DNA of 64,000 nucleotides, taken from the IMG/VR virus record IMGVR_UViG_3300009678_000003, one strand, 5' to 3'. Positions 1-64,000 of this stretch are shown here, piece after piece. The DNA is from an uncultured virus (IMG/VR IMGVR_UViG_3300009678_000003) (taxonomy: Duplodnaviria > Heunggongvirae > Uroviricota > Caudoviricetes). The notes under the pieces were generated by a model. The model was given only the letters and a program-made list of their open reading frames with translations. It did not search any database and was not told the origin of the DNA. How positions within the stretch are numbered: the first letter of the stretch is position 1; every line of letters begins with the position of its first letter. A program made the position numbers and the translations under genes.

Positions 1-263
1 TCAGATTCACAATAGGAGAGCAAGGCGCGTTTGATTTGACCCTCCAAGCCTTCGGACTTAGAGAAGAGCCATTCAAGCACAGCGCACGGTTCTCCTTCCT
101 TTGCCATCGTTCGAACCTGATGAGCGGTTCTGATTCTTTGGTCTTGCATGATGTAGTAGGAATCGACGAGATACCGGACTTCCTGCTTCGATAGAGTCTT
201 GGCGGCTTGCACCAAGTCCCGGCTCATCCTGATTTCAAGCTCTGCTGATTGTTGTTCGCTCAT
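1..263 (-). CDS. Tas/IS110-related (Nop-domain family) protein, N-terminal part; runs off window edge
   Basis: Manual translation MSEQQSAELEIRMSRDLVQAAKTLSKQEVRYLVDSYYIMQDQRIRTAHQVRTMAKEGEPCAVLEWLFSKSEGLEGQIKRALLSYCES; RBS AAGGAG upstream; helical region resembles the coiled coil preceding the Nop domain in IS110/Tas proteins; TIGR-like array directly upstream. Confidence 0.65.
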   Translation of the reverse strand, partial: MSEQQSAELEIRMSRDLVQAAKTLSKQEVRYLVDSYYIMQDQRIRTAHQVRTMAKEGEPCAVLEWLFSKSEGLEGQIKRALLSYCES

Positions 264-280
264 TTGGCTCCTTGTTTGAA

Positions 281-354
281 CGCTCCTGTATTTTGGTTCT
301 ATCTCGGTTTCTGGCTCGCTCTTTTTGAATGTTACTATCTGGCTTCATGGCTCA
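281..354 (-). ncRNA. TIGR-like array, two 36-nt units with two 9-nt spacers each
   Basis: Minus strand: AGCCA-TGAAGCCAG-ATAGTAACA-TTCAAAAAG-AGCG|AGCCA-GAAACCGAG-ATAGAACCA-AAATACAGG-AGCG; units 317-352 and 281-316. Confidence 0.7.
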
Positions 355-402
355 TGCTTCATTCCCCTCCCCTCCACCGCCGGAACAGCAATCCGCTGTC
401 AG

Positions 403-636
403 CTAATCGCCTAGAAGCTCGCGGGTGAGTTCGTCTAGAATAATTCCTTTCATTTGAAAGAATCCGCCTAAGCCGTTGTAGGTACTGTTCCCTTGACGCT
501 CCTTTGCCCTATTCTCCACCTCGGCCACGAATGCGCGAATGTAGTGATCAGCTTGGACGTGCCAAGCAGGACTTACCGGGAAGCCGCGCTTTTTGTGAAC
601 CTCCATAACCCACTTTTCACCTGCTTCAGTCATCAA
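403..636 (-). CDS. hypothetical protein
   Basis: ORF co-oriented with early arm, GGAGGG RBS upstream. Confidence 0.5.
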   Translation of the reverse strand: MMTEAGEKWVMEVHKKRGFPVSPAWHVQADHYIRAFVAEVENRAKERQGNSTYNGLGGFFQMKGIILDELTRELLGD

Positions 637-690
637 TTCACCCTCCCATGCCCTTCATCCACAGCCGGGAACAACAACTCAGCCATCCCA

Positions 691-831
691 TCAACCGCCG
701 CCTGCACGCTCTCTGGAACGTCTTTGGTGTAAATGTCCAGCGTCGAGCCTAACATAGGCGTACCAGTGAGCGATCCATTGGCCGCGCTCGACTTTGAGCC
801 AGCCTCTTTGGTGCCTCGGTCGTGGCGACAT
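691..831 (-). pseudogene. probable N-terminal remnant of a tyrosine integrase
   Basis: MSPRPRHQRGWLKVERGQWIAHWYAY resembles integrase arm-binding N-termini; stops after 46 aa; lies close downstream of Xis-like HTH. Confidence 0.45.
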
Positions 832-872
832 TTTGGCCCCCAATTTCTTAAGGTTCAGAGAGGGCGCAAAGT

Positions 873-1085
873 CTAACTTAATTTCTGGCTGCATTTCAAA
901 GTCTCTGGTTTTTTGCAATAGCGATGAGCCGTACTGAAGGCTTTCCCGAAAGCGACAAACACGCTCACGCGCATGGGAAGAGGAATCTTCTGAACGTCAC
1001 CGCAATGCAGGCAGTGAAAGGATTGCGTGTCTGAATTTGCAATAACGTGGTCTGCCTTCATTTTCCCGCCAACCCATTCAGCCAT
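873..1085 (-). CDS. small Zn-binding hypothetical protein
   Basis: CLHC ... HRYC motifs. Confidence 0.45.
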   Translation of the reverse strand: MAEWVGGKMKADHVIANSDTQSFHCLHCGDVQKIPLPMRVSVFVAFGKAFSTAHRYCKKPETLKCSQKLS

Positions 1086-1351
1086 TCCTGAATGACCTGT
1101 CTATTGAAGCGATATGTGGGCTTCCGCTTGCTCCCGAGATTGTAGGAAGGCAGCACCGGGCGTCGTCTTCCGGCCGCGTGGTCTCGAACCCAAGATTCCG
1201 ACACCTTGAGTTCCGTGGCGAGTTCTTCGGAGGTGAGGAGGTCGGTGTGGTCAGGCATCTCGGTGCCCTCGACAAATGTCCTCGTCTTCCATCTCAAGAC
1301 ACCGATCGCAGATTTCAATAATGCCGCTTTGATGGCACTCGTCACATTCAA
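1058..1351 (-). CDS. excisionase-like HTH DNA-binding protein (probable start 1258, MPDH)
   Basis: LLTSEELATELKVSESWVR...LPSYNLG...YRFNRQVIQEWL, HTH_17/Xis pattern. Confidence 0.75.
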   Translation of the reverse strand: MNVTSAIKAALLKSAIGVLRWKTRTFVEGTEMPDHTDLLTSEELATELKVSESWVRDHAAGRRRPVLPSYNLGSKRKPTYRFNRQVIQEWLNGLAGK

Positions 1352-1556
1352 CTGGGTCCTCTAAGTCATCACACCTATGGCGGTGAATTGGACCAGTACC
1401 AAAGAGTGAATATCCCATTGTTCCGGTCCCGTTGCAGCTAGGACAAACAACGCACTCGCAAGGGCGGGAGGCCGGTCGCCCGGCCTGTTGGGTCTCTTCG
1501 GCGGCGGACGGGGTTGCGATGCCCGCTGGTGGGTTACGGCTTGGGGGTGAGGTCAT
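1251..1556 (-). CDS. Zn-finger hypothetical protein
   Basis: CPSCNGTG, CDECHQSG, CDRC; overlapping start/stop with neighbours. Confidence 0.55.
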   Translation of the reverse strand: MTSPPSRNPPAGIATPSAAEETQQAGRPASRPCECVVCPSCNGTGTMGYSLFGTGPIHRHRCDDLEDPVECDECHQSGIIEICDRCLEMEDEDICRGHRDA

Positions 1557-1747
1557 GGCTTCCTTCTTAACCGTTTAGCATCTCCATCCCGTTTTCCTTG
1601 CTCCCACTTCTTTGTGTTCTCAGGCGAAGAGAAAATAGAACAATGACAATTCTCCATGTTGGCTCCGTTCAGGCCACAGTCGAAGCCAAGCTTGTAAGGG
1701 TCACGCTCTTTCTTGTACTCGCTCAGGATTGATTCGATAGCTTTCAT
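1553..1747 (-). CDS. hypothetical protein
   Basis: ORF coupled (ATGA) to downstream gene. Confidence 0.55.
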   Translation of the reverse strand: MKAIESILSEYKKERDPYKLGFDCGLNGANMENCHCSIFSSPENTKKWEQGKRDGDAKRLRRKP

Positions 1748-1867
1748 GGCATCATCCCTCTCCCCCTAACTCAAAGTTTTCAGTCCCAAACAACCTCTCT
1801 TGCTTGCTCTCAACAACGGGTTTCAAGCCCCTGCCTGGCTCCTGCTTTGTCAGGCTCGTCCGGGTCT

Positions 1868-3040
1868 TCAAGCCTCTGCTGGCAGCGCTGAATCTCCTGA
1901 CGGGTCTGGGAGGTCATGGTATTGCATCTCTACCTGAACCTTGCTCATCCGCTTCACTGCCTGCTTGCTCAGGTACTCGAAATTGAGATCACAGCCCACG
2001 CCCCGGCGCTGCAGTCTGCTGGCAACGCGAATCACTGTGCCGCTTCCAACGAAGGGATCGAAAACAAGATCGCCGGGCCGGGATCCTGCCAAGATGCAAG
2101 GCTCAACCAATTTTTCTGGCATCGTGGCGAAGTGTGCGCCCTTCCAAGGTTGCGTCGAAATAGTCCAAACTGACCGTTTGTTCCTGCTCTCCGTAATAGC
2201 GCGGAAAGCATTCTGTCCGGTGTCTGCCATCGCTTCAGTCTTGCCGTTGAAGGAACCTTTCGGCGCGCTGACTCTTGGCTTGCCTGAAGACCTTCCAAGC
2301 TGATGCTCTCCCGTCTTACCCGTGTGGAATTGGCTTCCCTTGAAGCTACGCGGCTCGACACCGTGACGCTGTTCTGGTGGCCTGCCATCCATCTGCCAAG
2401 CTCCTTCGCTGGTGTAGGGACGCCTTGGGTCGTTCGTGACGCTCGGCTCTTGGATTGCGATGTGATCGAAATAATAGCGTTCAGATTTTGCCAGTAGAAA
2501 CAGGTACTCGTGGGATTTGCAGCATCTGTCTCTAACGCTCTCAGGCATCGGTCCCGGCTTCGACCAAATTATGTCCTGGCGCAAGTACCAGCCGTCGGCT
2601 TGTAGTGCAAAGGCGACGCGCCAAGGGATACCCACGAGGTCTTTAGCTTTTAGCCCGTGACTTTTCGGAGTTCCGTCACGATTGCGCTGGCCACGTTCAT
2701 CCACTATTCCATCAGCCCGACCCGACCCTGCCTGGTACGGACGCCCATAAGATTCGCCGCCGCCATTTCTCCCGTTGTACGTCCCACTGCCGCCTTTACC
2801 TGGATCACTGGCATAAGAATCGCCCAAATTAATCCATAACACGCCATCATCCTTCAGCACGCGCCGCACTTCTCGAAACACGGCTACCATGTTTGCAACG
2901 TACTCCTCGGGCGTCCGCTCTAACCCCATCTGGCCAGGAATGCCATAATCCCTCAATCCCCAATAAGGCGGCGACGTCACGACCGTTTGCACCGTGCCGC
3001 TCGCTATCGGAATGTGTCTCGCATCTGCCTGGCAGATCAT
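1868..3040 (-). CDS. N4-C/N6-A DNA methyltransferase (beta class)
   Basis: VTSPPY motif IV, HFATMP and DPFVGSGT motif I; TGATG coupling with upstream gene. Confidence 0.92.
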   Translation of the reverse strand: MICQADARHIPIASGTVQTVVTSPPYWGLRDYGIPGQMGLERTPEEYVANMVAVFREVRRVLKDDGVLWINLGDSYASDPGKGGSGTYNGRNGGGESYGRPYQAGSGRADGIVDERGQRNRDGTPKSHGLKAKDLVGIPWRVAFALQADGWYLRQDIIWSKPGPMPESVRDRCCKSHEYLFLLAKSERYYFDHIAIQEPSVTNDPRRPYTSEGAWQMDGRPPEQRHGVEPRSFKGSQFHTGKTGEHQLGRSSGKPRVSAPKGSFNGKTEAMADTGQNAFRAITESRNKRSVWTISTQPWKGAHFATMPEKLVEPCILAGSRPGDLVFDPFVGSGTVIRVASRLQRRGVGCDLNFEYLSKQAVKRMSKVQVEMQYHDLPDPSGDSALPAEA

Positions 3041-3378
3041 CACAAAACCTTCCAGCCTTTCAGAACCTTGATGCACTCATCCAGCGACCGCGCGACCTCA
3101 TACTTCACTCCGAGCCGCTGGCAGCTCGCCTGAAACGCCAACTGATTCGGATTCAGCATCCCTTTCTCCGTCTTCAGCTCAATCCAGCCGCTTCCGAGGT
3201 CCCATGTGAAAACAAAGTCTCCCGCTCCTGCAATCACGCCTTGCCGCTTCAGGTTCGAGGCTTCAATCAGGCTCCGGCTGCCGCCGTTCGGGACCGCGGT
3301 ATAGACGCAGCGGGGTTTGGCAGCGAGAAGGTATTGAAAGAACGCGGCGCTCAGTTGGGCTTCTTCGCGGTTACGCAT
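3040..3378 (-). CDS. VRR-NUC domain nuclease
   Basis: AVPNGGSR...LKRQGVIAGAGDF...WIELKTEKG..NPNQ. Confidence 0.85.
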   Translation of the reverse strand: MRNREEAQLSAAFFQYLLAAKPRCVYTAVPNGGSRSLIEASNLKRQGVIAGAGDFVFTWDLGSGWIELKTEKGMLNPNQLAFQASCQRLGVKYEVARSLDECIKVLKGWKVL

Positions 3379-3652
3379 GGCCATCAACCAGTGAGTCCGG
3401 CATCCCGCATCCTTGTCCAATCGGAATGGCTTTTGAGAACAGAGGCACCAACACTTCATCAGCGTTGAAGTTGGCCATCAGGTGCCTTGATGGGTGAGTA
3501 ACGAGTCCGCACTACGCCCGACCATCAGTCCATTCAAGAGCTGGACAGGGAGCGGATGCACCTGGGAAGCATTGCTCAGCAACCTCGCACAACTCAGCGG
3601 CACAGCATAGGCCGCAACCGTTACATGGTGAGCCGTACTTTGGCTTGGTCAT
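3371..3652 (-). pseudogene. Cys-rich protein interrupted by in-frame TAG at 3512-3514
   Basis: KPKYGSPCNGCGLCC...CPALEWTDGRA*CGLVTHP...GQGCG; frame stays open 46 codons past the TAG and ends overlapping the VRR-NUC start. Confidence 0.6.
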
Positions 3653-3737
3653 GGCTTTGGACATCGCTTGTGTAACCAGACTCCACTCACCTTCGTTTTG
3701 TTGGCTCCGCGAATCTTCTTGTCGCACTTGTTACAAG

Positions 3738-3977
3738 TCATTGTTGCTTCCTCTCCCGATCACACGTCCTGCACGCCCGCGTCCCGTCAATCGGATGGCG
3801 GTACGTGTTGGCCTCGGTATACTCATGACCGGCAGGGCAACTCGTTTTCCGAGAATTCCAGTGTCCCTTCAGCGGAGCCCTGTGCCTGAGATACCGTTCG
3901 TGGCGGCGTTGCTTGACGGTCATGGTCGTCACCCCGCCTCCGACTCCGTGAATGGCAGTGCTGGTGCATCTCTCCAC
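3738..3977 (-). CDS. small Zn-finger protein (likely start at MTVKQ)
   Basis: KTSCPAGHEYTEANTY...RACRTC, a domain often appended to phage HNH proteins. Confidence 0.6.
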   Translation of the reverse strand: MERCTSTAIHGVGGGVTTMTVKQRRHERYLRHRAPLKGHWNSRKTSCPAGHEYTEANTYRHPIDGTRACRTCDRERKQQ

Positions 3978-4246
3978 TCGTAGCCATGCCTCAGCGCTTC
4001 GCCAAGGTCGTGGATGCGCTCTTTCAGGGCTTTAATCTGCTGTCCGTAGCTACTTGCAACAGAGGCTTTCGACTTTTCTGCCTCTTCCAGTTCCGCGAGT
4101 AACTGCCCAATCTTCTCGCCGTACTCCCGCTTTTCGACTTCGGTCAAACGCACTTTCTGTTGTCCTGACATGGTTGTTTCCTCAATAGTGTTTTGCGTCC
4201 ATCCGCCGACCTTCCGGCGACTTTCCATCCTGCCTGCTTGAAGCAA
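3929..4246 (-). CDS. coiled-coil hypothetical protein
   Basis: ORF with heptad pattern in early operon. Confidence 0.55.
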   Translation of the reverse strand: MLQAGRMESRRKVGGWTQNTIEETTMSGQQKVRLTEVEKREYGEKIGQLLAELEEAEKSKASVASSYGQQIKALKERIHDLGEALRHGYEWRDAPALPFTESEAG

Positions 4247-4665
4247 TAACCGGGATTCGAGCTTCTAATCTTCCGGTCAAAAACGTAGGTGATAAATCCG
4301 TCCGGGCCGATTCCAAGATTCAAGCCCATAAGAAACGATTCTGCTGCCAGGATCAGAAGGCTGGATAGACTCTCTCCCTCGTTGCGGAATATCGTGCATG
4401 TCCAGCCGTCGAGCCCGTTCATTGCTTTTAGGCCACTATCCGGGTGAGGCCTCCACCATCCAAATACCGCGCGCTGGTCTGGTGTGAGCAGCACTACAGT
4501 CTGTCCAGGTGGCATGAACTGAGGGCTGCCAACCTTTCGCCTTGAATAGTGGCGGTCGGCCAACTGCGCTGCCCTTGCATCAAATTTAGTCACTCGTTCC
4601 CACATTTCATTTTCAGTTGAGCCCCGGCTCCTCCAGCGGATACCGGGGCTTGGGCTTCGATTCAA
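4144..4665 (-). CDS. Mom-like/GNAT-fold protein (likely start at MWERV)
   Basis: LADRHYSRR...CTIFRNEG...ITYV...SSNPGYCFKQAGW resembles the Mom-family C-terminal motif. Confidence 0.55.
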   Translation of the reverse strand: MNRSPSPGIRWRSRGSTENEMWERVTKFDARAAQLADRHYSRRKVGSPQFMPPGQTVVLLTPDQRAVFGWWRPHPDSGLKAMNGLDGWTCTIFRNEGESLSSLLILAAESFLMGLNLGIGPDGFITYVFDRKIRSSNPGYCFKQAGWKVAGRSADGRKTLLRKQPCQDNRKCV

Positions 4666-4715
4666 TGTGTCCTACCTTCCACGAATCCCCCTTTCCGGCT
4701 CAGTGGCCGATGGAT

Positions 4716-4991
4716 TTACCACTTGAACTCGTTCCACACTTTCTCTGCTGTTGGTGTTACTTCAACGACCGCTGTCACCTTGCGAAGCTCGATGTCTGCC
4801 GGTGGGCCAATCTTTGCGTGTCGGTGCGGCCCGTCAGAAGCCAGGCCCATGAAGCCATTGTTCTGGGTTGGCCAGTAGATGCAATTCCGGGCTCGCTTCA
4901 GCTTGATGATGTCTCCATCGGTATTGGTCGCGTAGCCGAAGAAGACACCCTTGTATTCGGTGGTTATCAAAACTGCTCGCTCTTTTGCCAT
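4716..4991 (-). CDS. conserved phage protein (DUF6948-like, Sm-like fold)
   Basis: VLITTEYKGVFFG...LKRARNCIYW...GLASDGP; typically next to Gly-repeat genes. Confidence 0.6.
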   Translation of the reverse strand: MAKERAVLITTEYKGVFFGYATNTDGDIIKLKRARNCIYWPTQNNGFMGLASDGPHRHAKIGPPADIELRKVTAVVEVTPTAEKVWNEFKW

Positions 4992-4992
4992 C

Positions 4993-5568
4993 TCAACACT
5001 CTCCTAAAATTTGTCGTTTCAAAGCTGCAAGTTTGTCTTCTTCTGATTGGGTCTCTCCGTAGAGAGCAACGATCCAAGTGCGGTCACCCTTCCATTTTGG
5101 CGGAATCAAGGTGCCGTGTAGCGCCTGGCTGCTGCAGATCCTAAGTGGTCCGGCAATCTCCTGCACCTGCCCAGAAGATACCGGATCAGAACTACCACCG
5201 TTACACGGCCGCCCGTCCGCCGCCGATTTCCAATAGGCTATTTGGGCACCAGAAGCCACGGCTGCGCGGTAAACCGCTTGCTGGCTTTCGGGCCATCGGG
5301 AAACGTAAGAAGCAACAGCTTTCTTCCAGTAAGTTTCGTCCCCGTACCCGTACCCGTCTCCGGACCCGGACCCGTACCCGTACCCGTCCCCGTCCCCGGA
5401 CCCGGACCCGGACCCGTACCCGTACCCGTCCCCGTCCCCGGACCCGGACCCGTCCCCGGACCCGTACCCGTACCCGTACCCGTCCCCGGACCCGTACCCG
5501 TACCCGTACCCGTCCCCGGACCCGGACCCGTCCCCGGACCCGGACAGCGCGTTCAACTTACTTGCCAT
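4993..5568 (-). CDS. protein with GSGDGYG low-complexity N-terminus
   Basis: ~70 aa G-x repeat followed by globular domain. Confidence 0.75.
   Translation of the reverse strand: MASKLNALSGSGDGSGSGDGYGYGYGSGDGYGYGYGSGDGSGSGDGDGYGYGSGSGSGDGDGYGYGSGSGDGYGYGDETYWKKAVASYVSRWPESQQAVYRAAVASGAQIAYWKSAADGRPCNGGSSDPVSSGQVQEIAGPLRICSSQALHGTLIPPKWKGDRTWIVALYGETQSEEDKLAALKRQILGEC
5335..5545. repeat. 6-bp period tandem repeat (ccgtac/ccggac/ccgtcc) encoding G-Y/G-S/G-D
   Basis: Directly visible. Confidence 0.95.
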
Positions 5569-5767
5569 TCAACACACTCGCTTTCTGCTGACTGAAAATC
5601 TCTTGATTCGCCATCCTGAAAAAGCTCCGCGCGATCCGGCCCAGGGTCTCCAGTTCGAACTGGCATTCCATCGACATCTGTGGTGCCAGCGGTTTCAGCT
5701 CGTGCTGCAACGTATTGAGCACGATTAGTAAGAATTGTTCGTGAGCGCGAAAGTGTTCTAGTGTCAC
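5558..5767 (-). CDS. hypothetical protein
   Basis: ORF in operon. Confidence 0.5.
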   Translation of the reverse strand: MTLEHFRAHEQFLLIVLNTLQHELKPLAPQMSMECQFELETLGRIARSFFRMANQEIFSQQKASVLNGK

Positions 5768-5894
5768 TTACCTTATCCTTTGATGCCGGGAGTCCATCCC
5801 CGAACCCCCGGCGCCTTCTCTTTTTTCCCTTGACTCGCTTTTCCTTTCATTCGATTTGTCCTGCAATTCTGCGGAGTAGGCCCCGCAGAAACTT

Positions 5895-6092
5895 TTAGTC
5901 CAGCACCTTCATCGCTTCCTGCATCACATTCGTCAAGTCTGCGAAGCTCTCACATCGACAGTGAGGTTTGCACTTCCCACATTCCAGGCAAACCGGCATG
6001 ACGCAACCGCAGACTGGTCGTGGTCCCACCTTCACCGTTTGACTACAGCATGGGCAAGGCGCAGCTGAATTTGTTTCTGTCAGTCCGTTCAT
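5895..6092 (-). CDS. Cys-rich small protein
   Basis: Multiple CxxC; ATGA coupling with upstream gene. Confidence 0.55.
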   Translation of the reverse strand: MNGLTETNSAAPCPCCSQTVKVGPRPVCGCVMPVCLECGKCKPHCRCESFADLTNVMQEAMKVLD

Positions 6093-6520
6093 TTCAAAAC
6101 CTCTAAGGCGTCCTGATAGCTACACTGCAACTCAGAGCGGAAGATACGCTCCCAGGCTGCGTCTGCGTCTGCCTCCCGATAACCTATCATCCGGTCCCGA
6201 TGCTCGCGGATCACGCGCCTGACCTCGGCGGCCGATGGGAGATTGCGCTTACACTCTTGAGATCCGCAATTGTCTGGCTCGTCTTCCCACCGCTTCTGCG
6301 CGAGCCAGGTGGACGGGTGCGGAATGTATTGGCCGTTGGCCTTCGTCCAGTTGTGAGATTTCTTCTGCCGTTCTAATTCGGCCAAAATGGTTTTTGACAA
6401 TTCGACTTTGACCTTCAATCTTTTCCATAACTCAGCCGCCCGTCCCCTTCCTACCTTCCGGGGGTAGGCTTTCCAAAATTCTTCGAACCCGCTCGGGGTC
6501 GCGCCCGTTTTCTCTTCCAT
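6089..6520 (-). CDS. phage replication-initiator-like protein (C-terminal-type domain)
   Basis: FEEFWKAYPRKVG...YIPHPSTWLAQKRWEDE motif. Confidence 0.75.
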   Translation of the reverse strand: MEEKTGATPSGFEEFWKAYPRKVGRGRAAELWKRLKVKVELSKTILAELERQKKSHNWTKANGQYIPHPSTWLAQKRWEDEPDNCGSQECKRNLPSAAEVRRVIREHRDRMIGYREADADAAWERIFRSELQCSYQDALEVLK

Positions 6521-6743
6521 TTCTCTCTCTTCTTTCTGACTACCTATCGATGCGAGGGAAGGGAGGAAGGTAAGGGCAAAGGACTCCCATCCCCGCTTGC
6601 GCGTGCGGTGGAAGTCCGGCCCTCTGACTACAAAACGCATCGACGGTCGGTCGGTCGGTCGTTTCGGGCTCTACAGACTTTTCAGGTAGTTCGCTGTAGA
6701 TTGGCTGTGAACTTTCGGTGTACTATCCCACCTGCAGCGGCGT

Positions 6744-7370
6744 TCAGCCTATCGGACTCGCCTGCTCCTTGTGCTGCATCCCCCCAGTAGGAGCGTTTAG
6801 CTTCCCGTTGCGCTGGTGGTCGGCCTCCGCAACGGGGGTTATTCCTGACGCAAGCAACTCCTCCGCAGTTGTAACGATTTGATAGAACTTCGCCCGAAAT
6901 GGGCGCTGGTCGTGGTCTTCCATGTGACACACTGTGCAGAGGATTTGCAGGTCTCTTAACTTTTCTCTGCCCAGGCGAACGTATGTCTTGTGGTGACACT
7001 CAAGGTTGAATTCGGATCGGCAACGAATATTCTCACATCGCTTGCCGACGCTCTTCAGCTTCGCTTCGCGCTTCTTTCTCCACTCCGCAGATTTAATGTA
7101 AAGCGCGTAGACTGGTTTCCCGTATTGCATCCACCAGTATTCCTTGTGTCGTTTTTTCTTGCGCTTTGGACTAGAGGAAGGTGGCATAAACTTAAGGACT
7201 TCAAAGCCCTTCCTATAGCAATCAAGGCAAAGGACTCCATGAGGAACCTTGATAAAAGCGTCTCTACCGCACTGGCAGAACTTGTTCATAGGCTGCGTTA
7301 CTTTCGCGTTACCTGTTCGCAACTGCCAACAACTGTTTGCAACTGCTAAGCGGATGCACTGCAGATGCAC
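6744..7370 (-). CDS. HNH endonuclease (likely start at MNKFC)
   Basis: YIKSAEWRKKR...CENIRC...CHHKTY.RLGRE...LCTVCH. Confidence 0.8.
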   Translation of the reverse strand: MHLQCIRLAVANSCWQLRTGNAKVTQPMNKFCQCGRDAFIKVPHGVLCLDCYRKGFEVLKFMPPSSSPKRKKKRHKEYWWMQYGKPVYALYIKSAEWRKKREAKLKSVGKRCENIRCRSEFNLECHHKTYVRLGREKLRDLQILCTVCHMEDHDQRPFRAKFYQIVTTAEELLASGITPVAEADHQRNGKLNAPTGGMQHKEQASPIG

Positions 7371-7375
7371 CGCAA

Positions 7376-7519
7376 GGGACCAGTGAGGCCGGGCTTGATT
7401 CCGGCTGTGTGGATTTCCTCTGCTTCCCTTGCCTAGACTGACTAGGCTCCACTCTCCTACCCGTGAATTGTCAGTCGCATCACGGACCCGCGTGTCCTTC
7501 CACGCCGCTCACTGATCCC
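7376..7519 (-). ncRNA. tRNA-like structured ncRNA
   Basis: 12-bp closing stem GGGATCAGTGAG/CTCACTGGTCCC (G.U only on minus strand), D-like hairpin GCGTG-GAAGGA-CACGC, T-like hairpin GCCGG-AATCAAGC-CCGGC, long internal arms. Confidence 0.65.
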
Positions 7520-7892
7520 AAGTCCCAACCCTTCCCCAAGTTCTCTCAGCACGTCTGCCATGGGGCCTTGGGCGGCCTGTGATTGCTCACAAAGGATTGT
7601 GGCTTCGAATCAGTAACCCACCACAGCCGCCACGATCGGCACGCTGAAGAGGATGAGCAGTGTCCCGCCAGCCAGAACCACGATTCCCAGGATGTACTCA
7701 AGAACTGCTTTCATGCCGTTTCCCTCTCTTGATTCAAAGATTCGATCACCGCGTCAATCCACTCAGGAGATTCACGGTCTCGGTTGAGCCAGCGCTCGAT
7801 CGGGAAGCCAGGCTGGAGGGATGCGCAGGCTGGACAACGCGAGCCTGAGAAAATTTCGTCGCAATCGAGGCAAAGTAGAGCTTCCTTTAGGT

Positions 7893-8111
7893 TCACAGCT
7901 CCAATTCCCTCAGCCCGTATGTCTCGACTCCTGCCTCTTCCTTGCTGGCATATTGCATGGACCATTTCGCGCCGGACCTGGAGGACATCGTCTTGCGAGC
8001 ATCGTTGAATGTTCCTGGGATCACCACGTATCGGTTGGCGATCTGTTCGCCAGTCTCCGGGTGGTAATGCCCAAAGCCGAAAGTAAAAATCCATTGCTCG
8101 GAGTTGCTCAT
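7893..8111 (-). CDS. conserved phage hypothetical protein
   Basis: FTFGFGH...YVVIPGTFNDAR...KWSMQY; GGAGG RBS. Confidence 0.65.
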   Translation of the reverse strand: MSNSEQWIFTFGFGHYHPETGEQIANRYVVIPGTFNDARKTMSSRSGAKWSMQYASKEEAGVETYGLRELEL

Positions 8112-8443
8112 AGTTCAAACCTCCCAGGGACGGAACAACTTCACGCTGCGATTACGTGCCAGGAATTTCACCTGGGAACCGCCCCTGGAACTTTCTGGCC
8201 CAGCGGAAAGGAGGTCCCACGACCTTGGCTGCTTTCGCCAAACAGCCACACCGGGCCAGAATTTAAGAAGCCTTGGCCGCCTCTAGAGCGACAGGCTTGT
8301 CCGACTTCTTGCGCTGCTTCGGCTTCGGAGGAGCTTCATAGCTCTTGATCGTGCGGAAGACCGATTCGGCCTTGTCGAACCCGATCTCTCGAATCAGTGC
8401 TCCGAGTTTCTCTTCAGGTGATTTTCGTTTCATGCTTGGCTCC

Positions 8444-8974
8444 CTAGTTATCGATCACAAGCCGAGTGCTCTGCTGTAGGCACGCCCCTGGAACGTCAAC
8501 TCCGCGCGCCAGGTCTTCTTTGATGAGCTTCTTATCTGGAACAGGCGGCGGCGGATCTGGTTGCCTCAGATAATCGGGCGGCAATGCTACCGGATCCGTG
8601 ATTGATACAGATGGCGGGTTCTTCCTGGCTTTGAAGCTGAAGAGCTCGCCCTCAAGCTTCTGAACACCAATCCGGTTCATCACCAGCAGGATGTACTGAC
8701 ACATGGCCTCGCGTGCCTTGGCGATGCGTTTCTTGCGGTCCTGCAGGCGCTCAATTTCCAAATCGATAGAGACTTGGGTGGATTCCAAAGTCTCAAGGAA
8801 CTTTCCGCAGCGGTCCCGCTTGTGAACCGATTCCTTGATGTAGGCTTCCAGGGCAAAGAGAGCTGATGCGAGTTCTTCCTCATTTCCTGCTTGCTGAAGC
8901 TCCTGCACCTGATCGAATGTTTCCATTAGCTCGGTTTCAACTTCATAGAGCGTGAGGCTGTCGTTCTTTGGCAT
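8444..8974 (-). CDS. Siphovirus Gp157 family protein
   Basis: Coiled coil plus RKNPPSV...PDKKLIKEDL..GVDVPGA. Confidence 0.85.
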   Translation of the reverse strand: MPKNDSLTLYEVETELMETFDQVQELQQAGNEEELASALFALEAYIKESVHKRDRCGKFLETLESTQVSIDLEIERLQDRKKRIAKAREAMCQYILLVMNRIGVQKLEGELFSFKARKNPPSVSITDPVALPPDYLRQPDPPPPVPDKKLIKEDLARGVDVPGACLQQSTRLVIDN

Positions 8975-9978
8975 CAGAACGCCTCCTGCTGATTCAAGGC
9001 GTCACCGATCTCGCCTTCGATAACATCAGAGTCCGGGTTTGGAGCCGTCTTCACTTTGGATTTGGCTTTCTTGGACTCTTCCTTGGAAGCCTTGGCGATG
9101 AAGCTCTTGATCTGAGCGAGCTTCTTGGCTACGGCTTCGTGCGTCGGGCTGGAATCGATGAACGCTTGGGCTGAAACGCGCTGCTCCTCTGTGAAGACTG
9201 GCAGCTTCATCAGCTTGCTGATGTCGCCGGCCATTTCCTCAAGCGTAGCGTCCGTGTGTCCGTTACCGTTTGGTTCGGCTACCTGAGAAGGGAAGTCCTC
9301 GACATCCTGGGTAAAGATTCCAGACGAACGAGTGACTCCTAGCGTGGCGTCCACCTTCGCCCGCTTCTTGGCCATCTTCAGGATCGTGTTCTTGAGCGTA
9401 GGGATGTCGTCATTCTCGACGCGGCCGGTCTGTTGGCCTTCGATGGACTTGTCTCCGTCCTTGAACTTGGCACCACATCCGCCTTTCTTGGCGAAGCACA
9501 ACCATCCGCCACCGTATTCAGCTTTCCCCTTGATGATCGTTGCCTTGCTGCAGTTTGGGCACTTGCGTTGCCCATCTCTCCACCGATACCGGCCCTCATA
9601 GCTGTTGCAACTTCCCATGCCTGTTCCGACGATCCCGCCGTCTCGCTTCGAAAGCAGGGTGCAGCGGATCTCGTAATCGAAAAGATTGCGGTCCCAATCC
9701 TCGATGCGGCTGGTGATCTCGTAGGTATCGGCAAGCCCGTATAGTTCACAGAGCTTGTCACTGCCTGGCTTGTAGAGTGTCGGCTTGGGTGTGCCGGGGA
9801 TGATGCCGTAGTCCTCGTCCTTTACCAGATACTCTTTGACGAAGGCCTGGAAGTCCTGAAGCCGCTGACGCGCCACTTCCAGATTCATGACTGGCGTCAA
9901 CAAAAGGTTGGTCGATGGCCTGACGGCAATCGCTTGTTGCTTTTCTTCTGTGGTTTGATCTATCATTGGGTCGTTCAT
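8974..9978 (-). CDS. recombination / ssDNA-annealing-type protein
   Basis: DYGIIPGTPKPTLYKPG...NTILKMAKKRAKVDATL...FTQDVED; next to Gp157. Confidence 0.65.
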   Translation of the reverse strand: MNDPMIDQTTEEKQQAIAVRPSTNLLLTPVMNLEVARQRLQDFQAFVKEYLVKDEDYGIIPGTPKPTLYKPGSDKLCELYGLADTYEITSRIEDWDRNLFDYEIRCTLLSKRDGGIVGTGMGSCNSYEGRYRWRDGQRKCPNCSKATIIKGKAEYGGGWLCFAKKGGCGAKFKDGDKSIEGQQTGRVENDDIPTLKNTILKMAKKRAKVDATLGVTRSSGIFTQDVEDFPSQVAEPNGNGHTDATLEEMAGDISKLMKLPVFTEEQRVSAQAFIDSSPTHEAVAKKLAQIKSFIAKASKEESKKAKSKVKTAPNPDSDVIEGEIGDALNQQEAF

Positions 9979-10268
9979 TTAGTCTCCTCTGAGAAGCCCT
10001 CCCGGTGCCAGCCGTCGAGGGCTTTACTTGTTTTTGACTGCTTTCAATTCTGCGGGGCGTGGATGGCTTTCCAGTTCACTTGTGTGGCAACCACGCACTT
10101 TCCGTTAGGGCCATCCGGCTTTCGCCGCCCGCAGATGTCATACCGCCTCGACAGACAAGATCCGTTTGCCTTCCTTGACGAGGAAAGCGATGTTTGTCTT
10201 CAAGTCTCTTTCCGAGAAGCACCGACACCAACCGCGCTCCAGATGAATGACAAACTTGACGATCATGG

Positions 10269-11060
10269 CTAGACTCCACACACTCCTTCACACTCGGCGC
10301 TGAAAAGATCGCCCTGACCAGTGCCCCTTAAATGCTTCCTGCTTGCGAAATCAATCTGTGAGAGCGGTTGGGCCGACCTGTGAAGGAAAAGCCGGCCATG
10401 AAAGCGCGAAACATTCTCAGGCGAGCGCAACCTTTCATCCACAGCGCACGCTTTAGCGAAGTCTTCCGGATGATTCTCTTTTCTGTCGAGCCATTGAGCG
10501 TCAGACTGGAAGGCACAATAGACGCAAGAGGATTTTGGAACCGTGAGGTTGAAAGCCTCTTTGAGAAACAGTTCGCAAGAAAAACGGCTCATATTCCGCT
10601 CGATAAGTGGCCACCGGTTGACGATGAACTTGACTCCTGACGGCTTCATTCTGTCGGCCTCGTCGCAAGAAATCCCAATCCACTGCGAAACTGAGGATGC
10701 AGGAATGTAAGAGCGACGACCTACGCCTAGAGCTTCACGGACAGCTTGTCTAATTGGTCTGATTTTGAATGTGCGTGTGCATTGACGCTTCGACATTCCA
10801 GAACCTTCGACGAACGCAGGAATTCTGGCGCCTTCATTGCCTGCAAACAGTTGCTCGCTCAGCTGTCCTTTTGTTCGATTAAGTATCGGGAATGGAAGCA
10901 TCGTGCAGAGCCAGCGGAGATGCTCATAAGTGTCTTGGCCCTCATCCTTGGTATCAGCAAATATTGCGCAGTCAGGCATCGGTGTGATCAAACCACGAGC
11001 GGCCATTAGAGCCATTGCGGAAGATTGAACGCCTGCGCCCAGGCTGATCACGTTGATCAC
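10269..11060 (-). CDS. PAPS-reductase-like PP-loop protein
   Basis: SLGAGVQSS, FADT, GISCDEADR, KSSCVYC, C-terminal ECEGVCGV. Confidence 0.75.
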   Translation of the reverse strand: MINVISLGAGVQSSAMALMAARGLITPMPDCAIFADTKDEGQDTYEHLRWLCTMLPFPILNRTKGQLSEQLFAGNEGARIPAFVEGSGMSKRQCTRTFKIRPIRQAVREALGVGRRSYIPASSVSQWIGISCDEADRMKPSGVKFIVNRWPLIERNMSRFSCELFLKEAFNLTVPKSSCVYCAFQSDAQWLDRKENHPEDFAKACAVDERLRSPENVSRFHGRLFLHRSAQPLSQIDFASRKHLRGTGQGDLFSAECEGVCGV

Positions 11061-11431
11061 GCCTTCACCTCCCGATCCATCCGCTTCTGAATCTCTCTCG
11101 CCCGCTCAGCCAATCCCTTCAAATGCCCGTCAACCTCCGACCGCAGAGCGCGCCACCACATGAGCGTCTGGTCGTCGGTTGGTAGCGCCGTTGCCAGGAA
11201 CTGCCTAGCTTCATCAATGAAGCGTGGGGTGTCCTCCAGCAGCTCCCGCTGAGCGCAGGGCAGGCACTCGACGGTGAAATCCAGCTTGCAGAGCTTGGCC
11301 GTGCAGGCAGACTCTTGCTCACACTTCGGGCAGTAGTGCTCTTTGTAGTAGGCTTGATGTCCGTAGTGCTCGATGTGAAATTCCTTCGGATCGATTTCAA
11401 GTTCAGAGTCTTCAATAGTTCTAACGCTCAT
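11057..11431 (-). CDS. hypothetical protein (CxxC)
   Basis: GGAGGAG RBS; coupled to downstream gene. Confidence 0.6.
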   Translation of the reverse strand: MSVRTIEDSELEIDPKEFHIEHYGHQAYYKEHYCPKCEQESACTAKLCKLDFTVECLPCAQRELLEDTPRFIDEARQFLATALPTDDQTLMWWRALRSEVDGHLKGLAERAREIQKRMDREVKA

Positions 11432-11450
11432 GTCATCTCCTCCGCCTTTG

Positions 11451-11635
11451 GCCTAACCTCACCACACCTGACTCCGCCTAGCCTGACATCGCCATAACAC
11501 GCCTGGACTCACCCGAGATTGCCACTCCCGACCTCGCCAGTCCTTGACATACCTTGGCGTACCATGCCATGCACAACCCCACCGAACCACGCACTAGCTC
11601 GCCAACCCATGCCATTCCAAGGCGGGCCGCGCCTT
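11451..11635 (-). ncRNA. 5-nt-period GGY/NN array downstream of RAMP-like gene (37 units)
   Basis: Plus strand RCC-NN phase kept without indels; 22/37 triplets are exact RCC, 14 more differ by one base. Confidence 0.85.
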
Positions 11636-12246
11636 TACAATCTCTCGAACTTTACAACCTGAAACCTCCCGTAAGTCGGGCGGAAATCTCCGACGCCGAT
11701 CAGCCTTCCGGCCATCTGCAAAACTTCATTGAACAGTTCCGGGCTGATGTACTCAGGGAGTAAAACTTGGATGTTGAACTCAGCTTGCCAACCGGAGAGC
11801 AGTGCTGGTCGGACGCGTGTGACGCCGTTGCGCTGAATCTGTACCCGGCGCCTGTCCAGGTAATCCCATTCCTTTTTTCCGACTGAGGCCAACTCTTCAA
11901 GAACAACAATGCCTGCCTTGAATAGATCCATCGCGCTCTTGCGCGGGCTGCGTGGGTCTTGTTTGAACTTGGCCGCGCCGATAATGCTCATCCGAAAGTA
12001 TTCAGCAGGGATTGCGAGGTGGCCTTTGTCGTCGCGCCAGACGTAGCTTTCAACGTTGTCAGTCTTCTTTGATTTAGAACCTTTGGCGGCCTTCGCTTTC
12101 TCCTCTACGCCTTCCACGCTCCAGCGGTGATAGAGAAAGGCGGCTGTGCCTTGAACCTGACAGCGCACGATATAAGGAGCTTCGATATCGACTGCTGCGT
12201 CATTGGTTACTGGATAGATCGCTTGAACCGTCGCTGCCTTGCTCAT
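11635..12246 (-). CDS. stand-alone Cas7/RAMP-like protein (Vipr-like)
   Basis: N-terminal strand VRCQVQGTAAFLYHR, LAIPAEYFRMSI helix, RVRP..SGWQAEFNI, C-terminal Gly-rich loop AGRLIGVGDFRPTYGRFQV. Confidence 0.75.
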   Translation of the reverse strand: MSKAATVQAIYPVTNDAAVDIEAPYIVRCQVQGTAAFLYHRWSVEGVEEKAKAAKGSKSKKTDNVESYVWRDDKGHLAIPAEYFRMSIIGAAKFKQDPRSPRKSAMDLFKAGIVVLEELASVGKKEWDYLDRRRVQIQRNGVTRVRPALLSGWQAEFNIQVLLPEYISPELFNEVLQMAGRLIGVGDFRPTYGRFQVVKFERL

Positions 12247-12278
12247 TTAGTTAGCCTCGATTGTTTTCAAAAATATGA

Positions 12279-12408
12279 ACCGCGCCCCGCCCTACCATGC
12301 CCAACCTTTGCACGCCTGAACTCACCGAAGCGTGCCGCACCAAACCGCACCGCGCCAGGCCTCACCCAACCAGAGCGCGCCTCTCCTAGACTTGCCCCGC
12401 CCCGGCTC
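12279..12408 (-). ncRNA. 5-nt-period GGY/NN array upstream of RAMP-like gene (26 units)
   Basis: 19/26 triplets exact RCC on plus strand, phase unbroken. Confidence 0.85.
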
Positions 12409-12613
12409 ACTCAAGTTCAATTCCCCGCTCGTTCAACTTCTGAACCAAATCCCACATCGCCGAAAATTTTCCGCCGTCGTAAGAGAACCCCACGCCGGTA
12501 ATCGTCTCGCCATGTGGCGAACAAATCGGGCAGGCACCTGAGACTTCAGCGTCCGCGTAAACGATGTTGCTCTTCGGGTCTTGGTCGATATGGACGAGTC
12601 GTGCGGTCTTCAT
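12407..12613 (-). CDS. hypothetical protein
   Basis: MKTARLV..., ATGA overlap with upstream ORF. Confidence 0.55.
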   Translation of the reverse strand: MKTARLVHIDQDPKSNIVYADAEVSGACPICSPHGETITGVGFSYDGGKFSAMWDLVQKLNERGIELE

Positions 12614-12744
12614 GAAAGCCACCTCGTAATCGATGCCACTACAATTCCGAAAAAGATGAGGAAGGCCAGGACCGCGCAGAGGATCAAGAAGGCCCCGGCC
12701 TCCAAATCGCGCTTCTGCTCTTCGTTGGTTTCGAAGTTCAGCAT
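12610..12744 (-). CDS. 44-aa single-TM protein
   Basis: Manual translation MLNFETNEEQKRDLEAGAFLILCAVLAFLIFFGIVVASITRWLS; starts just after pilin stop. Confidence 0.6.
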   Translation of the reverse strand: MLNFETNEEQKRDLEAGAFLILCAVLAFLIFFGIVVASITRWLS

Positions 12745-12746
12745 AT

Positions 12747-13144
12747 TTAGCTCCCGGTGGTAGTAGTCAGCGAACTTGATGCCGAGCTGAAAACATTGTT
12801 GATCGCGTTGCCCAGTGCTGGTAGGACAGCAAGTGCTGCGAGAGCGATGAACGTGAGCAGGAGGCTGTATTCACCTGTTTGTTACTGCTCTTAGGCAGGG
12901 TTGGTCATTTCTGCCAACCTCTCATGGTTGTTGTTCCCATGAGAGCGGACTATCGCATCGCCCACTAGGGGCGTCTCTTCGTTTAGTCTCTCAGGCTGCT
13001 TTCGCTTGCCCCTTGTTCCCATTTCAGGGTTCAAGTCAATTAGAAGAGATTTTTCCGTTCCGATATCGCTATCGGTGGTCGCCGATTTCAGTTGACGAGA
13101 TCTTGCCCAGACTCCTCTTGTAGGAACTTCTTGATAAACTTCAT
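12747..13144 (-). CDS. flp: Flp family (type IVc/Tad) pilin, spliced: exon1 13095-13144, exon2 12747-12873
   Basis: Joined product MKFIKKFLQEESGQDLVEYSLLLTFIALAALAVLPALGNAINNVFSSASSSLTTTTGS (58 aa) has G|xxxxEY Flp motif; RBS AAAGGAGA. Confidence 0.85.
12874..13094 (-). ncRNA. group I intron (221 nt)
   Basis: Core CCTGAGAGACTAAACG ... GATGCGATAGTCCG (P7), P3 TCTCTTC/GAAGAGA, P1 UCGU|C with GGCGA giving U.G at the splice site, terminal G; removal restores pilin frame. Confidence 0.9.
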
Positions 13145-13688
13145 GTGTCTCCTTTAGATGTTTCCAAGTTTTTCTTTGAACGATGAATCTAATGGTTCCC
13201 TCAACTACGTTGTGTTTCTGTGCCAGTCGTCTAAGGCTGACTCCTTCGCTGTACTCCTTCCGGATCTCGACCACAATTTCGTCAGTGAGCTTTGTTAGGT
13301 AGTGATCCTCTCCTTCGCATGCGGTGCCGTGCTTGAGCCGGTCTTGCTGATTGCTGGTCCGCGTATCCCAGCGAAGATTGTCCAAGCGGTTGTCTGTGCC
13401 GTTCCCGTTGTTGTGGCAGCCTTCCATGCCTTCTGGGCAGGGACCTCGGAATGCCGTCAGTATCAGCACATGGACGTTCTCTGAGTGACGGTCGCCATTT
13501 GGAGCTATGAGAATCACGCGCCGATGTCTGGATTTGTAGTTCGTTGTGCGTACTCCGAACTTCATCAGGCGGAACTCGTCTGCCAGGCGGTGGCTGCCTC
13601 GCACGTAGAGGCTCCAGATATTCCCATCTGGAGTCACCCGATACGCCGGGAAGCCATCGATTGTTTTGCCGTCGAGAATGGGATCCAT
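12891..13688 (-). CDS. NUMOD4-HNH homing endonuclease
   Basis: GFPAYRVTPDGNIWS, VHVLILTAFRGPCP..MEGCHNNG...DNRLDNLRW. Confidence 0.9.
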   Translation of the reverse strand: MDPILDGKTIDGFPAYRVTPDGNIWSLYVRGSHRLADEFRLMKFGVRTTNYKSRHRRVILIAPNGDRHSENVHVLILTAFRGPCPEGMEGCHNNGNGTDNRLDNLRWDTRTSNQQDRLKHGTACEGEDHYLTKLTDEIVVEIRKEYSEGVSLRRLAQKHNVVEGTIRFIVQRKTWKHLKETHEVYQEVPTRGVWARSRQLKSATTDSDIGTEKSLLIDLNPEMGTRGKRKQPERLNEETPLVGDAIVRSHGNNNHERLAEMTNPA

Positions 13689-13759
13689 AAATTTACTCTG
13701 CGAATCGCCGCAACAAGACGATGCCGCAAGGAACTAAGAAACAAGCAAAGACGATCCAC

Positions 13760-13987
13760 TCATAGCTGAACATGACTTGCCTCCTTGGATTCGTCAATCA
13801 AAACGTCCTCGATCTGAAGGCCAAGAATGTCTGTGATTTGCTTCATGGTCTGGGAATTCTTGCTCTGGCCTTTCCAGATGAACGAAATTGCCGACGGTGT
13901 GATGCCAAGAGCTCTTGCTAGCTGAGCCTTGCTCCACCCCTTTACCCTACGCGCCCGTTCCAGCTTGTTGATGTCATAGCTAACCAT
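13760..13987 (-). CDS. Cro-like XRE HTH regulator
   Basis: LERARRVKGWSKAQLARALGITPSAISFIWKG; first gene of leftward arm. Confidence 0.85.
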   Translation of the reverse strand: MVSYDINKLERARRVKGWSKAQLARALGITPSAISFIWKGQSKNSQTMKQITDILGLQIEDVLIDESKEASHVQL

Positions 13988-13997
13988 AATGGAAAGT

Positions 13998-14075
13998 ACT
14001 CTAATTCAAGACGAAATCTCTTGTCAAGAAGAAAATTGCATTGACTTGCATCTATTTTCATACTATCTTTATAAT
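13998..14075. promoter_or_regulatory. divergent sigma70-like promoters
   Basis: Minus: TTGACA(14027-14022)-18-TAGAGT; plus: TTGCAT(14046)-18-TATAAT(14070); AT-rich. Confidence 0.6.
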
Positions 14076-14100
14076 CAAATAGTTATGAGGTAAAAAGGAG

Positions 14101-14502
14101 ATGCGAAAAATGAAGATTACGACCGGATTGCTCTGGGATCTGCTTTGCTCCAATTGCGGTGCATGGGAGAAAGCGCCAGGCCAAAGGTGGTGCAAATTCT
14201 GCAAGGCGGCAGCGGTCAAACGCCTGCGAGCTGCCGGACGCGGAGATTACAGGCACCTCTCGCCAGAGGCCAGAAAGAAGGCTAATGTGCGCTCGAAAAC
14301 CAAAACATATCAATCTCGCGGAGTAATCCCAAAAGGATTGTGCTATTGCGGGTCACCAGCGGAGAATCATCATCCAGACTATTCAAAATTCAAAGTCGTG
14401 GAACGTCTTTGCAAGAAGCATCATTTGGAAGTCGAAAAGCGTGGAACTCCTTGGCCTACACCCAGAAGCAAGGCTGAAATCATCGCATCGATGGTGAAAT
14501 AG
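14101..14502 (+). CDS. HNH-like Zn-binding protein
   Basis: CYCG..AENHHPDYSK..VERLCKKHH; AAGGAG RBS. Confidence 0.65.
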   Translation: MRKMKITTGLLWDLLCSNCGAWEKAPGQRWCKFCKAAAVKRLRAAGRGDYRHLSPEARKKANVRSKTKTYQSRGVIPKGLCYCGSPAENHHPDYSKFKVVERLCKKHHLEVEKRGTPWPTPRSKAEIIASMVK

Positions 14503-14703
14503 GACCGTGAAACATTCCAAGGGAAATTCTCGCCTACGCATAAAATAATAGATTTCCTAATAATCTTGTGCTACAGATTGCCGCAGACACAAGAGTGAAC
14601 ACACCTCCCACTCTTCGGCGTTGCCGGACGCTGACCTTTGATTGGCAGCCGTAAGTTGCCCGGAAAACCACTTCTGTAGGACTCCTTTTCCCTAAATCAC
14701 AAC

Positions 14704-14988
14704 ATGGAACTTTATTCGGTTTACGATGCCGCTGGCGCATTCTTTCGTGCGGTCGACGAAGAACAGGCCTTGACGCTCCTTGAGAAGCAAGCGGCCTTCA
14801 TCGATACCAAGCGACGAAAGCCTAAGTTTCGCCTGACGGTCGACATCTCAGCCGCTCGAGCCTTACTTGCTCCCAGGTTCCGAGTGAGCCAGGCCTCGAG
14901 GACGTTCTTCATTGAGCATGTCGGGGAGGAGCGGACGCCGCTCTATCAGCACTCAAGATCCTGTGAAGGCTTCGGAGTCTTGGGGTAA
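14704..14988 (+). CDS. hypothetical protein
   Basis: ORF heading late-side cluster. Confidence 0.55.
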   Translation: MELYSVYDAAGAFFRAVDEEQALTLLEKQAAFIDTKRRKPKFRLTVDISAARALLAPRFRVSQASRTFFIEHVGEERTPLYQHSRSCEGFGVLG

Positions 14989-15213
14989 ATGTTCCTGACA
15001 GAAATCTGGTCTCAGCCAATGACGCAAGACGAATTAATTGAATGTCGCGAGCTGGGCCGGATGATTGCGGCGATCGAGGTCAAGCGCAGCTATTGGGAGC
15101 ATCAGCGGCAAGTTGCTGAGCGGGTAGTTGAGAAGCTGGTTGAAAAGTCCGGCGAGCTCGTGATGCGCCAGAAGGCTTTGACTGAGGGCAAGGCAGCGAA
15201 GGCGGCGGGATAG
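14989..15213 (+). CDS. hypothetical protein
   Basis: Abuts neighbours. Confidence 0.55.
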   Translation: MFLTEIWSQPMTQDELIECRELGRMIAAIEVKRSYWEHQRQVAERVVEKLVEKSGELVMRQKALTEGKAAKAAG

Positions 15214-15590
15214 TGAACCTGGCCGAATGTCGGTTCACTCACGCCGGTCAAGACGTTGGGTTCACTGTGTTCGCAGACAATCCGGTGATGGCAAAGCTGG
15301 ATGACGTCGTGACGATGGAGCTTATCGGTCAGGCTGAAATCTATCGCTTAGAGCCATCGCAGAAAACGCAGTGGGTATCGGTCCTTGAGAATAGCCAAGG
15401 CAAGTTGCTGTCAAGGGCATGGACTCGGCTGAAAGGTGACTTCTTCGAAGTTCTGGAGCCGCGGGAGTTGGCACGGATTAGGGCGGCGGTGGAGATGCTG
15501 AAAGCGTATGGCAACAGTTGCCTGGAAAAACAGAATCGTGGGAACAGGCGAGGAAGATCTAGAACAACTCCCGTCCAAACTGGTTTGTGA
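15213..15590 (+). CDS. hypothetical protein
   Basis: Abuts neighbours. Confidence 0.5.
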   Translation: MNLAECRFTHAGQDVGFTVFADNPVMAKLDDVVTMELIGQAEIYRLEPSQKTQWVSVLENSQGKLLSRAWTRLKGDFFEVLEPRELARIRAAVEMLKAYGNSCLEKQNRGNRRGRSRTTPVQTGL

Positions 15591-15606
15591 TTATTGATGG
15601 TTTGTT

Positions 15607-16164
15607 ATGGCAGCGAACGTTACTGAAACAAATGATGGGCGTGAACAACAACTTGCGGAAGTCGCTGCTCGCTATGTGCGTGGCATGTCCCAATGGAAGA
15701 TAGGGAAAGAGCTCGGCATAACGCAGCAGCAAGTCTCCTATGACCTGAAGATAGTTCGCCAGCGTTGGCTTGAATCCTCCATCCGCGACTTTGACGAAGC
15801 ACGCGCGGTTGAGGTCGCAAAGATTGACGATGCTGAGCTGGAGTTCAGGGCGGCATGGGAACGCTCTCAGTGCCTCAGGAAAGTCACTAGCAGCAAGACG
15901 AAGACTGGTCGTGATTCAAGCGTGGAGGATGGCATTCGGGAGGAAGAGCAGGCTGGGGACCCTCGTTTTATGGATGGCGTCCTAAAGTGCATCCACATGC
16001 GCTCTGAGCTGCTTGGCCTGAATGCAGCAAAGAAGATTTCCGTTTTAGACGCTGATGGGAACAACTACGGGCCTTTCCTTACCGAAGACGACCGAAGAAA
16101 TCGACTCCTGGCTGCATTCCTTGAACAAGGAACAGCTAGCGGCACTGGACAGGCTGTTATGTGA
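15607..16164 (+). CDS. terS: terminase small subunit (putative)
   Basis: N-terminal HTH (SQWKIGKELGITQQQVSYDL), immediately upstream of TerL. Confidence 0.75.
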   Translation: MAANVTETNDGREQQLAEVAARYVRGMSQWKIGKELGITQQQVSYDLKIVRQRWLESSIRDFDEARAVEVAKIDDAELEFRAAWERSQCLRKVTSSKTKTGRDSSVEDGIREEEQAGDPRFMDGVLKCIHMRSELLGLNAAKKISVLDADGNNYGPFLTEDDRRNRLLAAFLEQGTASGTGQAVM

Positions 16165-17632
16165 CGGCTCGCTCCGGGACTTCGTGCGGCAGGCGTGGAA
16201 GCTGATTGAACCCGGTCGACGCCTAGTTTGGAACTGGCACGTTGACGCCATCTGCGAGCACCTCGAGGCGGTTAGCAAGGGACAGATCAAGAAACTGATC
16301 ATAAACGTCCCTCGACGCCACCTGAAGTCGCAAACCGTCTCAGTCTTCTGGCCGGCCTGGACCTGGACAACGAAGCCGGAAGCGCGCTGGCTTTTCGGCT
16401 CTCATGCGATGAAGCTATGCGTGAGAGATTCGCGCCACTGTCGCACCATCGTTGAATCGCCGTGGTACAAGCAGCTTTGGGGCGACCGCGTTAAGCTCAC
16501 CTCCGATCAAAACCAGAAGATGTATTTCGAGAACGACCGCAAGGGCTACCGGCTGTCGTGCTCTGTTGGCGCGTCTCCGATTGGCCAGGGCGCTGATTTT
16601 GTCATTGGCGATGACCCGCACGACCCGGAGCAGGCGCAGAGCGATGTCCAGCGTCAAACCGTCCTCGATTGGTGGGACGGCTTGATGTCCGGCTCGTTCG
16701 TGGATCCTGAGAACACGGCGCATGTGTTGATAATGCAGCGCGTGCACCACCAGGATTTGACCGGACACCTGATAGCACAAGGCGGTTATGAAGTGCTGTC
16801 GCTGCCTACGGAGTTCATTCCAGAGCGGAAGTGTTCGACCTCAATAGGTTTCAGCGATCCGCGGACTGAGCGCGGCGAGCTCCTGTTTCCGAAGCGGTTC
16901 AAGCAGGACTTCATCGACGATCAAAAGATTAGGCTCGGGGCTTACAAGTTTGCGGGCCAGCACCAGCAGAATCCTTCTCCGCAAGAGGGCGGGCTCGCGA
17001 AGCGTCATTGGTGGGGCTTCTGGCATTACCCAGAGAATCCATTGCCAGCGCCGTCGTTTCAGCTTGCCGATGGCACTCTGATTCAATCCCGGTGCGTGCC
17101 GCTTCCAATGGTACCAGTCGAAGGCAACGGCCACAGCAAGCCGCACTTTGACAAAATCATCCAATCCTGGGACATGGCGTTCAAGGATAAGAAGGGCGGC
17201 TCGTTTGTCGTTGGCCAGGTCATCGGTTCCAAGGGCGCCGACCGGTTCCTGATGGATCAGGACCGACGCCAGATGGATTTCTCGGTAACGCTTGAAGCTG
17301 TCCGGGCCCTGACGAAGAAATGGCCGGCGGCGCATGAGAAGCTCGTTGAGGACAAAGCCAACGGGCCGGCCGTCATCTCAGCCCTGCGCCACGAGATAAG
17401 CGGGATTATCGAAGTCGAGCCACAAGGCGGTAAGGAAGCCCGGGCCCAAGCGGTCTTGCCTGGAATCGAATCTGGCAACGTCTATCTGCCTCACCCGGCC
17501 ATCGCGCCGTGGACGATGGACTACATCGAGGAATGGGCAGCGGCGCCACACGGAGATTATTGGGACCAGATTGACGCCACGAGCCAAGCTTTGATTCGGC
17601 TGCAGCAGCTAAAGGTGTTTTTCTTCACATGA
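16055..17632 (+). CDS. terL: terminase large subunit
   Basis: INVPRRHLKS Walker A, IGDDPH Walker B, IMQRVH, QSWDMA, VEDKANG, DQIDATSQ. Confidence 0.95.
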   Translation: MGTTTGLSLPKTTEEIDSWLHSLNKEQLAALDRLLCDGSLRDFVRQAWKLIEPGRRLVWNWHVDAICEHLEAVSKGQIKKLIINVPRRHLKSQTVSVFWPAWTWTTKPEARWLFGSHAMKLCVRDSRHCRTIVESPWYKQLWGDRVKLTSDQNQKMYFENDRKGYRLSCSVGASPIGQGADFVIGDDPHDPEQAQSDVQRQTVLDWWDGLMSGSFVDPENTAHVLIMQRVHHQDLTGHLIAQGGYEVLSLPTEFIPERKCSTSIGFSDPRTERGELLFPKRFKQDFIDDQKIRLGAYKFAGQHQQNPSPQEGGLAKRHWWGFWHYPENPLPAPSFQLADGTLIQSRCVPLPMVPVEGNGHSKPHFDKIIQSWDMAFKDKKGGSFVVGQVIGSKGADRFLMDQDRRQMDFSVTLEAVRALTKKWPAAHEKLVEDKANGPAVISALRHEISGIIEVEPQGGKEARAQAVLPGIESGNVYLPHPAIAPWTMDYIEEWAAAPHGDYWDQIDATSQALIRLQQLKVFFFT

Positions 17633-17799
17633 GGAGCCAGACATGAACGAATTTACGCCGACAATTAAAGAGAATTTACAGTCGCGCCGTGCCGTACTGC
17701 TTGCCGAACTTGACAGAATTGAGGCAGCCCTGAAAATCTTTGAGACTGAACCAAGAACAGCGGATGCACTTGAAACAATCATGAAAGCGATGCGGTGAC

Positions 17800-18033
17800 A
17801 TGACCCTTCACCAGTGGCTTTGGTTCGCCCTCGTCTATCTCTTGGCCGGACAAGTCTTCAGCCTCGTATACATGATGAACTTCCGCAGCGAGAAGCGCAC
17901 GGCATGGCTCGGGCTCATGGGCCTGTTCTTCCCGCTATACCTCGTCATTGATCTGGTTGTGACGCTTGCGGCTGGCCTGGGAGCGCACGCCCCGAAGCTG
18001 CTGGCGCGGTTTGAGAAGGAGACAAAACACTGA
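17800..18033 (+). CDS. small 2-TM membrane protein
   Basis: Two hydrophobic segments. Confidence 0.55.
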   Translation: MTLHQWLWFALVYLLAGQVFSLVYMMNFRSEKRTAWLGLMGLFFPLYLVIDLVVTLAAGLGAHAPKLLARFEKETKH

Positions 18034-18202
18034 TGGGACAAGCGAAAAAACGCGGAGATATTGAGCAGCGACGAAGTCAGGCGATTGAAGCAGGGCGAAA
18101 AAAATCAGAGCCTAAAGAACATCGTGGGCAAGATCCCGCAATCACACTTGCACGAGTCCTGAAGTTTGGCCTTCATCGCGTCGCACCCAATTCCAAATAA
18201 CA

Positions 18203-19642
18203 GTGCTAGAACTCCTCGAAGCCCGCGGCCTGATGTCGTTGGAGCGCATCGGACGCCAAGAGCTTGTTCCACAGCCGGTCCTCGAAGCCGCCCAACGCAA
18301 AACCGTGCCGTGGAACCGCATGATGTGGCCGTCTACTGGCGCGCCCTATCAGCAGCGGAATTTCAAGCGCAACGTCAGAGATCTGAAGACGCTCTCGGAA
18401 TCGGTTCTGCCCTCGCGCGCAATTCGCTTGATCAGGAACGCAGTCTCAAGCCTCGATTACGGCATACAGTTAAAAAAGGTTCTGCGCAAGGATAAGGCAT
18501 TATCCGCTCAGCTCTCGCCGCTGATCGATAAAGTTCTCACGGTTTTCGACAACCCCAACACGACAGACGACGACCTTCAGAGCTTCATTGCTCAGATTGT
18601 GGAAGATGTTCTCGTCTTCGATGCTGGCGCTTGGGAATATGTCGAAAAACCCCGCTTCATTCCCAACAACAACACGCTGAGCCTGGAGGTAATCTCCGGA
18701 TATTCGTTGGCCAGCAACCTGAAATGGGAAGGAGATCCAAAGAAGCCGCGCTGGGCGCAGCTCATGGATGATGGCACTCTCGGCGAGCAGTTCCTGGACA
18801 AAGACATTGAATATCTGTCGATGCGGAAACGGTCTTGGACGCCGTTCGGGCTGTCGCCGCTCGAGACCGTCATCGACATCATGGATGGCTGGCTCTCGAT
18901 CACGAGCTATCAGCGCCGCGTTGCTTCGGAAGCTTATCCGCCGATCCTGCTTTTCTTTGAAGGTCAGCCCGACGAAACGCAGCTGAACCTGATACGTAGC
19001 TGGTGGGAAAACGACATCAAGGGCCGCGCCACTCCTGGCTTTCTGGGCTGGCAAGGTGGAGTAAGCGCCGTTGATCTAAAACCTGGTGGCGACAGCGGCT
19101 TGATGCTGGCCTATCAAGAAATGCTGGTTCGGTCGGTCAGCTTCGCCTTCGATTTGAAGCCGATTGATTTCTCGATTGAGCGCGACGTGAACCGCACGAC
19201 GGCTGAAGTTCAGCGGGTTTCCAGTCTAAGGGACGGGCCGAAAACGATTGCTCGTCTGATTCAAGCCAAGATGAATCAGCGGGTCATGCCGAAGATTGGC
19301 GAGATCCTAGGCGATCCCGATGTACTCAAGCTGGAATTCTTCTGGAAAAACATCGATCCGGCCGACGACAAAGTAGACGCCGACATTCTGGCAAGCCATG
19401 TTGCGCATGACATTCTCTCGATTGATGAGGCCAGGGCAGAACTGGATTTCGAGCCAAGGCTGGATGGCTTGGGCGTTCTGACATTGCCTGCGCTGAAGGA
19501 GCTTTACACCTTGAATCCGACAGCCGGCCTAAAGCGCAGCGGCAAGGGACAAAATCTTGATCTGCTACCCGAGCGGATAGAGCCGGACGAAGACGAGCAA
19601 GAGGCAATGGCAGTGAAGAGGAATGGGAAGTTAACTCAGTGA
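18203..19642 (+). CDS. portal protein
   Basis: Size and position after TerL; FGLSPLE motif. Confidence 0.88.
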   Translation: MLELLEARGLMSLERIGRQELVPQPVLEAAQRKTVPWNRMMWPSTGAPYQQRNFKRNVRDLKTLSESVLPSRAIRLIRNAVSSLDYGIQLKKVLRKDKALSAQLSPLIDKVLTVFDNPNTTDDDLQSFIAQIVEDVLVFDAGAWEYVEKPRFIPNNNTLSLEVISGYSLASNLKWEGDPKKPRWAQLMDDGTLGEQFLDKDIEYLSMRKRSWTPFGLSPLETVIDIMDGWLSITSYQRRVASEAYPPILLFFEGQPDETQLNLIRSWWENDIKGRATPGFLGWQGGVSAVDLKPGGDSGLMLAYQEMLVRSVSFAFDLKPIDFSIERDVNRTTAEVQRVSSLRDGPKTIARLIQAKMNQRVMPKIGEILGDPDVLKLEFFWKNIDPADDKVDADILASHVAHDILSIDEARAELDFEPRLDGLGVLTLPALKELYTLNPTAGLKRSGKGQNLDLLPERIEPDEDEQEAMAVKRNGKLTQ

Positions 19643-19845
19643 TATGGCATGGAATCTCCCGAGAGATCAATGGCCAGCCGAGGATTGTGGCTTTCTAATT
19701 GAGAACTACAAACACATGTGCCACGTCCCAGCGGTGGCGTGGTCCGAGCCGGGCGAGAAAGAGATCCAGCAAGAGGAAGTCTGCCGGTTGTGTTTGGCGA
19801 AGAATGGAATCAATCGGCTATGCCGTCGATGCTGCTTGGTAATCC

Positions 19846-21189
19846 TTGAAAAGAACAAGTGGGATTTGGGTAGCAGGATTTGCTCACATTGTTTGGAGGA
19901 TGAAAATGAGGCAGTCAAACGTAAGAATACATTTCGTTTCGATGCTTCTGCTGTTATCCGTTTTCCTCGGACTAGCTAATTCGGACGAAGTAAATCTATC
20001 TTGGAATGCCAACACTGAGTCAGATCTTGCTGGTTATCGACTGTATCATGGCACGGCTTCAGGAGCCTACGGTTCGCCGACGCAGATTGGACTCCAGACG
20101 ACACACACGGTCACTGGGTTGTCGCCAGCTACGACGTACTTTTTCGCACTCTCAGCATTCGATACATCTGGCAATGAGAGCGGGAAATCGAATGAGGTTG
20201 CTTTCCTTGTCCCTCCAGTACAACCGCCACAGTCTAACGAGCCGCCTATAGCAGCCTATTCATTCAACGAAACGTCTGGGACAGTTGCAGTAGATTCCAG
20301 TTCTAACGGACTTAATGGGACGATCTCAGGGGCAACATTCGTAGCGGGTAAACATGGAAACGCCCTGCAATTCAACGGTTCAGCTTTCGTTACAGTTCCG
20401 GCAGCAGCAGCCTTCAACTTGACCAACAACTTTACCGCTTCCATGTGGGTAAAGCCTACAGCCAGTAACACGACAAAGGGTCTGTTGGCTCATAACGATG
20501 GAGGAGATAATGGATTTACAATTGGCTTTGATGGCACTGGAGCCGTCAGATTTCCACAATATAACGTGGGGGCATCAACTAACAGTAGCAATAGTATGCC
20601 GCTGAATGAGTGGGCCCATGTAGCCGCTATTCAGGATTCCGGCATCAGCAAGCTATATGTAAACGGAGTCTTGCAAACGTCTACAAGCCCGCAAGTTGTT
20701 GAGTCTCTTCCTTCAGCTAATCTAGTTATTGGACGCATCTACTCTAGCATCGCTGGATTTGGCTTCACTGGAGTTTTGGACGATGTTCGAATCTATAATC
20801 GAGTCCAGACTGCGGCTGAGATTACGGCTGACATGGCTGCTGACGTAGGCGGGCAGCCGCCTCCACCCGCTCCGACGATTACGTTCTCAGCTAATCCTGC
20901 AAACATACTTTCGAGCCAGCCATCGGTGCTGACATGGAGTTCCACGAACGCAACGAGCGTCAGCATTGCTCCTGGGGTTGGAGTAGTGGCGGTTAGCGGA
21001 ACTCAATCGCTGTCTCCGGTGGCTACGACAACCTACACGGCCACAGCGACAGGGTTGAGCGGAACAGCATCGGCATCAGCCACAGTGACTGTGACGCCCG
21101 CTGCTCCGGTGATCACGATTACAATTCCTGCGGGGCCGTGCGTCAAGGTGAATGGAGTCATTGTTCAAGGCGGACTGAATTGTCCATAA
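19846..21189 (+). CDS. FN3 + LamG domain virion accessory protein (start likely later, near MRQSN)
   Basis: LSWNANTESDLAGYRLY, AYSFNETSGT, LDDVRIYNR; signal-peptide-like N-terminus. Confidence 0.85.
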   Translation: MKRTSGIWVAGFAHIVWRMKMRQSNVRIHFVSMLLLLSVFLGLANSDEVNLSWNANTESDLAGYRLYHGTASGAYGSPTQIGLQTTHTVTGLSPATTYFFALSAFDTSGNESGKSNEVAFLVPPVQPPQSNEPPIAAYSFNETSGTVAVDSSSNGLNGTISGATFVAGKHGNALQFNGSAFVTVPAAAAFNLTNNFTASMWVKPTASNTTKGLLAHNDGGDNGFTIGFDGTGAVRFPQYNVGASTNSSNSMPLNEWAHVAAIQDSGISKLYVNGVLQTSTSPQVVESLPSANLVIGRIYSSIAGFGFTGVLDDVRIYNRVQTAAEITADMAADVGGQPPPPAPTITFSANPANILSSQPSVLTWSSTNATSVSIAPGVGVVAVSGTQSLSPVATTTYTATATGLSGTASASATVTVTPAAPVITITIPAGPCVKVNGVIVQGGLNCP

Positions 21190-21205
21190 CTAAGAAATAC
21201 CATCT

Positions 21206-21694
21206 ATGCCACTAACACCTGCACAACTCGCCACGCTCAAGGCCGATATCCTGGCCGATTCAACGCTCAATGCAAATCCAAATACTCCCGACGGTAATCA
21301 AGCGATTGCCGACGCCTATAATGCCCTAGCCGCTCCGACCTGGACGGTTTGGAAAACCAACGTGTCGATCAATGAAGTAGGGAAGAAATTCAACGGTGCA
21401 GAGCTTGCTGGGCTGACCACTGGAAACCAGACGCGTCTTCAAACCGTAGCAGCGTACCTTGCTGGAGGAGTCAACCCGTCATTACTAGATAACCGGCAAT
21501 TTTTCGACGATATCTTCAGCGGAGCCGGTGGAGTGACCACCCGAGCCAATCTGCTCGCCTTGTGGAAACGCTCGTCACTACGCGCTGAAAAGCTGTACTC
21601 GACTGGCACTGGATCAGTAGCTGCTCCCGCTACGATGACGTTTGAAGGCACTGTGAGCTACATCGAAGTGACGAATGCGAGGAACCTGCCGTGA
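21206..21694 (+). CDS. virion accessory protein
   Basis: LTPAQLATLKADI; position in head-accessory block. Confidence 0.65.
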   Translation: MPLTPAQLATLKADILADSTLNANPNTPDGNQAIADAYNALAAPTWTVWKTNVSINEVGKKFNGAELAGLTTGNQTRLQTVAAYLAGGVNPSLLDNRQFFDDIFSGAGGVTTRANLLALWKRSSLRAEKLYSTGTGSVAAPATMTFEGTVSYIEVTNARNLP

Positions 21695-22431
21695 TGTTCG
21701 TTGACCGTTTGATCGACGCTGCTCTTGCCCGGAGAATTCGCAAGAGTGCCGCGCCGCTGGGTGGATGGCAACCTAAACAGGTTGCGTGCTGGGATTGCGG
21801 TCTGACTCACCGGCTGCCTCCAGATGTGCGGCAAGCTCTCGCCTCGGCTGAAGGGTTCTTCGCTCGCCACGAAGGTCATCAGGTCAACTGGTTTGAGAGT
21901 CCCGCACTGGCTGGACTGTGGACACCGAATGCAGATGTCAAGGAAGCCTATGGATCCAGCTTCGCCTACACGATTGATTTAACCAGCTTGGCGAGTTCGA
22001 CAACCTTGGTTGCAGGCCGCGAGAGCACCGCCATCAGTAACACAAGCGACCTTTACTCGGAATATCTGGTCGGTGGGCGCATCACCTGCGGAACCACGCC
22101 GACTGTAGATAAGGCAATCGAGGTCTGGCTTTACGGAAGCGTGAACGACACGCCAACCTATACCGACGTTTTTGACGGAACCGATAGTGCAGAAACAGTA
22201 ACGAGCGTCAACGTAAAGAAGTCTTCGCTTCGCCTGCTTGATAGGATGTTCGTCGATGCAACAGCCAGCTTGGTTTGTTGGTTCGGACCTGTTGGAATTG
22301 CTCAAGCCTTTGGGGGACGTGTGCCAAAGAATCATGGGCTCTTTGTCACACACGACACGGTGGCGGCTTTGCACGCAACTGGTGGAAACCACGTCATCAA
22401 TGGAACGGGCGTCTTCAATACCGTCATCTAA
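21691..22431 (+). CDS. virion accessory protein
   Basis: Beta-rich C-terminal half. Confidence 0.6.
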   Translation: MMFVDRLIDAALARRIRKSAAPLGGWQPKQVACWDCGLTHRLPPDVRQALASAEGFFARHEGHQVNWFESPALAGLWTPNADVKEAYGSSFAYTIDLTSLASSTTLVAGRESTAISNTSDLYSEYLVGGRITCGTTPTVDKAIEVWLYGSVNDTPTYTDVFDGTDSAETVTSVNVKKSSLRLLDRMFVDATASLVCWFGPVGIAQAFGGRVPKNHGLFVTHDTVAALHATGGNHVINGTGVFNTVI

Positions 22432-23220
22432 ATGATTTATAAGCCCGCGCAAGGCCTCATCTCTGCGGGTGGTTTCCGTAACCATCCACGATACCGTGGC
22501 TGTATCGGTCATTGGCTGATGAATGAAGGGAGCGGGCTGAAAGCGTATGACGTAAGTGGTTTTAGAAAGGATGGAACATTTTCGAATGGTCCCACTTGGG
22601 CTAGTGGACAATATGGCCACGTAATTAGATTTGACGGTAGTGATGATTTTGTTAGTTGTGGGAATTATGCAGATATCAACGCCCTGACGGACAATTTTTC
22701 AGTGTGTTTCAGCATTCTGCCAACTGCAACTGCGCAAACTACCAAAGGGATCATTACTCATTTATCCGGTAGTGATACAGGTTGGGTGATAGCTTTTGGC
22801 AGCGTCGGGCAATTGAGGTTTCCGTTCTATAGCGAAGGAGCTTCTGGAGATATTACACTAATCAATGGCACCTGGTATCGAGTTGTTGCACAGCAGGTAG
22901 CGGGGGTTAATATTTTATGGGTCAATGGAACTGTAGAGACATCGACAGGCTCTCGTGCCATACCTTCTGTGTCTGAGCCTTTGTTATTTGGACGAATCTA
23001 CTCCAGTTTTACCGGGTTTAATGCTTCGATGCTGTTGGATGATGTTAGGATCTATAACCGCGTGTTAACACCTGCTGAAATTGCATCAGATTACAATAAT
23101 CCATTCTTAGAGTTCCGTCAGTCGAGCAGGCGAGTGTTTGCTGCTCTTGCACCGGCAGCTGGTTATTTACCAAGATCTGTGATTGTAAGTCAGGCCGTGC
23201 AGCGCGCGGCGAATTGGTGA
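22432..23220 (+). CDS. LamG (concanavalin A-like) domain protein
   Basis: WLMNEGSG, FDGSDDFV, LDDVRIYNRVLT. Confidence 0.85.
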   Translation: MIYKPAQGLISAGGFRNHPRYRGCIGHWLMNEGSGLKAYDVSGFRKDGTFSNGPTWASGQYGHVIRFDGSDDFVSCGNYADINALTDNFSVCFSILPTATAQTTKGIITHLSGSDTGWVIAFGSVGQLRFPFYSEGASGDITLINGTWYRVVAQQVAGVNILWVNGTVETSTGSRAIPSVSEPLLFGRIYSSFTGFNASMLLDDVRIYNRVLTPAEIASDYNNPFLEFRQSSRRVFAALAPAAGYLPRSVIVSQAVQRAANW

Positions 23221-23233
23221 GGAGAAAAGTCCA

Positions 23234-23428
23234 ATGATGATCACGACCATTCACGGTGAGATGGAAGAATCTCTGCTAGAAAAGAAGGAAGGTTTCGTGG
23301 ACGACGACAACGAATATACAACCTGGGTTGAGTATTGGCTGCAAGATGAACTTGTCCATCGCAGTGTTCATGTCAGATTAAAAAAAGCTGTGAGCGCATT
23401 TGGCGAAGCGGCATCGATAGGAGGATAA
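23234..23428 (+). CDS. conserved small phage protein
   Basis: TTWVEYWLQDELVHRSVHV. Confidence 0.65.
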   Translation: MMITTIHGEMEESLLEKKEGFVDDDNEYTTWVEYWLQDELVHRSVHVRLKKAVSAFGEAASIGG

Positions 23429-23429
23429 A

Positions 23430-23894
23430 GTGGCAAACTCTCAGGGCATGGCAACAAGTTTTAAGGTTCAACTGCTTAACGGCATTCATGCGCTCGGAAC
23501 GTCTGTGGTGCGGGCAGGGACAACCCCGGATAGTTTCAAGGCCGCGCTCTATCTCGCGTCAGCATCCCGTGGGCCAGGCGATACGGTTTACAATTCGACG
23601 GGTGAGGTCAGCGGCACAAACTATGTCGCTGGCGGAGTCGATCTTACCGGCGCTCCGGACTGGATTGCGCCATCGAGCACGGGCACAACGGCTTTTTCGA
23701 CTCCGACGGCGAATATTGTTTTCACGACCGTCACGCTGTCAACTGCCTTCGATGCCGTCTTGATTTACAACTCGACGCAGGGAGACAAAGCGGTGAGTGT
23801 GCATACTTTTGGGAGTCAGACTGTGACGGCAGGCACTTTTACGCTCACGATGCCGACGAATGATGCTTCGACGGGCCTGATCAGAATCGCGTAA
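23430..23894 (+). CDS. virion structural protein
   Basis: TSFKVQLLNGIH..FKAALY..TAGTFTLTMP. Confidence 0.7.
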   Translation: MANSQGMATSFKVQLLNGIHALGTSVVRAGTTPDSFKAALYLASASRGPGDTVYNSTGEVSGTNYVAGGVDLTGAPDWIAPSSTGTTAFSTPTANIVFTTVTLSTAFDAVLIYNSTQGDKAVSVHTFGSQTVTAGTFTLTMPTNDASTGLIRIA

Positions 23895-23904
23895 GGACAA
23901 CTCC

Positions 23905-24405
23905 ATGCTCTATAAAATTTTCAATGGGCCGGCTCCAACAACGGCGGCGCAAGCCGTGGTCACGACCGGGACGGCGATCAAGACGCTGCTTCAGGTGAAG
24001 GGCGTCACGGCATTTAAGTTCAAGGTAACAGAGTGGGGAATTTCCTTTGATGGCGCTGCTGCAGCGGCTGGAATCAAGTGTGAACTGCTAGAGACCGGCA
24101 CTATATTTGGAACTGTCACGGCTCATGTCGCGGCTGGGATCGTTCCTTTTGACGATCCAGCAAATCCGACAGGGACAACGTTCTTCGAAGTAGGCACTGC
24201 TGCCACGGGCTACACCTGCACGTCAGAGGGAACTATTGTTGCTTCGCGGGTTTTCGACGCCCAACTGGTTCAACCGACCAATCAGTACGTCATGCAGTTC
24301 CCGTTAGGCCGTGAGCCGATGGTTACGGCTGTCAGTGCTTTGCGCATTCGCACCACAGCGGCAGCGGCGGTCAATGCCTACTGTTACGTTATTGTCGGCT
24401 TCTGA
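23905..24405 (+). CDS. virion structural protein
   Basis: Thr/Ala-rich beta protein. Confidence 0.65.
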   Translation: MLYKIFNGPAPTTAAQAVVTTGTAIKTLLQVKGVTAFKFKVTEWGISFDGAAAAAGIKCELLETGTIFGTVTAHVAAGIVPFDDPANPTGTTFFEVGTAATGYTCTSEGTIVASRVFDAQLVQPTNQYVMQFPLGREPMVTAVSALRIRTTAAAAVNAYCYVIVGF

Positions 24406-24414
24406 GGTTAAGCC

Positions 24415-25926
24415 GTGGCGCGCCTCGGACGGTCTCATCCATCTCACCCGATCATCAAGCGGGCCGTTCCTGCATCTCCTGATGTCACGGTAGCTCTCAC
24501 AGGAGTATCGGCGACCGTCTCTGTCGGAACTTTGGGAGTCGCGTTATCCCTGGCGCTCTCCGGGCTCTTGGGAACTGGTTCAGCCGGAACCTTAACGCCG
24601 TCGCATTCTGTTCCGGTTAGCGGCGTCAGTTCCACCGTTTCAGTAGGAACGCTTTCCCCGTCTCACTCAATACCAATAACCGGTGTGGCAAGCACCGGGG
24701 CAGTTGATACGCTGGGAGTCACGAAGAGCGGAAGTCTTGCTCTGACCGGTATAGAGGCGACTACTTCCGTCGGTAGCCTCACTCCTTCCAGTGAAGTTCC
24801 AGTTTCAGGAAACAGCGCCACCGGAGAACTTGGGACTCTTGACTATACCAAGAGCGGCTCCTTAGCTCTCACCGGAGCATCGTCAACCGGTTCTGTCGGC
24901 AGTCTCACGCCTTCGAACACCGTCTCGGTTTCAGGCAATAGCGCGACCGGGTCGGTTGGGACTGTAGGCGTCGCAGAGAGTGGCGAAGTTGCTCCCACAG
25001 GCGTTGAGGCGACGGGCTCAGTTGGGTCGCTGGTCCCGTCCGTTAGCGTTCCAATCTCGGGCAATGCTGCGACGGGCGCGGTTGGAACCGTCGGGGTTGC
25101 CGAGAGTGGGAATGTTGCTCCGACCGGAGTAGAGGGCACAGGCGAAGCCGGATCAGTTCTTGCGTCAGTCAGCATTCCCATCTCTGGGGTTGCAGCCACC
25201 TCTGACGTTGGGACGCTTCAGCCGTCTTCTGAGGTTCCCTTAGCCGGTATCGGTGCAACTGGCAGCGTCGGAACCGTCCTAACCGGCAACGATACTGTTG
25301 CGGCCATCACTGGAGTTGAGGCCACAGCAGCATCAGGCGACCTCACACCCTCGGTTTCAGTAGCGCTGACGGGAGTCGAAGGCGCTGCTTCTGTCGGAAC
25401 CGTCGCCCCGAGCTCCTCCGTAGCACTGTCCGGGCAAGAAGCAACCGCCGGCGTCGGGACGCTCAGCCCGAGCACGACTGTTGCATTAACCGGCAACCTG
25501 GCAACCGGTTCGGTCGGGACCGTCAGCACTGCTGGCGATGAAATAGAGGCAGTCACCGGCAATTCAGCTACCGGCACGGCGGGAAACGTCGCGCCATCGA
25601 CTGCCGTAGGGCTCACCGGCACGGCTGGCTCTACGGCAACCGGCTCTCCTGCAGTCGTTCTTTCCGTTGCCCTGAGCGGCGTTAGTGCCGCCAGCGCAGC
25701 GGGCTCAGTTGCTCCTGCTGGCGACAATACGGTTGAGCTCACGGGCGTATCCGCTACGGGCTCGGTCGGGACAGTCACGGCGAGTGGCGGGTTTGTTTCT
25801 CCCACTAACCCATGTCGTATCGTAGTCGTTGCATCAGCATCACGGCGCGTCATAGTCGCAAGCTCAGATCGCCGCATTGATGCTCCTTCTAGAAACCGAA
25901 CTGTTGTTGTGCCTGAGTGCCCTTGA
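24415..25926 (+). CDS. repetitive fibre-like protein (~20-22 aa repeat, ALTGVxATGSVGTL)
   Basis: About 20 visible repeats. Confidence 0.75.
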   Translation: MARLGRSHPSHPIIKRAVPASPDVTVALTGVSATVSVGTLGVALSLALSGLLGTGSAGTLTPSHSVPVSGVSSTVSVGTLSPSHSIPITGVASTGAVDTLGVTKSGSLALTGIEATTSVGSLTPSSEVPVSGNSATGELGTLDYTKSGSLALTGASSTGSVGSLTPSNTVSVSGNSATGSVGTVGVAESGEVAPTGVEATGSVGSLVPSVSVPISGNAATGAVGTVGVAESGNVAPTGVEGTGEAGSVLASVSIPISGVAATSDVGTLQPSSEVPLAGIGATGSVGTVLTGNDTVAAITGVEATAASGDLTPSVSVALTGVEGAASVGTVAPSSSVALSGQEATAGVGTLSPSTTVALTGNLATGSVGTVSTAGDEIEAVTGNSATGTAGNVAPSTAVGLTGTAGSTATGSPAVVLSVALSGVSAASAAGSVAPAGDNTVELTGVSATGSVGTVTASGGFVSPTNPCRIVVVASASRRVIVASSDRRIDAPSRNRTVVVPECP

Positions 25927-25932
25927 GGATGT

Positions 25933-26217
25933 ATGGCTTTTCCAAGCTTCACCCAAGATCCGAATGCACGCCTTGATTATGAGGTCGACTGGTCAGAGTG
26001 GCTGCCGGATGGAGATACCCTGCTCACATCGACTTGGACTCCTGGGGATCCAGCGATAGTGTGTGATGGCGGCACGACTGACGCTACTTCTGCAAGGATT
26101 TTTGTCTCCTTTAACAACCCAACTATCGGCCAAAGATACATAGCAACGAATCATATTGAGACGGTGCAGGGTCGCGTTAACGATCAGACTATCAGGATTA
26201 AAGTCAAGTCCCTGTGA
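25933..26217 (+). CDS. fibre-adaptor-like small protein
   Basis: QDPNARLDYEVDWSEWL motif. Confidence 0.65.
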   Translation: MAFPSFTQDPNARLDYEVDWSEWLPDGDTLLTSTWTPGDPAIVCDGGTTDATSARIFVSFNNPTIGQRYIATNHIETVQGRVNDQTIRIKVKSL

Positions 26218-27068
26218 ACATCCTTACCGCCTCCCAGCTCCGTCGCAAACGCAGGGACCGAGCTTGGCAGCAATGGATTGAGCGATCGGAGCGGCACAAG
26301 CGGCGCCTTGAATTCGCGTTGCGGAAATACTTTGTTGTCGAGCGCGCCCGTGTACTGCGAATTCTTAGCCGGATTGGGCTTCAGGCGGCTGAGGCCGAGC
26401 CACTTCCAGAGGTTCAGCTTGCCGAGCTTCGGCGAAGGCTTGAGCAGGAACTTGAGGAGAATAACGAAGACTGGGAAGACAGCCTGCTGATCCTGCTCCT
26501 GATCGTCGCCGCGCAGTTCACGAACATCACGACGTTCGATCTAGACTTCGACCTTGAAGACTTCGAAGAGACCACGGACAGGAACAGCCCGACGCCTATC
26601 CCGGTGCAAACTGAGACCTGGACGCGGCAATTTATCGAAGCCGCGCTGGTCCTGATTGCTGCCACGACGCTGAAGCGCATCATCGGGATCATTGCCGACG
26701 CGCAGCAGAAGAAGAAATCAGTTCCCGCCACGATTACCAGCATCAACGAAGCTTATGAGCGGTTCATCAGGAACCGGACGCCGGGGATAGCCTCTGACCT
26801 CGTTGGCAAGGTTGCCTCAATGGCGCAGCAGATAGCGATCCTGCAGCTTCCTGTGCCGATTGAAGACATCCGGCAGACGTGGGTATCGATGCGGGATGAG
26901 AAGGTGAGGGACAGCCATCAGGATCTTGACGGCGAGACGCGGAAGGTTGGCGAGGAGTTTAAGACGGGCCTGAAGTTCCCGAGGGATCCACGGGCGCCGA
27001 TTGCAGAATCTATAAACTGCAGATGTTGGCTGATAATCGAACAGGTCAAGAAGCGCAAGGCGGCATGA
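26214..27068 (+). CDS. MuF-like head morphogenesis protein
   Basis: WVSMRDEKVRDSH..LDGE...FPRDP...ESINCRC. Confidence 0.88.
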   Translation: MNILTASQLRRKRRDRAWQQWIERSERHKRRLEFALRKYFVVERARVLRILSRIGLQAAEAEPLPEVQLAELRRRLEQELEENNEDWEDSLLILLLIVAAQFTNITTFDLDFDLEDFEETTDRNSPTPIPVQTETWTRQFIEAALVLIAATTLKRIIGIIADAQQKKKSVPATITSINEAYERFIRNRTPGIASDLVGKVASMAQQIAILQLPVPIEDIRQTWVSMRDEKVRDSHQDLDGETRKVGEEFKTGLKFPRDPRAPIAESINCRCWLIIEQVKKRKAA

Positions 27069-27266
27069 GATGCGCTATGTCTGCGAGTTCGATTATAACG
27101 ACCGCTCCCTGCTCAGGGACGTTGTGACAGACGAGACATTTGATCTTGCGCTTTTGGAAACGGAACTGGACATCGGCTTAGATGGCGGCGAGCTCATGCG
27201 TTGCTATCCTTTATCCATCGTTGAACCTACACCGATGACTGGATTCGTGAGGAGGAATGACCGGAG

Positions 27267-27656
27267 ATGAAAAGAGTATTTCAAATTCTGTTGCTGGCAA
27301 GCTTATGTTTTGCTTCAACTCAAGCCCAGGCGGAAGGAATCAAGAAGTTCCCCGGCGAGGCTTTCACGATTACCTGGACCAACCCGACGACCGACTCCAC
27401 AAAGGTTTCGGGTTGGAGAATTAAAGCGTCTCCAACCTCAAGCGGCCCATACAGCTTTACGGGCGTCTCTGTGACTGCAACGGCAAGGCAAGCGGTTATT
27501 CCGGTGGCATTTTCGACCAATAGCGTGATGGTCTTCTACGTGGTCTGCGGATACGTCACATCCGGTACGACTACGCTTGAATCCGATCCGTCGCCAGCTG
27601 CTGGCTTGGAGGTGGACATGAATGTGGTCATGCCGGTGGGAGTCCAGGGAAAGTAA
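27267..27656 (+). CDS. secreted-type FN3-like protein
   Basis: Signal peptide AQA|E; ITWTNP..SGPYS. Confidence 0.65.
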   Translation: MKRVFQILLLASLCFASTQAQAEGIKKFPGEAFTITWTNPTTDSTKVSGWRIKASPTSSGPYSFTGVSVTATARQAVIPVAFSTNSVMVFYVVCGYVTSGTTTLESDPSPAAGLEVDMNVVMPVGVQGK

Positions 27657-28617
27657 AGAGATGCTGGAAATGAAGAGCGCGCGGCTTGCTCTCTTCCTGT
27701 TCGTAGGCGGTTTATTCAGTTCTCTACGGGCCGCAACTTACACAGTCACTCCAGCGGATTTTGGTTCCAAAGTATCAGCAGCAAAGCCTGGCGATGTCTT
27801 TCTCCTTCGTGGCGGCACATATTCGAAGATATCAAGTATTCCTTCAGGAACGTCATGGGGAAGTGCAGTCACGATTAAAGCCTACCCGGGCGAAAAGGCG
27901 ACGATCCGCAAGGTGGGGCTGGTTGGATCCTTTCAATACATCATTTTCGAAGACTTATTCATCGACGGCGAAACATCGAGCAGTGGCGGGAATGAGACTG
28001 TCTATCTCTCAGGTGGCGCGAATCACATCCGGTTTCTGCGCTGCGATATTTCACGCGGGCTAACGCACAATATTTTGATTCCACACACTGGAAGCGACTT
28101 TAACGAATTCATCCAGACAAGGATTCACCATGCTTTGAATGGAATTCCTCGTCAGCATGGAATCTATGCCTCAGCACGGGGCACGTTAGTTGATGGCTGC
28201 GAAATCGACCATAATGGAAGCTATGGAGTCCATTTTTACAATGGATACGCAGGAGAACGCGCAGACGGACAGATTGTGCAAAACAGTAAGGTTCACGACA
28301 ACGGAATAGAGGATCCATCTGCCGCTGGAATAGTTCTAAGCAGTGGCGATGGCAGCAAAGCGCTCTCCAATGACCTTTGGTTTAACCCGAGAGACATTGA
28401 CGTAGCTTGGCGCAACCCTATTGGAGCGGTTGTTCGGAACAACAGCCCAACGACGGTCTATGTGAACTCTGACGCAACCGGTACGCTAGTGGAAAACAAC
28501 TGCATGAACCCTCTCAAGATCACGAACAACGGAGCTGGAACAATCCTGAAGAACAATTCACTGACAGCCTGTCAGATTCAAACAGTTCCGGCGCCAACTG
28601 GCGTGACGGGGCATTGA
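27622..28617 (+). CDS. right-handed beta-helix (pectin-lyase-like) protein (start likely 27661-27670)
   Basis: PGDVFLLRGGTY, Asn-ladder repeats, signal peptide. Confidence 0.85.
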   Translation: MWSCRWESRESKEMLEMKSARLALFLFVGGLFSSLRAATYTVTPADFGSKVSAAKPGDVFLLRGGTYSKISSIPSGTSWGSAVTIKAYPGEKATIRKVGLVGSFQYIIFEDLFIDGETSSSGGNETVYLSGGANHIRFLRCDISRGLTHNILIPHTGSDFNEFIQTRIHHALNGIPRQHGIYASARGTLVDGCEIDHNGSYGVHFYNGYAGERADGQIVQNSKVHDNGIEDPSAAGIVLSSGDGSKALSNDLWFNPRDIDVAWRNPIGAVVRNNSPTTVYVNSDATGTLVENNCMNPLKITNNGAGTILKNNSLTACQIQTVPAPTGVTGH

Positions 28618-28778
28618 TGCACATCCCGATACAGAGTCCTGATATTCGCAGCGTCTATCTGATGGACCGCGCTGGCTGTGGATCACGTCGGTTTTAAGGC
28701 GAATAACAACCCGAGAATGGAGCGCATCAAGCGGAAGGTGATTGAGTATCTAAGGGCGAAGGCGAACGAGGGGAAGAA

Positions 28779-29027
28779 ATGAAACGAAGAGACTTTCTAC
28801 AATCACTAACGGCCGCTCCAGTTGCAGGTATGACGGCGCTCTCTATCTGGAAGCCTGCTCCAAAGATTGTGGGGATCATGGCTGATTATTCTTACGCGCG
28901 CCATAACGTCTCTGGGAACATCTTCGAAGCCTTCAAACCCGGGGAGATGATTTGGATTAAAGGCGGAACCTACTCTCCTGTAACCGCTAAAGACTTGCTC
29001 AAGGAATGGCCGCCCTCCTCAGCCTAG
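28779..29027 (+). CDS. small protein with Tat-like signal
   Basis: MKRRDFLQSLTAAPVAG. Confidence 0.6.
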   Translation: MKRRDFLQSLTAAPVAGMTALSIWKPAPKIVGIMADYSYARHNVSGNIFEAFKPGEMIWIKGGTYSPVTAKDLLKEWPPSSA

Positions 29028-29707
29028 TGACTGGAACTCTGAATCGTCCGGCCAGTCTTCAGCGGCTTGTCAAATCGATTAAAGCTCATACTCCGGTGCC
29101 GTGGGAGTTGGTCATTTCCGACGCTTCGGATGAGCCAATCGAGAATGTTTTCCAGTCAGCCAACATCACAATCCTTCCCGAGCGGCCACGGCTTGGGTTC
29201 GTGAAGGGCTACAATCGAGCGTTCCGCTATGCAACCGGGACCTGGGTTGTCTTCCTGAATGACGACGCTGAGGTGCAACCTGGCTACGCGGAAGCGGCCG
29301 TCGGCTTCATGGAAGCGCATCCCGATGTAGGCTTGGGAGCGCTCTATTACGCGGAGGGCAAGTTGCCATACAGGACGTGGAGCTGCTATGGAATGCTCTA
29401 TGCAAATTTCGGCATCATCAGCCGCGAGCTAGGGAATCAAGTCGGCTGGTTTGACGAAGAACTGACGATGTACGGCTCTGACAATTCGCTGGCTTTTCGC
29501 GTTCTCTTGGCCGGGAAGGGCGTTGCAAGTATCCCGGGCGCGCGCGTCTGGCATCACGTTCAGCTTGATCAGTGGAAAAAGGAGAACCAGCGGCACCGCG
29601 TCGCTGACGGAAGCAAGTTGCATCAGAAGTATTTCCCAAGGGTAGATCAAATGCGAACCACATATCGAGCTACCCGGCATTTGTCTGGACCGGAGATGCT
29701 CAGATGA
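29006..29707 (+). CDS. GT2 family glycosyltransferase
   Basis: LVISDASD, KGYNRA, VFLNDDA, GWFDEELTMYGSDNSL. Confidence 0.88.
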   Translation: MAALLSLVTGTLNRPASLQRLVKSIKAHTPVPWELVISDASDEPIENVFQSANITILPERPRLGFVKGYNRAFRYATGTWVVFLNDDAEVQPGYAEAAVGFMEAHPDVGLGALYYAEGKLPYRTWSCYGMLYANFGIISRELGNQVGWFDEELTMYGSDNSLAFRVLLAGKGVASIPGARVWHHVQLDQWKKENQRHRVADGSKLHQKYFPRVDQMRTTYRATRHLSGPEMLR

Positions 29708-29840
29708 AAAGAGATGTCTCTATAGAGTGCGACTGTTCGAGCTACCGCGACAACATCGGTAAGGTGAACGGGCCGATCATCAACGAAGGATTGCGCTATG
29801 GAACCCAAGGGTACACAGGCGAGACTTTCAGGTTCTGCCC

Positions 29841-31079
29841 TTGGTGTGGGAAACCGCTCGTGGAAAAGTCCGTGCATCACACCGAGGTTGCCAACTGAAA
29901 CGCTTGCATGTGGGTTCGGGCTCCGTTTACTTGCGAGATTGGATCAACGTCGATGTCAAGGGGCCGCGCACCTTCCTAGCCTCTAATCGCCCTGACTTGG
30001 TAGAGAAGTTCGGCACGACAGACGATCAGTATTACGCACGTCACCAAGACAAAACGATTGACACAGTTCGCCAGGGGCCGCTGGATCAAGACTACGTTTG
30101 CGACGCTTACGGCAGTTTTGGCAATCTGCCCTTGCCCTATTGGGAAATAGACGAAGTCCTCGCCAGACACGCATTCGAGCACCTCTCGTTCAACGAGGCC
30201 AGGTCCGCTCTGGACATGCTGGACAGCGTGATGAAGGTCGGAGCCGTCCTGCGGCTCGACGTGCCTGACCACGAGGAAACGGTACGGCTTTTGCAGGAAA
30301 CTCGTGATCCGTTTTATGCTCGCCATTTGCTCGGGCCGAGGCGTGACCAATACGGATATCACATGCGCTCTTACACGAGGCAGGGCTTGATTGACCTCGT
30401 GGAAGACCACGGCTTCTCCTACATCTGCGAGGAGCCAAACATACATTTCTACCCGGCCTTCTGCCTTCGCTTTCACAAGCTCGATCTCATGGCGGCTCGG
30501 GATTATGTCAAGTTGCCGTATTCAATCGAGGACCATTGGAAGGTTCTGGAGATTGGGCCTGGTGCAAACCCGTTCTCACGCGCGGACGTAGTTGTCGATT
30601 GCAACCCAGCGCATCTTGAGCCTTTGACGGCGAAGCGAACGGTCTGCGCTGACCTTGAGCAGGGCCTCCCGGAGCTTGGAGATAAAGAGTTTGACTATCT
30701 GTTTTGCGCGCACGTGTTAGAGCATGTGCAGGACCCTATCGCTTGCGCTCGAACTATGAGCAGAATTGCCAAGAGAGGGACGGCAGTTTTCCCCAGCGTG
30801 ATGAAGGAGTCGCTCTTCAATTTCGAGGAAGCGGCGCATCGCTGGTTGATCCTTCCTCATCCAAATGGGGGTCCTCCGGTATTCGTGCGGCGCAACGGAG
30901 ATATTGAGCGTTTGAAAGACGCAGAGGTGATGGGCTCCATGTGCCGGCTGTTCCGTACCGGGCCGAATCGCATGGGTGAAGAGTCAAGGCATTTGCGTCG
31001 CTGGTTTCGGGAGAAAGAGCCGTTGCTTGATGTGGTTTGTCACTGGCAGGACAAGCTTGAGTTGATGGTGATTCAGTGA
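29841..31079 (+). CDS. tandem SAM-dependent methyltransferase-domain protein
   Basis: LHVGSG...HAFEHL and LEIGPG...HVLEHV. Confidence 0.85.
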   Translation: MVWETARGKVRASHRGCQLKRLHVGSGSVYLRDWINVDVKGPRTFLASNRPDLVEKFGTTDDQYYARHQDKTIDTVRQGPLDQDYVCDAYGSFGNLPLPYWEIDEVLARHAFEHLSFNEARSALDMLDSVMKVGAVLRLDVPDHEETVRLLQETRDPFYARHLLGPRRDQYGYHMRSYTRQGLIDLVEDHGFSYICEEPNIHFYPAFCLRFHKLDLMAARDYVKLPYSIEDHWKVLEIGPGANPFSRADVVVDCNPAHLEPLTAKRTVCADLEQGLPELGDKEFDYLFCAHVLEHVQDPIACARTMSRIAKRGTAVFPSVMKESLFNFEEAAHRWLILPHPNGGPPVFVRRNGDIERLKDAEVMGSMCRLFRTGPNRMGEESRHLRRWFREKEPLLDVVCHWQDKLELMVIQ

Positions 31080-31236
31080 TTGCTATGCAGAGGTTCGGAG
31101 GTAGGTTGATGGATCAGATCAACCCTATTGCCGTCGTTTGGGAATGCGGCAAGTGCGGAGACATCAAGACTTCGACGATTGGTGATGACAAAGCGGCTCT
31201 TCAAATTATGGGGAAGACCTGCGAGAAATGTAAACA

Positions 31237-32406
31237 GTGGATTTACAAACTCTCTGGGCATATGGACGCAGAGCAACACGCTGCTTTCCTCGCAGTCCAA
31301 AAGAAAAAAGAGTGATCCCGCGCGCCGCGATTTTAGACACTTATTACCCTGACTTTCTAAGCACTTGGCAGCTCAATCCAGAGGCTGGCTACGAAGCCGA
31401 GCTGCAGCGGCTCCTGGCTTTCTCATTCGGAACTGCGGACTACTACTCCCGCAACCTCCGCGCGCTGGGCTGGGAAACGCTGGATATCATCGGGAATTAC
31501 GCGCCGCTGCAAGAACAATGGGCTAGAGAGAATGATTGCAGAGCCGCATATCCGTGGAGAATTGTGCTGGAGCAAATCAGGGCCTTCAAGCCTGCCGTGG
31601 TTTTCCTCCAGGATTTGTCATTTCTAAACCATGAGTCTCTAGCGATTCTGAAAAGGGAAGGCTATTTGATGACTGGTCAGTGCTCGTGCCCCATGCCCCT
31701 TGCGGACAAGGTGCGACAATGCGACGTGCTGTTTACCAGTTTCCCTCACTACCTCAAGCGGTTTCAGGATCTAGGAGTCAAAGCGGTCTACCTGCCGCTG
31801 GCCTTCGAGCCGGACGTACTGACGCGGCTTGGGCCGGAAGAACCAGAACGTGATATTGATTGTCTCTTCGTCGGTGGCATCGGCTTCCACTGGACAGATT
31901 CCTTGCCATTGCTCGAAACGCTGGCGAGAGAGATTCCGTCAATGCAGTTCTGGGGCTACGGCTATGAGAACCTTCCGGCTGGGAGTCCTATACGTAAGAA
32001 GTATCTAGGGCCCGCCTGGGGACTAGACTATTACAGGCTTCTGCATCGCGCCAAGATCGTTGTGAACCGCCACGGGGCTGTAGCTGGTCCGTATGCGAAT
32101 AACCTCAGACTTTTTGAAGTCACGGGCTGTGGAGCCTTGCTATTCACCGAATGGCGGAAGAATCTTGACGATTTCTTCACCGCGGATGAGTGCATTGCGT
32201 ACCAGAATCCAGAGGAAGCTGCTCGCCTCGTTCGTCATTATTTAGATCATTGGACGCTCGGCAAATCTATTGCTGAGGCCGGCCAGCAGAAGACACTGAC
32301 GCGGCACACCTACCAGCAGCGGATGCCATTGGTTTCTGAGACACTTCAAAAGAATGCCTGCAATCTCGACACATTACCGCCAACTGAAGCCAGAGGAAGT
32401 CGCTGA
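31237..32406 (+). CDS. CgeB-like GT-B glycosyltransferase (start likely 31312)
   Basis: LPLAFEP, AKIVVNRH, NLRLFEVTGCGA, HTYQQR. Confidence 0.85.
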   Translation: MDLQTLWAYGRRATRCFPRSPKEKRVIPRAAILDTYYPDFLSTWQLNPEAGYEAELQRLLAFSFGTADYYSRNLRALGWETLDIIGNYAPLQEQWARENDCRAAYPWRIVLEQIRAFKPAVVFLQDLSFLNHESLAILKREGYLMTGQCSCPMPLADKVRQCDVLFTSFPHYLKRFQDLGVKAVYLPLAFEPDVLTRLGPEEPERDIDCLFVGGIGFHWTDSLPLLETLAREIPSMQFWGYGYENLPAGSPIRKKYLGPAWGLDYYRLLHRAKIVVNRHGAVAGPYANNLRLFEVTGCGALLFTEWRKNLDDFFTADECIAYQNPEEAARLVRHYLDHWTLGKSIAEAGQQKTLTRHTYQQRMPLVSETLQKNACNLDTLPPTEARGSR

Positions 32407-33091
32407 AGTGGCAGCACTGTACGCCGACGCTTGGATGGATGAGAGGATCCCACAGTTGCAGTACGAGGCGTGTGTTCAGCCGGAGCTGGAAGCGTGGAGA
32501 CAAGGGAAGCCGGTTGCGCCGTATGAAGCGCTCGTTCGCTGTTTTTCCCATATTGGCGTGCAGCTCCCTGGGGCTCTGTTTGGTGTCAGGGTTCTTGAGG
32601 TTGGGGCTTCCTGTGGGTACAACTTGGAAGTGATGAGGTTGTCAGGATTCGATCAGATACATTATCGCGCTCTGGACTTCTCTCCAGCCTACCAGCGTCT
32701 TGCTAAGCGGCTCTGGCCTGACATGCCGTTCGATGTCGGAGACGCGCGTGCGCTGCCGTATGAAGCCGGGGCCTTCGATATCGTGCTCAGCGGCGGGGTG
32801 CTTCTCCACGTCCGCGAATACGAGCAGGTGATTGTTGAAACCTCCAGGGTTGCGAGTCAGTTTGCAATCTTTCACAGGACGCCAGTTTGGAACAAGGAGA
32901 CGGCCTGGTTCCTGAAAGAGGGCTACGGCATACCGATGATTGAGGCTCGATTCAACGAAGCGGAATTGCGCGGGCTCTTCGACGAATACGGCCTGCCCGT
33001 GATAGCGGCGATCGACGTTGCTCCGGCTCAAGACGGCGTGATTCACCGGAGTTACCTTTGCAAGAAAGGGCTGTTTCATCATTCGGTATGA
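32354..33091 (+). CDS. class I SAM methyltransferase
   Basis: VLEVGASCG, LDFS, GDARALPY. Confidence 0.88.
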   Translation: MPAISTHYRQLKPEEVAEVAALYADAWMDERIPQLQYEACVQPELEAWRQGKPVAPYEALVRCFSHIGVQLPGALFGVRVLEVGASCGYNLEVMRLSGFDQIHYRALDFSPAYQRLAKRLWPDMPFDVGDARALPYEAGAFDIVLSGGVLLHVREYEQVIVETSRVASQFAIFHRTPVWNKETAWFLKEGYGIPMIEARFNEAELRGLFDEYGLPVIAAIDVAPAQDGVIHRSYLCKKGLFHHSV

Positions 33092-33305
33092 AGAAACTTT
33101 ATCAATTACTTTGCATCGGTCAGGCATGCGGACGGTGGTTTCATAGCAGGCACCAAAGGACGCTTGTCTATCGTAATTGCACAGTGAGTTGGTGTGCTGT
33201 CTGTCAGGATTGGATAGAGAGGAATGCGCGCATGCTGGGCTACACCAAAACAGACTTCGACCTGAATCACGAAGCCGTAGCAACGCATGATGACAGGATC
33301 AAGCC

Positions 33306-34169
33306 TTGGTTGTTCGGGCTATGAGCGTTTTAGTTAGACGTTATTGCAGCTTGTGGGATTCGCGCTTTCTTCCGCAAGGCTTGGCCCTCTATGACTCTTT
33401 GAATCGCCATTCTAGTCGTCCATTCAGGCTCCACGTTCTGGCGATGGATGATGAATGCGCGGCGGCGCTCAATAGTTTGGCATTGGACCACATGGACGTG
33501 TTTTGGCTCAGCGCCGTAGAGCGATTCATGTTCAACGAGCCAATCAAAGACTCAAGAACGTGGCAAGAATACTGTTGGACGTGCGCCTCAAATTTTGCTC
33601 ATTGGCTTTTGCCTCATAGTGAAATTACTTATCTGGATTCTGATTGCTGGTTCGCATCCGATCCAGAAGCCGTCTTCGCAGAGATCGGCGAGCGCTCAAT
33701 CGGAATTGTCCCACATAGATTTCCTCCAGAGCGGAAGCACATGGAAGTTAACGGAAAGTTCAACGTGTCTTGGGTGACTTTCCGAGGGGCGGTCGGCTTC
33801 AAGTGCCTAGAGAAGTGGGCGCGACAGTGCCGAGAGAAATGCTCTGCTAAAGAAGGATGCGGCGATCAGAAATACTTGGACGCCTGGCCAACAGACTATC
33901 CCGGCGAGGTCTGCGAGATTCAGAACATCGGCGTGGGGACCGCGCCTTGGAACGTCTCTCAATATAGGGTTGTTGATGGCCCGTGGGGAGTGAGGCTCAA
34001 TGGACAACCGCTGATATTTTTTCATTACCACGAGTACCAGCACAATCAACGCCTGACGAACTACAAGCTGCGCAAGGAAGACCGCGACCTGATTTACGCG
34101 CCCTACATTGAGGCGGTGGAAGCGGCGAAGGCGCGAGTTGAATCTTTGATGATGGAGGCAATTCAATGA
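33306..34169 (+). CDS. GT-A fold glycosyltransferase
   Basis: FLPQGLALYDSL, TYLDSD, DQKYLDAWP, APWN, FFHYH. Confidence 0.8.
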   Translation: MVVRAMSVLVRRYCSLWDSRFLPQGLALYDSLNRHSSRPFRLHVLAMDDECAAALNSLALDHMDVFWLSAVERFMFNEPIKDSRTWQEYCWTCASNFAHWLLPHSEITYLDSDCWFASDPEAVFAEIGERSIGIVPHRFPPERKHMEVNGKFNVSWVTFRGAVGFKCLEKWARQCREKCSAKEGCGDQKYLDAWPTDYPGEVCEIQNIGVGTAPWNVSQYRVVDGPWGVRLNGQPLIFFHYHEYQHNQRLTNYKLRKEDRDLIYAPYIEAVEAAKARVESLMMEAIQ

Positions 34170-34567
34170 ACACTTATTTGAATTCAAGAGCGCGAATCAA
34201 CGGAACGAAGATCGGCGATCAGTTCTGTGTCTACACCAACGATGAGCGCACCAGCTTTGCCGTTGAGTCGGATCAAGAGCATCCTCGGGCCTTTCCCATC
34301 AGGGTGTATTCGGATAACAATAATCGTCGGTTTCTAAAAGAGAATGCCGAAATTATCGATATCCTGAAAATAACCGGCATCCTGAAAGGCACGCATGAGG
34401 AGCCCGCCTCCCGAGACGTTTCCATCCGTAAGGTGCAACCGCCAGCCAGCCGAGCGCCAATGTCAATGGCAAACGAAGATCCAAAACCTCAACCTCCACC
34501 AAAGCCTGACTCTACGCCAGCAAAACGAGACGAGCCGCAACCTAAACCTGTGCCGAAAAAGAAGTAG
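34166..34567 (+). CDS. hypothetical protein, Pro/Lys-rich tail
   Basis: ATGA coupling, GGAGG RBS. Confidence 0.6.
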   Translation: MNTYLNSRARINGTKIGDQFCVYTNDERTSFAVESDQEHPRAFPIRVYSDNNNRRFLKENAEIIDILKITGILKGTHEEPASRDVSIRKVQPPASRAPMSMANEDPKPQPPPKPDSTPAKRDEPQPKPVPKKK

Positions 34568-34761
34568 GTAGACGTGAAGACCATCATTCGGATTGACTCT
34601 GCTGAAGTTATTCTTGAGTTTGAATTTCCCTACGTGCAGATGGCCATCTGCGTGGGTGATCAGATGCAATCCTGCCTCACTCTGGATATCAAAGAGGCAG
34701 AAATGCTCCGCGCTAGCTTGCAAGCAATGGTTGATGTTCTTCAGACGCAGGACATCCTGGA

Positions 34762-35445
34762 GTGACAACTGTCTCAGTTGTCGTTGCCACCTACGGCCCT
34801 GACCGAGCCTTCTGGGATGGCCTAGCACGTCGTGCCATCGGCTCCGTCATCAACCAGACGCAGAGGCCCACGGAATTTCACCGCGTGCATGTTGACGAGC
34901 CGAACGCGCTCCATATTGCTAGGAATCGCGGGGCGGCGATGTCTGAGACAGAATTCCTCGTGTTCTGCGACGCAGATGACACACTTCACCCCGAATACGT
35001 CGAAGCCATGCTGGCAGGCGAAGGCGATGTCCGTATCCCAAACCGCGAGCGCTTCTACTGGGACGGTTCGCACAAGCCGGTTGACCAAATCAAGCCGGGT
35101 GGCGACCTGCTCCGGCACAGCCATATCCTAATCGGGGCCATGGTCCGGCACGATCTATTCAACAAGGTGGGCGGATTCGAAGACTTGCCGATCTGGGAAG
35201 ACTGGCATTTCTGGTGCAAGTGCTGGGTGAATGGCGCGACGATGATCCAATGTCCGAAGGCGATCTACCAAGTCCACATCCGGCAGGGGAGCCGCAATCA
35301 ACAGATGGGAAACATCGGTCAGGCAGCACGTATTCGGCTGGAGTTTGAGCCGTTGGCGAGGGCCAAGGGGTTGATGGCAGAGCAGAGAAACGCTGGCGAG
35401 CAGAAACGGCGGTTTGGGATTAGTCGGGAGGGAGCCACGACATGA
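34762..35445 (+). CDS. GT2 family glycosyltransferase
   Basis: VSVVVATY, ARNRG, FCDADD, GGF..WEDWHFW. Confidence 0.9.
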   Translation: MTTVSVVVATYGPDRAFWDGLARRAIGSVINQTQRPTEFHRVHVDEPNALHIARNRGAAMSETEFLVFCDADDTLHPEYVEAMLAGEGDVRIPNRERFYWDGSHKPVDQIKPGGDLLRHSHILIGAMVRHDLFNKVGGFEDLPIWEDWHFWCKCWVNGATMIQCPKAIYQVHIRQGSRNQQMGNIGQAARIRLEFEPLARAKGLMAEQRNAGEQKRRFGISREGATT

Positions 35446-35750
35446 CAAAGGACGATGAAGTGATGCCCGGATGGCCACTAAGCCCAAGGCTGATTCATGA
35501 CGGAGAGCCAAAGAATCCTATACCATGGCCTGATCCGACTCCAGAGATGTTGGCCTCGCCTGAGTTTGAAGCTGTCTGGCAGTGCATCAAGAAGTGGGAC
35601 ATCAATGTACCTGATGCTTACGCTGGATACTGTGGAGCGAACGGGAATCATGTTAGAGCGATTTTAGATGCTCTTGAGCACGTTAAGGCTTCAGAAAAAC
35701 CCAAGCAGTTCTTTACAGATCCGCTTAGCGGGTCTCAGATTGAGTGCTAG
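35442..35750 (+). CDS. hypothetical protein
   Basis: Coupled ORF. Confidence 0.55.
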   Translation: MTKDDEVMPGWPLSPRLIHDGEPKNPIPWPDPTPEMLASPEFEAVWQCIKKWDINVPDAYAGYCGANGNHVRAILDALEHVKASEKPKQFFTDPLSGSQIEC

Positions 35751-36349
35751 TCGCTCTCTGCATCGCTTCCCGAGGCCTCATCCACAGCCGGACGATGGAG
35801 GCTTGCCTCTGGAACATCAAGAACGCTCAGGTTGATTTCATCCCCTGCTTCGAGCACGACAAGCCGATCCCTGACGCACAGAACGCAATCACAGAGAAAG
35901 CGCTTGCTGCAAAGGCCGACTGGCTGTGGTTCTTAGAGGAAGACGTTATTCCCCCTGAGAACGCACTGCGCTTGATGCTGCCTGAAGCCAAGGTCATCAG
36001 CGCGAAATATCGCAACCGCGGCGGCACCTGGGCATATTCGCTCGACCCAAATGGCAGGCTTGAGTTTGCGGGGATGGGCTGCCTACTCGTTCACAGCTCC
36101 GTGTTTGCCAAATTGGAACCTCCAGTTTTTGATACTACCAGAGAATGGCAGTGGAACCATGACGGCACGGTAGAGAATCGCAGGCTTCAGCATGGAGCTT
36201 ACGGTCGGCAAGATATTCACTTCTTTGGCCGTCTATGGCAGGAAGGCATCGAGGCGCGGCTGGCGAATGTAGTCTGTGGACACGCAAGGGTAGTGAAGCA
36301 TGGAGAGCCACACACGAACAAGGGATGTCATGAAATAGAAATTATCTGA
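35744..36349 (+). CDS. GT-A fold glycosyltransferase-like protein
   Basis: LWFLEEDV, GMGCLLV, QDIHF. Confidence 0.75.
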   Translation: MLVALCIASRGLIHSRTMEACLWNIKNAQVDFIPCFEHDKPIPDAQNAITEKALAAKADWLWFLEEDVIPPENALRLMLPEAKVISAKYRNRGGTWAYSLDPNGRLEFAGMGCLLVHSSVFAKLEPPVFDTTREWQWNHDGTVENRRLQHGAYGRQDIHFFGRLWQEGIEARLANVVCGHARVVKHGEPHTNKGCHEIEII

Positions 36350-36363
36350 ACGAATTTTCATAA

Positions 36364-36484
36364 TCCTCGTTTTGCCGGGCCTCATGAACTCGGCAAGAGG
36401 GTGACGCAGCCTTTCGAAAGGGGGCAGTGGTTCTGGGGAAACAATTCCCAGGATTGCTGCCCCCTTTTCTGCGTCTAAGGGGCA
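36364..36484 (+). promoter_or_regulatory. structured leader, copy 1
   Basis: Homologous to 40664-40780 with compensatory changes. Confidence 0.7.
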
Positions 36485-36491
36485 TTTTTCA

Positions 36492-37634
36492 ATGAGCAAC
36501 AAACTTCGACTAGAAACAATCCGGTTTGAGATTCAGGCCGCCGCCAGAAGCCCGAAGGACGTTTACCCGTTCGTCGCAACTATTACCTACGGCGACAGAC
36601 TAAGCGACGGCGACGTGGGAGGAACTGAGTTCATGCCTGGGGGCCCTTACAGGGTCAACATCCCGGCCGCTCTACTCGAAGCCAAGATCTCAGAACTGGG
36701 ACAGCACTACAGCGACATGGTAGCGCACAACGGCGCGGCTGTTTCCGTCAAGGTCCAGGGCCGCGGCGTCTTTGCTGCCAAGGATTTGAAGTCTCACCGC
36801 GAGTCAATCCGGGTTGGCGAGTTTGTCAGCGCCTGGGTTCAGAAGGAGCCAGATGGTTCGGTTGCTGCGAAAGCTTCAGGTTTTTTGTATCGGGAAAGTG
36901 ATCCCGCATTAGTGGACGAGATCATCGCGCTGTCTCGTGATGGCCTCATGGGTTTTTCTTACGACGTGGTGGATGTCACTGCGGTTGTGAAGGAGTCAGA
37001 CGGTGAAAAGTTCGCCGAGCTGACGGGCTATGAGTGGCGCGGTGCCACGCTCGTTTTACGCAAGGCGGCTGCGTATCGGGAGACTGCTTTAGCCGCAACA
37101 CAAATCAAACGAAAGGAGCACGAGATGGAAATGTCTAAAGAAGAAATTCTCGAGACCATTACCAGCTGTCTGACTCCTTTCAAGGCCGAGTTGACCAACA
37201 GCATCGCAAAAGTCACCGCTGATGTTGCGGAATTGAAAGCAAGTCAGAACAAGTTGGAAGCCAGCGTCGCGGCAGCGAAGCCGGCTGAAAAGAAAGAAGA
37301 GAAAGCACCCGAGAACGGCAACGCCGAACTCATCGCAGCCGTAACAGCCGGTTTCAAGGATTTGAAGGACTCTCTGAAGCCTGTTCTTGAAGCCAGCACC
37401 CCCAAGCCAGGGGAAGGCCTACGCAGAAGCAAGGGGCCTCTGGAAATGTTCGCCTCGAAATACAAGGTGGGCGACGACGAAGCGGAATTCACCGCTGAAA
37501 CCTTCACCAATCTCAAGAATCTGATCGACGAAGACGCCGGCATGTCGAAGGACGAGAAGCTGAACCTACTGGCGGCTGTTTCTTCAGGTAAGCGGCGCTT
37601 CCTGAAAGGTCAGATGGCGGGAGGTGTAAGGTGA
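36492..37634 (+). CDS. prohead protease/scaffold protein
   Basis: GFSYD...AAY N-terminal domain, charged helical C-terminus, upstream of capsid. Confidence 0.75.
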   Translation: MSNKLRLETIRFEIQAAARSPKDVYPFVATITYGDRLSDGDVGGTEFMPGGPYRVNIPAALLEAKISELGQHYSDMVAHNGAAVSVKVQGRGVFAAKDLKSHRESIRVGEFVSAWVQKEPDGSVAAKASGFLYRESDPALVDEIIALSRDGLMGFSYDVVDVTAVVKESDGEKFAELTGYEWRGATLVLRKAAAYRETALAATQIKRKEHEMEMSKEEILETITSCLTPFKAELTNSIAKVTADVAELKASQNKLEASVAAAKPAEKKEEKAPENGNAELIAAVTAGFKDLKDSLKPVLEASTPKPGEGLRRSKGPLEMFASKYKVGDDEAEFTAETFTNLKNLIDEDAGMSKDEKLNLLAAVSSGKRRFLKGQMAGGVR

Positions 37635-38647
37635 ACAGCAGACAAGACTTTGCGGCCCGCATGAGTACCTTGGAATTAGAAGCGGCAACCGGTTTCTATC
37701 CTGGAGCGATCCTCATTGATGAGTTTGACAAGCAGATTTTCGATGACGTTTATCGGAGATATGTTCTGTTCAATCGCATCAAGAAGATCAAGGCACCAGG
37801 CGAGACAACCGGCGGCTTCACCCAAACAGCGCTAGGCAATGCCCGCGTAGCTCCTGTGCGCAATCTCGGATTCACTCCGACGAACCCAACCAGAAGCGAG
37901 CGGGTGCGGCGTGACATCAAGGCGATCGTCAAAGACATTCAGTTCGGCGCCTTTGATTTGTCCGTCTACGGCCAACAGGGGAACCGCTACGGCGACCTTG
38001 AGGCTAAGGATGTGGCTGATCAGAAGAACGCGGCTCTCCGTCTCTGGTCGACGCTAATATACACCGGAGATATCGATAACGACGCCAACGAATTCGACGG
38101 CCTGAACGAAATCTTGGGTGCAGGAGAAAACATTTCAACGTCGGAGTCGATTGTCGACGCCATCAACCGCAACTGCGCGGAGATGGTGAACAACAAAGAT
38201 CAGCTAGTCTTGCCGACTGCAATCTACACGAACGCTTATGTAGCTTTCATGATCGGCCAAGAACTGCTGGCCCTGGGTATCAATGTCAACATTCAACAGA
38301 CCTCCATCTTTAATGGCAACAACCCGATGCAGGTCATGTTCCTGAACACACCGGCGGGCGCGTTGCCTGTCATCTCCGATCCATTCAACGTCGGAACAAC
38401 CACGACTCCCTACGTCTACGACCTGCACATTCTCACTGAGGACCTGGTGTCTTGGCAGTATGTGGAAGTCCTGGGACAAGCCGGGGCGGATCCAAAAACC
38501 TTCGAGATGGTTCTGAACAACGTTTTGGATAAGCAATTCAAAACCGTGATGTTCGGTGCGCTCGAACTTATCGGCGGGACAACCCATCACAGACGGCTTG
38601 AGATTGCAACCAGAACCGTTGTGATCAAGCCAGCCGCAACAGCCTAG
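37631..38647 (+). CDS. major capsid protein
   Basis: 338 aa, EFDGL motif, position, followed by terminator. Confidence 0.85.
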   Translation: MNSRQDFAARMSTLELEAATGFYPGAILIDEFDKQIFDDVYRRYVLFNRIKKIKAPGETTGGFTQTALGNARVAPVRNLGFTPTNPTRSERVRRDIKAIVKDIQFGAFDLSVYGQQGNRYGDLEAKDVADQKNAALRLWSTLIYTGDIDNDANEFDGLNEILGAGENISTSESIVDAINRNCAEMVNNKDQLVLPTAIYTNAYVAFMIGQELLALGINVNIQQTSIFNGNNPMQVMFLNTPAGALPVISDPFNVGTTTTPYVYDLHILTEDLVSWQYVEVLGQAGADPKTFEMVLNNVLDKQFKTVMFGALELIGGTTHHRRLEIATRTVVIKPAATA

Positions 38648-38671
38648 ACCAACAACCACCTAGTAACTTCT

Positions 38672-38701
38672 GAGGGCGTGCGTAAGTGCGCCCTCTTTTT
38701 T
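38672..38701 (+). terminator. intrinsic terminator after capsid
   Basis: gagggcgtgc-gtaa-gtgcgccctc then T-run. Confidence 0.8.
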
Positions 38702-38781
38702 CCACATGATCATTCGCAAAAAGCCGTGATGCGGGAAATCGCCGGAGGTTCCGGCGCCGCCTACGCCTCAACCGAAGCCCT

Positions 38782-39477
38782 ATGTCCTTTCCTAATGTCG
38801 GAAGACTTGTAACGCCTGAAGAGGTTGTCGCGTTCGTGAAACCGATGGCCAACACCATCGGCGTGCTCGAAACGATTGTGATTGAGACCGTCGAGGATAT
38901 GGTCGAGGACTACTGTAATCGCAAATTCGAGCTGCAAGAACATGAAGATGAGCAATGTTTGATCCGCCGTCCCAGCGTGACGTTCGATCAAATTATAATT
39001 GCGCAGCGTGTAGAGTATCGGCTCAAGCATCGGCCTGTCACTGAATTCATCGAGCTAAAGCAAGTCAGGCAGCGCAGCGCAACCGATGGGGAACCGGTCA
39101 GTCCGGTCACGATTGCACGCAATCTCTACAGTGTAGATTTTCAAGCCGGGATTCTTGTCTTTGGCGCACCGCTTCTAGGCTTTGATATCGGAACGTTTCC
39201 GCTGGGACTTACTGGCGGCTCAGTCTCACAACCCTATATAGAACTCCTGGCAACCTACGAGGCCGGATATGAAGAGATTCCAGCACGGCTGAAGCTCGCC
39301 GTGCTGATGGTGATTGCTCGTGTGTATCGCATGACTTCCGGCTCTGACTGGCACCGCACGCAAACTCAAACAACTGGAGTCCAGGCAGTCTGGCAAGAAT
39401 TCATCAGAGAGAAGGGCGGGTTCACTCCTGAAGAGAGAGCCATCCTCGATAAGTTCGCTACGCCGGCGGCGGCCTAA
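38782..39477 (+). CDS. head-tail connector (gp6-like)
   Basis: VEDYCNRKF, YEAGYEEIPARLKLAVL. Confidence 0.75.
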   Translation: MSFPNVGRLVTPEEVVAFVKPMANTIGVLETIVIETVEDMVEDYCNRKFELQEHEDEQCLIRRPSVTFDQIIIAQRVEYRLKHRPVTEFIELKQVRQRSATDGEPVSPVTIARNLYSVDFQAGILVFGAPLLGFDIGTFPLGLTGGSVSQPYIELLATYEAGYEEIPARLKLAVLMVIARVYRMTSGSDWHRTQTQTTGVQAVWQEFIREKGGFTPEERAILDKFATPAAA

Positions 39478-39481
39478 GACA

Positions 39482-39955
39482 ATGCCATTCCTGCAAAAGA
39501 ACTTTGATAACGCCATCAAGGTCTGGCGCGACAAGGGCCTTGAGATGGTTGGCGACAAGGCCGAGCAGAACGTCAGCGGCAAGGTGCTGAATATCCGTAC
39601 CGGCAACTTGCTGAAGGACGTTCAAGAGCACGAGAAACCGGAGTCGCCAAACTCGTTCTCCATTGGCACCAGCTTGGTTTACGGCAAGGCCTGGGAGCAA
39701 GGGTTTCGCCGCAAAGCCTACACCGTTCGCCCAGTCAGAGCCAAGGCGCTGAAGATCCCAACCGGAGGCGGTATCGGAGAATTCATCTTTCGGCTACGCG
39801 CCGACATTCCGGCACAGACATTCGCCGCGAAGCCATTCCTGCGACCGGCCATCGACGACAGCCGAGTAGGCCTCCGCAAACTCCTGGGTGACCAGATCAA
39901 GGGCGCAAAATTGTTCAGCAGCAAAACCATCGAGATCAAGCTAAGCGTCGCCTGA
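39482..39955 (+). CDS. neck/tail completion protein (HK97 gp10-like)
   Basis: IRTGNL, YGKAWEQG, AKPFLRPA. Confidence 0.75.
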   Translation: MPFLQKNFDNAIKVWRDKGLEMVGDKAEQNVSGKVLNIRTGNLLKDVQEHEKPESPNSFSIGTSLVYGKAWEQGFRRKAYTVRPVRAKALKIPTGGGIGEFIFRLRADIPAQTFAAKPFLRPAIDDSRVGLRKLLGDQIKGAKLFSSKTIEIKLSVA

Positions 39956-40437
39956 TGAAGATCAAGGAAGCCTTCATCATTCTCCAGGAGCAGTTGGCGC
40001 TCACGCAATATCCAGGGCGAGTCTTCAGGTTCGGAATCCCGGCAGCCCCGATAGCTTACGACGTGCGAGACAACGAGCCCCCGGGCTTGTTTCTCGACTG
40101 GTGGAAGGGGCGCTTAGATTGGAAATTCATGATGTGCATGACCTCGCAGTTAGAGAAAGGCACAGCCGACTTTAACGCGCTGATTGTTTTGACTGAGCAG
40201 TATTTGAGCCCGGCGGTTAAAGCTCAGTATCCAGGCCTTATAGACAACGAAATTCTCGCCCTTCACATGGCGGAACTCGCAGACACGCTGATCGCCAAGG
40301 TAATCGCCATCAACGCTTCTAATGTTGGGTTTTTCGCAGCACCGATGCTGCCAACTCATAGTTTCACGAAAGATGAAACAGCTTCAGCCGTGAATCTGAT
40401 GATCCGCGTTAGCGGGCTCAGTGGCTGGGGTGAATAA
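39955..40437 (+). CDS. tail terminator-like protein
   Basis: Synteny only. Confidence 0.5.
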   Translation: MKIKEAFIILQEQLALTQYPGRVFRFGIPAAPIAYDVRDNEPPGLFLDWWKGRLDWKFMMCMTSQLEKGTADFNALIVLTEQYLSPAVKAQYPGLIDNEILALHMAELADTLIAKVIAINASNVGFFAAPMLPTHSFTKDETASAVNLMIRVSGLSGWGE

Positions 40438-40663
40438 ATGCCTAATAAGAAATTCGGGAAATCAATCAGGCTTCAGGCCATTCGGGATGCCAAAACTTTG
40501 GTTCTCAATGCAGAGCTAAACGGCGAGCCAGAAGTCAAGATTCCTGGAGCAAAGAAACCTATAGAGGTCACCAGGGCAAAAGGATTTCTTGACTGGTTGG
40601 AATTAGAGGAGCTGTGCGAAGACATTTGAAAATGTAATTCATCATTCAGGCAAATAACTAAAT

Positions 40664-40780
40664 TCCTCGTCTTATGCCGGGCCTCATGAACCCAGCAAGA
40701 GGACAACGCAGCCTTAGCTAAGGGGCGGTTGATTTGGGAGCTCTTCCCAAGTTGGCCGCCCCTTCTGCGTTTCAGGGCAT
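40664..40780 (+). promoter_or_regulatory. structured leader, copy 2
   Basis: Homologous to 36364-36484. Confidence 0.7.
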
Positions 40781-40812
40781 ATCAAAAAACGACGACGTAA
40801 AGGAGAACGATC

Positions 40813-41850
40813 ATGGCCGGTGAAGTTCACACAAGGACTTGGTATTTCGCTTTCAGCCTCAACAAACAGTCGGACATCTTTACAGCGTTGGCGGATGGCA
40901 ACATTGACAGGCTAAGGCCCGTCCGCACCTTCGCTCCGGTCACGATGGACAAGGACTCCATTTCCGACAAGGAATGGTTTGGCAAAGGCCATCCCTTCGC
41001 CACGTTCTATGACGTGGTGACGAAGCGATTCGTTATCCCGTCGCGCGAGATGTCGGCCACAGAGCTCGACATCCTCTTTGCCGCTGCGTTCGTCATGGGG
41101 AAGGTCGTTACTACAGGTGCCGGGCCAGAGTATACCCATGTCATCACGTTCGAAGACCTGACGACGCTGACAGAGGTTCGCTACACCAGTTTCTTCGAGA
41201 AAATGGGCAGTATCTACCAGAAGAAAGTATCCGGTGGGTGGATCAACAGTTTCCGTCTGCATGGCAAGATGGACGATCACCTTCTGATTTCTTGGGAGGG
41301 CGGCGCCCGAGAGTACGAGGACAGCGTAGCTGCTGTCCCAAGCGTGAGCACCGCAACGTTCTTCAAAACGCTATTCGGGACGCTGAGCTTTGGACCATTC
41401 TCAGCTCTCAGCAGCGGGATCTGCGGCAAGGTTCTGGACTGGCAGGTAGATGTCAGCCAGGCCGCAGAGCCTAAGTATCACCTGTGCAACCCGACAGGTG
41501 AAGAGAACCTGCTCAGCAAGGTTCTGCGCGGCAAGCTCTCGGCAAAGGCTGAGGTCAAGATTGAGATCGATGCTGTCGTGCGTGAGAACTTCCTCGCACA
41601 AGACCTTTGCGCTCTTCAGATCATCTGTAAGTCTGAGGACATTATCACCGGCGGCACAAACCAGCACACGCTCACAATTGACATTCCGGCTTGCAAGATC
41701 AGCGAGGAAGCCTTCAGCGAAGACGGCGAAACCGTCGCTTACACGATGACGATGGATGACGACTCGATTCTGAAGTCTGGATCTATGGAGCCAATCACGC
41801 TGACGCTGCTGACGGGTATCAGCGGCACCGACATTCTGGTTAACGGATAG
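40813..41850 (+). CDS. major tail tube protein
   Basis: Position before chaperones/TMP; YTHVITF; strong RBS. Confidence 0.75.
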   Translation: MAGEVHTRTWYFAFSLNKQSDIFTALADGNIDRLRPVRTFAPVTMDKDSISDKEWFGKGHPFATFYDVVTKRFVIPSREMSATELDILFAAAFVMGKVVTTGAGPEYTHVITFEDLTTLTEVRYTSFFEKMGSIYQKKVSGGWINSFRLHGKMDDHLLISWEGGAREYEDSVAAVPSVSTATFFKTLFGTLSFGPFSALSSGICGKVLDWQVDVSQAAEPKYHLCNPTGEENLLSKVLRGKLSAKAEVKIEIDAVVRENFLAQDLCALQIICKSEDIITGGTNQHTLTIDIPACKISEEAFSEDGETVAYTMTMDDDSILKSGSMEPITLTLLTGISGTDILVNG

Positions 41851-41960
41851 CCCGGAAAGGTGGCTCCCCACCGGGTGAAATGGGCAGACCCGGACTTCGT
41901 GAGGAGGTTCCGGCACCCGCCCATTTTTCTTTTCAGGGAGCCAGGTAAACGAGGGAGCCA

Positions 41961-42797
41961 ATGAGCGAACTACAAATTGAAGGGCAGGAGCTGAAGGTAG
42001 GGAAGGCCGTTGCCTGGGAGTTGACGGCGGAAGAGTTGATATTCCCCTTTGATGCTACAGTCAACGGAAAATCGCACACGTTTTACACTCACATGCGGCA
42101 GTATCGCGCATTCGACTTGAAGCAGCTTCTATCTGAGATCAATTACCGCGTCCGGTCAGAGGACGGAGGAGACCGCGAGATCGTCAAGGGCGGCAAGGAA
42201 GCGATTGACGACTTTTTCTGGAAATATTTTTCTAGGCTCTCTGTTCACGGAGGCCCGCCACGAGAAGGTGACCCAAGTCCAGAACAGAGCAAGGAATGGA
42301 TCAAGAAGAATCCACGCTACTTCATCCCGCGCGGCGTGGTGATGGAAGGATTCGGCCAATTCAGAATCAAGCAAAAAGAAGTTGACGACCAGCCGCACAA
42401 TTCAAACGGCAACCATGCCTCTGCGCAATTTTTCAGCTTAGACCTCAACGAAACAATCACGCTGGTGCAAAACGTGTTCTTTGCTGGCGTTGGTTTAGTG
42501 CCAGTAGAAATGGCCCATAGCTTCAGACGCGAGACAGCTACAGAATGCCATCGCTATGAGCGCGCCACAGACCGCCAGAAAATCCACAGCAAGGATCACG
42601 CGTTCGAACGCACCACGAACTATGACGTGCTTGAGCAGCTTTACGAGCCACTTGTTGAATCAGTAGAAGGCGTAACAATCAAAGGCGAGCCTTGCACAGC
42701 GGCCAATAAAGAAGCATGGGTCAAGCTCGTCCCGTTCTGGCACAAATACTGGATATTGACGGAACTCTTCGGCGGCGTTCAGTCAAAAAACGGCTAA
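41961..42797 (+). CDS. tail assembly chaperone (G-like)
   Basis: Ends at slippery A AAA AAC (42785-42791). Confidence 0.7.
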   Translation: MSELQIEGQELKVGKAVAWELTAEELIFPFDATVNGKSHTFYTHMRQYRAFDLKQLLSEINYRVRSEDGGDREIVKGGKEAIDDFFWKYFSRLSVHGGPPREGDPSPEQSKEWIKKNPRYFIPRGVVMEGFGQFRIKQKEVDDQPHNSNGNHASAQFFSLDLNETITLVQNVFFAGVGLVPVEMAHSFRRETATECHRYERATDRQKIHSKDHAFERTTNYDVLEQLYEPLVESVEGVTIKGEPCTAANKEAWVKLVPFWHKYWILTELFGGVQSKNG

Positions 42798-43255
42798 TCG
42801 CGCAGCAGTTCCCCGGACTATTGCGTGAGCTTGAAGAGTACCGGGGCGCCATCGGCGGCGGTTGTCCCGATGAACCTCAGTTCCGCCAACTCTTCGAAGT
42901 GCTTGGAGACGGTCAGGCGCAAGAAGACATCCGGCTAGCTCACCCCAAAGTTCAGCACTGCGAAAAATTACAGATCAACCCCAAGGCCTGCAACGGCTGC
43001 AGCAAGAACCCGATGAAGCCGGAAAAGCTCGCCAAGAAAGAGCGGATAGAAGCTGCAGGAGAGTGGTTCGAAACGGCAGAGAAGTTAGAACAGCAAGCGC
43101 GGTTCGGATTGCTGTCTATGAAAGAGATCAGTTCCACAGACCTCTTGCTGCTCACGATGCAATGGCAGCGCAGCGAATATGAGCGTGATCAGCGACTAGC
43201 TCTGATGTTTCGAAATCACATGGCAGATTTACTTTCACAGTTGTTTCCAAAGTAA
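42785..43255 (+). CDS. tail assembly chaperone frameshift extension (T-like)
   Basis: -1 frame open across slippery site up to TMP start. Confidence 0.7.
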   Translation, partial: KKRLIAQQFPGLLRELEEYRGAIGGGCPDEPQFRQLFEVLGDGQAQEDIRLAHPKVQHCEKLQINPKACNGCSKNPMKPEKLAKKERIEAAGEWFETAEKLEQQARFGLLSMKEISSTDLLLLTMQWQRSEYERDQRLALMFRNHMADLLSQLFPK

Positions 43256-46200
43256 ATGGCATCTGAAAACGAAATCCTGAAATACATCATGGAGGCGGAC
43301 CCGAGCAAGGTCCTAGTCGCCTTCAGACAAATTGAAGCGGCCCAAAATAAAGCTGCCGCGAGCGCCAAGGGGCCCGGCCGAGAAAGCGCTGCAGCCTTTG
43401 CTCCGTTGACTCAAATGATCAACGAGACGAGGGCCTCTCTCGACAAACTAAGTGCTTCAGCTCAGCACTTACGCTTGACGAAAACTGCAGGCTCAGAACT
43501 GGCCGACTCATTACTTGGAGTCGAGCAAAAGGCAAAGGGCGCGGCCACTGCGGGCAGCATGATGAGCAGTGCCTTCGGACAAGCTCGGAATGTACTCGCT
43601 GCTCTCGGTGTGGGCCTAGGCCTTCGAGAGTTAGTCGGATTCTTTAACGAATCGATTGATGCCAGTGTGCGTCTCAGAGGTGCTCAGGCTGGCTTGCAGG
43701 CCGTTTCAAAAAACCTTGGCATGAACTTTGGTGAGGCCTCAAAAGCGAGCAAGGATTTAACAAAAGATGGAATCCTGAATTTAACAGACTCTTCGAAGGG
43801 TCTACAGAATTTGCTTGCTAGTGGCTTGAATCTGAAGTTTGCCACGGAGTTGATGAACAAGAACAAGGATGCGGCTGTATTCAATCGGCAGTCACACTTG
43901 GGCTTGTCTGAATCCATCAAGGTCTTCACCCAGGGATTCAAAGACGAACTTTCAACGCTCACCGATGCGACGGGCGTTTCAATCAACTACGGCCGAGCCC
44001 TTGAGGGCACTTTCAAGCTCGCTAAGGCAGGACAGATTGATTATACCCAATATCGTAACATCCTAAGCAGCACCGAAATTGAACACGTCAAGCTCGCCAT
44101 CGCGCATACCAATTCAGCTGACAAACTAGACAAACAGTCGAAGAGCATTCTTGCTGGAATTGGCTTCCTCAAAGAGTTGGGCTTATTCTCTGGCAACGCT
44201 GCGAGCGCGTCTGAGGACTTCGCTATCAAGCAGGCACAACTCCAGAATCAGATGGAGCTGACCAGAGCGGCTATCGGCGAAAGATTGCAGCCTGCCTATC
44301 TCGGACTCCTCGCAATCACTCTTGATGTCCTAAAAGCTACCAAAGACTTATTTGAGTTTTTTGGTAGCACTGGAGGCATCAATGAATACACGGGGGCCAT
44401 CGGCGCAGGTGCTGCGGCTTGGGCGCTTTGGAGGTTCGTGCCTTGGTCAGCAGGCGTCACTCTAATTGCTAATGCAGTTAGCTTTTTAGCTCTGGCTCTC
44501 AAGGGCCTTGCTGCTGGTGAAGGCTTGACAATTCTCGGGCTTATAGGAGCGAAGCTGGCGCAAATCACTGCAGGTAGCGCGGCAGTGAGCGCGGCCGGTC
44601 TGATTGGTCTAGGCGCTTCGTTTGGCGCGCTCGCAGGAACAGGAGTCAGCGCGTACAAATCTATCAAGAACGAAGACTTAAGCAGGGCTCAATCCATCGA
44701 AAGCCTAGTAGGTCTCGTCAATACCCTCCAAAACCGCGGCATCAATGCCAAGCCCTTTCTCCAGCAGTTCAATGCCGGAAAGATTTCTGAAGATGAAGCA
44801 AGGCGTCAGCTCGGAATCCTCGCTAATGAAGACTTCAAAGCAAACCGCAGTCAATACCCAGGCGCGCCGCCGTCGAGAGCCGGCCTAGCCGGAGGAGGTA
44901 CGGTTGATCCAGATGCCTTCAAAAAGATTGCAGCGGCTCGTCAGTCGGTAGACGAGCAGATTGCCTCACTCAATAGAAAGGCTCTGAACGGTATCGCTGC
45001 TCAGTTTGATGAAATAGACCAGCGATTCAGGAAGATTATCGAAGCCGAGCAAAAAACTGGCGGTGCCGTTCGTCCAGGTACCATCACGGCCGCAGAGCAA
45101 GCCGCCACAGCCGCCAAGATTGCCGCACGCAATGAAGTGTTTGCCAAGGCGGGTCTAACGGTTTCCGAAGAGGGCGGCTTCGGAACTTTTAGTCTCGCCG
45201 CTGGTGCTGCCAAAGGTCTGCCTTCACAGGAAGAAATTCAGAAGGAAATCAACGCGACTCTTGAAGTCGCCAACAAGGCATACGTTATCCAGATCGATAA
45301 CGAGTTCAAGCTCAAGCAGGCGATGTTTGCAACTGAGAATGAGCGCCTAGCCCGTATCGGCAACATGGAAGCCGAAATTGAAGTCATGGACGCGGCAGCA
45401 ATGGGACGGAACAAGCATGAGAGCCAGCTTTTTGAATTGTTAGCCAAGCAGAAACAAGCAAGTGCCGCAGTATCCGATCCCGCCGAACTGGCGGTATTAG
45501 AAAAGTTCCAAGGCCGGAAGCAACTTGAATTGCTCCGCAATCAATATGACGAAACATTCGACAAGATCAGGACTCAGGCCGAAGGAGTTTTTGATGCCAT
45601 CTTCCTCCGGGGCAAGAAGGGCTTTGCGGGGCTGCTCGACTACATCAAGGGAACATTCATCACCGGGATGAAGGATCTGTTCGGGAACCTAGTTGCAACG
45701 CTCTTTACTGGTGCGCGGCCCGGAGGCGGTGGTGCAGCTCAAAGTGGCGGTCTATTCGGTGGCTTGTTCTCTGGTATATCTGGCCTGTTCGGCGGTGCTC
45801 GCCAGGGAGGCGGTGGCGGAGGTCTGTTCAGCGGCCTGGGTGGTTTATTCGGTGGCGGTGGAGGAATCGCAGGGACGCCGCCTTTCCTGCCTGCCAGGGG
45901 CGGTTTTGGTGGAGGCTTGGGCAGCTTGTTGGGGCTCGGCGGTACTGGAGCAGGCTTGGCCGCTGGCGGCGCAGCATTAACCCCAGGCGTCGCCGGGGCC
46001 CTGCCAACGACCTTTGCTAATACCGGGCTGCTTCCTGCTGGGGGAGCTGCCGGCAGTGCGGCCGGAGGCAGTTCATTCCTTGGCCTCTCAGGAGCGCAAC
46101 TCGGAGCATTCTTTACCAACCCGTTCACGATTGCGGCCGGTATCGGTATTGCCGCAACCATCGCTTATCTGAAGCTACGCAAGACCAGGGAAGAGAAGTT

Positions 46201-46747
46201 CCGGGCAGAGATCCTTAGGGACTTCGCCATCAACGTTCCCGACAACAAGATCCTGAAACAGATCAAGAACTATGGCGAAACCGTCTTCGGCAAGGACGCG
46301 GACAAGAAGCGCTTCGAAACCTTGCGGCTCGATCAGATTCAAGGCCTGCTCCTGAACTACGCGACAGCCAGCGGCCAGGACCCGTCACGCTTGCCCATCT
46401 ATCAGAAATTCTATGGCGGTTCGGCCGGCCGGTCGCTGAGCTTCGACCCAAGCCGCGGCGTTCCTGCGTTTGAGTTTGGGACACCCTACGTTCCGCGCAC
46501 CGGTCTAGCGATGGTGCATCAGGGAGAGGCCATCATCCCCGCTGCGCAGAATAAGGGCACTGTCGGCGGTAATTTCATCTTCAATATCGACGCTCGTGGA
46601 GCCACTGCTGATGCTGCTTCGGCTATCAAGTCAGCCGTTCGGCAAGTGATCCGTGAAGAACGACGCTACGTCACAGAACAGGTTGGTACAGCTATCAATA
46701 GCGACTACAGGCGGCAGAACATTTTAGGCGGGTTAATCGGCACCTAG
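43256..46747 (+). CDS. tape measure protein
   Basis: 1163 aa, Ala/Gly-rich helical; C-terminal GTPYVPRTGLAMVHQGEAIIP. Confidence 0.92.
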   Translation: MASENEILKYIMEADPSKVLVAFRQIEAAQNKAAASAKGPGRESAAAFAPLTQMINETRASLDKLSASAQHLRLTKTAGSELADSLLGVEQKAKGAATAGSMMSSAFGQARNVLAALGVGLGLRELVGFFNESIDASVRLRGAQAGLQAVSKNLGMNFGEASKASKDLTKDGILNLTDSSKGLQNLLASGLNLKFATELMNKNKDAAVFNRQSHLGLSESIKVFTQGFKDELSTLTDATGVSINYGRALEGTFKLAKAGQIDYTQYRNILSSTEIEHVKLAIAHTNSADKLDKQSKSILAGIGFLKELGLFSGNAASASEDFAIKQAQLQNQMELTRAAIGERLQPAYLGLLAITLDVLKATKDLFEFFGSTGGINEYTGAIGAGAAAWALWRFVPWSAGVTLIANAVSFLALALKGLAAGEGLTILGLIGAKLAQITAGSAAVSAAGLIGLGASFGALAGTGVSAYKSIKNEDLSRAQSIESLVGLVNTLQNRGINAKPFLQQFNAGKISEDEARRQLGILANEDFKANRSQYPGAPPSRAGLAGGGTVDPDAFKKIAAARQSVDEQIASLNRKALNGIAAQFDEIDQRFRKIIEAEQKTGGAVRPGTITAAEQAATAAKIAARNEVFAKAGLTVSEEGGFGTFSLAAGAAKGLPSQEEIQKEINATLEVANKAYVIQIDNEFKLKQAMFATENERLARIGNMEAEIEVMDAAAMGRNKHESQLFELLAKQKQASAAVSDPAELAVLEKFQGRKQLELLRNQYDETFDKIRTQAEGVFDAIFLRGKKGFAGLLDYIKGTFITGMKDLFGNLVATLFTGARPGGGGAAQSGGLFGGLFSGISGLFGGARQGGGGGGLFSGLGGLFGGGGGIAGTPPFLPARGGFGGGLGSLLGLGGTGAGLAAGGAALTPGVAGALPTTFANTGLLPAGGAAGSAAGGSSFLGLSGAQLGAFFTNPFTIAAGIGIAATIAYLKLRKTREEKFRAEILRDFAINVPDNKILKQIKNYGETVFGKDADKKRFETLRLDQIQGLLLNYATASGQDPSRLPIYQKFYGGSAGRSLSFDPSRGVPAFEFGTPYVPRTGLAMVHQGEAIIPAAQNKGTVGGNFIFNIDARGATADAASAIKSAVRQVIREERRYVTEQVGTAINSDYRRQNILGGLIGT

Positions 46748-46759
46748 AGAGGAATAACA

Positions 46760-47497
46760 ATGGTTGCGACACTGGTTCAGGAAGGGCAGGAATTTGTACT
46801 CAAGCAAATATTCCATAAAATTCAGACTGTGACCGAGGTTCAAACGCTCGACATCACGGCAGACGCCGGGACCTACAAGCTGAGCTTTGAAGGCGATGAA
46901 ACAGCGTCTCTAGCCTTCAATGACAATGCGGCGGCGATTGATGCAGCCTTGGAAGCTCTTGCCAGCATCCCGGCCGGTGGCGTTGTCGTTTCTGGAACCT
47001 TCCCAAACTTCATCGTCACATTCGGAGGCTTCCTGGCAAATACCCCACTGCCTCTGATTGTGCTCTCAACGAACGCTCTGACTATTGGGAGCTCGGCTGG
47101 AAGCATTGCGATTACCAGGACGGCAACCGGAGCAGGTAGCGTCCCGCAATACTACTGGGTCGGGCTGTCGCAGTCTCTACGGGCAACGCTCACAGAAGCG
47201 GTAACGCTGGCTTCTATCAACGAAGTCACTGGCACGGGATACGCGCGCGTAAAAGTCCGGGCTGACTCGACGGATTGGGTTGCGGCGCTCATTGGAGGTT
47301 TCTGGCAGGGAACATCAAAGACACTCGCATTTTCCGCAACCGGCACTTGGTCCATTGCGCGTTCGCTGTTCCTGGCAACGACCCAAAACAACGATGGAAA
47401 AATAATCGACGTTCGTGATCTGGCGTCTGAATTCACCCTAACAACCGGCCAGAGCCGTAGCTTTAACCTCACGGAAATGTTTGCAGCGGCGGCTTGA
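46760..47497 (+). CDS. tail structural protein
   Basis: NEVTGTGYARV; inserted ETASLAFND..IDAALEAL module. Confidence 0.7.
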   Translation: MVATLVQEGQEFVLKQIFHKIQTVTEVQTLDITADAGTYKLSFEGDETASLAFNDNAAAIDAALEALASIPAGGVVVSGTFPNFIVTFGGFLANTPLPLIVLSTNALTIGSSAGSIAITRTATGAGSVPQYYWVGLSQSLRATLTEAVTLASINEVTGTGYARVKVRADSTDWVAALIGGFWQGTSKTLAFSATGTWSIARSLFLATTQNNDGKIIDVRDLASEFTLTTGQSRSFNLTEMFAAAA

Positions 47498-47503
47498 GCA
47501 TCC

Positions 47504-48229
47504 ATGCCCGATGAATCTGTATCCGGCAAGATTTGTATAGTCGGGAATCACAATACTCCGGTTGGGAAGTTCTGCATCGTTGGAACGACTTCTCCCGTTC
47601 TTGACCCGCAAGACGGCAAGGTCTGCATCGTTGGAGAGCTCCAGCAACACGATTACTTCGGCAAGATCACGATTGTTGGGCAGGTCCACCAGAGCAGCGT
47701 TGACGGCAAGATCTGCATCAAGGGAGAAATACACCAGAGCAGCGTTGACGGCAAGATCTGCATCGTTAGTGTCGTTCGAGAGTTATCACAGCCGGTAGGC
47801 CCTCACCCGATCGGCTCATCAACCCCAGCAGGCGTCCTGCCTCAAACCGGCTCGGCTATCTTCACAAGTTGGCAAGAAACCACAGCCAAAGAGATCCTGG
47901 CGCATCGACACTGGGATGTTCACGAAACCGGGCGTCTAAACTTTGCCGCCGACCGCAAGGGTTGGCGTCTAGAGATGAATGTTACTGGAACCAAGCAGGC
48001 TGAGGTTGCAGCGTTCTTCGTCAGCCACGTCTGGGCAGGGAAGAGCTTCTACTTTTATGATCTTCAGGCGAACGGCTTTCAGTACGACGGAACTGGAGTC
48101 TTGTTGACTGGACGCTACAAGGTCCGCTTCGTTGACGAAAATTTCCCGCGCTACCAAATCAGCTCAGCCAGCGGCGCAAGTGCTGGAGGACGGTTTACGA
48201 TTCCATTCTCGATTATTGAAGTGGATTAG
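47504..48229 (+). CDS. distal-tail-like protein with N-terminal GKICIVG repeats
   Basis: Six repeats then FFVSH..KSFYFYD...YKVRF. Confidence 0.65.
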   Translation: MPDESVSGKICIVGNHNTPVGKFCIVGTTSPVLDPQDGKVCIVGELQQHDYFGKITIVGQVHQSSVDGKICIKGEIHQSSVDGKICIVSVVRELSQPVGPHPIGSSTPAGVLPQTGSAIFTSWQETTAKEILAHRHWDVHETGRLNFAADRKGWRLEMNVTGTKQAEVAAFFVSHVWAGKSFYFYDLQANGFQYDGTGVLLTGRYKVRFVDENFPRYQISSASGASAGGRFTIPFSIIEVD

Positions 48230-48416
48230 CTTTAGCTCTACGACGAACGAGGCGGTGATACTTGCGACGGATACGTTTAGGCTCTTTCTCGCGGGCCGCT
48301 TCGGCCTCTTGTTCCAAAGATATAAGCTTTGCTTCCGCAGGGGAGATAGCGAACCTGCGAAGGATCGACTTAACTAACATCTCCTGGTACTGATTCATCA
48401 ACGCTGCTTCATCCAT
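48213..48416 (-). CDS. small antisense-oriented protein (moron)
   Basis: MDEAALMNQYQE..., lies between duplicated gene ends. Confidence 0.5.
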   Translation of the reverse strand: MDEAALMNQYQEMLVKSILRRFAISPAEAKLISLEQEAEAAREKEPKRIRRKYHRLVRRRAKANPLQ

Positions 48417-48463
48417 AGCGGGCGGTTCACGATTCCGTTTTCGATTATCGAAGTTGATTGATT

Positions 48464-48712
48464 TTATCGAAGCGAAGTTCTGCTTAGATCGAATCCTTCC
48501 GGCCACTTAATCACATGGGTTTCGACGTGAGTTTCTGGCACGCGGCTCGATGCGTGAACAGGATAGGTGACGCGGCGATTTGCAGAATAGGTAACGACCA
48601 CAGCCTTGATGGGAAAAGGCATGAGATTGAATATGGACGGCGCCGCTTCGGATGGGAAAGCCATGACAGCAGGAACGACAATAGCAGCTCTGAGAAAATC
48701 ACGTCGATTCAT
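48464..48712 (-). CDS. small protein with Tat-like signal
   Basis: MNRRDFLRAAIVVPAVMAF. Confidence 0.55.
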   Translation of the reverse strand: MNRRDFLRAAIVVPAVMAFPSEAAPSIFNLMPFPIKAVVVTYSANRRVTYPVHASSRVPETHVETHVIKWPEGFDLSRTSLR

Positions 48713-48729
48713 ACCGCGCATTCTAATTA

Positions 48730-51700
48730 ATGCCTGACCTTTTCGGCAACTTAATTTCGGTCCCAGATCCGACAATCTCAGGCGTCTACCCTATAGCCCT
48801 GGAACCCACGGTCGAACGTTCTTCTGGCGCTGAGTACGTTGTCCATAAAATCGGGTTGAAGAAAGAACAGCGCATCCTCAAGCGCAAGGGCGGCAACCGC
48901 TGGCGGCTTCGACATACATTCCTCACCCAGGCCGATCTTGACAACACGCTCAAGCCATTCTGGGAAGCGCATCGCAGCCCGCGGGATCTGTTCTACTTTT
49001 ACGATCCATTCGAGCAGCCCTGCCCAGACGATACTGGCGCGGAAACGGTTGGCCGCTATGTCGTTCGGTTCCTAACGACCGAGCTGGAAACGACCTACCT
49101 TCGGGACGGCGCCGCTGAGGTTCAAGTTGAGCTGATTGAGGTCAACACCTCAACGGTTGCTGAATTTGTTGGCGTCGGTTGGCAGTATTACAACTGGCGG
49201 CATCCTGGCGAGGCACTACCCAATTATGCTCAGGCAGAAATAACCAGCAACGTCGGTCTTGTCCACTTCTGCAAGATCCATCCGGCAGAGAATACGCTTA
49301 CAACGCAGGCGATCAAGGTATCAGACCGCCGGGTTGAGTTGCTTCAAACCTCTGGACCAAACCCAATGGCGCGATCAGGAACCTACCTTCCGCGCCTGCT
49401 TGCCTGGGACATTCAACAGGAAATCGGCTCGGGCGATCAAGCGTCATTTGTCTTTGACGATGCCGATGGCGTTTGGCGCGCCTATTCGGAACAGATTGAC
49501 CTTTATCGTGCCGACTTTGATTTCACGACCTATATCACTCCAGGCTCGCATCTCGGCCAACTCTGGCGCGGCTATGTAGTCGATTGGGAATGGGATCAGA
49601 AGCAGGGCACCTTCACCTTGCAATGTGAAGGCGGCATCCAGCAGTTGCAACAGCAGTTTCCTAAGCGGCTCGTTTCGACTACCTGCCCGCTCCGATTCAA
49701 CGATGGCGGCGAGTGTCCATATGATGCGCAGGGCTCGGGCGGTGATCCTGGTAGCTGCGATAAGAGTTTAGACGGACTCAACGGATGCGCAGCCCACGGG
49801 ATGACGAACTACTTTCAGGGCGTCGTCATCAAGCCGCAAGAGGTCTCCGGGAAGCTCAACAATACTGGATTCTCAGGCCTCTTCAAGAAAAGCTATACCT
49901 CGACATCTACGCCATTCAAAACCGTCTATGGCAAGCCGATCCCGATTGTTTATGGCGCGGGCCGCCAGATTGTTGAGGCAGAAATCTTTGAGACGCGCGA
50001 TGAATCGGAGTTCTTTGTAGCCAGCAGCATTCTATCCGAGGGCCCGGTTGTAGAAGTTGGGCAAGTTCTTTTGGACGGAATGACGCAGCACTTCGGCTTT
50101 AATCCGGTCGTAGCGCTTGGCGCATTGGGGCAGGACGTTGGAACGATCATCGACCCGGATTTCAGAAGCTCCAGGACAGCGTTCGTCAGCATCCGCCGCA
50201 CCGATCTCGTTGGCCTGCAGAGTTCAACTGAACCCCATCAGATTCTCGTCGAGGTTCTGAACGGCGCGAAGGTGCTGGCTTTCTGGTGGTGGACTGGACC
50301 CTTTACCAACTTTGGGGAGTTTGTCAGTTCCAACCCGATTCAGATTGCAGTCGATATTGCGCTCCGTGCCGCTGGGTTGCGCTTTCCTCCTTATTACCTG
50401 ACGTCAGATTGGATCAAGGATAACTTCCTAGATCTCAACACCTACCTGGATGCCGTAAACTACTGCTCCGTAGCAGTTCCGGTATTAGTAGGCACTGGAA
50501 CGGAACCGCGCTTCGAGTTTCGCGGCACGATCCGCGAACCCAAGCCGGCAATCGATCATATCCGGGACGTGCTGGCGCAGGCGGCTTGCGATCTAGTCTT
50601 CAGCTTCGGGCAGATATCGCCGAAGGTACGTAGGGATGATATTACGACTCCACGGCCCTGGCGGCTCACCTTCGAACAGAATCAAAATATTGTCGACGGT
50701 AGTTTCCGCAGTCAGCGTCTCGTTCCGAGCTTCAATCACCTGACGCTGGTTTACAGCGATATCGATTACGACTTTGCCGAGCGCGACATTAGTCTGTATG
50801 ACGAAGAGGCTCAGTTGCGCGCCGGCATGTTTGATATCTATGGCGCGCTGACGACCAATAAGCACCAGCCGCTCGTATTAAAGCAGCAACGCACATTGAG
50901 CGGCGGATTCAAGGCATCTCAAGTCATACGCCTTGGCACACAACTACTCGCCGAAGAATTGGGTGGAGAAATTGGGAATGCCGATGAACAGCGCAAGGCT
51001 AGAACGGTAAGCCTTACGGCGCCGCTGATTGGCCTTGGCGTCGAGATTGGAGATGTTTCAAGCGTCATCCATGACGAATTGCCAGACGGTCAGGCCTATG
51101 TACGCTGGCAGTCCTGGCGCTATTCCAGTGACCTGACCGTTGAATTGAAGGGGCGTACCGTCACCGCCTCTATGTATGCTTCGCCGAGTCCGCAGGCATA
51201 TTCACCGACGACAGGTGATCCTGTTCTAGGTATTCCAGGCGGCTCGCAGGGAACGGATGGCACCGAGAACGCGCCGGAGGCGCTAGAGCCTCCCGTTCTG
51301 ACGCAACTCAGCATCAACCACAGAACGGCGCAGGTAGGAGCGAGTTGCCAACTCTTTCACCCGCTAGATCCTCCGGTAGCCCCTGCTCCTAGCGATCCAC
51401 CGGTGACACCTACACCGATTGATCCGATTCAGCCGTTGCCGCCGCCACCACCTCCACCTCCTCCGGTTCCGCCAGCGCCGCCTGCTCCTAGCGGGCCGCC
51501 TCCTGTTCCACCGGTAGTTGTAGGGGGAACGACTTATTTTGCTTCATTGGCTTCGGGTGCTTCAGACGCAAACACTGGAACTCAGCTCTTCCCGTTCCGG
51601 ACGGTCCAGAAGCTAATGTCTGTGCTAAGGCCCGGTGACTTGGGCTATTTGCGTGGCGGTGCCTGGGGCGAGCGCATCCGGAATGACCGCTATGCAATCC

Positions 51701-52632
51701 CGTCCGGCACGTCCTGGTCAAGTCCTATCACAGTTGCCGGATTCAACTCTGAGACGGTCACCATACGTAACATTGGCCTTACGAGCAGCTCGATTCAGTA
51801 TCTGATCTTCCAGGACATGACCGCGGATGGAAACGACAGTGAACAAGAATCGATCTATCTGCACCTAGCACACCATTGCCGATTCCTGCGGGTGAAGGTT
51901 ACGCGGGCGTGGTCGCATGGGATCTTGATCCCGCATGGAAGCGATCACCACCACGAGTTTCTGCAATGTGAGATTTTGAACAACGGCCTCTTTAGACCTC
52001 CAGACGATCCGCGCCGTACCTATGGTTGCTACATATCTGGCTCAGACATCCTTTTCGATGGCTGCTCGATTCACGACAACGATGCGCATGGCTATCACGG
52101 CTTCAACGGATATGGAGGAACGGACAAAGCCAACCGCCAAATAATTCGATACTGCCGTTTCTATCGAAACGGGATCACGCGCGCCGCAAATCTAGCCTAT
52201 GCTGGCCTACTCATCGGTAGTGGTGATGGAACTGTGGCCCACCACAACTTGATTTATGACAATCGTGGAGGCCTGTGGATCGGGTTCCAGAACCCAACCA
52301 ACTGTGCGGCCTACTTCAACACGATCTTTAGAAATGGTGGGGCGGTCGGTCTCGATGTCGGAAATGGATCGGTTGGCGCCATCGTGCGCAACAACATCAG
52401 CTATGGGAACACTGGGGCACAATCAAATATGGGAGGCTCTGGAACTATTCAAGATCACAATTTAATCGGAATAAACCCGTTCTTTGTTTCGACTGGCAGC
52501 ACTCCGGATCTACATCTACAGGCAGGCTCGCCAGCCTTGAATGCAGGCGTGGCTGTATCTGGCCTGACTCTTGATTTCGACGGAGTAACACGGGGAAATC
52601 CTCCAGAAATTGGAGCGTACGAAAAGATTTGA
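48730..52632 (+). CDS. tail tip/hub protein with Pro-rich linker and C-terminal beta-helix
   Basis: Cys cluster CPLRF..ECPY...CDKSL.GC..H, YGKPIPIVYG, poly-Pro linker, PGDLGYLRGG beta-helix, DLHLQAGSPALNAG. Confidence 0.85.
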   Translation: MPDLFGNLISVPDPTISGVYPIALEPTVERSSGAEYVVHKIGLKKEQRILKRKGGNRWRLRHTFLTQADLDNTLKPFWEAHRSPRDLFYFYDPFEQPCPDDTGAETVGRYVVRFLTTELETTYLRDGAAEVQVELIEVNTSTVAEFVGVGWQYYNWRHPGEALPNYAQAEITSNVGLVHFCKIHPAENTLTTQAIKVSDRRVELLQTSGPNPMARSGTYLPRLLAWDIQQEIGSGDQASFVFDDADGVWRAYSEQIDLYRADFDFTTYITPGSHLGQLWRGYVVDWEWDQKQGTFTLQCEGGIQQLQQQFPKRLVSTTCPLRFNDGGECPYDAQGSGGDPGSCDKSLDGLNGCAAHGMTNYFQGVVIKPQEVSGKLNNTGFSGLFKKSYTSTSTPFKTVYGKPIPIVYGAGRQIVEAEIFETRDESEFFVASSILSEGPVVEVGQVLLDGMTQHFGFNPVVALGALGQDVGTIIDPDFRSSRTAFVSIRRTDLVGLQSSTEPHQILVEVLNGAKVLAFWWWTGPFTNFGEFVSSNPIQIAVDIALRAAGLRFPPYYLTSDWIKDNFLDLNTYLDAVNYCSVAVPVLVGTGTEPRFEFRGTIREPKPAIDHIRDVLAQAACDLVFSFGQISPKVRRDDITTPRPWRLTFEQNQNIVDGSFRSQRLVPSFNHLTLVYSDIDYDFAERDISLYDEEAQLRAGMFDIYGALTTNKHQPLVLKQQRTLSGGFKASQVIRLGTQLLAEELGGEIGNADEQRKARTVSLTAPLIGLGVEIGDVSSVIHDELPDGQAYVRWQSWRYSSDLTVELKGRTVTASMYASPSPQAYSPTTGDPVLGIPGGSQGTDGTENAPEALEPPVLTQLSINHRTAQVGASCQLFHPLDPPVAPAPSDPPVTPTPIDPIQPLPPPPPPPPPVPPAPPAPSGPPPVPPVVVGGTTYFASLASGASDANTGTQLFPFRTVQKLMSVLRPGDLGYLRGGAWGERIRNDRYAIPSGTSWSSPITVAGFNSETVTIRNIGLTSSSIQYLIFQDMTADGNDSEQESIYLHLAHHCRFLRVKVTRAWSHGILIPHGSDHHHEFLQCEILNNGLFRPPDDPRRTYGCYISGSDILFDGCSIHDNDAHGYHGFNGYGGTDKANRQIIRYCRFYRNGITRAANLAYAGLLIGSGDGTVAHHNLIYDNRGGLWIGFQNPTNCAAYFNTIFRNGGAVGLDVGNGSVGAIVRNNISYGNTGAQSNMGGSGTIQDHNLIGINPFFVSTGSTPDLHLQAGSPALNAGVAVSGLTLDFDGVTRGNPPEIGAYEKI

Positions 52633-54568
52633 AATGCCCTGTCCTCCAGAGCTAGTCAATTACCTCATCGTTCAAATCGCCAACGACGATACCTTTGCAG
52701 TCGTTGACGAAAGAATCTTTCCGGCAGCGCTCACGGATTTTCCCGTCGATGGTACAGCTGGCACAAGCCGCTGGGTGCGCTCTAAGTGGCGGCGGACGAC
52801 TGACCCGCTCGAAGAAAGCGGCTGGTCGAATGTATTGCAGCTCGATTTCCCAAGGATACAGGCATACGAAATTGAATCGCTGCCTGACCCTGCCGGACTC
52901 TCTTACCCGCTTGTACCAGTCATCAGTTGCGTACTGGGCTGGAGCGAGTTCATTGAGTTGGTTCTCATCGCGAATCAAGCAGGCGAGGGCTGCGTCGTTG
53001 GCTACGGAGTTGGACTAGCTGCGACTGGACGCTCCTGGATCGACATTACAAACACGTCGACCGATCCTGCGGTCCGCATTGTCGATGCTGCCCTCATCAT
53101 CGGAGAGCCTGGCGCAATCGTAGATTGTCACGGCGATAAGACAATTGCAGCTGGCTGGCATCCTGGCGATGACTTTCTCGCGGCCAGTTCGATGCCATCG
53201 CCCGTATCGAATTACGCACCTTACTTGGCAACGCCTCCGGTGGCCGATATCTCCGGTCCAAGTGGGGTGATCAAATACTACGGCACCCCTGTCACTCCAC
53301 CTGCAGGCGTGGTATTTGGGAATCCCGATTTCTTCTGCCTGTCGCAGCGCTGCCCCGAGGCTGGCGATCCTGGCTGGAACTCAGCGTATCGGTGTATCAA
53401 TGTCTTTGACGTTGCGCGCACGCCAGCGGGTTTCGATCTACCGGGAGGCGGGAACTATTTCGTCAAGGTAGATGCAGGGATTTGTCGAGCCTTCGGAATC
53501 TATCTAAGTGCTGGTCACACGATCTTCCCTCCATTCATGGGAGTATCGATCGGGACCGGGCACTACGCCGGCTTCACTCAGGTTGGCTTTGTCTACGTCA
53601 GGTTTTCCACGGGGTTCTCCATCTTCCAGCCTGCCGTGGATATGGGGCCTCAGCTCGGTGGGATCCAACTCCTGCCGGCGACGACTCCACCGAATCTGCA
53701 ACTGGATGATTTCTTTGTTTTTGCTTCGGAGACTCCCTTTGCGGCGGATTTAGGCGGGAGCCTCGGGCGCTGGGAGAACGCAGTAATCGAGAACTCGTTG
53801 CCAGCGGGCGTGAGCCTGGTAATGGTCTCGCGCTCGACAAATCATCTGGTCTCGAATCTTTCACAAGTCGCGCTCGATCCGGACGTCACCTATTACTTCC
53901 GTGTCGGCGCAAGACGCTTTCAAAACCTCGCGCAAACCCAGTTCCTCTATTCCGCAACACTCTCTGAGCAGGCCTTTGGGAAGCTTGGAAGCGCCCTGGC
54001 CTTGAATCGGGCCGTGGGTTCGGGTACGGCTGAAGGTATTGCTGCATCAGCCCACTGGAAAGCTCCTGTAGCGACTGTAGCCGATTTGCCAACGCCGGCC
54101 ACGGTTGGTGACACTCGGTTAGTTCTGGATGAGCGGCTGATTTATAGCTTCGTCAATGGGCTATGGCGGCGTCCTGGCCTGCCAATTCTGCGAGTAGTGG
54201 GCGAGATCGTCTTTGGCGTTCAAACCATAGCCCTCGGCTCAAGCCGAGCCTATCGGCCCACGGTGCCCAAGGACATGCTCAATGGCGTCCTGACGGGCTG
54301 GTGCTTGCAGTGCGACACAGCAGGAAACGGCGATACCATATTCGACATCCACAAGAACGGCGTGACGATCTTCACGAATCAGGCAAACCGGCCAAAGCTG
54401 GTGAACGCGCAAACGAAGGCGACCATGACAACCGCCGGGACAACGATTGACGTGACCTCGGTCGCGAGCGAAGACGATTTGACACTGGATATTGATGCAG
54501 TACCATCGACGGTGCCAGTGAAGGTGACGGCTATTCTCTATTTCCGGCAGGACGTGAGGGAGATTTAG
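52610..54568 (+). CDS. tail fibre/accessory protein (start likely 52634)
   Basis: WKAPVATVADLP, FDIHKNGVTIFT..NRP, LTLDIDAV. Confidence 0.7.
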   Translation: MERTKRFEMPCPPELVNYLIVQIANDDTFAVVDERIFPAALTDFPVDGTAGTSRWVRSKWRRTTDPLEESGWSNVLQLDFPRIQAYEIESLPDPAGLSYPLVPVISCVLGWSEFIELVLIANQAGEGCVVGYGVGLAATGRSWIDITNTSTDPAVRIVDAALIIGEPGAIVDCHGDKTIAAGWHPGDDFLAASSMPSPVSNYAPYLATPPVADISGPSGVIKYYGTPVTPPAGVVFGNPDFFCLSQRCPEAGDPGWNSAYRCINVFDVARTPAGFDLPGGGNYFVKVDAGICRAFGIYLSAGHTIFPPFMGVSIGTGHYAGFTQVGFVYVRFSTGFSIFQPAVDMGPQLGGIQLLPATTPPNLQLDDFFVFASETPFAADLGGSLGRWENAVIENSLPAGVSLVMVSRSTNHLVSNLSQVALDPDVTYYFRVGARRFQNLAQTQFLYSATLSEQAFGKLGSALALNRAVGSGTAEGIAASAHWKAPVATVADLPTPATVGDTRLVLDERLIYSFVNGLWRRPGLPILRVVGEIVFGVQTIALGSSRAYRPTVPKDMLNGVLTGWCLQCDTAGNGDTIFDIHKNGVTIFTNQANRPKLVNAQTKATMTTAGTTIDVTSVASEDDLTLDIDAVPSTVPVKVTAILYFRQDVREI

Positions 54569-54804
54569 GCGGATCCGGTGGACTTGGCTTTTGCATTCTT
54601 GCGCGGCCTCCCAGGCTTGCGTTCTTTGACTTTCTTGAGATCAGATTCCTTGATAGTCCATACGGGGCCGAAGCGAGATGCAGGAAGCCTGCCAGCTTCT
54701 ATCAGAGCAACGACTCGGCGCTGAGTAACCCCGAGGCGTGCAGCGGCGTCGGCAGTTGTAAGATTGCGTCCCATCGCGCGGGCGGCTTCGGATAGTTTGG
54801 TCAT
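54565..54804 (-). CDS. HTH_17 DNA-binding protein with AT-hook-like tail
   Basis: LTTADAAARLGVTQRRVVALIEAGRLPA..RKPGRPRK. Confidence 0.85.
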   Translation of the reverse strand: MTKLSEAARAMGRNLTTADAAARLGVTQRRVVALIEAGRLPASRFGPVWTIKESDLKKVKERKPGRPRKNAKAKSTGSA

Positions 54805-55244
54805 TAGAGGATCTCAGTCATCTTTCCAAGAAACTTTTGCTTTCGTTCGCACTCGTGCTCTAAGTCCACAATGACAAGATAGCCGCTCTTATAGACAGAG
54901 CTGTTACGTGCCATCTCTGCAACACTGCCTCCAGATTCTTGATCGGAGAAGCCAAGATGGATCTCCTCACAATCAATTGGCCACAGCCATTTTCTCCATC
55001 GAACTTCATATCGATCCAAAGATTTAATTGGGTGGAGTAAAAGCCAGTCCTTTACTCTCCGATAAAAATCTTGATCGCATGGAATAGGAAGCAGCCGTTC
55101 GACCTGAGCTATTATCATTGTCGCTAGTTGTAGTTCCAATTTGAGGTATTCAGCGTGCTCCTTCATAGATTGGTGAGCCGATTCCCAATCAGAGATACGC
55201 GCCTCAAGCCGGACAATTTGACCAACAAGGTCGGTGTATTCCAT
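54804..55244 (-). CDS. hypothetical protein
   Basis: GAGGAGG RBS, coupled to HTH gene. Confidence 0.6.
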   Translation of the reverse strand: MEYTDLVGQIVRLEARISDWESAHQSMKEHAEYLKLELQLATMIIAQVERLLPIPCDQDFYRRVKDWLLLHPIKSLDRYEVRWRKWLWPIDCEEIHLGFSDQESGGSVAEMARNSSVYKSGYLVIVDLEHECERKQKFLGKMTEIL

Positions 55245-55271
55245 GTCTCACGCCTCCTCACAGCGATTTGC

Positions 55272-55595
55272 TTAATCCCAATACGGTTCAGCAATCTTTG
55301 AAGGAACGCGCCCGTTGGCGCGCTCGATGTATTCTCGACGATAGGCACTGGAGGCGGCAATGCTCACGCCCTGCTGATGGACAGATTCTAGACCGAGCAA
55401 ACTAGCAAGCTCGGTTCTATCCTGCTCACTCATGTAACCGTATTCACTGGCCTTTCGTGAGGTTGGGGAATCAATCTTGATCCATCCCCAAGAGGTTCCT
55501 TTGCCGCCCCTAACGCTCCACGTCTTTCCTGATCTCTGTTTCAGGGCTGACTTAATCTCTGCGATTGCTTCGTTTCTGTCTGTTCCGTCGGTCAT
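55272..55595 (-). CDS. hypothetical protein (polyvalent-domain-like)
   Basis: IKSALKQRSGKTWSVRGGKGTSWGWIKI; AAGGAG RBS. Confidence 0.6.
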   Translation of the reverse strand: MTDGTDRNEAIAEIKSALKQRSGKTWSVRGGKGTSWGWIKIDSPTSRKASEYGYMSEQDRTELASLLGLESVHQQGVSIAASSAYRREYIERANGRVPSKIAEPYWD

Positions 55596-55739
55596 TGTTG
55601 TTTCTCCTTGTTGAGATTTGATCGCGTCGGCTTTCGCTGCGCTGCCACCGAAGAGGCAACCGGACCCGTTAGCAGTTAGCTCGTTGTCTCGTTTCCTATC
55701 GGTGGCCCGCTGTGCTTTGCCGTCGTTCATCATGGGAAT

Positions 55740-55768
55740 ACTATACTTTCGTCGGAATAGATTGTCAA
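55740..55768 (-). promoter_or_regulatory. near-consensus sigma70 promoter
   Basis: TTGACA-17-TATAGT. Confidence 0.8.
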
Positions 55769-55834
55769 CAGAAATCGACGCTAGGAACGAATTATTTTTG
55801 CTTCCGTCTAACCTATTGATTCTTTAGGAGCAAC

Positions 55835-56842
55835 ATGGCGCGAGTAGGAGACTGGGGATTCGAGGGCGGGCATGACTTGATGTTTTCCTCAATGGCCGGT
55901 ATCTCGGTCACAACCCTTGGGGCGATCACCGGTCAATATGGAGTCCAAGGCAATCTCGGTCCGGGTGGTGCTGCCGCTGTGCTGCCGTTTCCGGCTGCTT
56001 TGTCTGAGTTCTTTATCGGGCTAAACTTACGGTCTACGAGCTACAGCACTACTGGGGCGCTGTTTGGATGGCGCAAGACGGGTACGATACTTGGCAGCAT
56101 CCGGCAGACCGCTGGCAGGCAATTAACGCTCTACGTTGGCGCTTCTCTGGTCGCGACGGGAACGAAGGTCTTAGTAGACAATCAGACTTACAATTTCCAA
56201 CTCGGCATCAAGATCCACGATTCCACCGGCTACGTTACCCTAAAGGTCGATGGCGTCACCGATATCAATTACACGGCGTCGGACACGAAGCCCGGAGCCG
56301 ATGCAGATGTCAACGAGTGGCAGTTAGGGAACGCGGGCATCGCAGCCGGAGGCGGAATCGGGAACTATGACGACCTAATCCTGAACGACACGACCGGCGG
56401 CGTTAATAATTCATTCCCAGGAATCCGCTATTTCTACCCGGCTCTTCCAACCGGCGACAGCGCAACAAATAACGCTTTGTCTCGCTCTACTGGCTCAAAC
56501 GGCTGGGCCCTGGTCGATGAACGGCCGCACAACATCACGGATTATGTATTCAGTGGCACCAATGGCCAGCAGCAAGGATTCACCCATGCGGCCTCGGGCG
56601 TGCCGGCTGCCAGCATCGTCAAGTCTGTCAGGTTCGATTACATCGCCTGGATGATCTCTTCGGGTCAACTCAAGGTAGGCACGAAGTCTGGCTCGACCGA
56701 GGACTTGAGCGCGGCTCAAAGTCTCGGGATTTCTCCAACCGTGCTGACGGCCTATTACGAAAACGATCCTGACACCGCCGCGGCCTGGGCCAGCATTGCC
56801 GCCGCCGATGCGGCTGAATCCCTGGTTGAGTCGGTCATCTAG
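55835..56842 (+). CDS. virion accessory protein (lectin-like beta sandwich)
   Basis: LKVDGV, YDDLILNDTTG, WALVDERP. Confidence 0.7.
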   Translation: MARVGDWGFEGGHDLMFSSMAGISVTTLGAITGQYGVQGNLGPGGAAAVLPFPAALSEFFIGLNLRSTSYSTTGALFGWRKTGTILGSIRQTAGRQLTLYVGASLVATGTKVLVDNQTYNFQLGIKIHDSTGYVTLKVDGVTDINYTASDTKPGADADVNEWQLGNAGIAAGGGIGNYDDLILNDTTGGVNNSFPGIRYFYPALPTGDSATNNALSRSTGSNGWALVDERPHNITDYVFSGTNGQQQGFTHAASGVPAASIVKSVRFDYIAWMISSGQLKVGTKSGSTEDLSAAQSLGISPTVLTAYYENDPDTAAAWASIAAADAAESLVESVI

Positions 56843-56844
56843 CG

Positions 56845-57024
56845 ATGGCGGAAGTAGATCTCACACAGGTAATCAAGAATCTCGAAGTTGAGGTTAACGA
56901 GCTTCGGCTGACTCAGGTAATAAAGCATCTTGAAGTCGAGTCGCTGCAAATCAATCTGACGCAGGTGATGAAGACTATTGAAGTTGAGATCCCTTTCGAC
57001 GATGACTTTGCTTGGGTGTCCTAG
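56845..57024 (+). CDS. 59-aa protein with three LTQVxKxxEVE repeats
   Basis: Manual translation MAEVDLTQVIKNLEVEVNELRLTQVIKHLEVESLQINLTQVMKTIEVEIPFDDDFAWVS. Confidence 0.7.
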   Translation: MAEVDLTQVIKNLEVEVNELRLTQVIKHLEVESLQINLTQVMKTIEVEIPFDDDFAWVS

Positions 57025-57035
57025 GGGAAAAGGAA

Positions 57036-57515
57036 ATGACATTCGTACTCGGAAAACGGTCGAGGGCAGAACTGGTCGGTGTCCATCCTGACCTAGTCCG
57101 TGTCGTCAAGCGTGCTTTGGAGTTAACCACCGTTGACTTTGCGGTCCATGACGGCAAGCGCACACCAGAAGAACAAAAACGTTTGGTAGAGGCCGGGGCA
57201 TCGCAGACTATGAAATCTCGGCACCTGACTGGACACGCCGTTGACCTCGTGCCCGTGATCAATGGCAAGCTGCGCTGGGAGTGGCCGCCAATCTATACGA
57301 TTGCCCGAGCCATGAAGCAGGCAGCGGTTGAACTGTCCATCCCGATCCGCTGGGGCGGGTGTTGGAGCAGGCTGAACACCCTTGACGAGCCGCTAGAGGA
57401 TCGGGTTGCGGATTACGTTCAGACGCGGCGAGCACTAGGGAAGAGCTCCTTTCTGGACGGCCCCCATATGGAGCTGCCGATTGATTCCTATCCTGAAACC
57501 CTAACGGGGAGTTAA
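57036..57515 (+). CDS. endolysin, M15 peptidase (L-Ala-D-Glu type)
   Basis: GVHPDL, RTPEEQ, SRHLTGHAVD, IRWGG, DGPHMEL. Confidence 0.92.
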   Translation: MTFVLGKRSRAELVGVHPDLVRVVKRALELTTVDFAVHDGKRTPEEQKRLVEAGASQTMKSRHLTGHAVDLVPVINGKLRWEWPPIYTIARAMKQAAVELSIPIRWGGCWSRLNTLDEPLEDRVADYVQTRRALGKSSFLDGPHMELPIDSYPETLTGS

Positions 57516-57519
57516 AGAC

Positions 57520-57717
57520 ATGGCAGTGAATTCAGATATCGCCCACAGAGTATTGGACATACTGTCAGTGATCCTGATCACCGGCGTCGCCTACCTAGCA
57601 CTGAGACTGACCGCCACAAAGTTTGATTCTGGAGAAAATCTGACCGTTTTGGCGCTGTTCTTAGGCGCCGTGGCAGACAAGCTCGGATTCCGGCTCTTGC
57701 ACGGCAAGGTAAAATGA
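57520..57717 (+). CDS. 2-TM holin-like protein
   Basis: Two TMs, basic C-terminus, follows endolysin. Confidence 0.55.
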   Translation: MAVNSDIAHRVLDILSVILITGVAYLALRLTATKFDSGENLTVLALFLGAVADKLGFRLLHGKVK

Positions 57718-57724
57718 CCGGCCT

Positions 57725-58105
57725 ATGCCAGAACCAAAAACGCAATGGTGGTTTCTAAAGCTAAGCTGGATTGGATCTGGCTGCATGTATTCTGGTGTGA
57801 TCGTCGCGGCATATTCGTTCCTCATCCTAATCCGCTATATACGCAGCCCCGATGGCACCATCAAACCCTTATGGTTCGGGCCACCCCCGGTAGCGTTTGA
57901 AACCGCCGCGCTGTTTGTGATTCTAGGGTTGTCCGTGTTCTGGGCTGGATGGGGATTAGGTTGGATCGGGGATAGGCTCTTTCGAGATGACCCAGGGTAT
58001 AAACATCGTGAGTTGACGTTGGTGGAGCAGGTGCAGGTAGTCATCGCAGTGCTGAGTTCAGCAGTCATGCTCGTGTCCAGTATATTTGCCCTGTTGCGTC
58101 GGTGA
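57725..58105 (+). CDS. 3-TM membrane protein
   Basis: Hydrophobic segments. Confidence 0.55.
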   Translation: MPEPKTQWWFLKLSWIGSGCMYSGVIVAAYSFLILIRYIRSPDGTIKPLWFGPPPVAFETAALFVILGLSVFWAGWGLGWIGDRLFRDDPGYKHRELTLVEQVQVVIAVLSSAVMLVSSIFALLRR

Positions 58106-58270
58106 GGACATGCCCGTGCAACCCACCGACGAAGAACTCCTCTTTCCCTGCGTCGTTTGCGGGGACGAGTCGGACGCGATGATTTGCGATAAATGCTGGG
58201 AGGACTACAAGCGGATCGCAGGCCTATCTAATGGCCAACATGAGTAGGGCCTTCTAAGGGGGTACGCATC

Positions 58271-59050
58271 TTGACTGAAGATCCCATATCTAGACCAATT
58301 ATCAATCCTGATCCGACTCCACTCACAACCCAAGCTCTCTGGCGAGAGATTGCCGCTCTCAAGGAGTTGTTCGAGACACGCCTACAAGCCGTAGAAACCG
58401 GAATCGAGGTTGCGCATGGAGACCTTGTGCGGTTCCCGACTGAGGTTCAGAAACAGATTGCTAACCTCAAAGAGTTACACGACAGCAAGATTTTGTGCAA
58501 TGAGCACGAGGTGGGTCTTATTCGTCAGGTCATTGAGACTAGACTCGACGGCATGGATAAAGCGATGCAGTTGCTGCAAGCTATTGCAGACGCATTTCCG
58601 GCTCGCATCGACGAAAAGATTCAATCACTGGAAAAGGTTCACGAAGAGAAGTTTAGAAGCATCGGGGTTCAGTTTGTAGAACGAGATACTCGGACGGAGC
58701 AGACCTCGCGTGACAGCAAGGTCGCAGTGGACGCTGCTCTTCAGGCGGCCAAAGAAGCAGTGGGAGAGCAGAATCGGTCCAGCGCTCTGGCGATTGCCAA
58801 GAGCGAAGCCGCAACGGCAAAACAGATTGACCAGCAAGGACTGCTTATTTCTACGACTGCGAAAGCGTCCGATGAAAAGATCGACGATCTAAAGGAACGG
58901 CTGACAAGAATCGAAGGCACCGGGACAGGAGCGGCTGGAGCTCGGGCTACTCAGCAAACTTCAAACAGTTTCATGGTTGCAGTGGTTTTCGGTTTCTGCG
59001 GAGTGTTGGTAGGCATTGTCACACTGATCGCCCGCTTCGCCGGCAGATGA
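58271..59050 (+). CDS. coiled-coil protein with C-terminal TM
   Basis: Heptads; AVDAALQAAKEAV; terminal TM. Confidence 0.65.
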   Translation: MTEDPISRPIINPDPTPLTTQALWREIAALKELFETRLQAVETGIEVAHGDLVRFPTEVQKQIANLKELHDSKILCNEHEVGLIRQVIETRLDGMDKAMQLLQAIADAFPARIDEKIQSLEKVHEEKFRSIGVQFVERDTRTEQTSRDSKVAVDAALQAAKEAVGEQNRSSALAIAKSEAATAKQIDQQGLLISTTAKASDEKIDDLKERLTRIEGTGTGAAGARATQQTSNSFMVAVVFGFCGVLVGIVTLIARFAGR

Positions 59051-59639
59051 GCCGCTCCACCGACTACTTCATCATCGCCGTGCTCGCCGGGCTGGTGATT
59101 GCCGGGCTGTTGATGGTGAAGTGCTGATTCTCTCTTAGTTTCTAAAGAATAAGCACCTAAGGAAACGGGGAGGTATTTTGGCGAAGGACTCCCTACAAAA
59201 CGTCCCTCGCCTGACTGCACCTTGAGGTGTCCGGGTGTGGTCAATGGCCCCAGTGACAGTTATGATTGCACTGGATTGAGCAGACTATTCGAGGCATCAA
59301 ACGCCCACGCTTCCCGCGCTCTACTCTTTCGGACTCACGCTGCGCCCTTGGGATTCCCTACTTGGCGCCATACCTGTTCAGTCGCTGGCAGGGTCCGCGT
59401 CCTTTGCTGAACAGTATTCAGTTGTAAAAACAAAAAAGCCTGTTCTTTGAAGAAAGGCCGGCCGGGCAGAAGTCTTACTCTTGGGTGATAAAGCCAAGAG
59501 AGCCGAGCCTTTCATCGAAAAACAGGCTTAGGTTGCTTCTGCCCCTGCTGTTTACTGCGTCGATCTATCAACTTCGACGGGTCAAGATTAGCGAACCCTG
59601 CATCACTTTAGCAAGAAAAAAATAGCACAAGGAGAAACC

Positions 59640-59954
59640 GTGGCCCCTCGCGTTTGGCACTCTTTTGATACTGTCGACTGGTTCAGAGTAAGCATCTTCA
59701 TAGCGGCGGTCAGCGTTTTTTGGGCCACGATGGTCGCAGTTATCCCAGACCCTTACGCCAAATGGGTGTCCACTTTTCTTCTAGGCGTTTCAAATGCCGT
59801 GGCTCTGATGCTTCGCTCCGGCAAATCCCGTGTGGAAAAAATTGGGGATAAGTTTGAAGAGCTGGAGACCAAGAAAGAGGAAACGCGCGTGGAAATAACC
59901 GAGCTTCTTTCGAACGAAGCCAAAGAGAAGGCCGAGCAGGCCGAGAAAAAATAG
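59640..59954 (+). CDS. 2-TM protein with charged tail (holin-like)
   Basis: Hydrophobicity; AAGGAG RBS. Confidence 0.55.
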   Translation: MAPRVWHSFDTVDWFRVSIFIAAVSVFWATMVAVIPDPYAKWVSTFLLGVSNAVALMLRSGKSRVEKIGDKFEELETKKEETRVEITELLSNEAKEKAEQAEKK

Positions 59955-59962
59955 GAGGGTTT

Positions 59963-60166
59963 ATGGTTTCAGGAGATGTGCTTCTATCGTTGCTGGTTCA
60001 ACTGGTAATAGCAGGGCTGATCTTCTGGCTCATTTGGTGGTTCATCGACTACGTGAAGGTGCCAGAGCCATTCAACAAGGTCATCCGGGTGATCCTCGGA
60101 GTGGTTGTGCTGGTCTACCTCATCAATATTCTGCTGGGTCTGAGCGGCCGACCGCTGATCAGGTGA
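59963..60166 (+). CDS. 2-TM small membrane protein (Thivi_2564-like)
   Basis: LIFWLIWW..VPEPFNKVIRV. Confidence 0.65.
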   Translation: MVSGDVLLSLLVQLVIAGLIFWLIWWFIDYVKVPEPFNKVIRVILGVVVLVYLINILLGLSGRPLIR

Positions 60167-60336
60167 GCTTAATTGCTCATCCTTGCCAAAAATAACGGAG
60201 TAAGCTATCAACGCAATCAAACTTCTCCAACGACGCTAGCCCGGCAGGGCGGCGTGTTCAATGGAGCCAAAGAAGTAAAGAGAGGGCTGTCACCGTATAC
60301 GGCGGTGGGAGCCCTTTCTTTTTGGAATAAGAGGAG

Positions 60337-60693
60337 GTGAGAATGGCAAAAGAACAACCAGACAAGAAAGGCCTGTTCGGTTTCGGAGGCGGTGAGGAAA
60401 AAAAACTGCTGAAGGAACTCAAGGCCGAGGTCGTGCAACTCAAGTCTGAAGTTCAGAAACTAGGTGGAGCTGTCAGCGAGTTGTCGAAAGTCGTTGGCGA
60501 GGGGAAGCCGATCGACGTTCAATTCTCGTGGCCGATGGATCACGAGTTGTTGCAGATCGTGAAGGACATCCAGGCGCGTCTGCCCGCAGCAGACTCCGCG
60601 ACGAAGGAACAGATTGACCAGATTTTAGGACCAGCGGTAGCCGGTTTGGGAGAAGTAGGCAAGGAGGCGCCGCCCGTTGACCCACAACCTTAG
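60337..60693 (+). CDS. hypothetical coiled-coil protein
   Basis: GAGGAGG RBS. Confidence 0.6.
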   Translation: MRMAKEQPDKKGLFGFGGGEEKKLLKELKAEVVQLKSEVQKLGGAVSELSKVVGEGKPIDVQFSWPMDHELLQIVKDIQARLPAADSATKEQIDQILGPAVAGLGEVGKEAPPVDPQP

Positions 60694-60775
60694 ATAGAGG
60701 AACTGGGTAGAGATTCCTGCACCTGCCCAGAAGTAGAAACAAGTCAGGAATCATTTCAAAAAAAGGAGAATCATC

Positions 60776-61012
60776 ATGGCAACAGAAACTCTGCAGGGAT
60801 ACGCAGATCAGATCAACACCGAGACCAATCGCATTGGGGCTCTTTTGCAGTCCAAGGAAGCAGCCCTGGCTGCGGCCTCGACCGTGGAAGAGGTTCACGC
60901 AGTTCTGGGTCCAGTCTTGATCCCGCTACAGGCGTTAGGCAAGACAGTCGAGCCGGTTCCAGTTCCAGATCCGGACCCCCCGGTTGATCCGGCTTCCTCT
61001 CGCCGACGGTAA
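60776..61012 (+). CDS. hypothetical protein
   Basis: AAGGAG RBS, terminator follows. Confidence 0.6.
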   Translation: MATETLQGYADQINTETNRIGALLQSKEAALAAASTVEEVHAVLGPVLIPLQALGKTVEPVPVPDPDPPVDPASSRRR

Positions 61013-61019
61013 CAACCTC

Positions 61020-61045
61020 AGCCCGGTCGCAAGGCCGGGCTTTTT
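61020..61045 (+). terminator. intrinsic terminator
   Basis: agcccggtc-gcaa-ggccgggct then T-run. Confidence 0.85.
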
Positions 61046-61054
61046 CATCCTCCC

Positions 61055-61933
61055 ATGAACTATCGAACGGCCAGACAAGTCTTGGGCACCCATTCAGCTT
61101 CGACCTATACCGATATCAAGCAGGCGTTTCGAAGGAAGGCAAAGGAATTACATCCAGATCACAATCCTAGCCCAACAGCCGCCGCCAGGTTTGCGACTTT
61201 GACACAAGCTCACAAGTTCCTGATGGAGTACCGTTCCCCGTTCCAATCCAGGCGCTATTCAGACAAGTCAACGCGCGCCCGGGGAATTCACAAGCGCCAT
61301 CGGTGTTTTGCGCTAGTGCTTCGGCAGACGGCAGCATTGATTCTTATTCTTTGCGCCTCGGCTCTGGCCCAGACTGAGCCTTATCTGAATGTTGCTTGGG
61401 ATCTAATACCGGCTACCGAGGGAGTGGCTGTCAATTACCGGGTTCAAACCACGGTCGGGAGCCTGCCGTTCATCACAGCGGCCGAGTGTGTCTTGCCGCC
61501 GTGCCTGGTGACTGGAATTGAGGCTTCGACCACCTACAAGATTCGAGTGGCCGGCATTGAAGCCAACGGGACGGAAGGCGATTATTCTGACCCAATCAGC
61601 TTCAAGTTCTCATCGATTCAGCCCATTTCTCCAACGTCTTTGAGTGTTTCGTCGGCGACTAGCAGCCAGCCGGGGAAGATCACCAAACAACTATCCTGGT
61701 CAGCTACGACGAAGTTTAGAACTGGAGCTTTGTTTCCTGCTGGCTCAGTGGTCGAATATCGAGTTTATCAAGCGGCGGGCAATGGACTTACGTTGGTTGT
61801 CTTCAATTCACTAGCAAATTCAATGACGGTCGATCTGGACAAAAATCGCAGCTATCAGTTCTGGGTCACTTGCATCGTCGATGGCGTGGAGTCTTTCACG
61901 TCGCCAGCAGTTCGTATCACCACTCAAACTTAG
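61055..61933 (+). CDS. J-domain protein fused to hydrophobic segment and two FN3-like domains
   Basis: IKQAFRRKAKELHPDHNP; LILILCASALAQ; TTYKIRVAG, SYQFWVT. Confidence 0.7.
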   Translation: MNYRTARQVLGTHSASTYTDIKQAFRRKAKELHPDHNPSPTAAARFATLTQAHKFLMEYRSPFQSRRYSDKSTRARGIHKRHRCFALVLRQTAALILILCASALAQTEPYLNVAWDLIPATEGVAVNYRVQTTVGSLPFITAAECVLPPCLVTGIEASTTYKIRVAGIEANGTEGDYSDPISFKFSSIQPISPTSLSVSSATSSQPGKITKQLSWSATTKFRTGALFPAGSVVEYRVYQAAGNGLTLVVFNSLANSMTVDLDKNRSYQFWVTCIVDGVESFTSPAVRITTQT

Positions 61934-62294
61934 AAAGGAGAATCGCATGGTTCCTAAATTCATCTTCGAGAATGGCGTTGTCAGGAATGAATTTGGCTAC
62001 TGGTTAGATCTGAACGAGATCAAATCAAGTTATCCTTGGCTCAATGAGCCATTATTCCTGCTCCATTGCGTCTATGAGGACTTTCAGAGAAAGAGTCATC
62101 CAGAGTGTATCATCAGCGGTGGCGACCAGGTTCTCGGGACCCGGTTCAACGTGTACGGTCTGCCCAAGGAGTTTGCGAACTCTTTGACAATGGAAGGGCA
62201 GGAGCTCCTACCGAAGTTGCAAGAGTACTTCGGAGAGCAGACAGTAGAAAACGTCAGCAAGAAGGTGGGCCAAAAAAAGGTTGGTGGGAAATGA
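61881..62294 (+). CDS. hypothetical protein (start likely MVPKF)
   Basis: AAAGGAG RBS. Confidence 0.55.
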   Translation: MAWSLSRRQQFVSPLKLRKENRMVPKFIFENGVVRNEFGYWLDLNEIKSSYPWLNEPLFLLHCVYEDFQRKSHPECIISGGDQVLGTRFNVYGLPKEFANSLTMEGQELLPKLQEYFGEQTVENVSKKVGQKKVGGK

Positions 62295-62737
62295 AGATTC
62301 GTGTAAGACAGCAATTAGTCGCAGTGCTCTTGATACTCGTTCTCGCGGCCTGTAAGGATGAGTCGATCCGCAAAGCCGCCCGTGCAAGCGACGACATGGC
62401 GGTGACGATTTCGCTCGCCATCGACACAAAGCGGCAGTTGGCATTGGCCGGACTACTGAAGCCAGAGGAAGAGATACCCTTGACGCTGGGCCTCCAGAAG
62501 GTCAATACCGCAGTGAAGGCTTTTTACCTCCAGGTCAAGAACACCAGCACGCTGGATCCGGCAGCCAAGAATCAGTTGCTGCTCTTGTTTTCCGGCATCA
62601 CCACGTCAGTTGAAGAGCTGAATCAGCAGGGAGTCTTAGGCATCAGGAACGAGGAAGCAAAGACGAAGATCTCAGCGGTCCTGGCTGCGTTCACCACAGC
62701 GTTCGCGGCCATCCAGGTCGCATTGGGAGGTGCCTGA
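62291..62737 (+). CDS. lipoprotein
   Basis: MKIRVRQQLVAVLLILVLAAC lipobox. Confidence 0.7.
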   Translation: MKIRVRQQLVAVLLILVLAACKDESIRKAARASDDMAVTISLAIDTKRQLALAGLLKPEEEIPLTLGLQKVNTAVKAFYLQVKNTSTLDPAAKNQLLLLFSGITTSVEELNQQGVLGIRNEEAKTKISAVLAAFTTAFAAIQVALGGA

Positions 62738-62925
62738 TGTCAGCACTCATTATTGCTCTACTACCACTGATCACCAACCTGACTCCTGTGCTGGTTGCGG
62801 CGATCATGCGTATCAAGGCTCAAGGCGGCAAGACAACCGCCGAGATCATCGCTGACGCTGGCGTTACTCTGGACGAGAACGATCGTAAGCTTATTGAGGA
62901 CCTGGTTAGGCTTGGTGTGCTTTGA
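62737..62925 (+). CDS. small hydrophobic protein
   Basis: TGATG coupling. Confidence 0.55.
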   Translation: MSALIIALLPLITNLTPVLVAAIMRIKAQGGKTTAEIIADAGVTLDENDRKLIEDLVRLGVL

Positions 62926-62972
62926 GGTAAGCGGGGCCTGTTTCAGCTCCAGCAGGATTGTAGGTTGGAGGT

Positions 62973-63788
62973 TTAGGGCGTAGGCTTCCGCTTCGCTGCG
63001 AGGAAAGCGGAGATCTGTCTACCAACGCGCAGCTCTCCATAGCTTGTAGACGCATCATCACCTTTGCAGTAAATGTGCGCTTGGCACAGCAACCCAACCG
63101 CCTCGTCCAGCCTGCGTTGCAGGGCGTGAATAGTCGTATCACAAGCGTTGTGTTCGGCCTTAAACTTCTCATCCTTGCCATCGGATTTGAAGAAGGCAGA
63201 CTGCTCGTCAAGAATTTCACCAAGCTGACGCTGGCTCTGGGCGAGCTGCTGCGCTAGGTCGTCTCGTTCGTACCGAGTAACCTGTAATTGACCTAGCAAA
63301 GACAACCCTTCTGAGATAGCTCTGTTAGTCAGTGACGAGTCTTCAGCTTCTTGATATGAACTGAGCCTGTCCGCCCCGCCTTCAGATTGTGCTGTGGTCC
63401 CGAGCCGTTCTTCAGGCGTTGTTTCTGCTGGCGTCTCACCCTTCTGGTTCTTATTTTTGAACGCATAGCCAACCCGCTTTTTGCGTACCTCATCGTCACG
63501 CTGTTTTGTCATCCCAACCAAATCCCTCTTCAGCCACCCAATCTCCTCCCGCGCCTGCTGGAGTTCGGCGGCAAGCGCATCCAATCTCTGCTGTCTGTCA
63601 GCCATTCGAATCTTTGCGTCATCTACGATCTCTTGAAGCCGCTCGTTTTCGGCTTGGAGCACGGCGAAGTCGATGGTGTAGGCCGCTTTGAGCAACTTTC
63701 CCATCCACTTGCTCGGACAGTTAAAATCGTTGTGTAAGTTAATACCAACGGCTGCTTCAATCGCTTCCTCACTCGGCTCATTTGGCAT
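62973..63788 (-). CDS. coiled-coil hypothetical protein
   Basis: 271-aa ORF, AAGGAG RBS. Confidence 0.6.
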   Translation of the reverse strand: MPNEPSEEAIEAAVGINLHNDFNCPSKWMGKLLKAAYTIDFAVLQAENERLQEIVDDAKIRMADRQQRLDALAAELQQAREEIGWLKRDLVGMTKQRDDEVRKKRVGYAFKNKNQKGETPAETTPEERLGTTAQSEGGADRLSSYQEAEDSSLTNRAISEGLSLLGQLQVTRYERDDLAQQLAQSQRQLGEILDEQSAFFKSDGKDEKFKAEHNACDTTIHALQRRLDEAVGLLCQAHIYCKGDDASTSYGELRVGRQISAFLAAKRKPTP

Positions 63789-64000
63789 TAGCTCGCTCCT
63801 TGCGCTTCTACAGTGGATTCAATCTTCTCATCAACAAGGACTTGGCAAACCCTGACACACTCATCACAAATGTAAGCTGACTTACCAGCCACAAGTTTAC
63901 GAACCTCATTTCTCCACTTTGAACAAAACGAGCAGCACATCTCGGCTGGAAGGCTTCGCTCGAAACCTTCTAGTACCTTGAACGGGATAGTGACATCGCC
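63788..64000 (-). CDS. ClpX C4-type Zn-finger protein, 5'-truncated by window
   Basis: Manual translation ...[27 protein letters not shown]... Confidence 0.75.

Follow-up and report, generated by a model that had tools for sequence, protein, structure and literature searches.

The window analyzed here is the whole 64,000-nucleotide stretch of an uncultured Caudoviricetes virus (IMG/VR IMGVR_UViG_3300009678_000003). At its left edge lies the 5′ part of a tasA gene on the minus strand and, in the leader of that gene, a block at 357..281 (minus strand) that reads as two units, 36 nt each, from a dual-repeat TIGR array. The remaining window is that of a tailed phage, with terminase, portal, Mu F-like, tail, and lysis genes. 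The features at the edge, from the start of the array toward the gene, are as follows.

348..357, minus strand: first edge repeat, with a degenerate 5′ half, agreeing with the consensus at 7 of 10 positions with the last 6 bases identical; it starts the 19.9-bit unit
340..347, minus strand: spacer A of unit 1, 8 nt, variable, in the low-information columns 11–18 of the unit matrix
330..339, minus strand: loop repeat of unit 1, matching GATAGAACCA at 8 of 10 positions and of the same GAYAG...CA type as in the off-window array
322..329, minus strand: spacer B of unit 1, 8 nt, delimited by the unit matrix
312..321, minus strand: full edge repeat GAGCGAGCCA, closing unit 1 and opening unit 2; with 13 copies it is the most frequent 10-mer in the off-window array, and it starts the 38.2-bit unit
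304..311, minus strand: spacer A of unit 2, 8 nt, delimited by the unit matrix
294..303, minus strand: loop repeat of unit 2, GATAGAACCA; the metagenome contig L020 has loop repeats of exactly this sequence
286..293, minus strand: spacer B of unit 2, 8 nt, delimited by the unit matrix
281..285, minus strand: last edge repeat, truncated at its 3′ side to GAGCG, the same ending as in the upstream arrays of relatives and in the off-window array
317..352, minus strand: predicted mature tigRNA 1, 36 nt, from the published mid-edge-repeat cleavage (Faure 2025, Science, PMC12045711) applied to the sequence
281..316, minus strand: predicted mature tigRNA 2, 36 nt, placed by the same cleavage rule
264..280, minus strand: 17-nt leader joining the array to the start codon; AGGAG at 272..268 resembles a Shine-Dalgarno sequence
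1..263, minus strand: 5′ part of tasA, codons 1–87, open at the left edge of the window (ORF 3..263, ATG at 263..261); the full product is P0001

A sequence-only reading of this stretch had described two 36-nt units of alternating constant and variable blocks ending 17 nt before an open reading frame, and the present analysis confirms this arrangement, with the blocks where that reading had put them. Its division of each unit into 9-nt constant and 9-nt variable blocks did not stand: the 36-nt unit is correct, but column information from 16 off-window units fits 10-nt repeats and 8-nt spacers better. A second correction to the earlier description of the blocks is that the first edge repeat is conserved only in part.

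The rest of the locus was recovered from three metagenome contigs (L019, L020, and L021) in which window positions 400..1 are present without a mismatch and the sequence goes on beyond the left edge. Identity between L020 and the window is 99.98% over 5,409 nt and 100% over 3,919 nt, with window position 1 corresponding to L020 5409 and window position 64000 to L020 8053. Since both flanks of the window match this one contig, the source is circular or circularly permuted, about 66.6 kb long, and was cut at 64 kb. The missing stretch of 2,643 nt (L020 5410..8052, present also in L019) holds tasA codons 88 to 275 and the main array, which is located directly 3′ of tasA. It opens with a loop repeat in which the tasA stop codon is embedded, 17 edge-started units follow, with the edge repeat GAGCGAGCCA in 13 exact copies and loop repeats of the GATAGAACCA type (GAYAGnnnCA), and it ends with a truncated GAGCG. 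The suggestion that more units lay beyond the window was thus borne out, with 17 of them following the stop codon in both L020 and L019, and the phage of about 66.6 kb carries 19 guides, 2 in the leader and 17 in the trailer. A GATAG-type loop repeat is found in the leader units and in the trailer array, and relatives of about 50% protein identity use GAGAG. On the sequences compared, the GATAG type is specific to the locus's own lineage (the relative L022 included) and ties the leader and trailer arrays together. The window block at 357..281 (minus strand) is best explained as a two-unit segment, upstream of a phage tasA, of a dual-repeat TIGR array lying on both sides of that gene.

The nearest virus record (G001) lacks this end of the genome, an exact search with a 50-nt pattern from the window start gave no match among viral contigs, and the names of the three contigs are absent from four supplementary files of Faure 2025, Table S1 being covered in part. 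Several other features of the phage deserve mention in their own right. The early region near tasA encodes an N6/N4 DNA methylase, a VRR-NUC nuclease, and an HNH_3 endonuclease (1871..3076, 3043..3459, and 12894..13688, all minus strand). A cluster of glycosyltransferase and methyltransferase genes, an unusual cargo, is positioned inside the structural region (29006..35442, plus strand) and possibly serves modification of the host surface or the virion. Just past the main array, a stretch at about L020 6680..6730 resembles, by eye, the 3′ portion of an opposite-strand tRNA and might be the remnant of an attachment site; ARAGORN found no tRNA in L020, and Rfam gave no match in L020 4800..8100.

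To score the two window units against an independent standard, a weight matrix was built from 16 of the 17 off-window units of L020, one 37-nt unit being left out, and run over both strands of the 64-kb window with 20 shuffled windows as the control. The top two sites were at 321 (minus strand, 38.2 bits) and 357 (minus strand, 19.9 bits), exactly 36 nt apart and in register. The third-best position in the window reached 14.3 bits and the maxima of the 20 shuffled windows ranged from 5.5 to 15.8 bits; the training units scored 26.7 to 37.8 bits against their own matrix. Unit 2 is a perfect unit of the locus's array and unit 1 is a weaker one. Across the whole window, a lag-36 identity scan passed two regions only, 252..379 and 5297..5584, the latter a coding hexamer repeat. 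The ORF concerned (4996..5568, minus strand), the sole other place to pass the scan, has an N-terminal half of Gly-Tyr/Gly-Ser/Gly-Asp hexamer repeats (period 6 nt, 34 copies) and a TrAA12-like Pfam match.

Related loci place this arrangement in a wider context. Searches of viral and metagenome contigs yielded 67 loci; duplicates were removed by comparing identity over the gene and 100 nt of flank at either end, and with L001 (gene cut at the locus end) and the copies of the locus itself (L019 to L021) left out, 43 distinct relatives remained. An array was called when at least two edge repeats, with at most one mismatch to a 9-nt core, were spaced by one or two units. By this definition, edge-repeat chains occurred in 37 of the 43 relatives, all on the strand of the gene (opposite-strand chains, 0 of 43): 22 were upstream only, 7 downstream only, and 8 on both sides, with no chain in the remaining six (L018, L023, L051, L064, L065, and L066). 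Where at least 150 nt of flank was available, an upstream array was present at 27 of 36 loci and a downstream array at 14 of 34. The upstream arrays, found alone or together with a downstream one in 30 relatives, reach the tasA start codon and end in a truncated GAGCG. L022, which is the closest relative with DNA (65% tblastn identity), has the edge and loop repeats of the present locus both upstream and downstream of its gene, GATAG loop included. Apparent upstream arrays from the lag-36 scan in L003 and L016 were coding repeats on inspection, and the motif-chain count was used instead.

An alternative explanation for the leader block could be that its two units are the decayed remnant of a longer upstream array, TIGR by descent with no working guides, while the 17-unit downstream array is the functional one. 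The relatives are consistent with such decay, as their upstream arrays are far longer, with 15 to 17 edge repeats in five loci (L012, L015, L044, L049, and L050) and 21 in L061, and with at least 7 upstream units in L022. Unit 1 likewise points this way, its 19.9 bits lying below the whole range of the training units, its first edge repeat degenerate, and its loop repeat matching at 8 of 10 positions. Furthermore, neither unit in the window is bounded by two full edge repeats, which is the stated condition for processing of minimised arrays (Faure 2025). However, unit 2 scores above every training unit, and the partial repeats at the two ends are exactly the halves that a mid-repeat cut leaves on mature 36-nt RNAs. 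Truncation is also the published norm, in that natural TIGR arrays typically start and end with truncated edge repeats, and minimised arrays of one to three units were in fact processed in that study (PMC12045711). We consider the decayed-remnant explanation doubtful, though of the rival explanations it is the one to be taken most seriously. It is rather probable that the two leader units would yield working guides.

The gene itself can be judged from its complete product. P0001 has 275 aa, is 100% identical over the 87 residues encoded in the window, and contains a GIGP motif. Searched by sequence against the PDB (phmmer), it matched TasH (21kl_A, E 7.4e-10) and TasR (9mty_A, E 1.3e-9). An AlphaFold2 model from a 20-sequence alignment was all-helical (pLDDT 85.8, pTM 0.82), and in a Foldseek comparison of this model with the PDB the ten top-ranked chains were all TasH or TasR (E 5e-8 to 4e-7), aligned over 233 to 263 alignment columns of the 275-aa model, with IS621 next in the ranking (E 1.8e-3). 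The GIGP motif, together with TasH and TasR as the best matches by both sequence and fold, upholds the earlier identification of the open reading frame as a Tas gene. That reading had also named the outcome that would count against it, a full protein without a Nop domain and homologues without arrays. The opposite was found, with matches to TasH and TasR and with arrays in 37 of 43 relatives.

The N-terminus was likewise described correctly from the window as lacking a nuclease (RuvC) domain. Between the preceding in-frame stop and the ATG at 263 there is no other start codon, the N-terminus of P0001 lines up with those of 19 relatives, and the protein begins with the coiled-coil, its model aligning with TasH and TasR outside their nuclease domains. 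Pfam, alignment, and model showed neither an HNH nor a RuvC nuclease domain in P0001, and Pfam likewise gave no PF01548, the N-terminal DEDD/RuvC-like catalytic domain of IS110-family transposases. Because there is no N-terminal nuclease domain, P0001 is TasA and not TasH, so that of the label "TasA/TasH-like" given from the window the first half is retained and the second is not. TasA is the published name for the solo-Nop form (PMC12045711). Toward the C-terminus, a P-P-x-P-Y ... G-H-x-H motif is conserved, with H262 invariant in all 20 sequences and the tyrosine of "PY" present in most of them (F or W in a few). A conserved Tyr/His processing dyad has been described on a C-terminal loop (Xu 2026, preprint 10.64898/2026.09.09.750476).

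The 87-aa fragment alone gave only sub-threshold matches with Pfam and PHROGs. For full-length P0001, Pfam returned Transposase_20 alone at 20.9 bits, just under the cut-off of 21.3, which the homologue from L002 passes with 22.1 bits; with PHROGs, P0001 matched phrog_4285 ("transposase, integration and excision") over its whole length (E 1.7e-43). These results could be read as an IS110-family transposase remnant, with the repeats being a bridge-RNA region or a transposon end. Such a reading would accommodate the family name in PHROGs, the single Pfam match (Transposase_20 is the IS116/IS110/IS902 C-terminal domain), and the presence of the IS621 and ISCro4 recombinases among the weaker fold matches. 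It is nevertheless very improbable. The likeness to the IS110-family bridge-RNA recombinases (IS621, PDB 8wt6/8wt9) is that of an RNA-binding, Nop-like C-terminal domain, whereas the locus has no RuvC/DEDD domain, single bridge RNA, or mobile-element ends, and has a multi-unit guide array instead. No earlier start is possible that would add the missing N-terminal domain, and most of the 275 aa are aligned to Tas chains. By fold, IS621 is matched at E 1.8e-3 as against about 1e-7 for TasH and TasR; by sequence, the L002 homologue matches IS621 at 0.06 and TasR at 7e-12. Rather than a single structured RNA, the flanks in the relatives with chains are 36-nt arrays with variable spacers. The "transposase" label of phrog_4285 is probably misleading for nuclease-free proteins with guide arrays.

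That the 36-nt pattern is a chance resemblance in an intergenic region would be in keeping with there being two units only, with the failure of Tandem Repeats Finder to report a 36-nt array in the window, and with the weak short families that were all a general repeat search of the window returned, but this reading is refuted because a matrix trained off the window ranks the two units first and second, and it is further opposed by the identity of the repeats with those of the main array and by the same placement in relatives, so that it merits next to no credence.

Taken as a TIGR-TasA locus, the region can be compared with published systems, a family first reported in 2025 as RNA-guided binders of DNA. 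TIGR arrays consist of two alternating repeats of 8–12 nt with spacers of about 9 nt, and are found upstream and/or downstream of tas genes (Faure 2025). The closest parallel is the dual-repeat TIGR-TasA type (FpTIGR of Flavonifractor plautii in Faure 2025 and MbTasA in Xu 2026, the FpTasA and MbTasA proteins being likened by description), with which the locus shares a solo Nop-domain protein with a coiled-coil N-terminus, truncated terminal edge repeats, an array beside the gene on the same strand, and carriage by a phage. It differs in its 8-nt spacers, 9 nt being more usual, and in its split array, with 2 units placed ahead of the gene in the 5′ leader and 17 past the stop codon, the stop codon itself lying inside a loop repeat. 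Flanking arrays as such have already been described, in a collection of 6,685 arrays that may precede the gene, follow it, or flank it (Xu 2026). The best solved relative is SpTIGR-TasH of Salicola phage CGphi29 (PDB 21kl, 9w03, 9w04; PMC13421893), with E 7.4e-10 by sequence and E 5.4e-8 and TM 0.64 by fold. It too is a phage-borne dual-repeat array with 8-nt spacers, 16 variable nt having been reported for SpTIGR (Faure 2025) and an 8-nt spacer A in a preprint (10.64898/2026.08.11.744272). TasH, however, has an N-terminal HNH nuclease and cuts DNA, and P0001 is without such a domain. TaTasR (PDB 9mty) is similar in its Nop domain and coiled-coil (E 1.3e-9 by sequence, E 1e-7 by fold) but carries an N-terminal RuvC that is absent from P0001.

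There is also a likeness to TasA-TasParB operons, in which 10-nt repeats flank the spacers and arrays occur on either side of tasA. One relative, L002, has the order tasA, array, and a ParB-like gene (6490..7296, plus strand; phrog_12047 at 1.8e-13 and phrog_4715 at 2.8e-13, with no Pfam match at E 0.01), which fits the published tasA-tasParB arrangement. Beside the present tasA no ParB-like gene was found. A ParB Pfam domain was found in 0 of 83 ORFs (79 from the window and 4 from L020), although the sensitivity of Pfam is limited here, as it also missed the ParB-like protein of L002. That protein had no tblastn match in the window, in L020, or in any other locus fetched.

No promoter-like site was found directly before the two-unit array; the nearest lies at 565..538, with 9 of 12 matches, inside the upstream ORF, and promoter-like sites in the scan were no commoner than in shuffles. 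A simple scan found no terminator-like site after the main array on its strand (past L020 6610), and the tail of the main array folds no better than shuffles (z +1.19). The locus thus has no recognisable terminator, as against the Rho-independent terminator after the array that is described as typical, and not universal, in Faure 2025.

Searches for targets covered the collected loci and gave no convincing one; 16 variable nt are too short for a database-wide target search. Against the 64-kb window, the 18 spacer pairs of the locus gave one site with at most one mismatch (four arrangements, gaps of 0 to 12), which is chance level; against L020 they gave one such site, inside the array itself. 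When 388 spacer pairs from 55 loci were compared all-against-all with 306 kb, one perfect site was found, with about 1.4 expected by our own estimate and also one in the control pairing. The perfect match is between the L012 guide at 5782..5817 and L004 4820..4839 (with copies in L005, L028–L032, and L060), 8+8 nt with a 4-nt gap, and the site is positioned about 60 nt upstream of the TIGR array of that relative. The match is not significant, and its location is suggestive.

Patterns detected at this locus make it very probably a genuine TIGR-TasA system, with the window block as part of its array. Its mode of action may be outlined from published work on other Tas proteins, from which we infer that the array is transcribed and processed and that TasA dimerises, binds DNA, and represses its target. 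The leader units, tasA, and the 17-unit trailer share one strand and would probably be carried on one transcript. TasA, a coiled-coil and Nop-domain protein with no nuclease, would bind the edge and loop repeats as a dimer. Processing in the middle of the edge repeat is reported to give 36-nt tigRNAs (PMC12045711), and here such cuts would release 36-nt tigRNAs from the precursor with two 8-nt spacers each, two of these tigRNAs coming from the window. In the published systems spacers A and B pair with opposite DNA strands (PMC12045711), and the TasA-tigRNA complex would be expected to bind double-stranded DNA in the same manner. With no nuclease, the complex may block transcription or other traffic on its target with no cutting; one TasA has been reported to be a reversible RNA-guided transcriptional repressor (Xu 2026).

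It is conceivable, though we think it decidedly unlikely, that the split layout is itself functional, the cut in the last edge repeat 17 nt before the tasA start being such that processing of the leader guides by TasA would also make the 5′ end of the tasA mRNA. This would have two implications. First is that synthesis of TasA would be tied to guide maturation as a feedback loop. Secondly, the two leader guides would differ from the 17 trailing ones in dose or timing. As arrays adjoin the start codon in many relatives of the clade, the making of mRNA ends could then be general for upstream TIGR arrays.

Every anatomical feature of the locus has already been described, except the absence of a recognisable terminator, and the locus itself leaves knowledge of the family unchanged. 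It does show that a TIGR array is recognisable from raw sequence with two units and 87 codons, and it adds a complete example, from a tailed phage, of a TasA that lacks a nuclease and whose gene has guides on either side. A phage of about 66.6 kb with 19 guides, together with dozens of relatives sharing its repeats, is usable material for a hunt for natural targets.

Follow-up and report, generated by a model that had tools for sequence, protein, structure and literature searches.

The closest described relatives of the phage locus analysed here are the FpTasA and MbTasA systems (Faure et al. 2025, PMC12045711; Xu et al. 2026, bioRxiv 10.64898/2026.09.09.750476), which combine a solo Nop-domain Tas protein with 36-nt units composed of an edge repeat, spacer A, a loop repeat, plus spacer B. 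In these systems, as in the phage, the arrays flank tas on both sides, one unit overlaps the tas 3' end, and action is expected to proceed by binding and repression without cleavage. The natural target of FpTasA and MbTasA is not known, whereas the phage presents an imperfect candidate pair of sites in one of the carrier's own late genes. SpTasH of Salicola phage CGphi29 is a further relative that shares the Nop fold. Its tigRNAs are built as AGCCA-N9-AGACAACCA-N9-AGCG, as against AGCCA-N9-ATAG(A/T)A(C/A)CA-N9-AGCG in the phage, with nearly the same repeats and identical termini (AGCCA...AGCG). SpTasH, however, possesses an N-terminal HNH nuclease and cuts DNA, whereas the phage protein has no nuclease domain.

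A TIGR target is read as spacer A with the reverse complement of spacer B after it; this rule is given by the TaTasR tigRNA1/target pair (Table S3, Faure et al. 2025, PMC12045711). Published work has further established that guiding nuclease-free TasA or a dead Tas protein to a gene represses transcription, also inside an ORF, and that double mismatches impair or abolish cleavage by TasR and TasH. Spacer A is reported to initiate engagement; it is also the mismatched spacer at both sites described below. The discoverers of TIGR systems have cautioned that true targets are difficult to pin down and that, with spacers so short, false matches abound, and among the papers listed by literature searches none reports a natural or self target for TIGR-Tas. 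TIGRFinder/TIGRSafari catalogue 65,635 dual-repeat tigRNAs. Here, we describe the TIGR-TasA system of this phage and a 49-bp stretch of its own genome that may be a target of two of its guides.

Results

A dual-repeat TIGR-TasA system in the phage genome

The phage genome is circular and comprises 66,643 bp (66.6 kb); the window, by which we mean the whole stretch of DNA analysed, covers 64.0 kb and lacks 2,643 nt of it. The phage carries 20 tigRNA guides, 2 upstream of tasA and 18 in a downstream array outside the window (Table 1). An earlier note on this DNA had proposed a two-unit array with a Tas gene beside it, and both the array with its spacer boundaries and the gene, which lies directly downstream of the mini-array and encodes a 275-aa TasA-type protein, are as it claimed. 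The two-unit array was detected by reading the sequence and by a regular expression; TRF and a second repeat search did not report it. It reads CATGAGCCA ... AGCG/TTCAAAC and terminates in AGCG 19 nt ahead of the tasA ATG, matching the published dual-repeat feature of TIGR-Tas loci. The units follow the dual-repeat layout of about 36 nt (edge repeat, 9-nt spacer A, loop repeat, 9-nt spacer B), with 2 of the 18 downstream units differing by 1 nt in length. In described TIGR units a box C (CCA) stands ahead of each spacer and a box D element behind it, and the mature ends fall within the edge repeat. All four window spacers are preceded by CCA or ACA, and the spacers end in G (position 9) followed by A, rather than by the UG described for ParTasR (box D element). 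Period-36 arrays were likewise present beside tas in 79 of 82 related loci.

Table 1. Coordinates of the TIGR-TasA locus and of the candidate target sites. Positions are those of the window, except where L191 is given.
Feature	Position	Strand	Remark
tasA, 5' part	1..263	(-)	codons 1-87 of the 275, reaching position 3; remainder outside window
Upstream TIGR mini-array	281..352	(-)	two 36-nt units, adjoining tasA
Unit 2	281-316	(-)	
Unit 2 spacer B, AAATACAGG	285..293	(-)	
Unit 2 spacer A, GAAACCGAG	303..311	(-)	best match 14/18
Unit 1	317-352	(-)	reads AGCCA-TGAAGCCAG-ATAGTAACA-TTCAAAAAG-AGCG
Unit 1 spacer B, TTCAAAAAG	321..329	(-)	
Unit 1 spacer A, TGAAGCCAG	339..347	(-)	
5'-truncated edge repeat	353-356		precedes upstream mini-array
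ORF holding both sites	43256..46747	(+)	1163 aa
Site 1, near-cognate for upstream tigRNA 1	45419..45436	(+)	15/18 ungapped
Site 2, near-cognate for downstream-array unit 4	45450..45467	(-)	16/18
Downstream TIGR array, 18 units	L191 3807-4460		outside window, 3' of tasA
Downstream-array unit 4, spacer A AGGCGCTTG, spacer B AGAAACAAG	L191 3916-3951		outside window

By sequence, the 275-aa product of tasA (P0002) has PDB matches to TasH (E 7.4e-10) and to TaTasR (E 1.3e-9), its alignment to TaTasR beginning at about TasR residue 116, and the profile of its family matches TaTasR with an E value of 1.5e-22 over TasR residues 116-320. A Foldseek search with its AlphaFold model (pLDDT 86.5) returned only TasH or TasR chains as the 10 best matches (TM 0.56-0.66), followed by IS621. 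In the Pfam search, PF02371 scored 20.9 bits, slightly below the 21.3 cut-off, and no nuclease family (HNH or RuvC) was found. Additionally, Faure et al. 2025 (PMC12045711) include relatives of the protein in their Table S1, on its ProteinInfo sheet. These comparisons identify P0002 as a Tas protein with a predicted Nop/IS110-CTD-like RNA-binding domain and coiled coil, and its sequence places it in the TasA subtype, a Nop domain without a nuclease domain. The array, the Tas fold, and the published pairing rule are those of a dual-repeat TIGR-TasA system carried by the phage genome, whose guides are presumably expressed and processed into 36-nt tigRNAs.

A near match to one guide in a tape-measure-like ORF

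The earlier note had pointed to a match between unit 1 and the phage's own tape-measure gene. The 1163-aa ORF in question has no Pfam match, a single PHROG match to a family of unknown function, and, among GenBank phages, one weak match (31% identity over 19% of the protein); only its size, its position, and its language-model neighbours point to a tape-measure protein. No sigma-70-like promoter was matched within 45200-45700. A search of IMG/VR for diverged relatives of the tape-measure segment gave only two identical copies, JGI metagenome contigs contained no relative, and the other 36 Tas-bearing records showed no tblastn or blastn similarity to it. The nearest record, G001, agrees at 99.997% over positions 14524-53598 of the window; it is the same phage and so adds nothing independent on the sites.

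The match itself is real. Joining spacer A of unit 1 to its reverse-complemented spacer B gives TGAAGCCAGCTTTTTGAA; this arrangement, taken from the note, is correct in that it is the same as that of the TaTasR pair, and the window reads GAGAGCCAGCTTTTTGAA at 45419-45436. Fifteen contiguous letters are identical (45422-45436), and one extra base aligns all 18 letters of the unit 1 target with 45418-45436 (TGAGAGCCAGCTTTTTGAA). The spacer B half (45428-45436) matches at 9/9 and the spacer A half (45419-45427) at 6/9, with mismatches at A1, A2, and A3; the one at A2 would form an rG-dT wobble. Treating rG-dT and rU-dG wobbles as pairs was set aside as a test because it is too permissive, with 20 matches of at least 16 expected per array, and wobbles serve here to describe mismatches only. 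The best match of unit 2 is at chance level, in keeping with the note's statement that this unit has none. The further suggestion that the match supports a two-strand logic of the spacers adds nothing, because that logic had already been published.

The weight of this site depends on how many guides are counted. The 15-mer AGCCAGCTTTTTGAA, with at most one mismatch, occurs once in the window (45422-45436), and any such match arose in 1 of 100 shuffles. When the two window units were compared with 1500 shuffles or 1500 random 18-mers, the probability was 0.084-0.10 for at least 15/18, 0.0007-0.002 for a run of at least 15, and 0.017-0.025 for one half at 9/9 and the other at 6 or more. When all 20 guides were compared with 150 shuffled arrays on the 66.6-kb genome, these values rose to 0.64 for any match of at least 15/18 and to 0.19 for a perfect half with at least 6 in the other; runs of at least 15 occurred in 0 of 150 arrays and runs of at least 14 in 3.3%. 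By chance, a genome is expected to hold about 1.0-1.2 matches of at least 15/18 for every 20 guides. Control pairings gave 1.3-3.3 such matches per 20 targets, and one mis-paired control, B1+rc(A2), also scored 15/18 at the location of site 1. The probability of about 1e-4 that had been attached to the match is right for one fixed 15-mer; it was under-corrected for the number of guides (20, not 2), and its significance was overstated. By itself, the site 1 match is weak evidence: with all 20 guides taken into account, it does not exceed chance.

A second near match beside the first

Unit 4 of the downstream array matches a second site within the same ORF, 13 nt from site 1, and none of the 20 guides has another match of at least 16/18 anywhere in the 66,643-bp genome. 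Its spacer B half (45450-45458) is matched at 9/9 and its spacer A half (45459-45467) at 7/9, with mismatches at A1 and A5, the latter a would-be rG-dT wobble. Sites 1 and 2 are the best whole-genome matches of their guides, one guide from each array, and together they form a 49-bp stretch in which the two perfect spacer B halves face each other across 13 bp and all five mismatches (5/5) fall in the outer spacer A halves. They are also the only two sites in the genome with one perfect half and at least 6 matches in the other, a class represented at least once in 19% of shuffled arrays. The two guides match each other's sites at only 8-9/18. Thus, the idea that guides are aimed at the tape-measure segment, for which site 1 alone is weak evidence, is supported by the 16/18 match of a second guide 13 nt away.

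A natural target would be expected to pair fully, with a gap of 0-2 bp; both sites have the expected arrangement and zero gap, and pair at 15/18 and 16/18. No guide has an exact 18/18 site in the genome. In the present register an exact site 1 would introduce an in-frame TGA into the tape-measure-like ORF, and therefore an orthologous allele cannot carry the exact site 1 unchanged, a point against the target reading. In its favour, an exact site 2 would preserve the reading frame at the cost of one synonymous change and one Ala-to-Ser substitution.

Coincidence and other explanations

The strongest rival is coincidence, whereby guides of 9+9 nt searched against 133 kb (both strands) would produce such sites fortuitously, the true targets of all 20 guides lying in the host, plasmids, or unrelated phages. 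We regard this as possible though rather unlikely. In its favour stand the chance rate of single matches given above, the imperfection of both sites, the caution of the field's own authors, and the survey of related phages. The earlier note had named a lack of enrichment of such matches for homologous arrays among what would refute it, and no enrichment of own-genome matches was seen: among 390 guides from 35 records, 20 had a match of at least 15/18 in their own record, as against 3.3% in shuffles, and 0 of 390 reached 16. Nor were matches across these records enriched (46 of at least 16, about 37.5 expected; none perfect). The other 32 of 33 tested genomes had no clustered pair of matches of at least 15, and family-wide pairs of at least 14/18 (10, against 5.5 in shuffles, mostly from one GC-rich record) were not significant.

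Against coincidence stands the placement of site 2 beside a site that had been named beforehand. When the 19 other guides were shuffled 20,000 times, a 16/18 match within +-50 nt of site 1 arose in 5 cases, the span and the thresholds having been set only after site 2 had been seen. The real guides, run on 1.53 Mb of unrelated phage DNA, gave 2 matches of at least 16 (0.087 per genome-equivalent) and no clustered pairs, from which about 1.5e-4 such matches are expected near site 1. Ignoring score, a uniformly placed best match would fall within +-50 nt with a probability of about 1.8e-3. Corrected for the look-elsewhere effect over 33 genomes, the chance of such a pair becomes about 0.007, an estimate from the unrelated-DNA rates that returns some ground to coincidence. 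Additionally, the confinement of all five mismatches to the A halves has a chance of about 0.02 if mismatches are evenly spread, and the low cross-matches show that each guide is specific to its own site.

No relative with exact sites emerged from the scans described next, which counts against the target reading. Exact-target scans with full 18-mers and a gap of 0-2 gave 7 matches for guide 1 in IMG/VR, all in unrelated ORFs, and 8 for downstream unit 4 (5 independent groups), all in unrelated genes. In genome contigs, unit 4 gave 89 matches, none resembling the window; about 30 of these, with a 1-nt gap, lie in a Pseudomonas dsbA-like gene and were treated as chance. Both core halves at native spacing had 0 matches in genome contigs, and the two inner halves at native spacing had 9 in IMG/VR, 2 from this phage itself and 7 from unrelated AT-rich phages. 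A guide of the related record G004, which matches the relative G021 at 17/18 and G004's own orthologue at 15/18, was not used as support because the number of matches of at least 17 equals that of shuffles.

An improbable alternative is that the stretch is a relic of spacer origin, the guides having been copied from it, or from that of a sibling, by a still-unknown acquisition route and having since drifted, leaving a site that has no present function. A similarity that exceeds chance and yet is imperfect would fit such a history, as would the one-extra-base alignment at site 1, which resembles an indel since divergence, and neither the origin of TIGR spacers nor adaptation genes are known in the field. 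One guide, however, comes from the upstream array (unit 1) and the other from the downstream array (unit 4), and a single local capture is therefore unlikely; neutral decay, moreover, should strike both halves rather than the A halves alone, and a trace of this kind is absent for all 390 related-phage guides in their own records. Finally, a reading in which both spacers pair with mRNA is ruled out because the two perfectly matched halves sit on opposite strands.

Discussion

We lean toward the view that the 45419-45467 stretch is a genuine near-cognate target of TasA-tigRNA binding rather than a coincidence. TasA dimers bearing two 36-nt tigRNAs would unwind the stretch and pair with both DNA strands. 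Because TasA has no nuclease, it would work by sitting on the DNA, where it would obstruct late transcription (of tail and lysis genes) or other DNA transactions. Against the carrier's own genome the guides would pair completely in spacer B and only partly in spacer A, so that weak or partial binding is expected, and a variant genome with exact sites would be fully bound. The intended target may be the phage itself, in the timing of its late genes, or close relatives; we rate the two about equally. A more specific model, which we put forward only tentatively and consider unlikely in its entirety, is that an early-expressed TasA uses a convergent guide pair on a 49-bp operator in its own late operon, with spacer A deliberately under-paired, as a reversible brake on the tail and lysis genes that would become a full block on exact-site siblings. 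In that case the stretch would count as the first natural target identified for TIGR-Tas.

Two precedents bear on a site of this kind. In E. coli, wcaD was the one genomic site that TaTasR cut; it pairs at 9/9 with spacer B and at 6/9 with spacer A, the same split as at site 1, and was still engaged in vivo. It differs in being accidental, in a heterologous host, and scored by nicking, whereas site 1 lies in the native genome with a second site nearby and faces a protein that cannot nick.

The second precedent comes from CRISPR systems, in which Cas9 tracr-L/scaRNA repression, CreTA, and phage mini-arrays against rival phages offer parallels. These employ an incomplete match to own DNA for binding without destruction, or guides against rivals from which the carrier differs slightly. 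They belong to another protein family with another guide architecture, and avoidance of self-cleavage requires no incomplete pairing here because TasA lacks a nuclease.

The natural aim of TIGR-Tas guides is an openly stated gap, and this phage gives a rare clue to it. If the pair is due to chance, it serves as a warning that a single 15/18 TIGR match is to be expected about once in each genome for every 20 guides. The stretch also provides a concrete object for test, namely a 49-bp DNA, two 36-nt RNAs, and one 275-aa protein, that bears on how much mismatch TasA binding tolerates and on whether TasA is a phage gene regulator or an anti-sibling weapon.

Guide arrays and the TasA-type protein of the phage

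A public contig carrying the same arrays as this phage, L191, is 100% identical to window positions 1-3263 and 63082-64000, and by joining the two window ends it makes the genome a circle of 66,643 bp. Absent from the window are 2,643 nt with the remainder of tasA, whose ORF leaves the window at its left end, and 18 more units, giving the phage 20 guides in total (2 upstream, 18 downstream); both arrays are also found on a second contig, L190.

The first 87 residues of the tasA ORF, encoded in the window, are part of a 275-aa protein, P0002, present on contigs up to 66,796 bp. Compared by sequence with the PDB, P0002 matched TasH (E 7e-10) and TaTasR (E 1e-9), and a 10-sequence family profile matched TaTasR over TasR residues 116-320 (E 1.5e-22), TasH (E 1e-13) and IS621 (E 1e-4). 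The ten best fold matches of its AlphaFold model (pLDDT 86.5, pTM 0.83) were all TasH or TasR chains (TM 0.56-0.66), and no nuclease family was found in P0002; it is therefore a TasA-type protein. PHROGs labels it 'transposase' (phrog_4285, E 2e-43), and the Nop Pfam family occurred in 0 of the 81 window ORFs scanned. Its C-terminal loop (residues 258-268, encoded outside the window) reads LGHAHMIEPE, vs a family consensus of LGHAHYIxPP.

P0002 has 428 relatives in IMG/VR, and period-36 arrays lie beside tas in 79 of 82 fetched loci. For five of six related loci looked up, proteins from the same record are listed in Table S1 (ProteinInfo sheet), where the rows shown resemble P0002, and the upstream units share the AGCCA...AGCG termini of the synthetic SpTasH tigRNA in Table S3 (Faure et al. 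2025, PMC12045711). Among the phage TIGR-TasA systems already catalogued, this one is ordinary.

The tasA ATG lies 19 nt past the upstream array, and an edge repeat overlaps the ribosome-binding site with its 3' part, GAGCCA (window 264-290, minus strand; AAGGAGCCAAATG). Since the array is within the tasA leader, processing into tigRNAs would cleave the tasA mRNA 19 nt before the start codon, an arrangement that suggests possible autoregulation.

Guide arrays, near-matches and the ORF that contains them
Feature	Position	Strand	Details
Upstream array, two units, and the CATG before it	281-356	-	CATG AGCCA-TGAAGCCAG-ATAGTAACA-TTCAAAAAG-AGCG AGCCA-GAAACCGAG-ATAGAACCA-AAATACAGG-AGCG
9-mer spacers named in the earlier note	339-347 (-) and 321-329		spacers A and B of unit 1
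Downstream array, 18 units	L191 3807-4460, left of window position 1		first unit overlaps tasA stop codon
Downstream unit 4	outside window		AGCGAGCCA-AGGCGCTTG-ATAGGTCCA-AGAAACAAG-AGCG
ORF with both sites	43256-46747		1163 aa, tape-measure-like
Site 1	45419-45436	+	GAGAGCCAGCTTTTTGAA
Site 2	45450-45467	-	B half 9/9, A half 7/9; 13 nt from site 1, same ORF

Site 1 considered alone

The targets had been built by placing the reverse-complemented spacer B after spacer A, correctly so: TaTasR tigRNA1 (AGCCA-UGCAAGCCC-UGAAACCCA-UUGCCUUAG-UGCG) and its optimised target (TGCAAGCCC·CTAAGGCAA) are related in this way in Table S3 (Faure et al. 2025, PMC12045711), and a gap of 1-2 bp between the target halves is tolerated in the published system. 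In 724 units from related loci (L002-L082), the ninth base of both spacers is G in 85-88% and A in 10-14%, which places a central G-C step in nearly every predicted target of this TasA family. Although the system is described as motif-free, this may reflect a hidden requirement on the target or a structural base of box-D-like type.

The 15 contiguous matching nucleotides reported for upstream unit 1 were confirmed, and all 18 letters align with one extra base (45418-45436). The 15-mer AGCCAGCTTTTTGAA, with at most one mismatch, occurs once in the window, and any match appeared in 1 of 100 shuffles. When the two units in the window were compared with shuffled or random guides, the probabilities were 0.084-0.10 for at least 15/18, 0.0007-0.002 for a contiguous run of at least 15, and 0.017-0.025 for one perfect half with at least 6 in the other. 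The phage has 20 guides, not 2, and in 150 shuffled arrays of 20, 64% held at least one match of at least 15/18 (mean 1.0 guides per array), so the significance first attached to the match was too strong. A perfect half plus at least 6 arose in 19% of these arrays, a run of at least 14 in 3.3% and a run of at least 15 in 0/150. Control pairings of the same spacers yielded 1.3-3.3 matches of at least 15 per 20 targets, and the mis-pairing B1+rc(A2) scored 15/18 at the exact place of site 1, equalling it because A1 and A2 each match the outer half 6/9. Site 1 alone is unremarkable. For unit 2 the failure to find a target was borne out, its best match of 14/18 (24915-24932, minus strand; spacer A 9/9, spacer B 5/9) being within chance expectation.

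A second near-match 13 nt away

When all 20 guides were scanned against the whole genome, exactly one match reached at least 16/18, that of downstream unit 4 at site 2. The plus-strand layout is [A1 6/9][B1 9/9] - 13 nt - [B2 9/9][A2 7/9], in which the perfect halves point inward and pair to opposite strands. All five mismatches fall in A halves (chance ~0.02 if spread evenly); rG-dT wobbles are possible at two of them, A2 of site 1 and A5 of site 2. A wobble-inclusive count was dropped as a test, being too permissive.

Among 20,000 shuffles of the 19 other guides, 16/18 was reached within 50 nt either side of site 1 in 5, and 15/18 in 58. The real 20 guides, run against 1.53 Mb of unrelated phage DNA, gave 27 matches of at least 15 (1.18 per genome-equivalent), 2 of at least 16 (0.087 per genome-equivalent) and no clustered pair. 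From these rates, a match of at least 16 this near site 1 is expected ~1.5e-4 times; with score ignored, a uniformly placed best match would fall this near with probability ~2e-3. Across 33 genomes, a pair of matches of at least 15 within 100 nt was seen in this phage only, for a look-elsewhere-corrected figure of ~0.007. With the second, independent site, a real relation of the guides to the 49-bp segment becomes the likelier reading, and coincidence of both near-matches the less likely one.

An exact unit 4 target with a 1-nt gap between its halves occurs in a dsbA-like gene (L247 and ~30 other Pseudomonas loci, L248-L326) that is conserved across many Pseudomonas species; we treat this match as coincidence.

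Gene context of the segment

The ORF containing both sites has no Pfam match and one PHROG match, of function unknown. Before it lie a minor-tail gene and two overlapping ORFs, after it a J-like tail fibre gene, and its language-model neighbours are tape-measure clusters (score 0.97). Its earlier designation as the tape-measure gene is well founded as an inference from this context and these neighbours, not as a family assignment. From the reading of the ORF, two changes, one synonymous and one Ala-to-Ser, would make site 2 exact; making site 1 exact would put TGA in frame, since 45419 is the first base of a codon.

Elsewhere in the window, CGTACC is repeated 34 times in tandem (5337-5542) inside a minus-strand ORF (4993-5568) with a weak TrAA12-like Pfam match, and a glycosyltransferase and methyltransferase gene cluster (29006-35445), which may modify the virion or cell surface, lies amid the structural gene block.

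Self-matches across the family

Thirty-seven Tas-bearing phage records were rebuilt and gave 390 distinct units by a strict pattern; four records had no unit, including a fragment of this phage without tas (G001). Against their own record, 20/390 units matched at 15/18 or better, vs 3.3% of 7,800 shuffles, none at 16/18 or better, and 4/390 with a perfect half plus at least 6, vs 0.7% shuffled; enrichment of self-matches in homologous arrays, a check the earlier note had put forward, was thus negative. All units against all records produced 46 matches of at least 16 (~37.5 expected) and no exact match. From these own-record and cross-record counts, guides of this family are therefore not generally aimed at their own record or at other sampled records. 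One guide of record G004 matches a small, membrane-like gene of its relative G021 at 17/18 (25203-25220) and the orthologous copy in G004 itself at 15/18 (9922-9939); the pattern is suggestive, but such matches are no more numerous overall than chance gives.

Discussion

In published work TasA binds 36-nt tigRNAs, and guides direct reversible repression of transcription by TasA and by catalytically dead Tas proteins, also from inside an ORF. Tas dimers are described as unwinding 18 bp and sharply bending DNA, and a chromosomal site of E. coli that paired 9/9 + 6/9 was engaged by TaTasR. Two findings speak against easy binding here: cleavage is impaired for TasR and abolished for TasH by double mismatches, and engagement reportedly begins with spacer A. 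On sequence grounds we lean towards the 49-bp segment being a genuine near-cognate functional target. That it is instead a relic of spacer origin, from which guides once derived and which has no present function, we consider improbable.

As a functional target, the segment would be occupied by two RNPs within the late operon, where tail-tip, fibre and then lysis genes lie downstream; tasA is in a divergent, presumably early, leftward gene block. The RNPs could weakly restrain late genes of the phage itself, or sibling phages with exact sites would be fully blocked while mismatches to spacer A spare the carrier. We favour neither version, since the collections searched yielded no diverged relative of the phage.

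The field's authors call identifying natural targets of TIGR systems an open problem, and our literature searches, at the level of listings, returned no published report of one.
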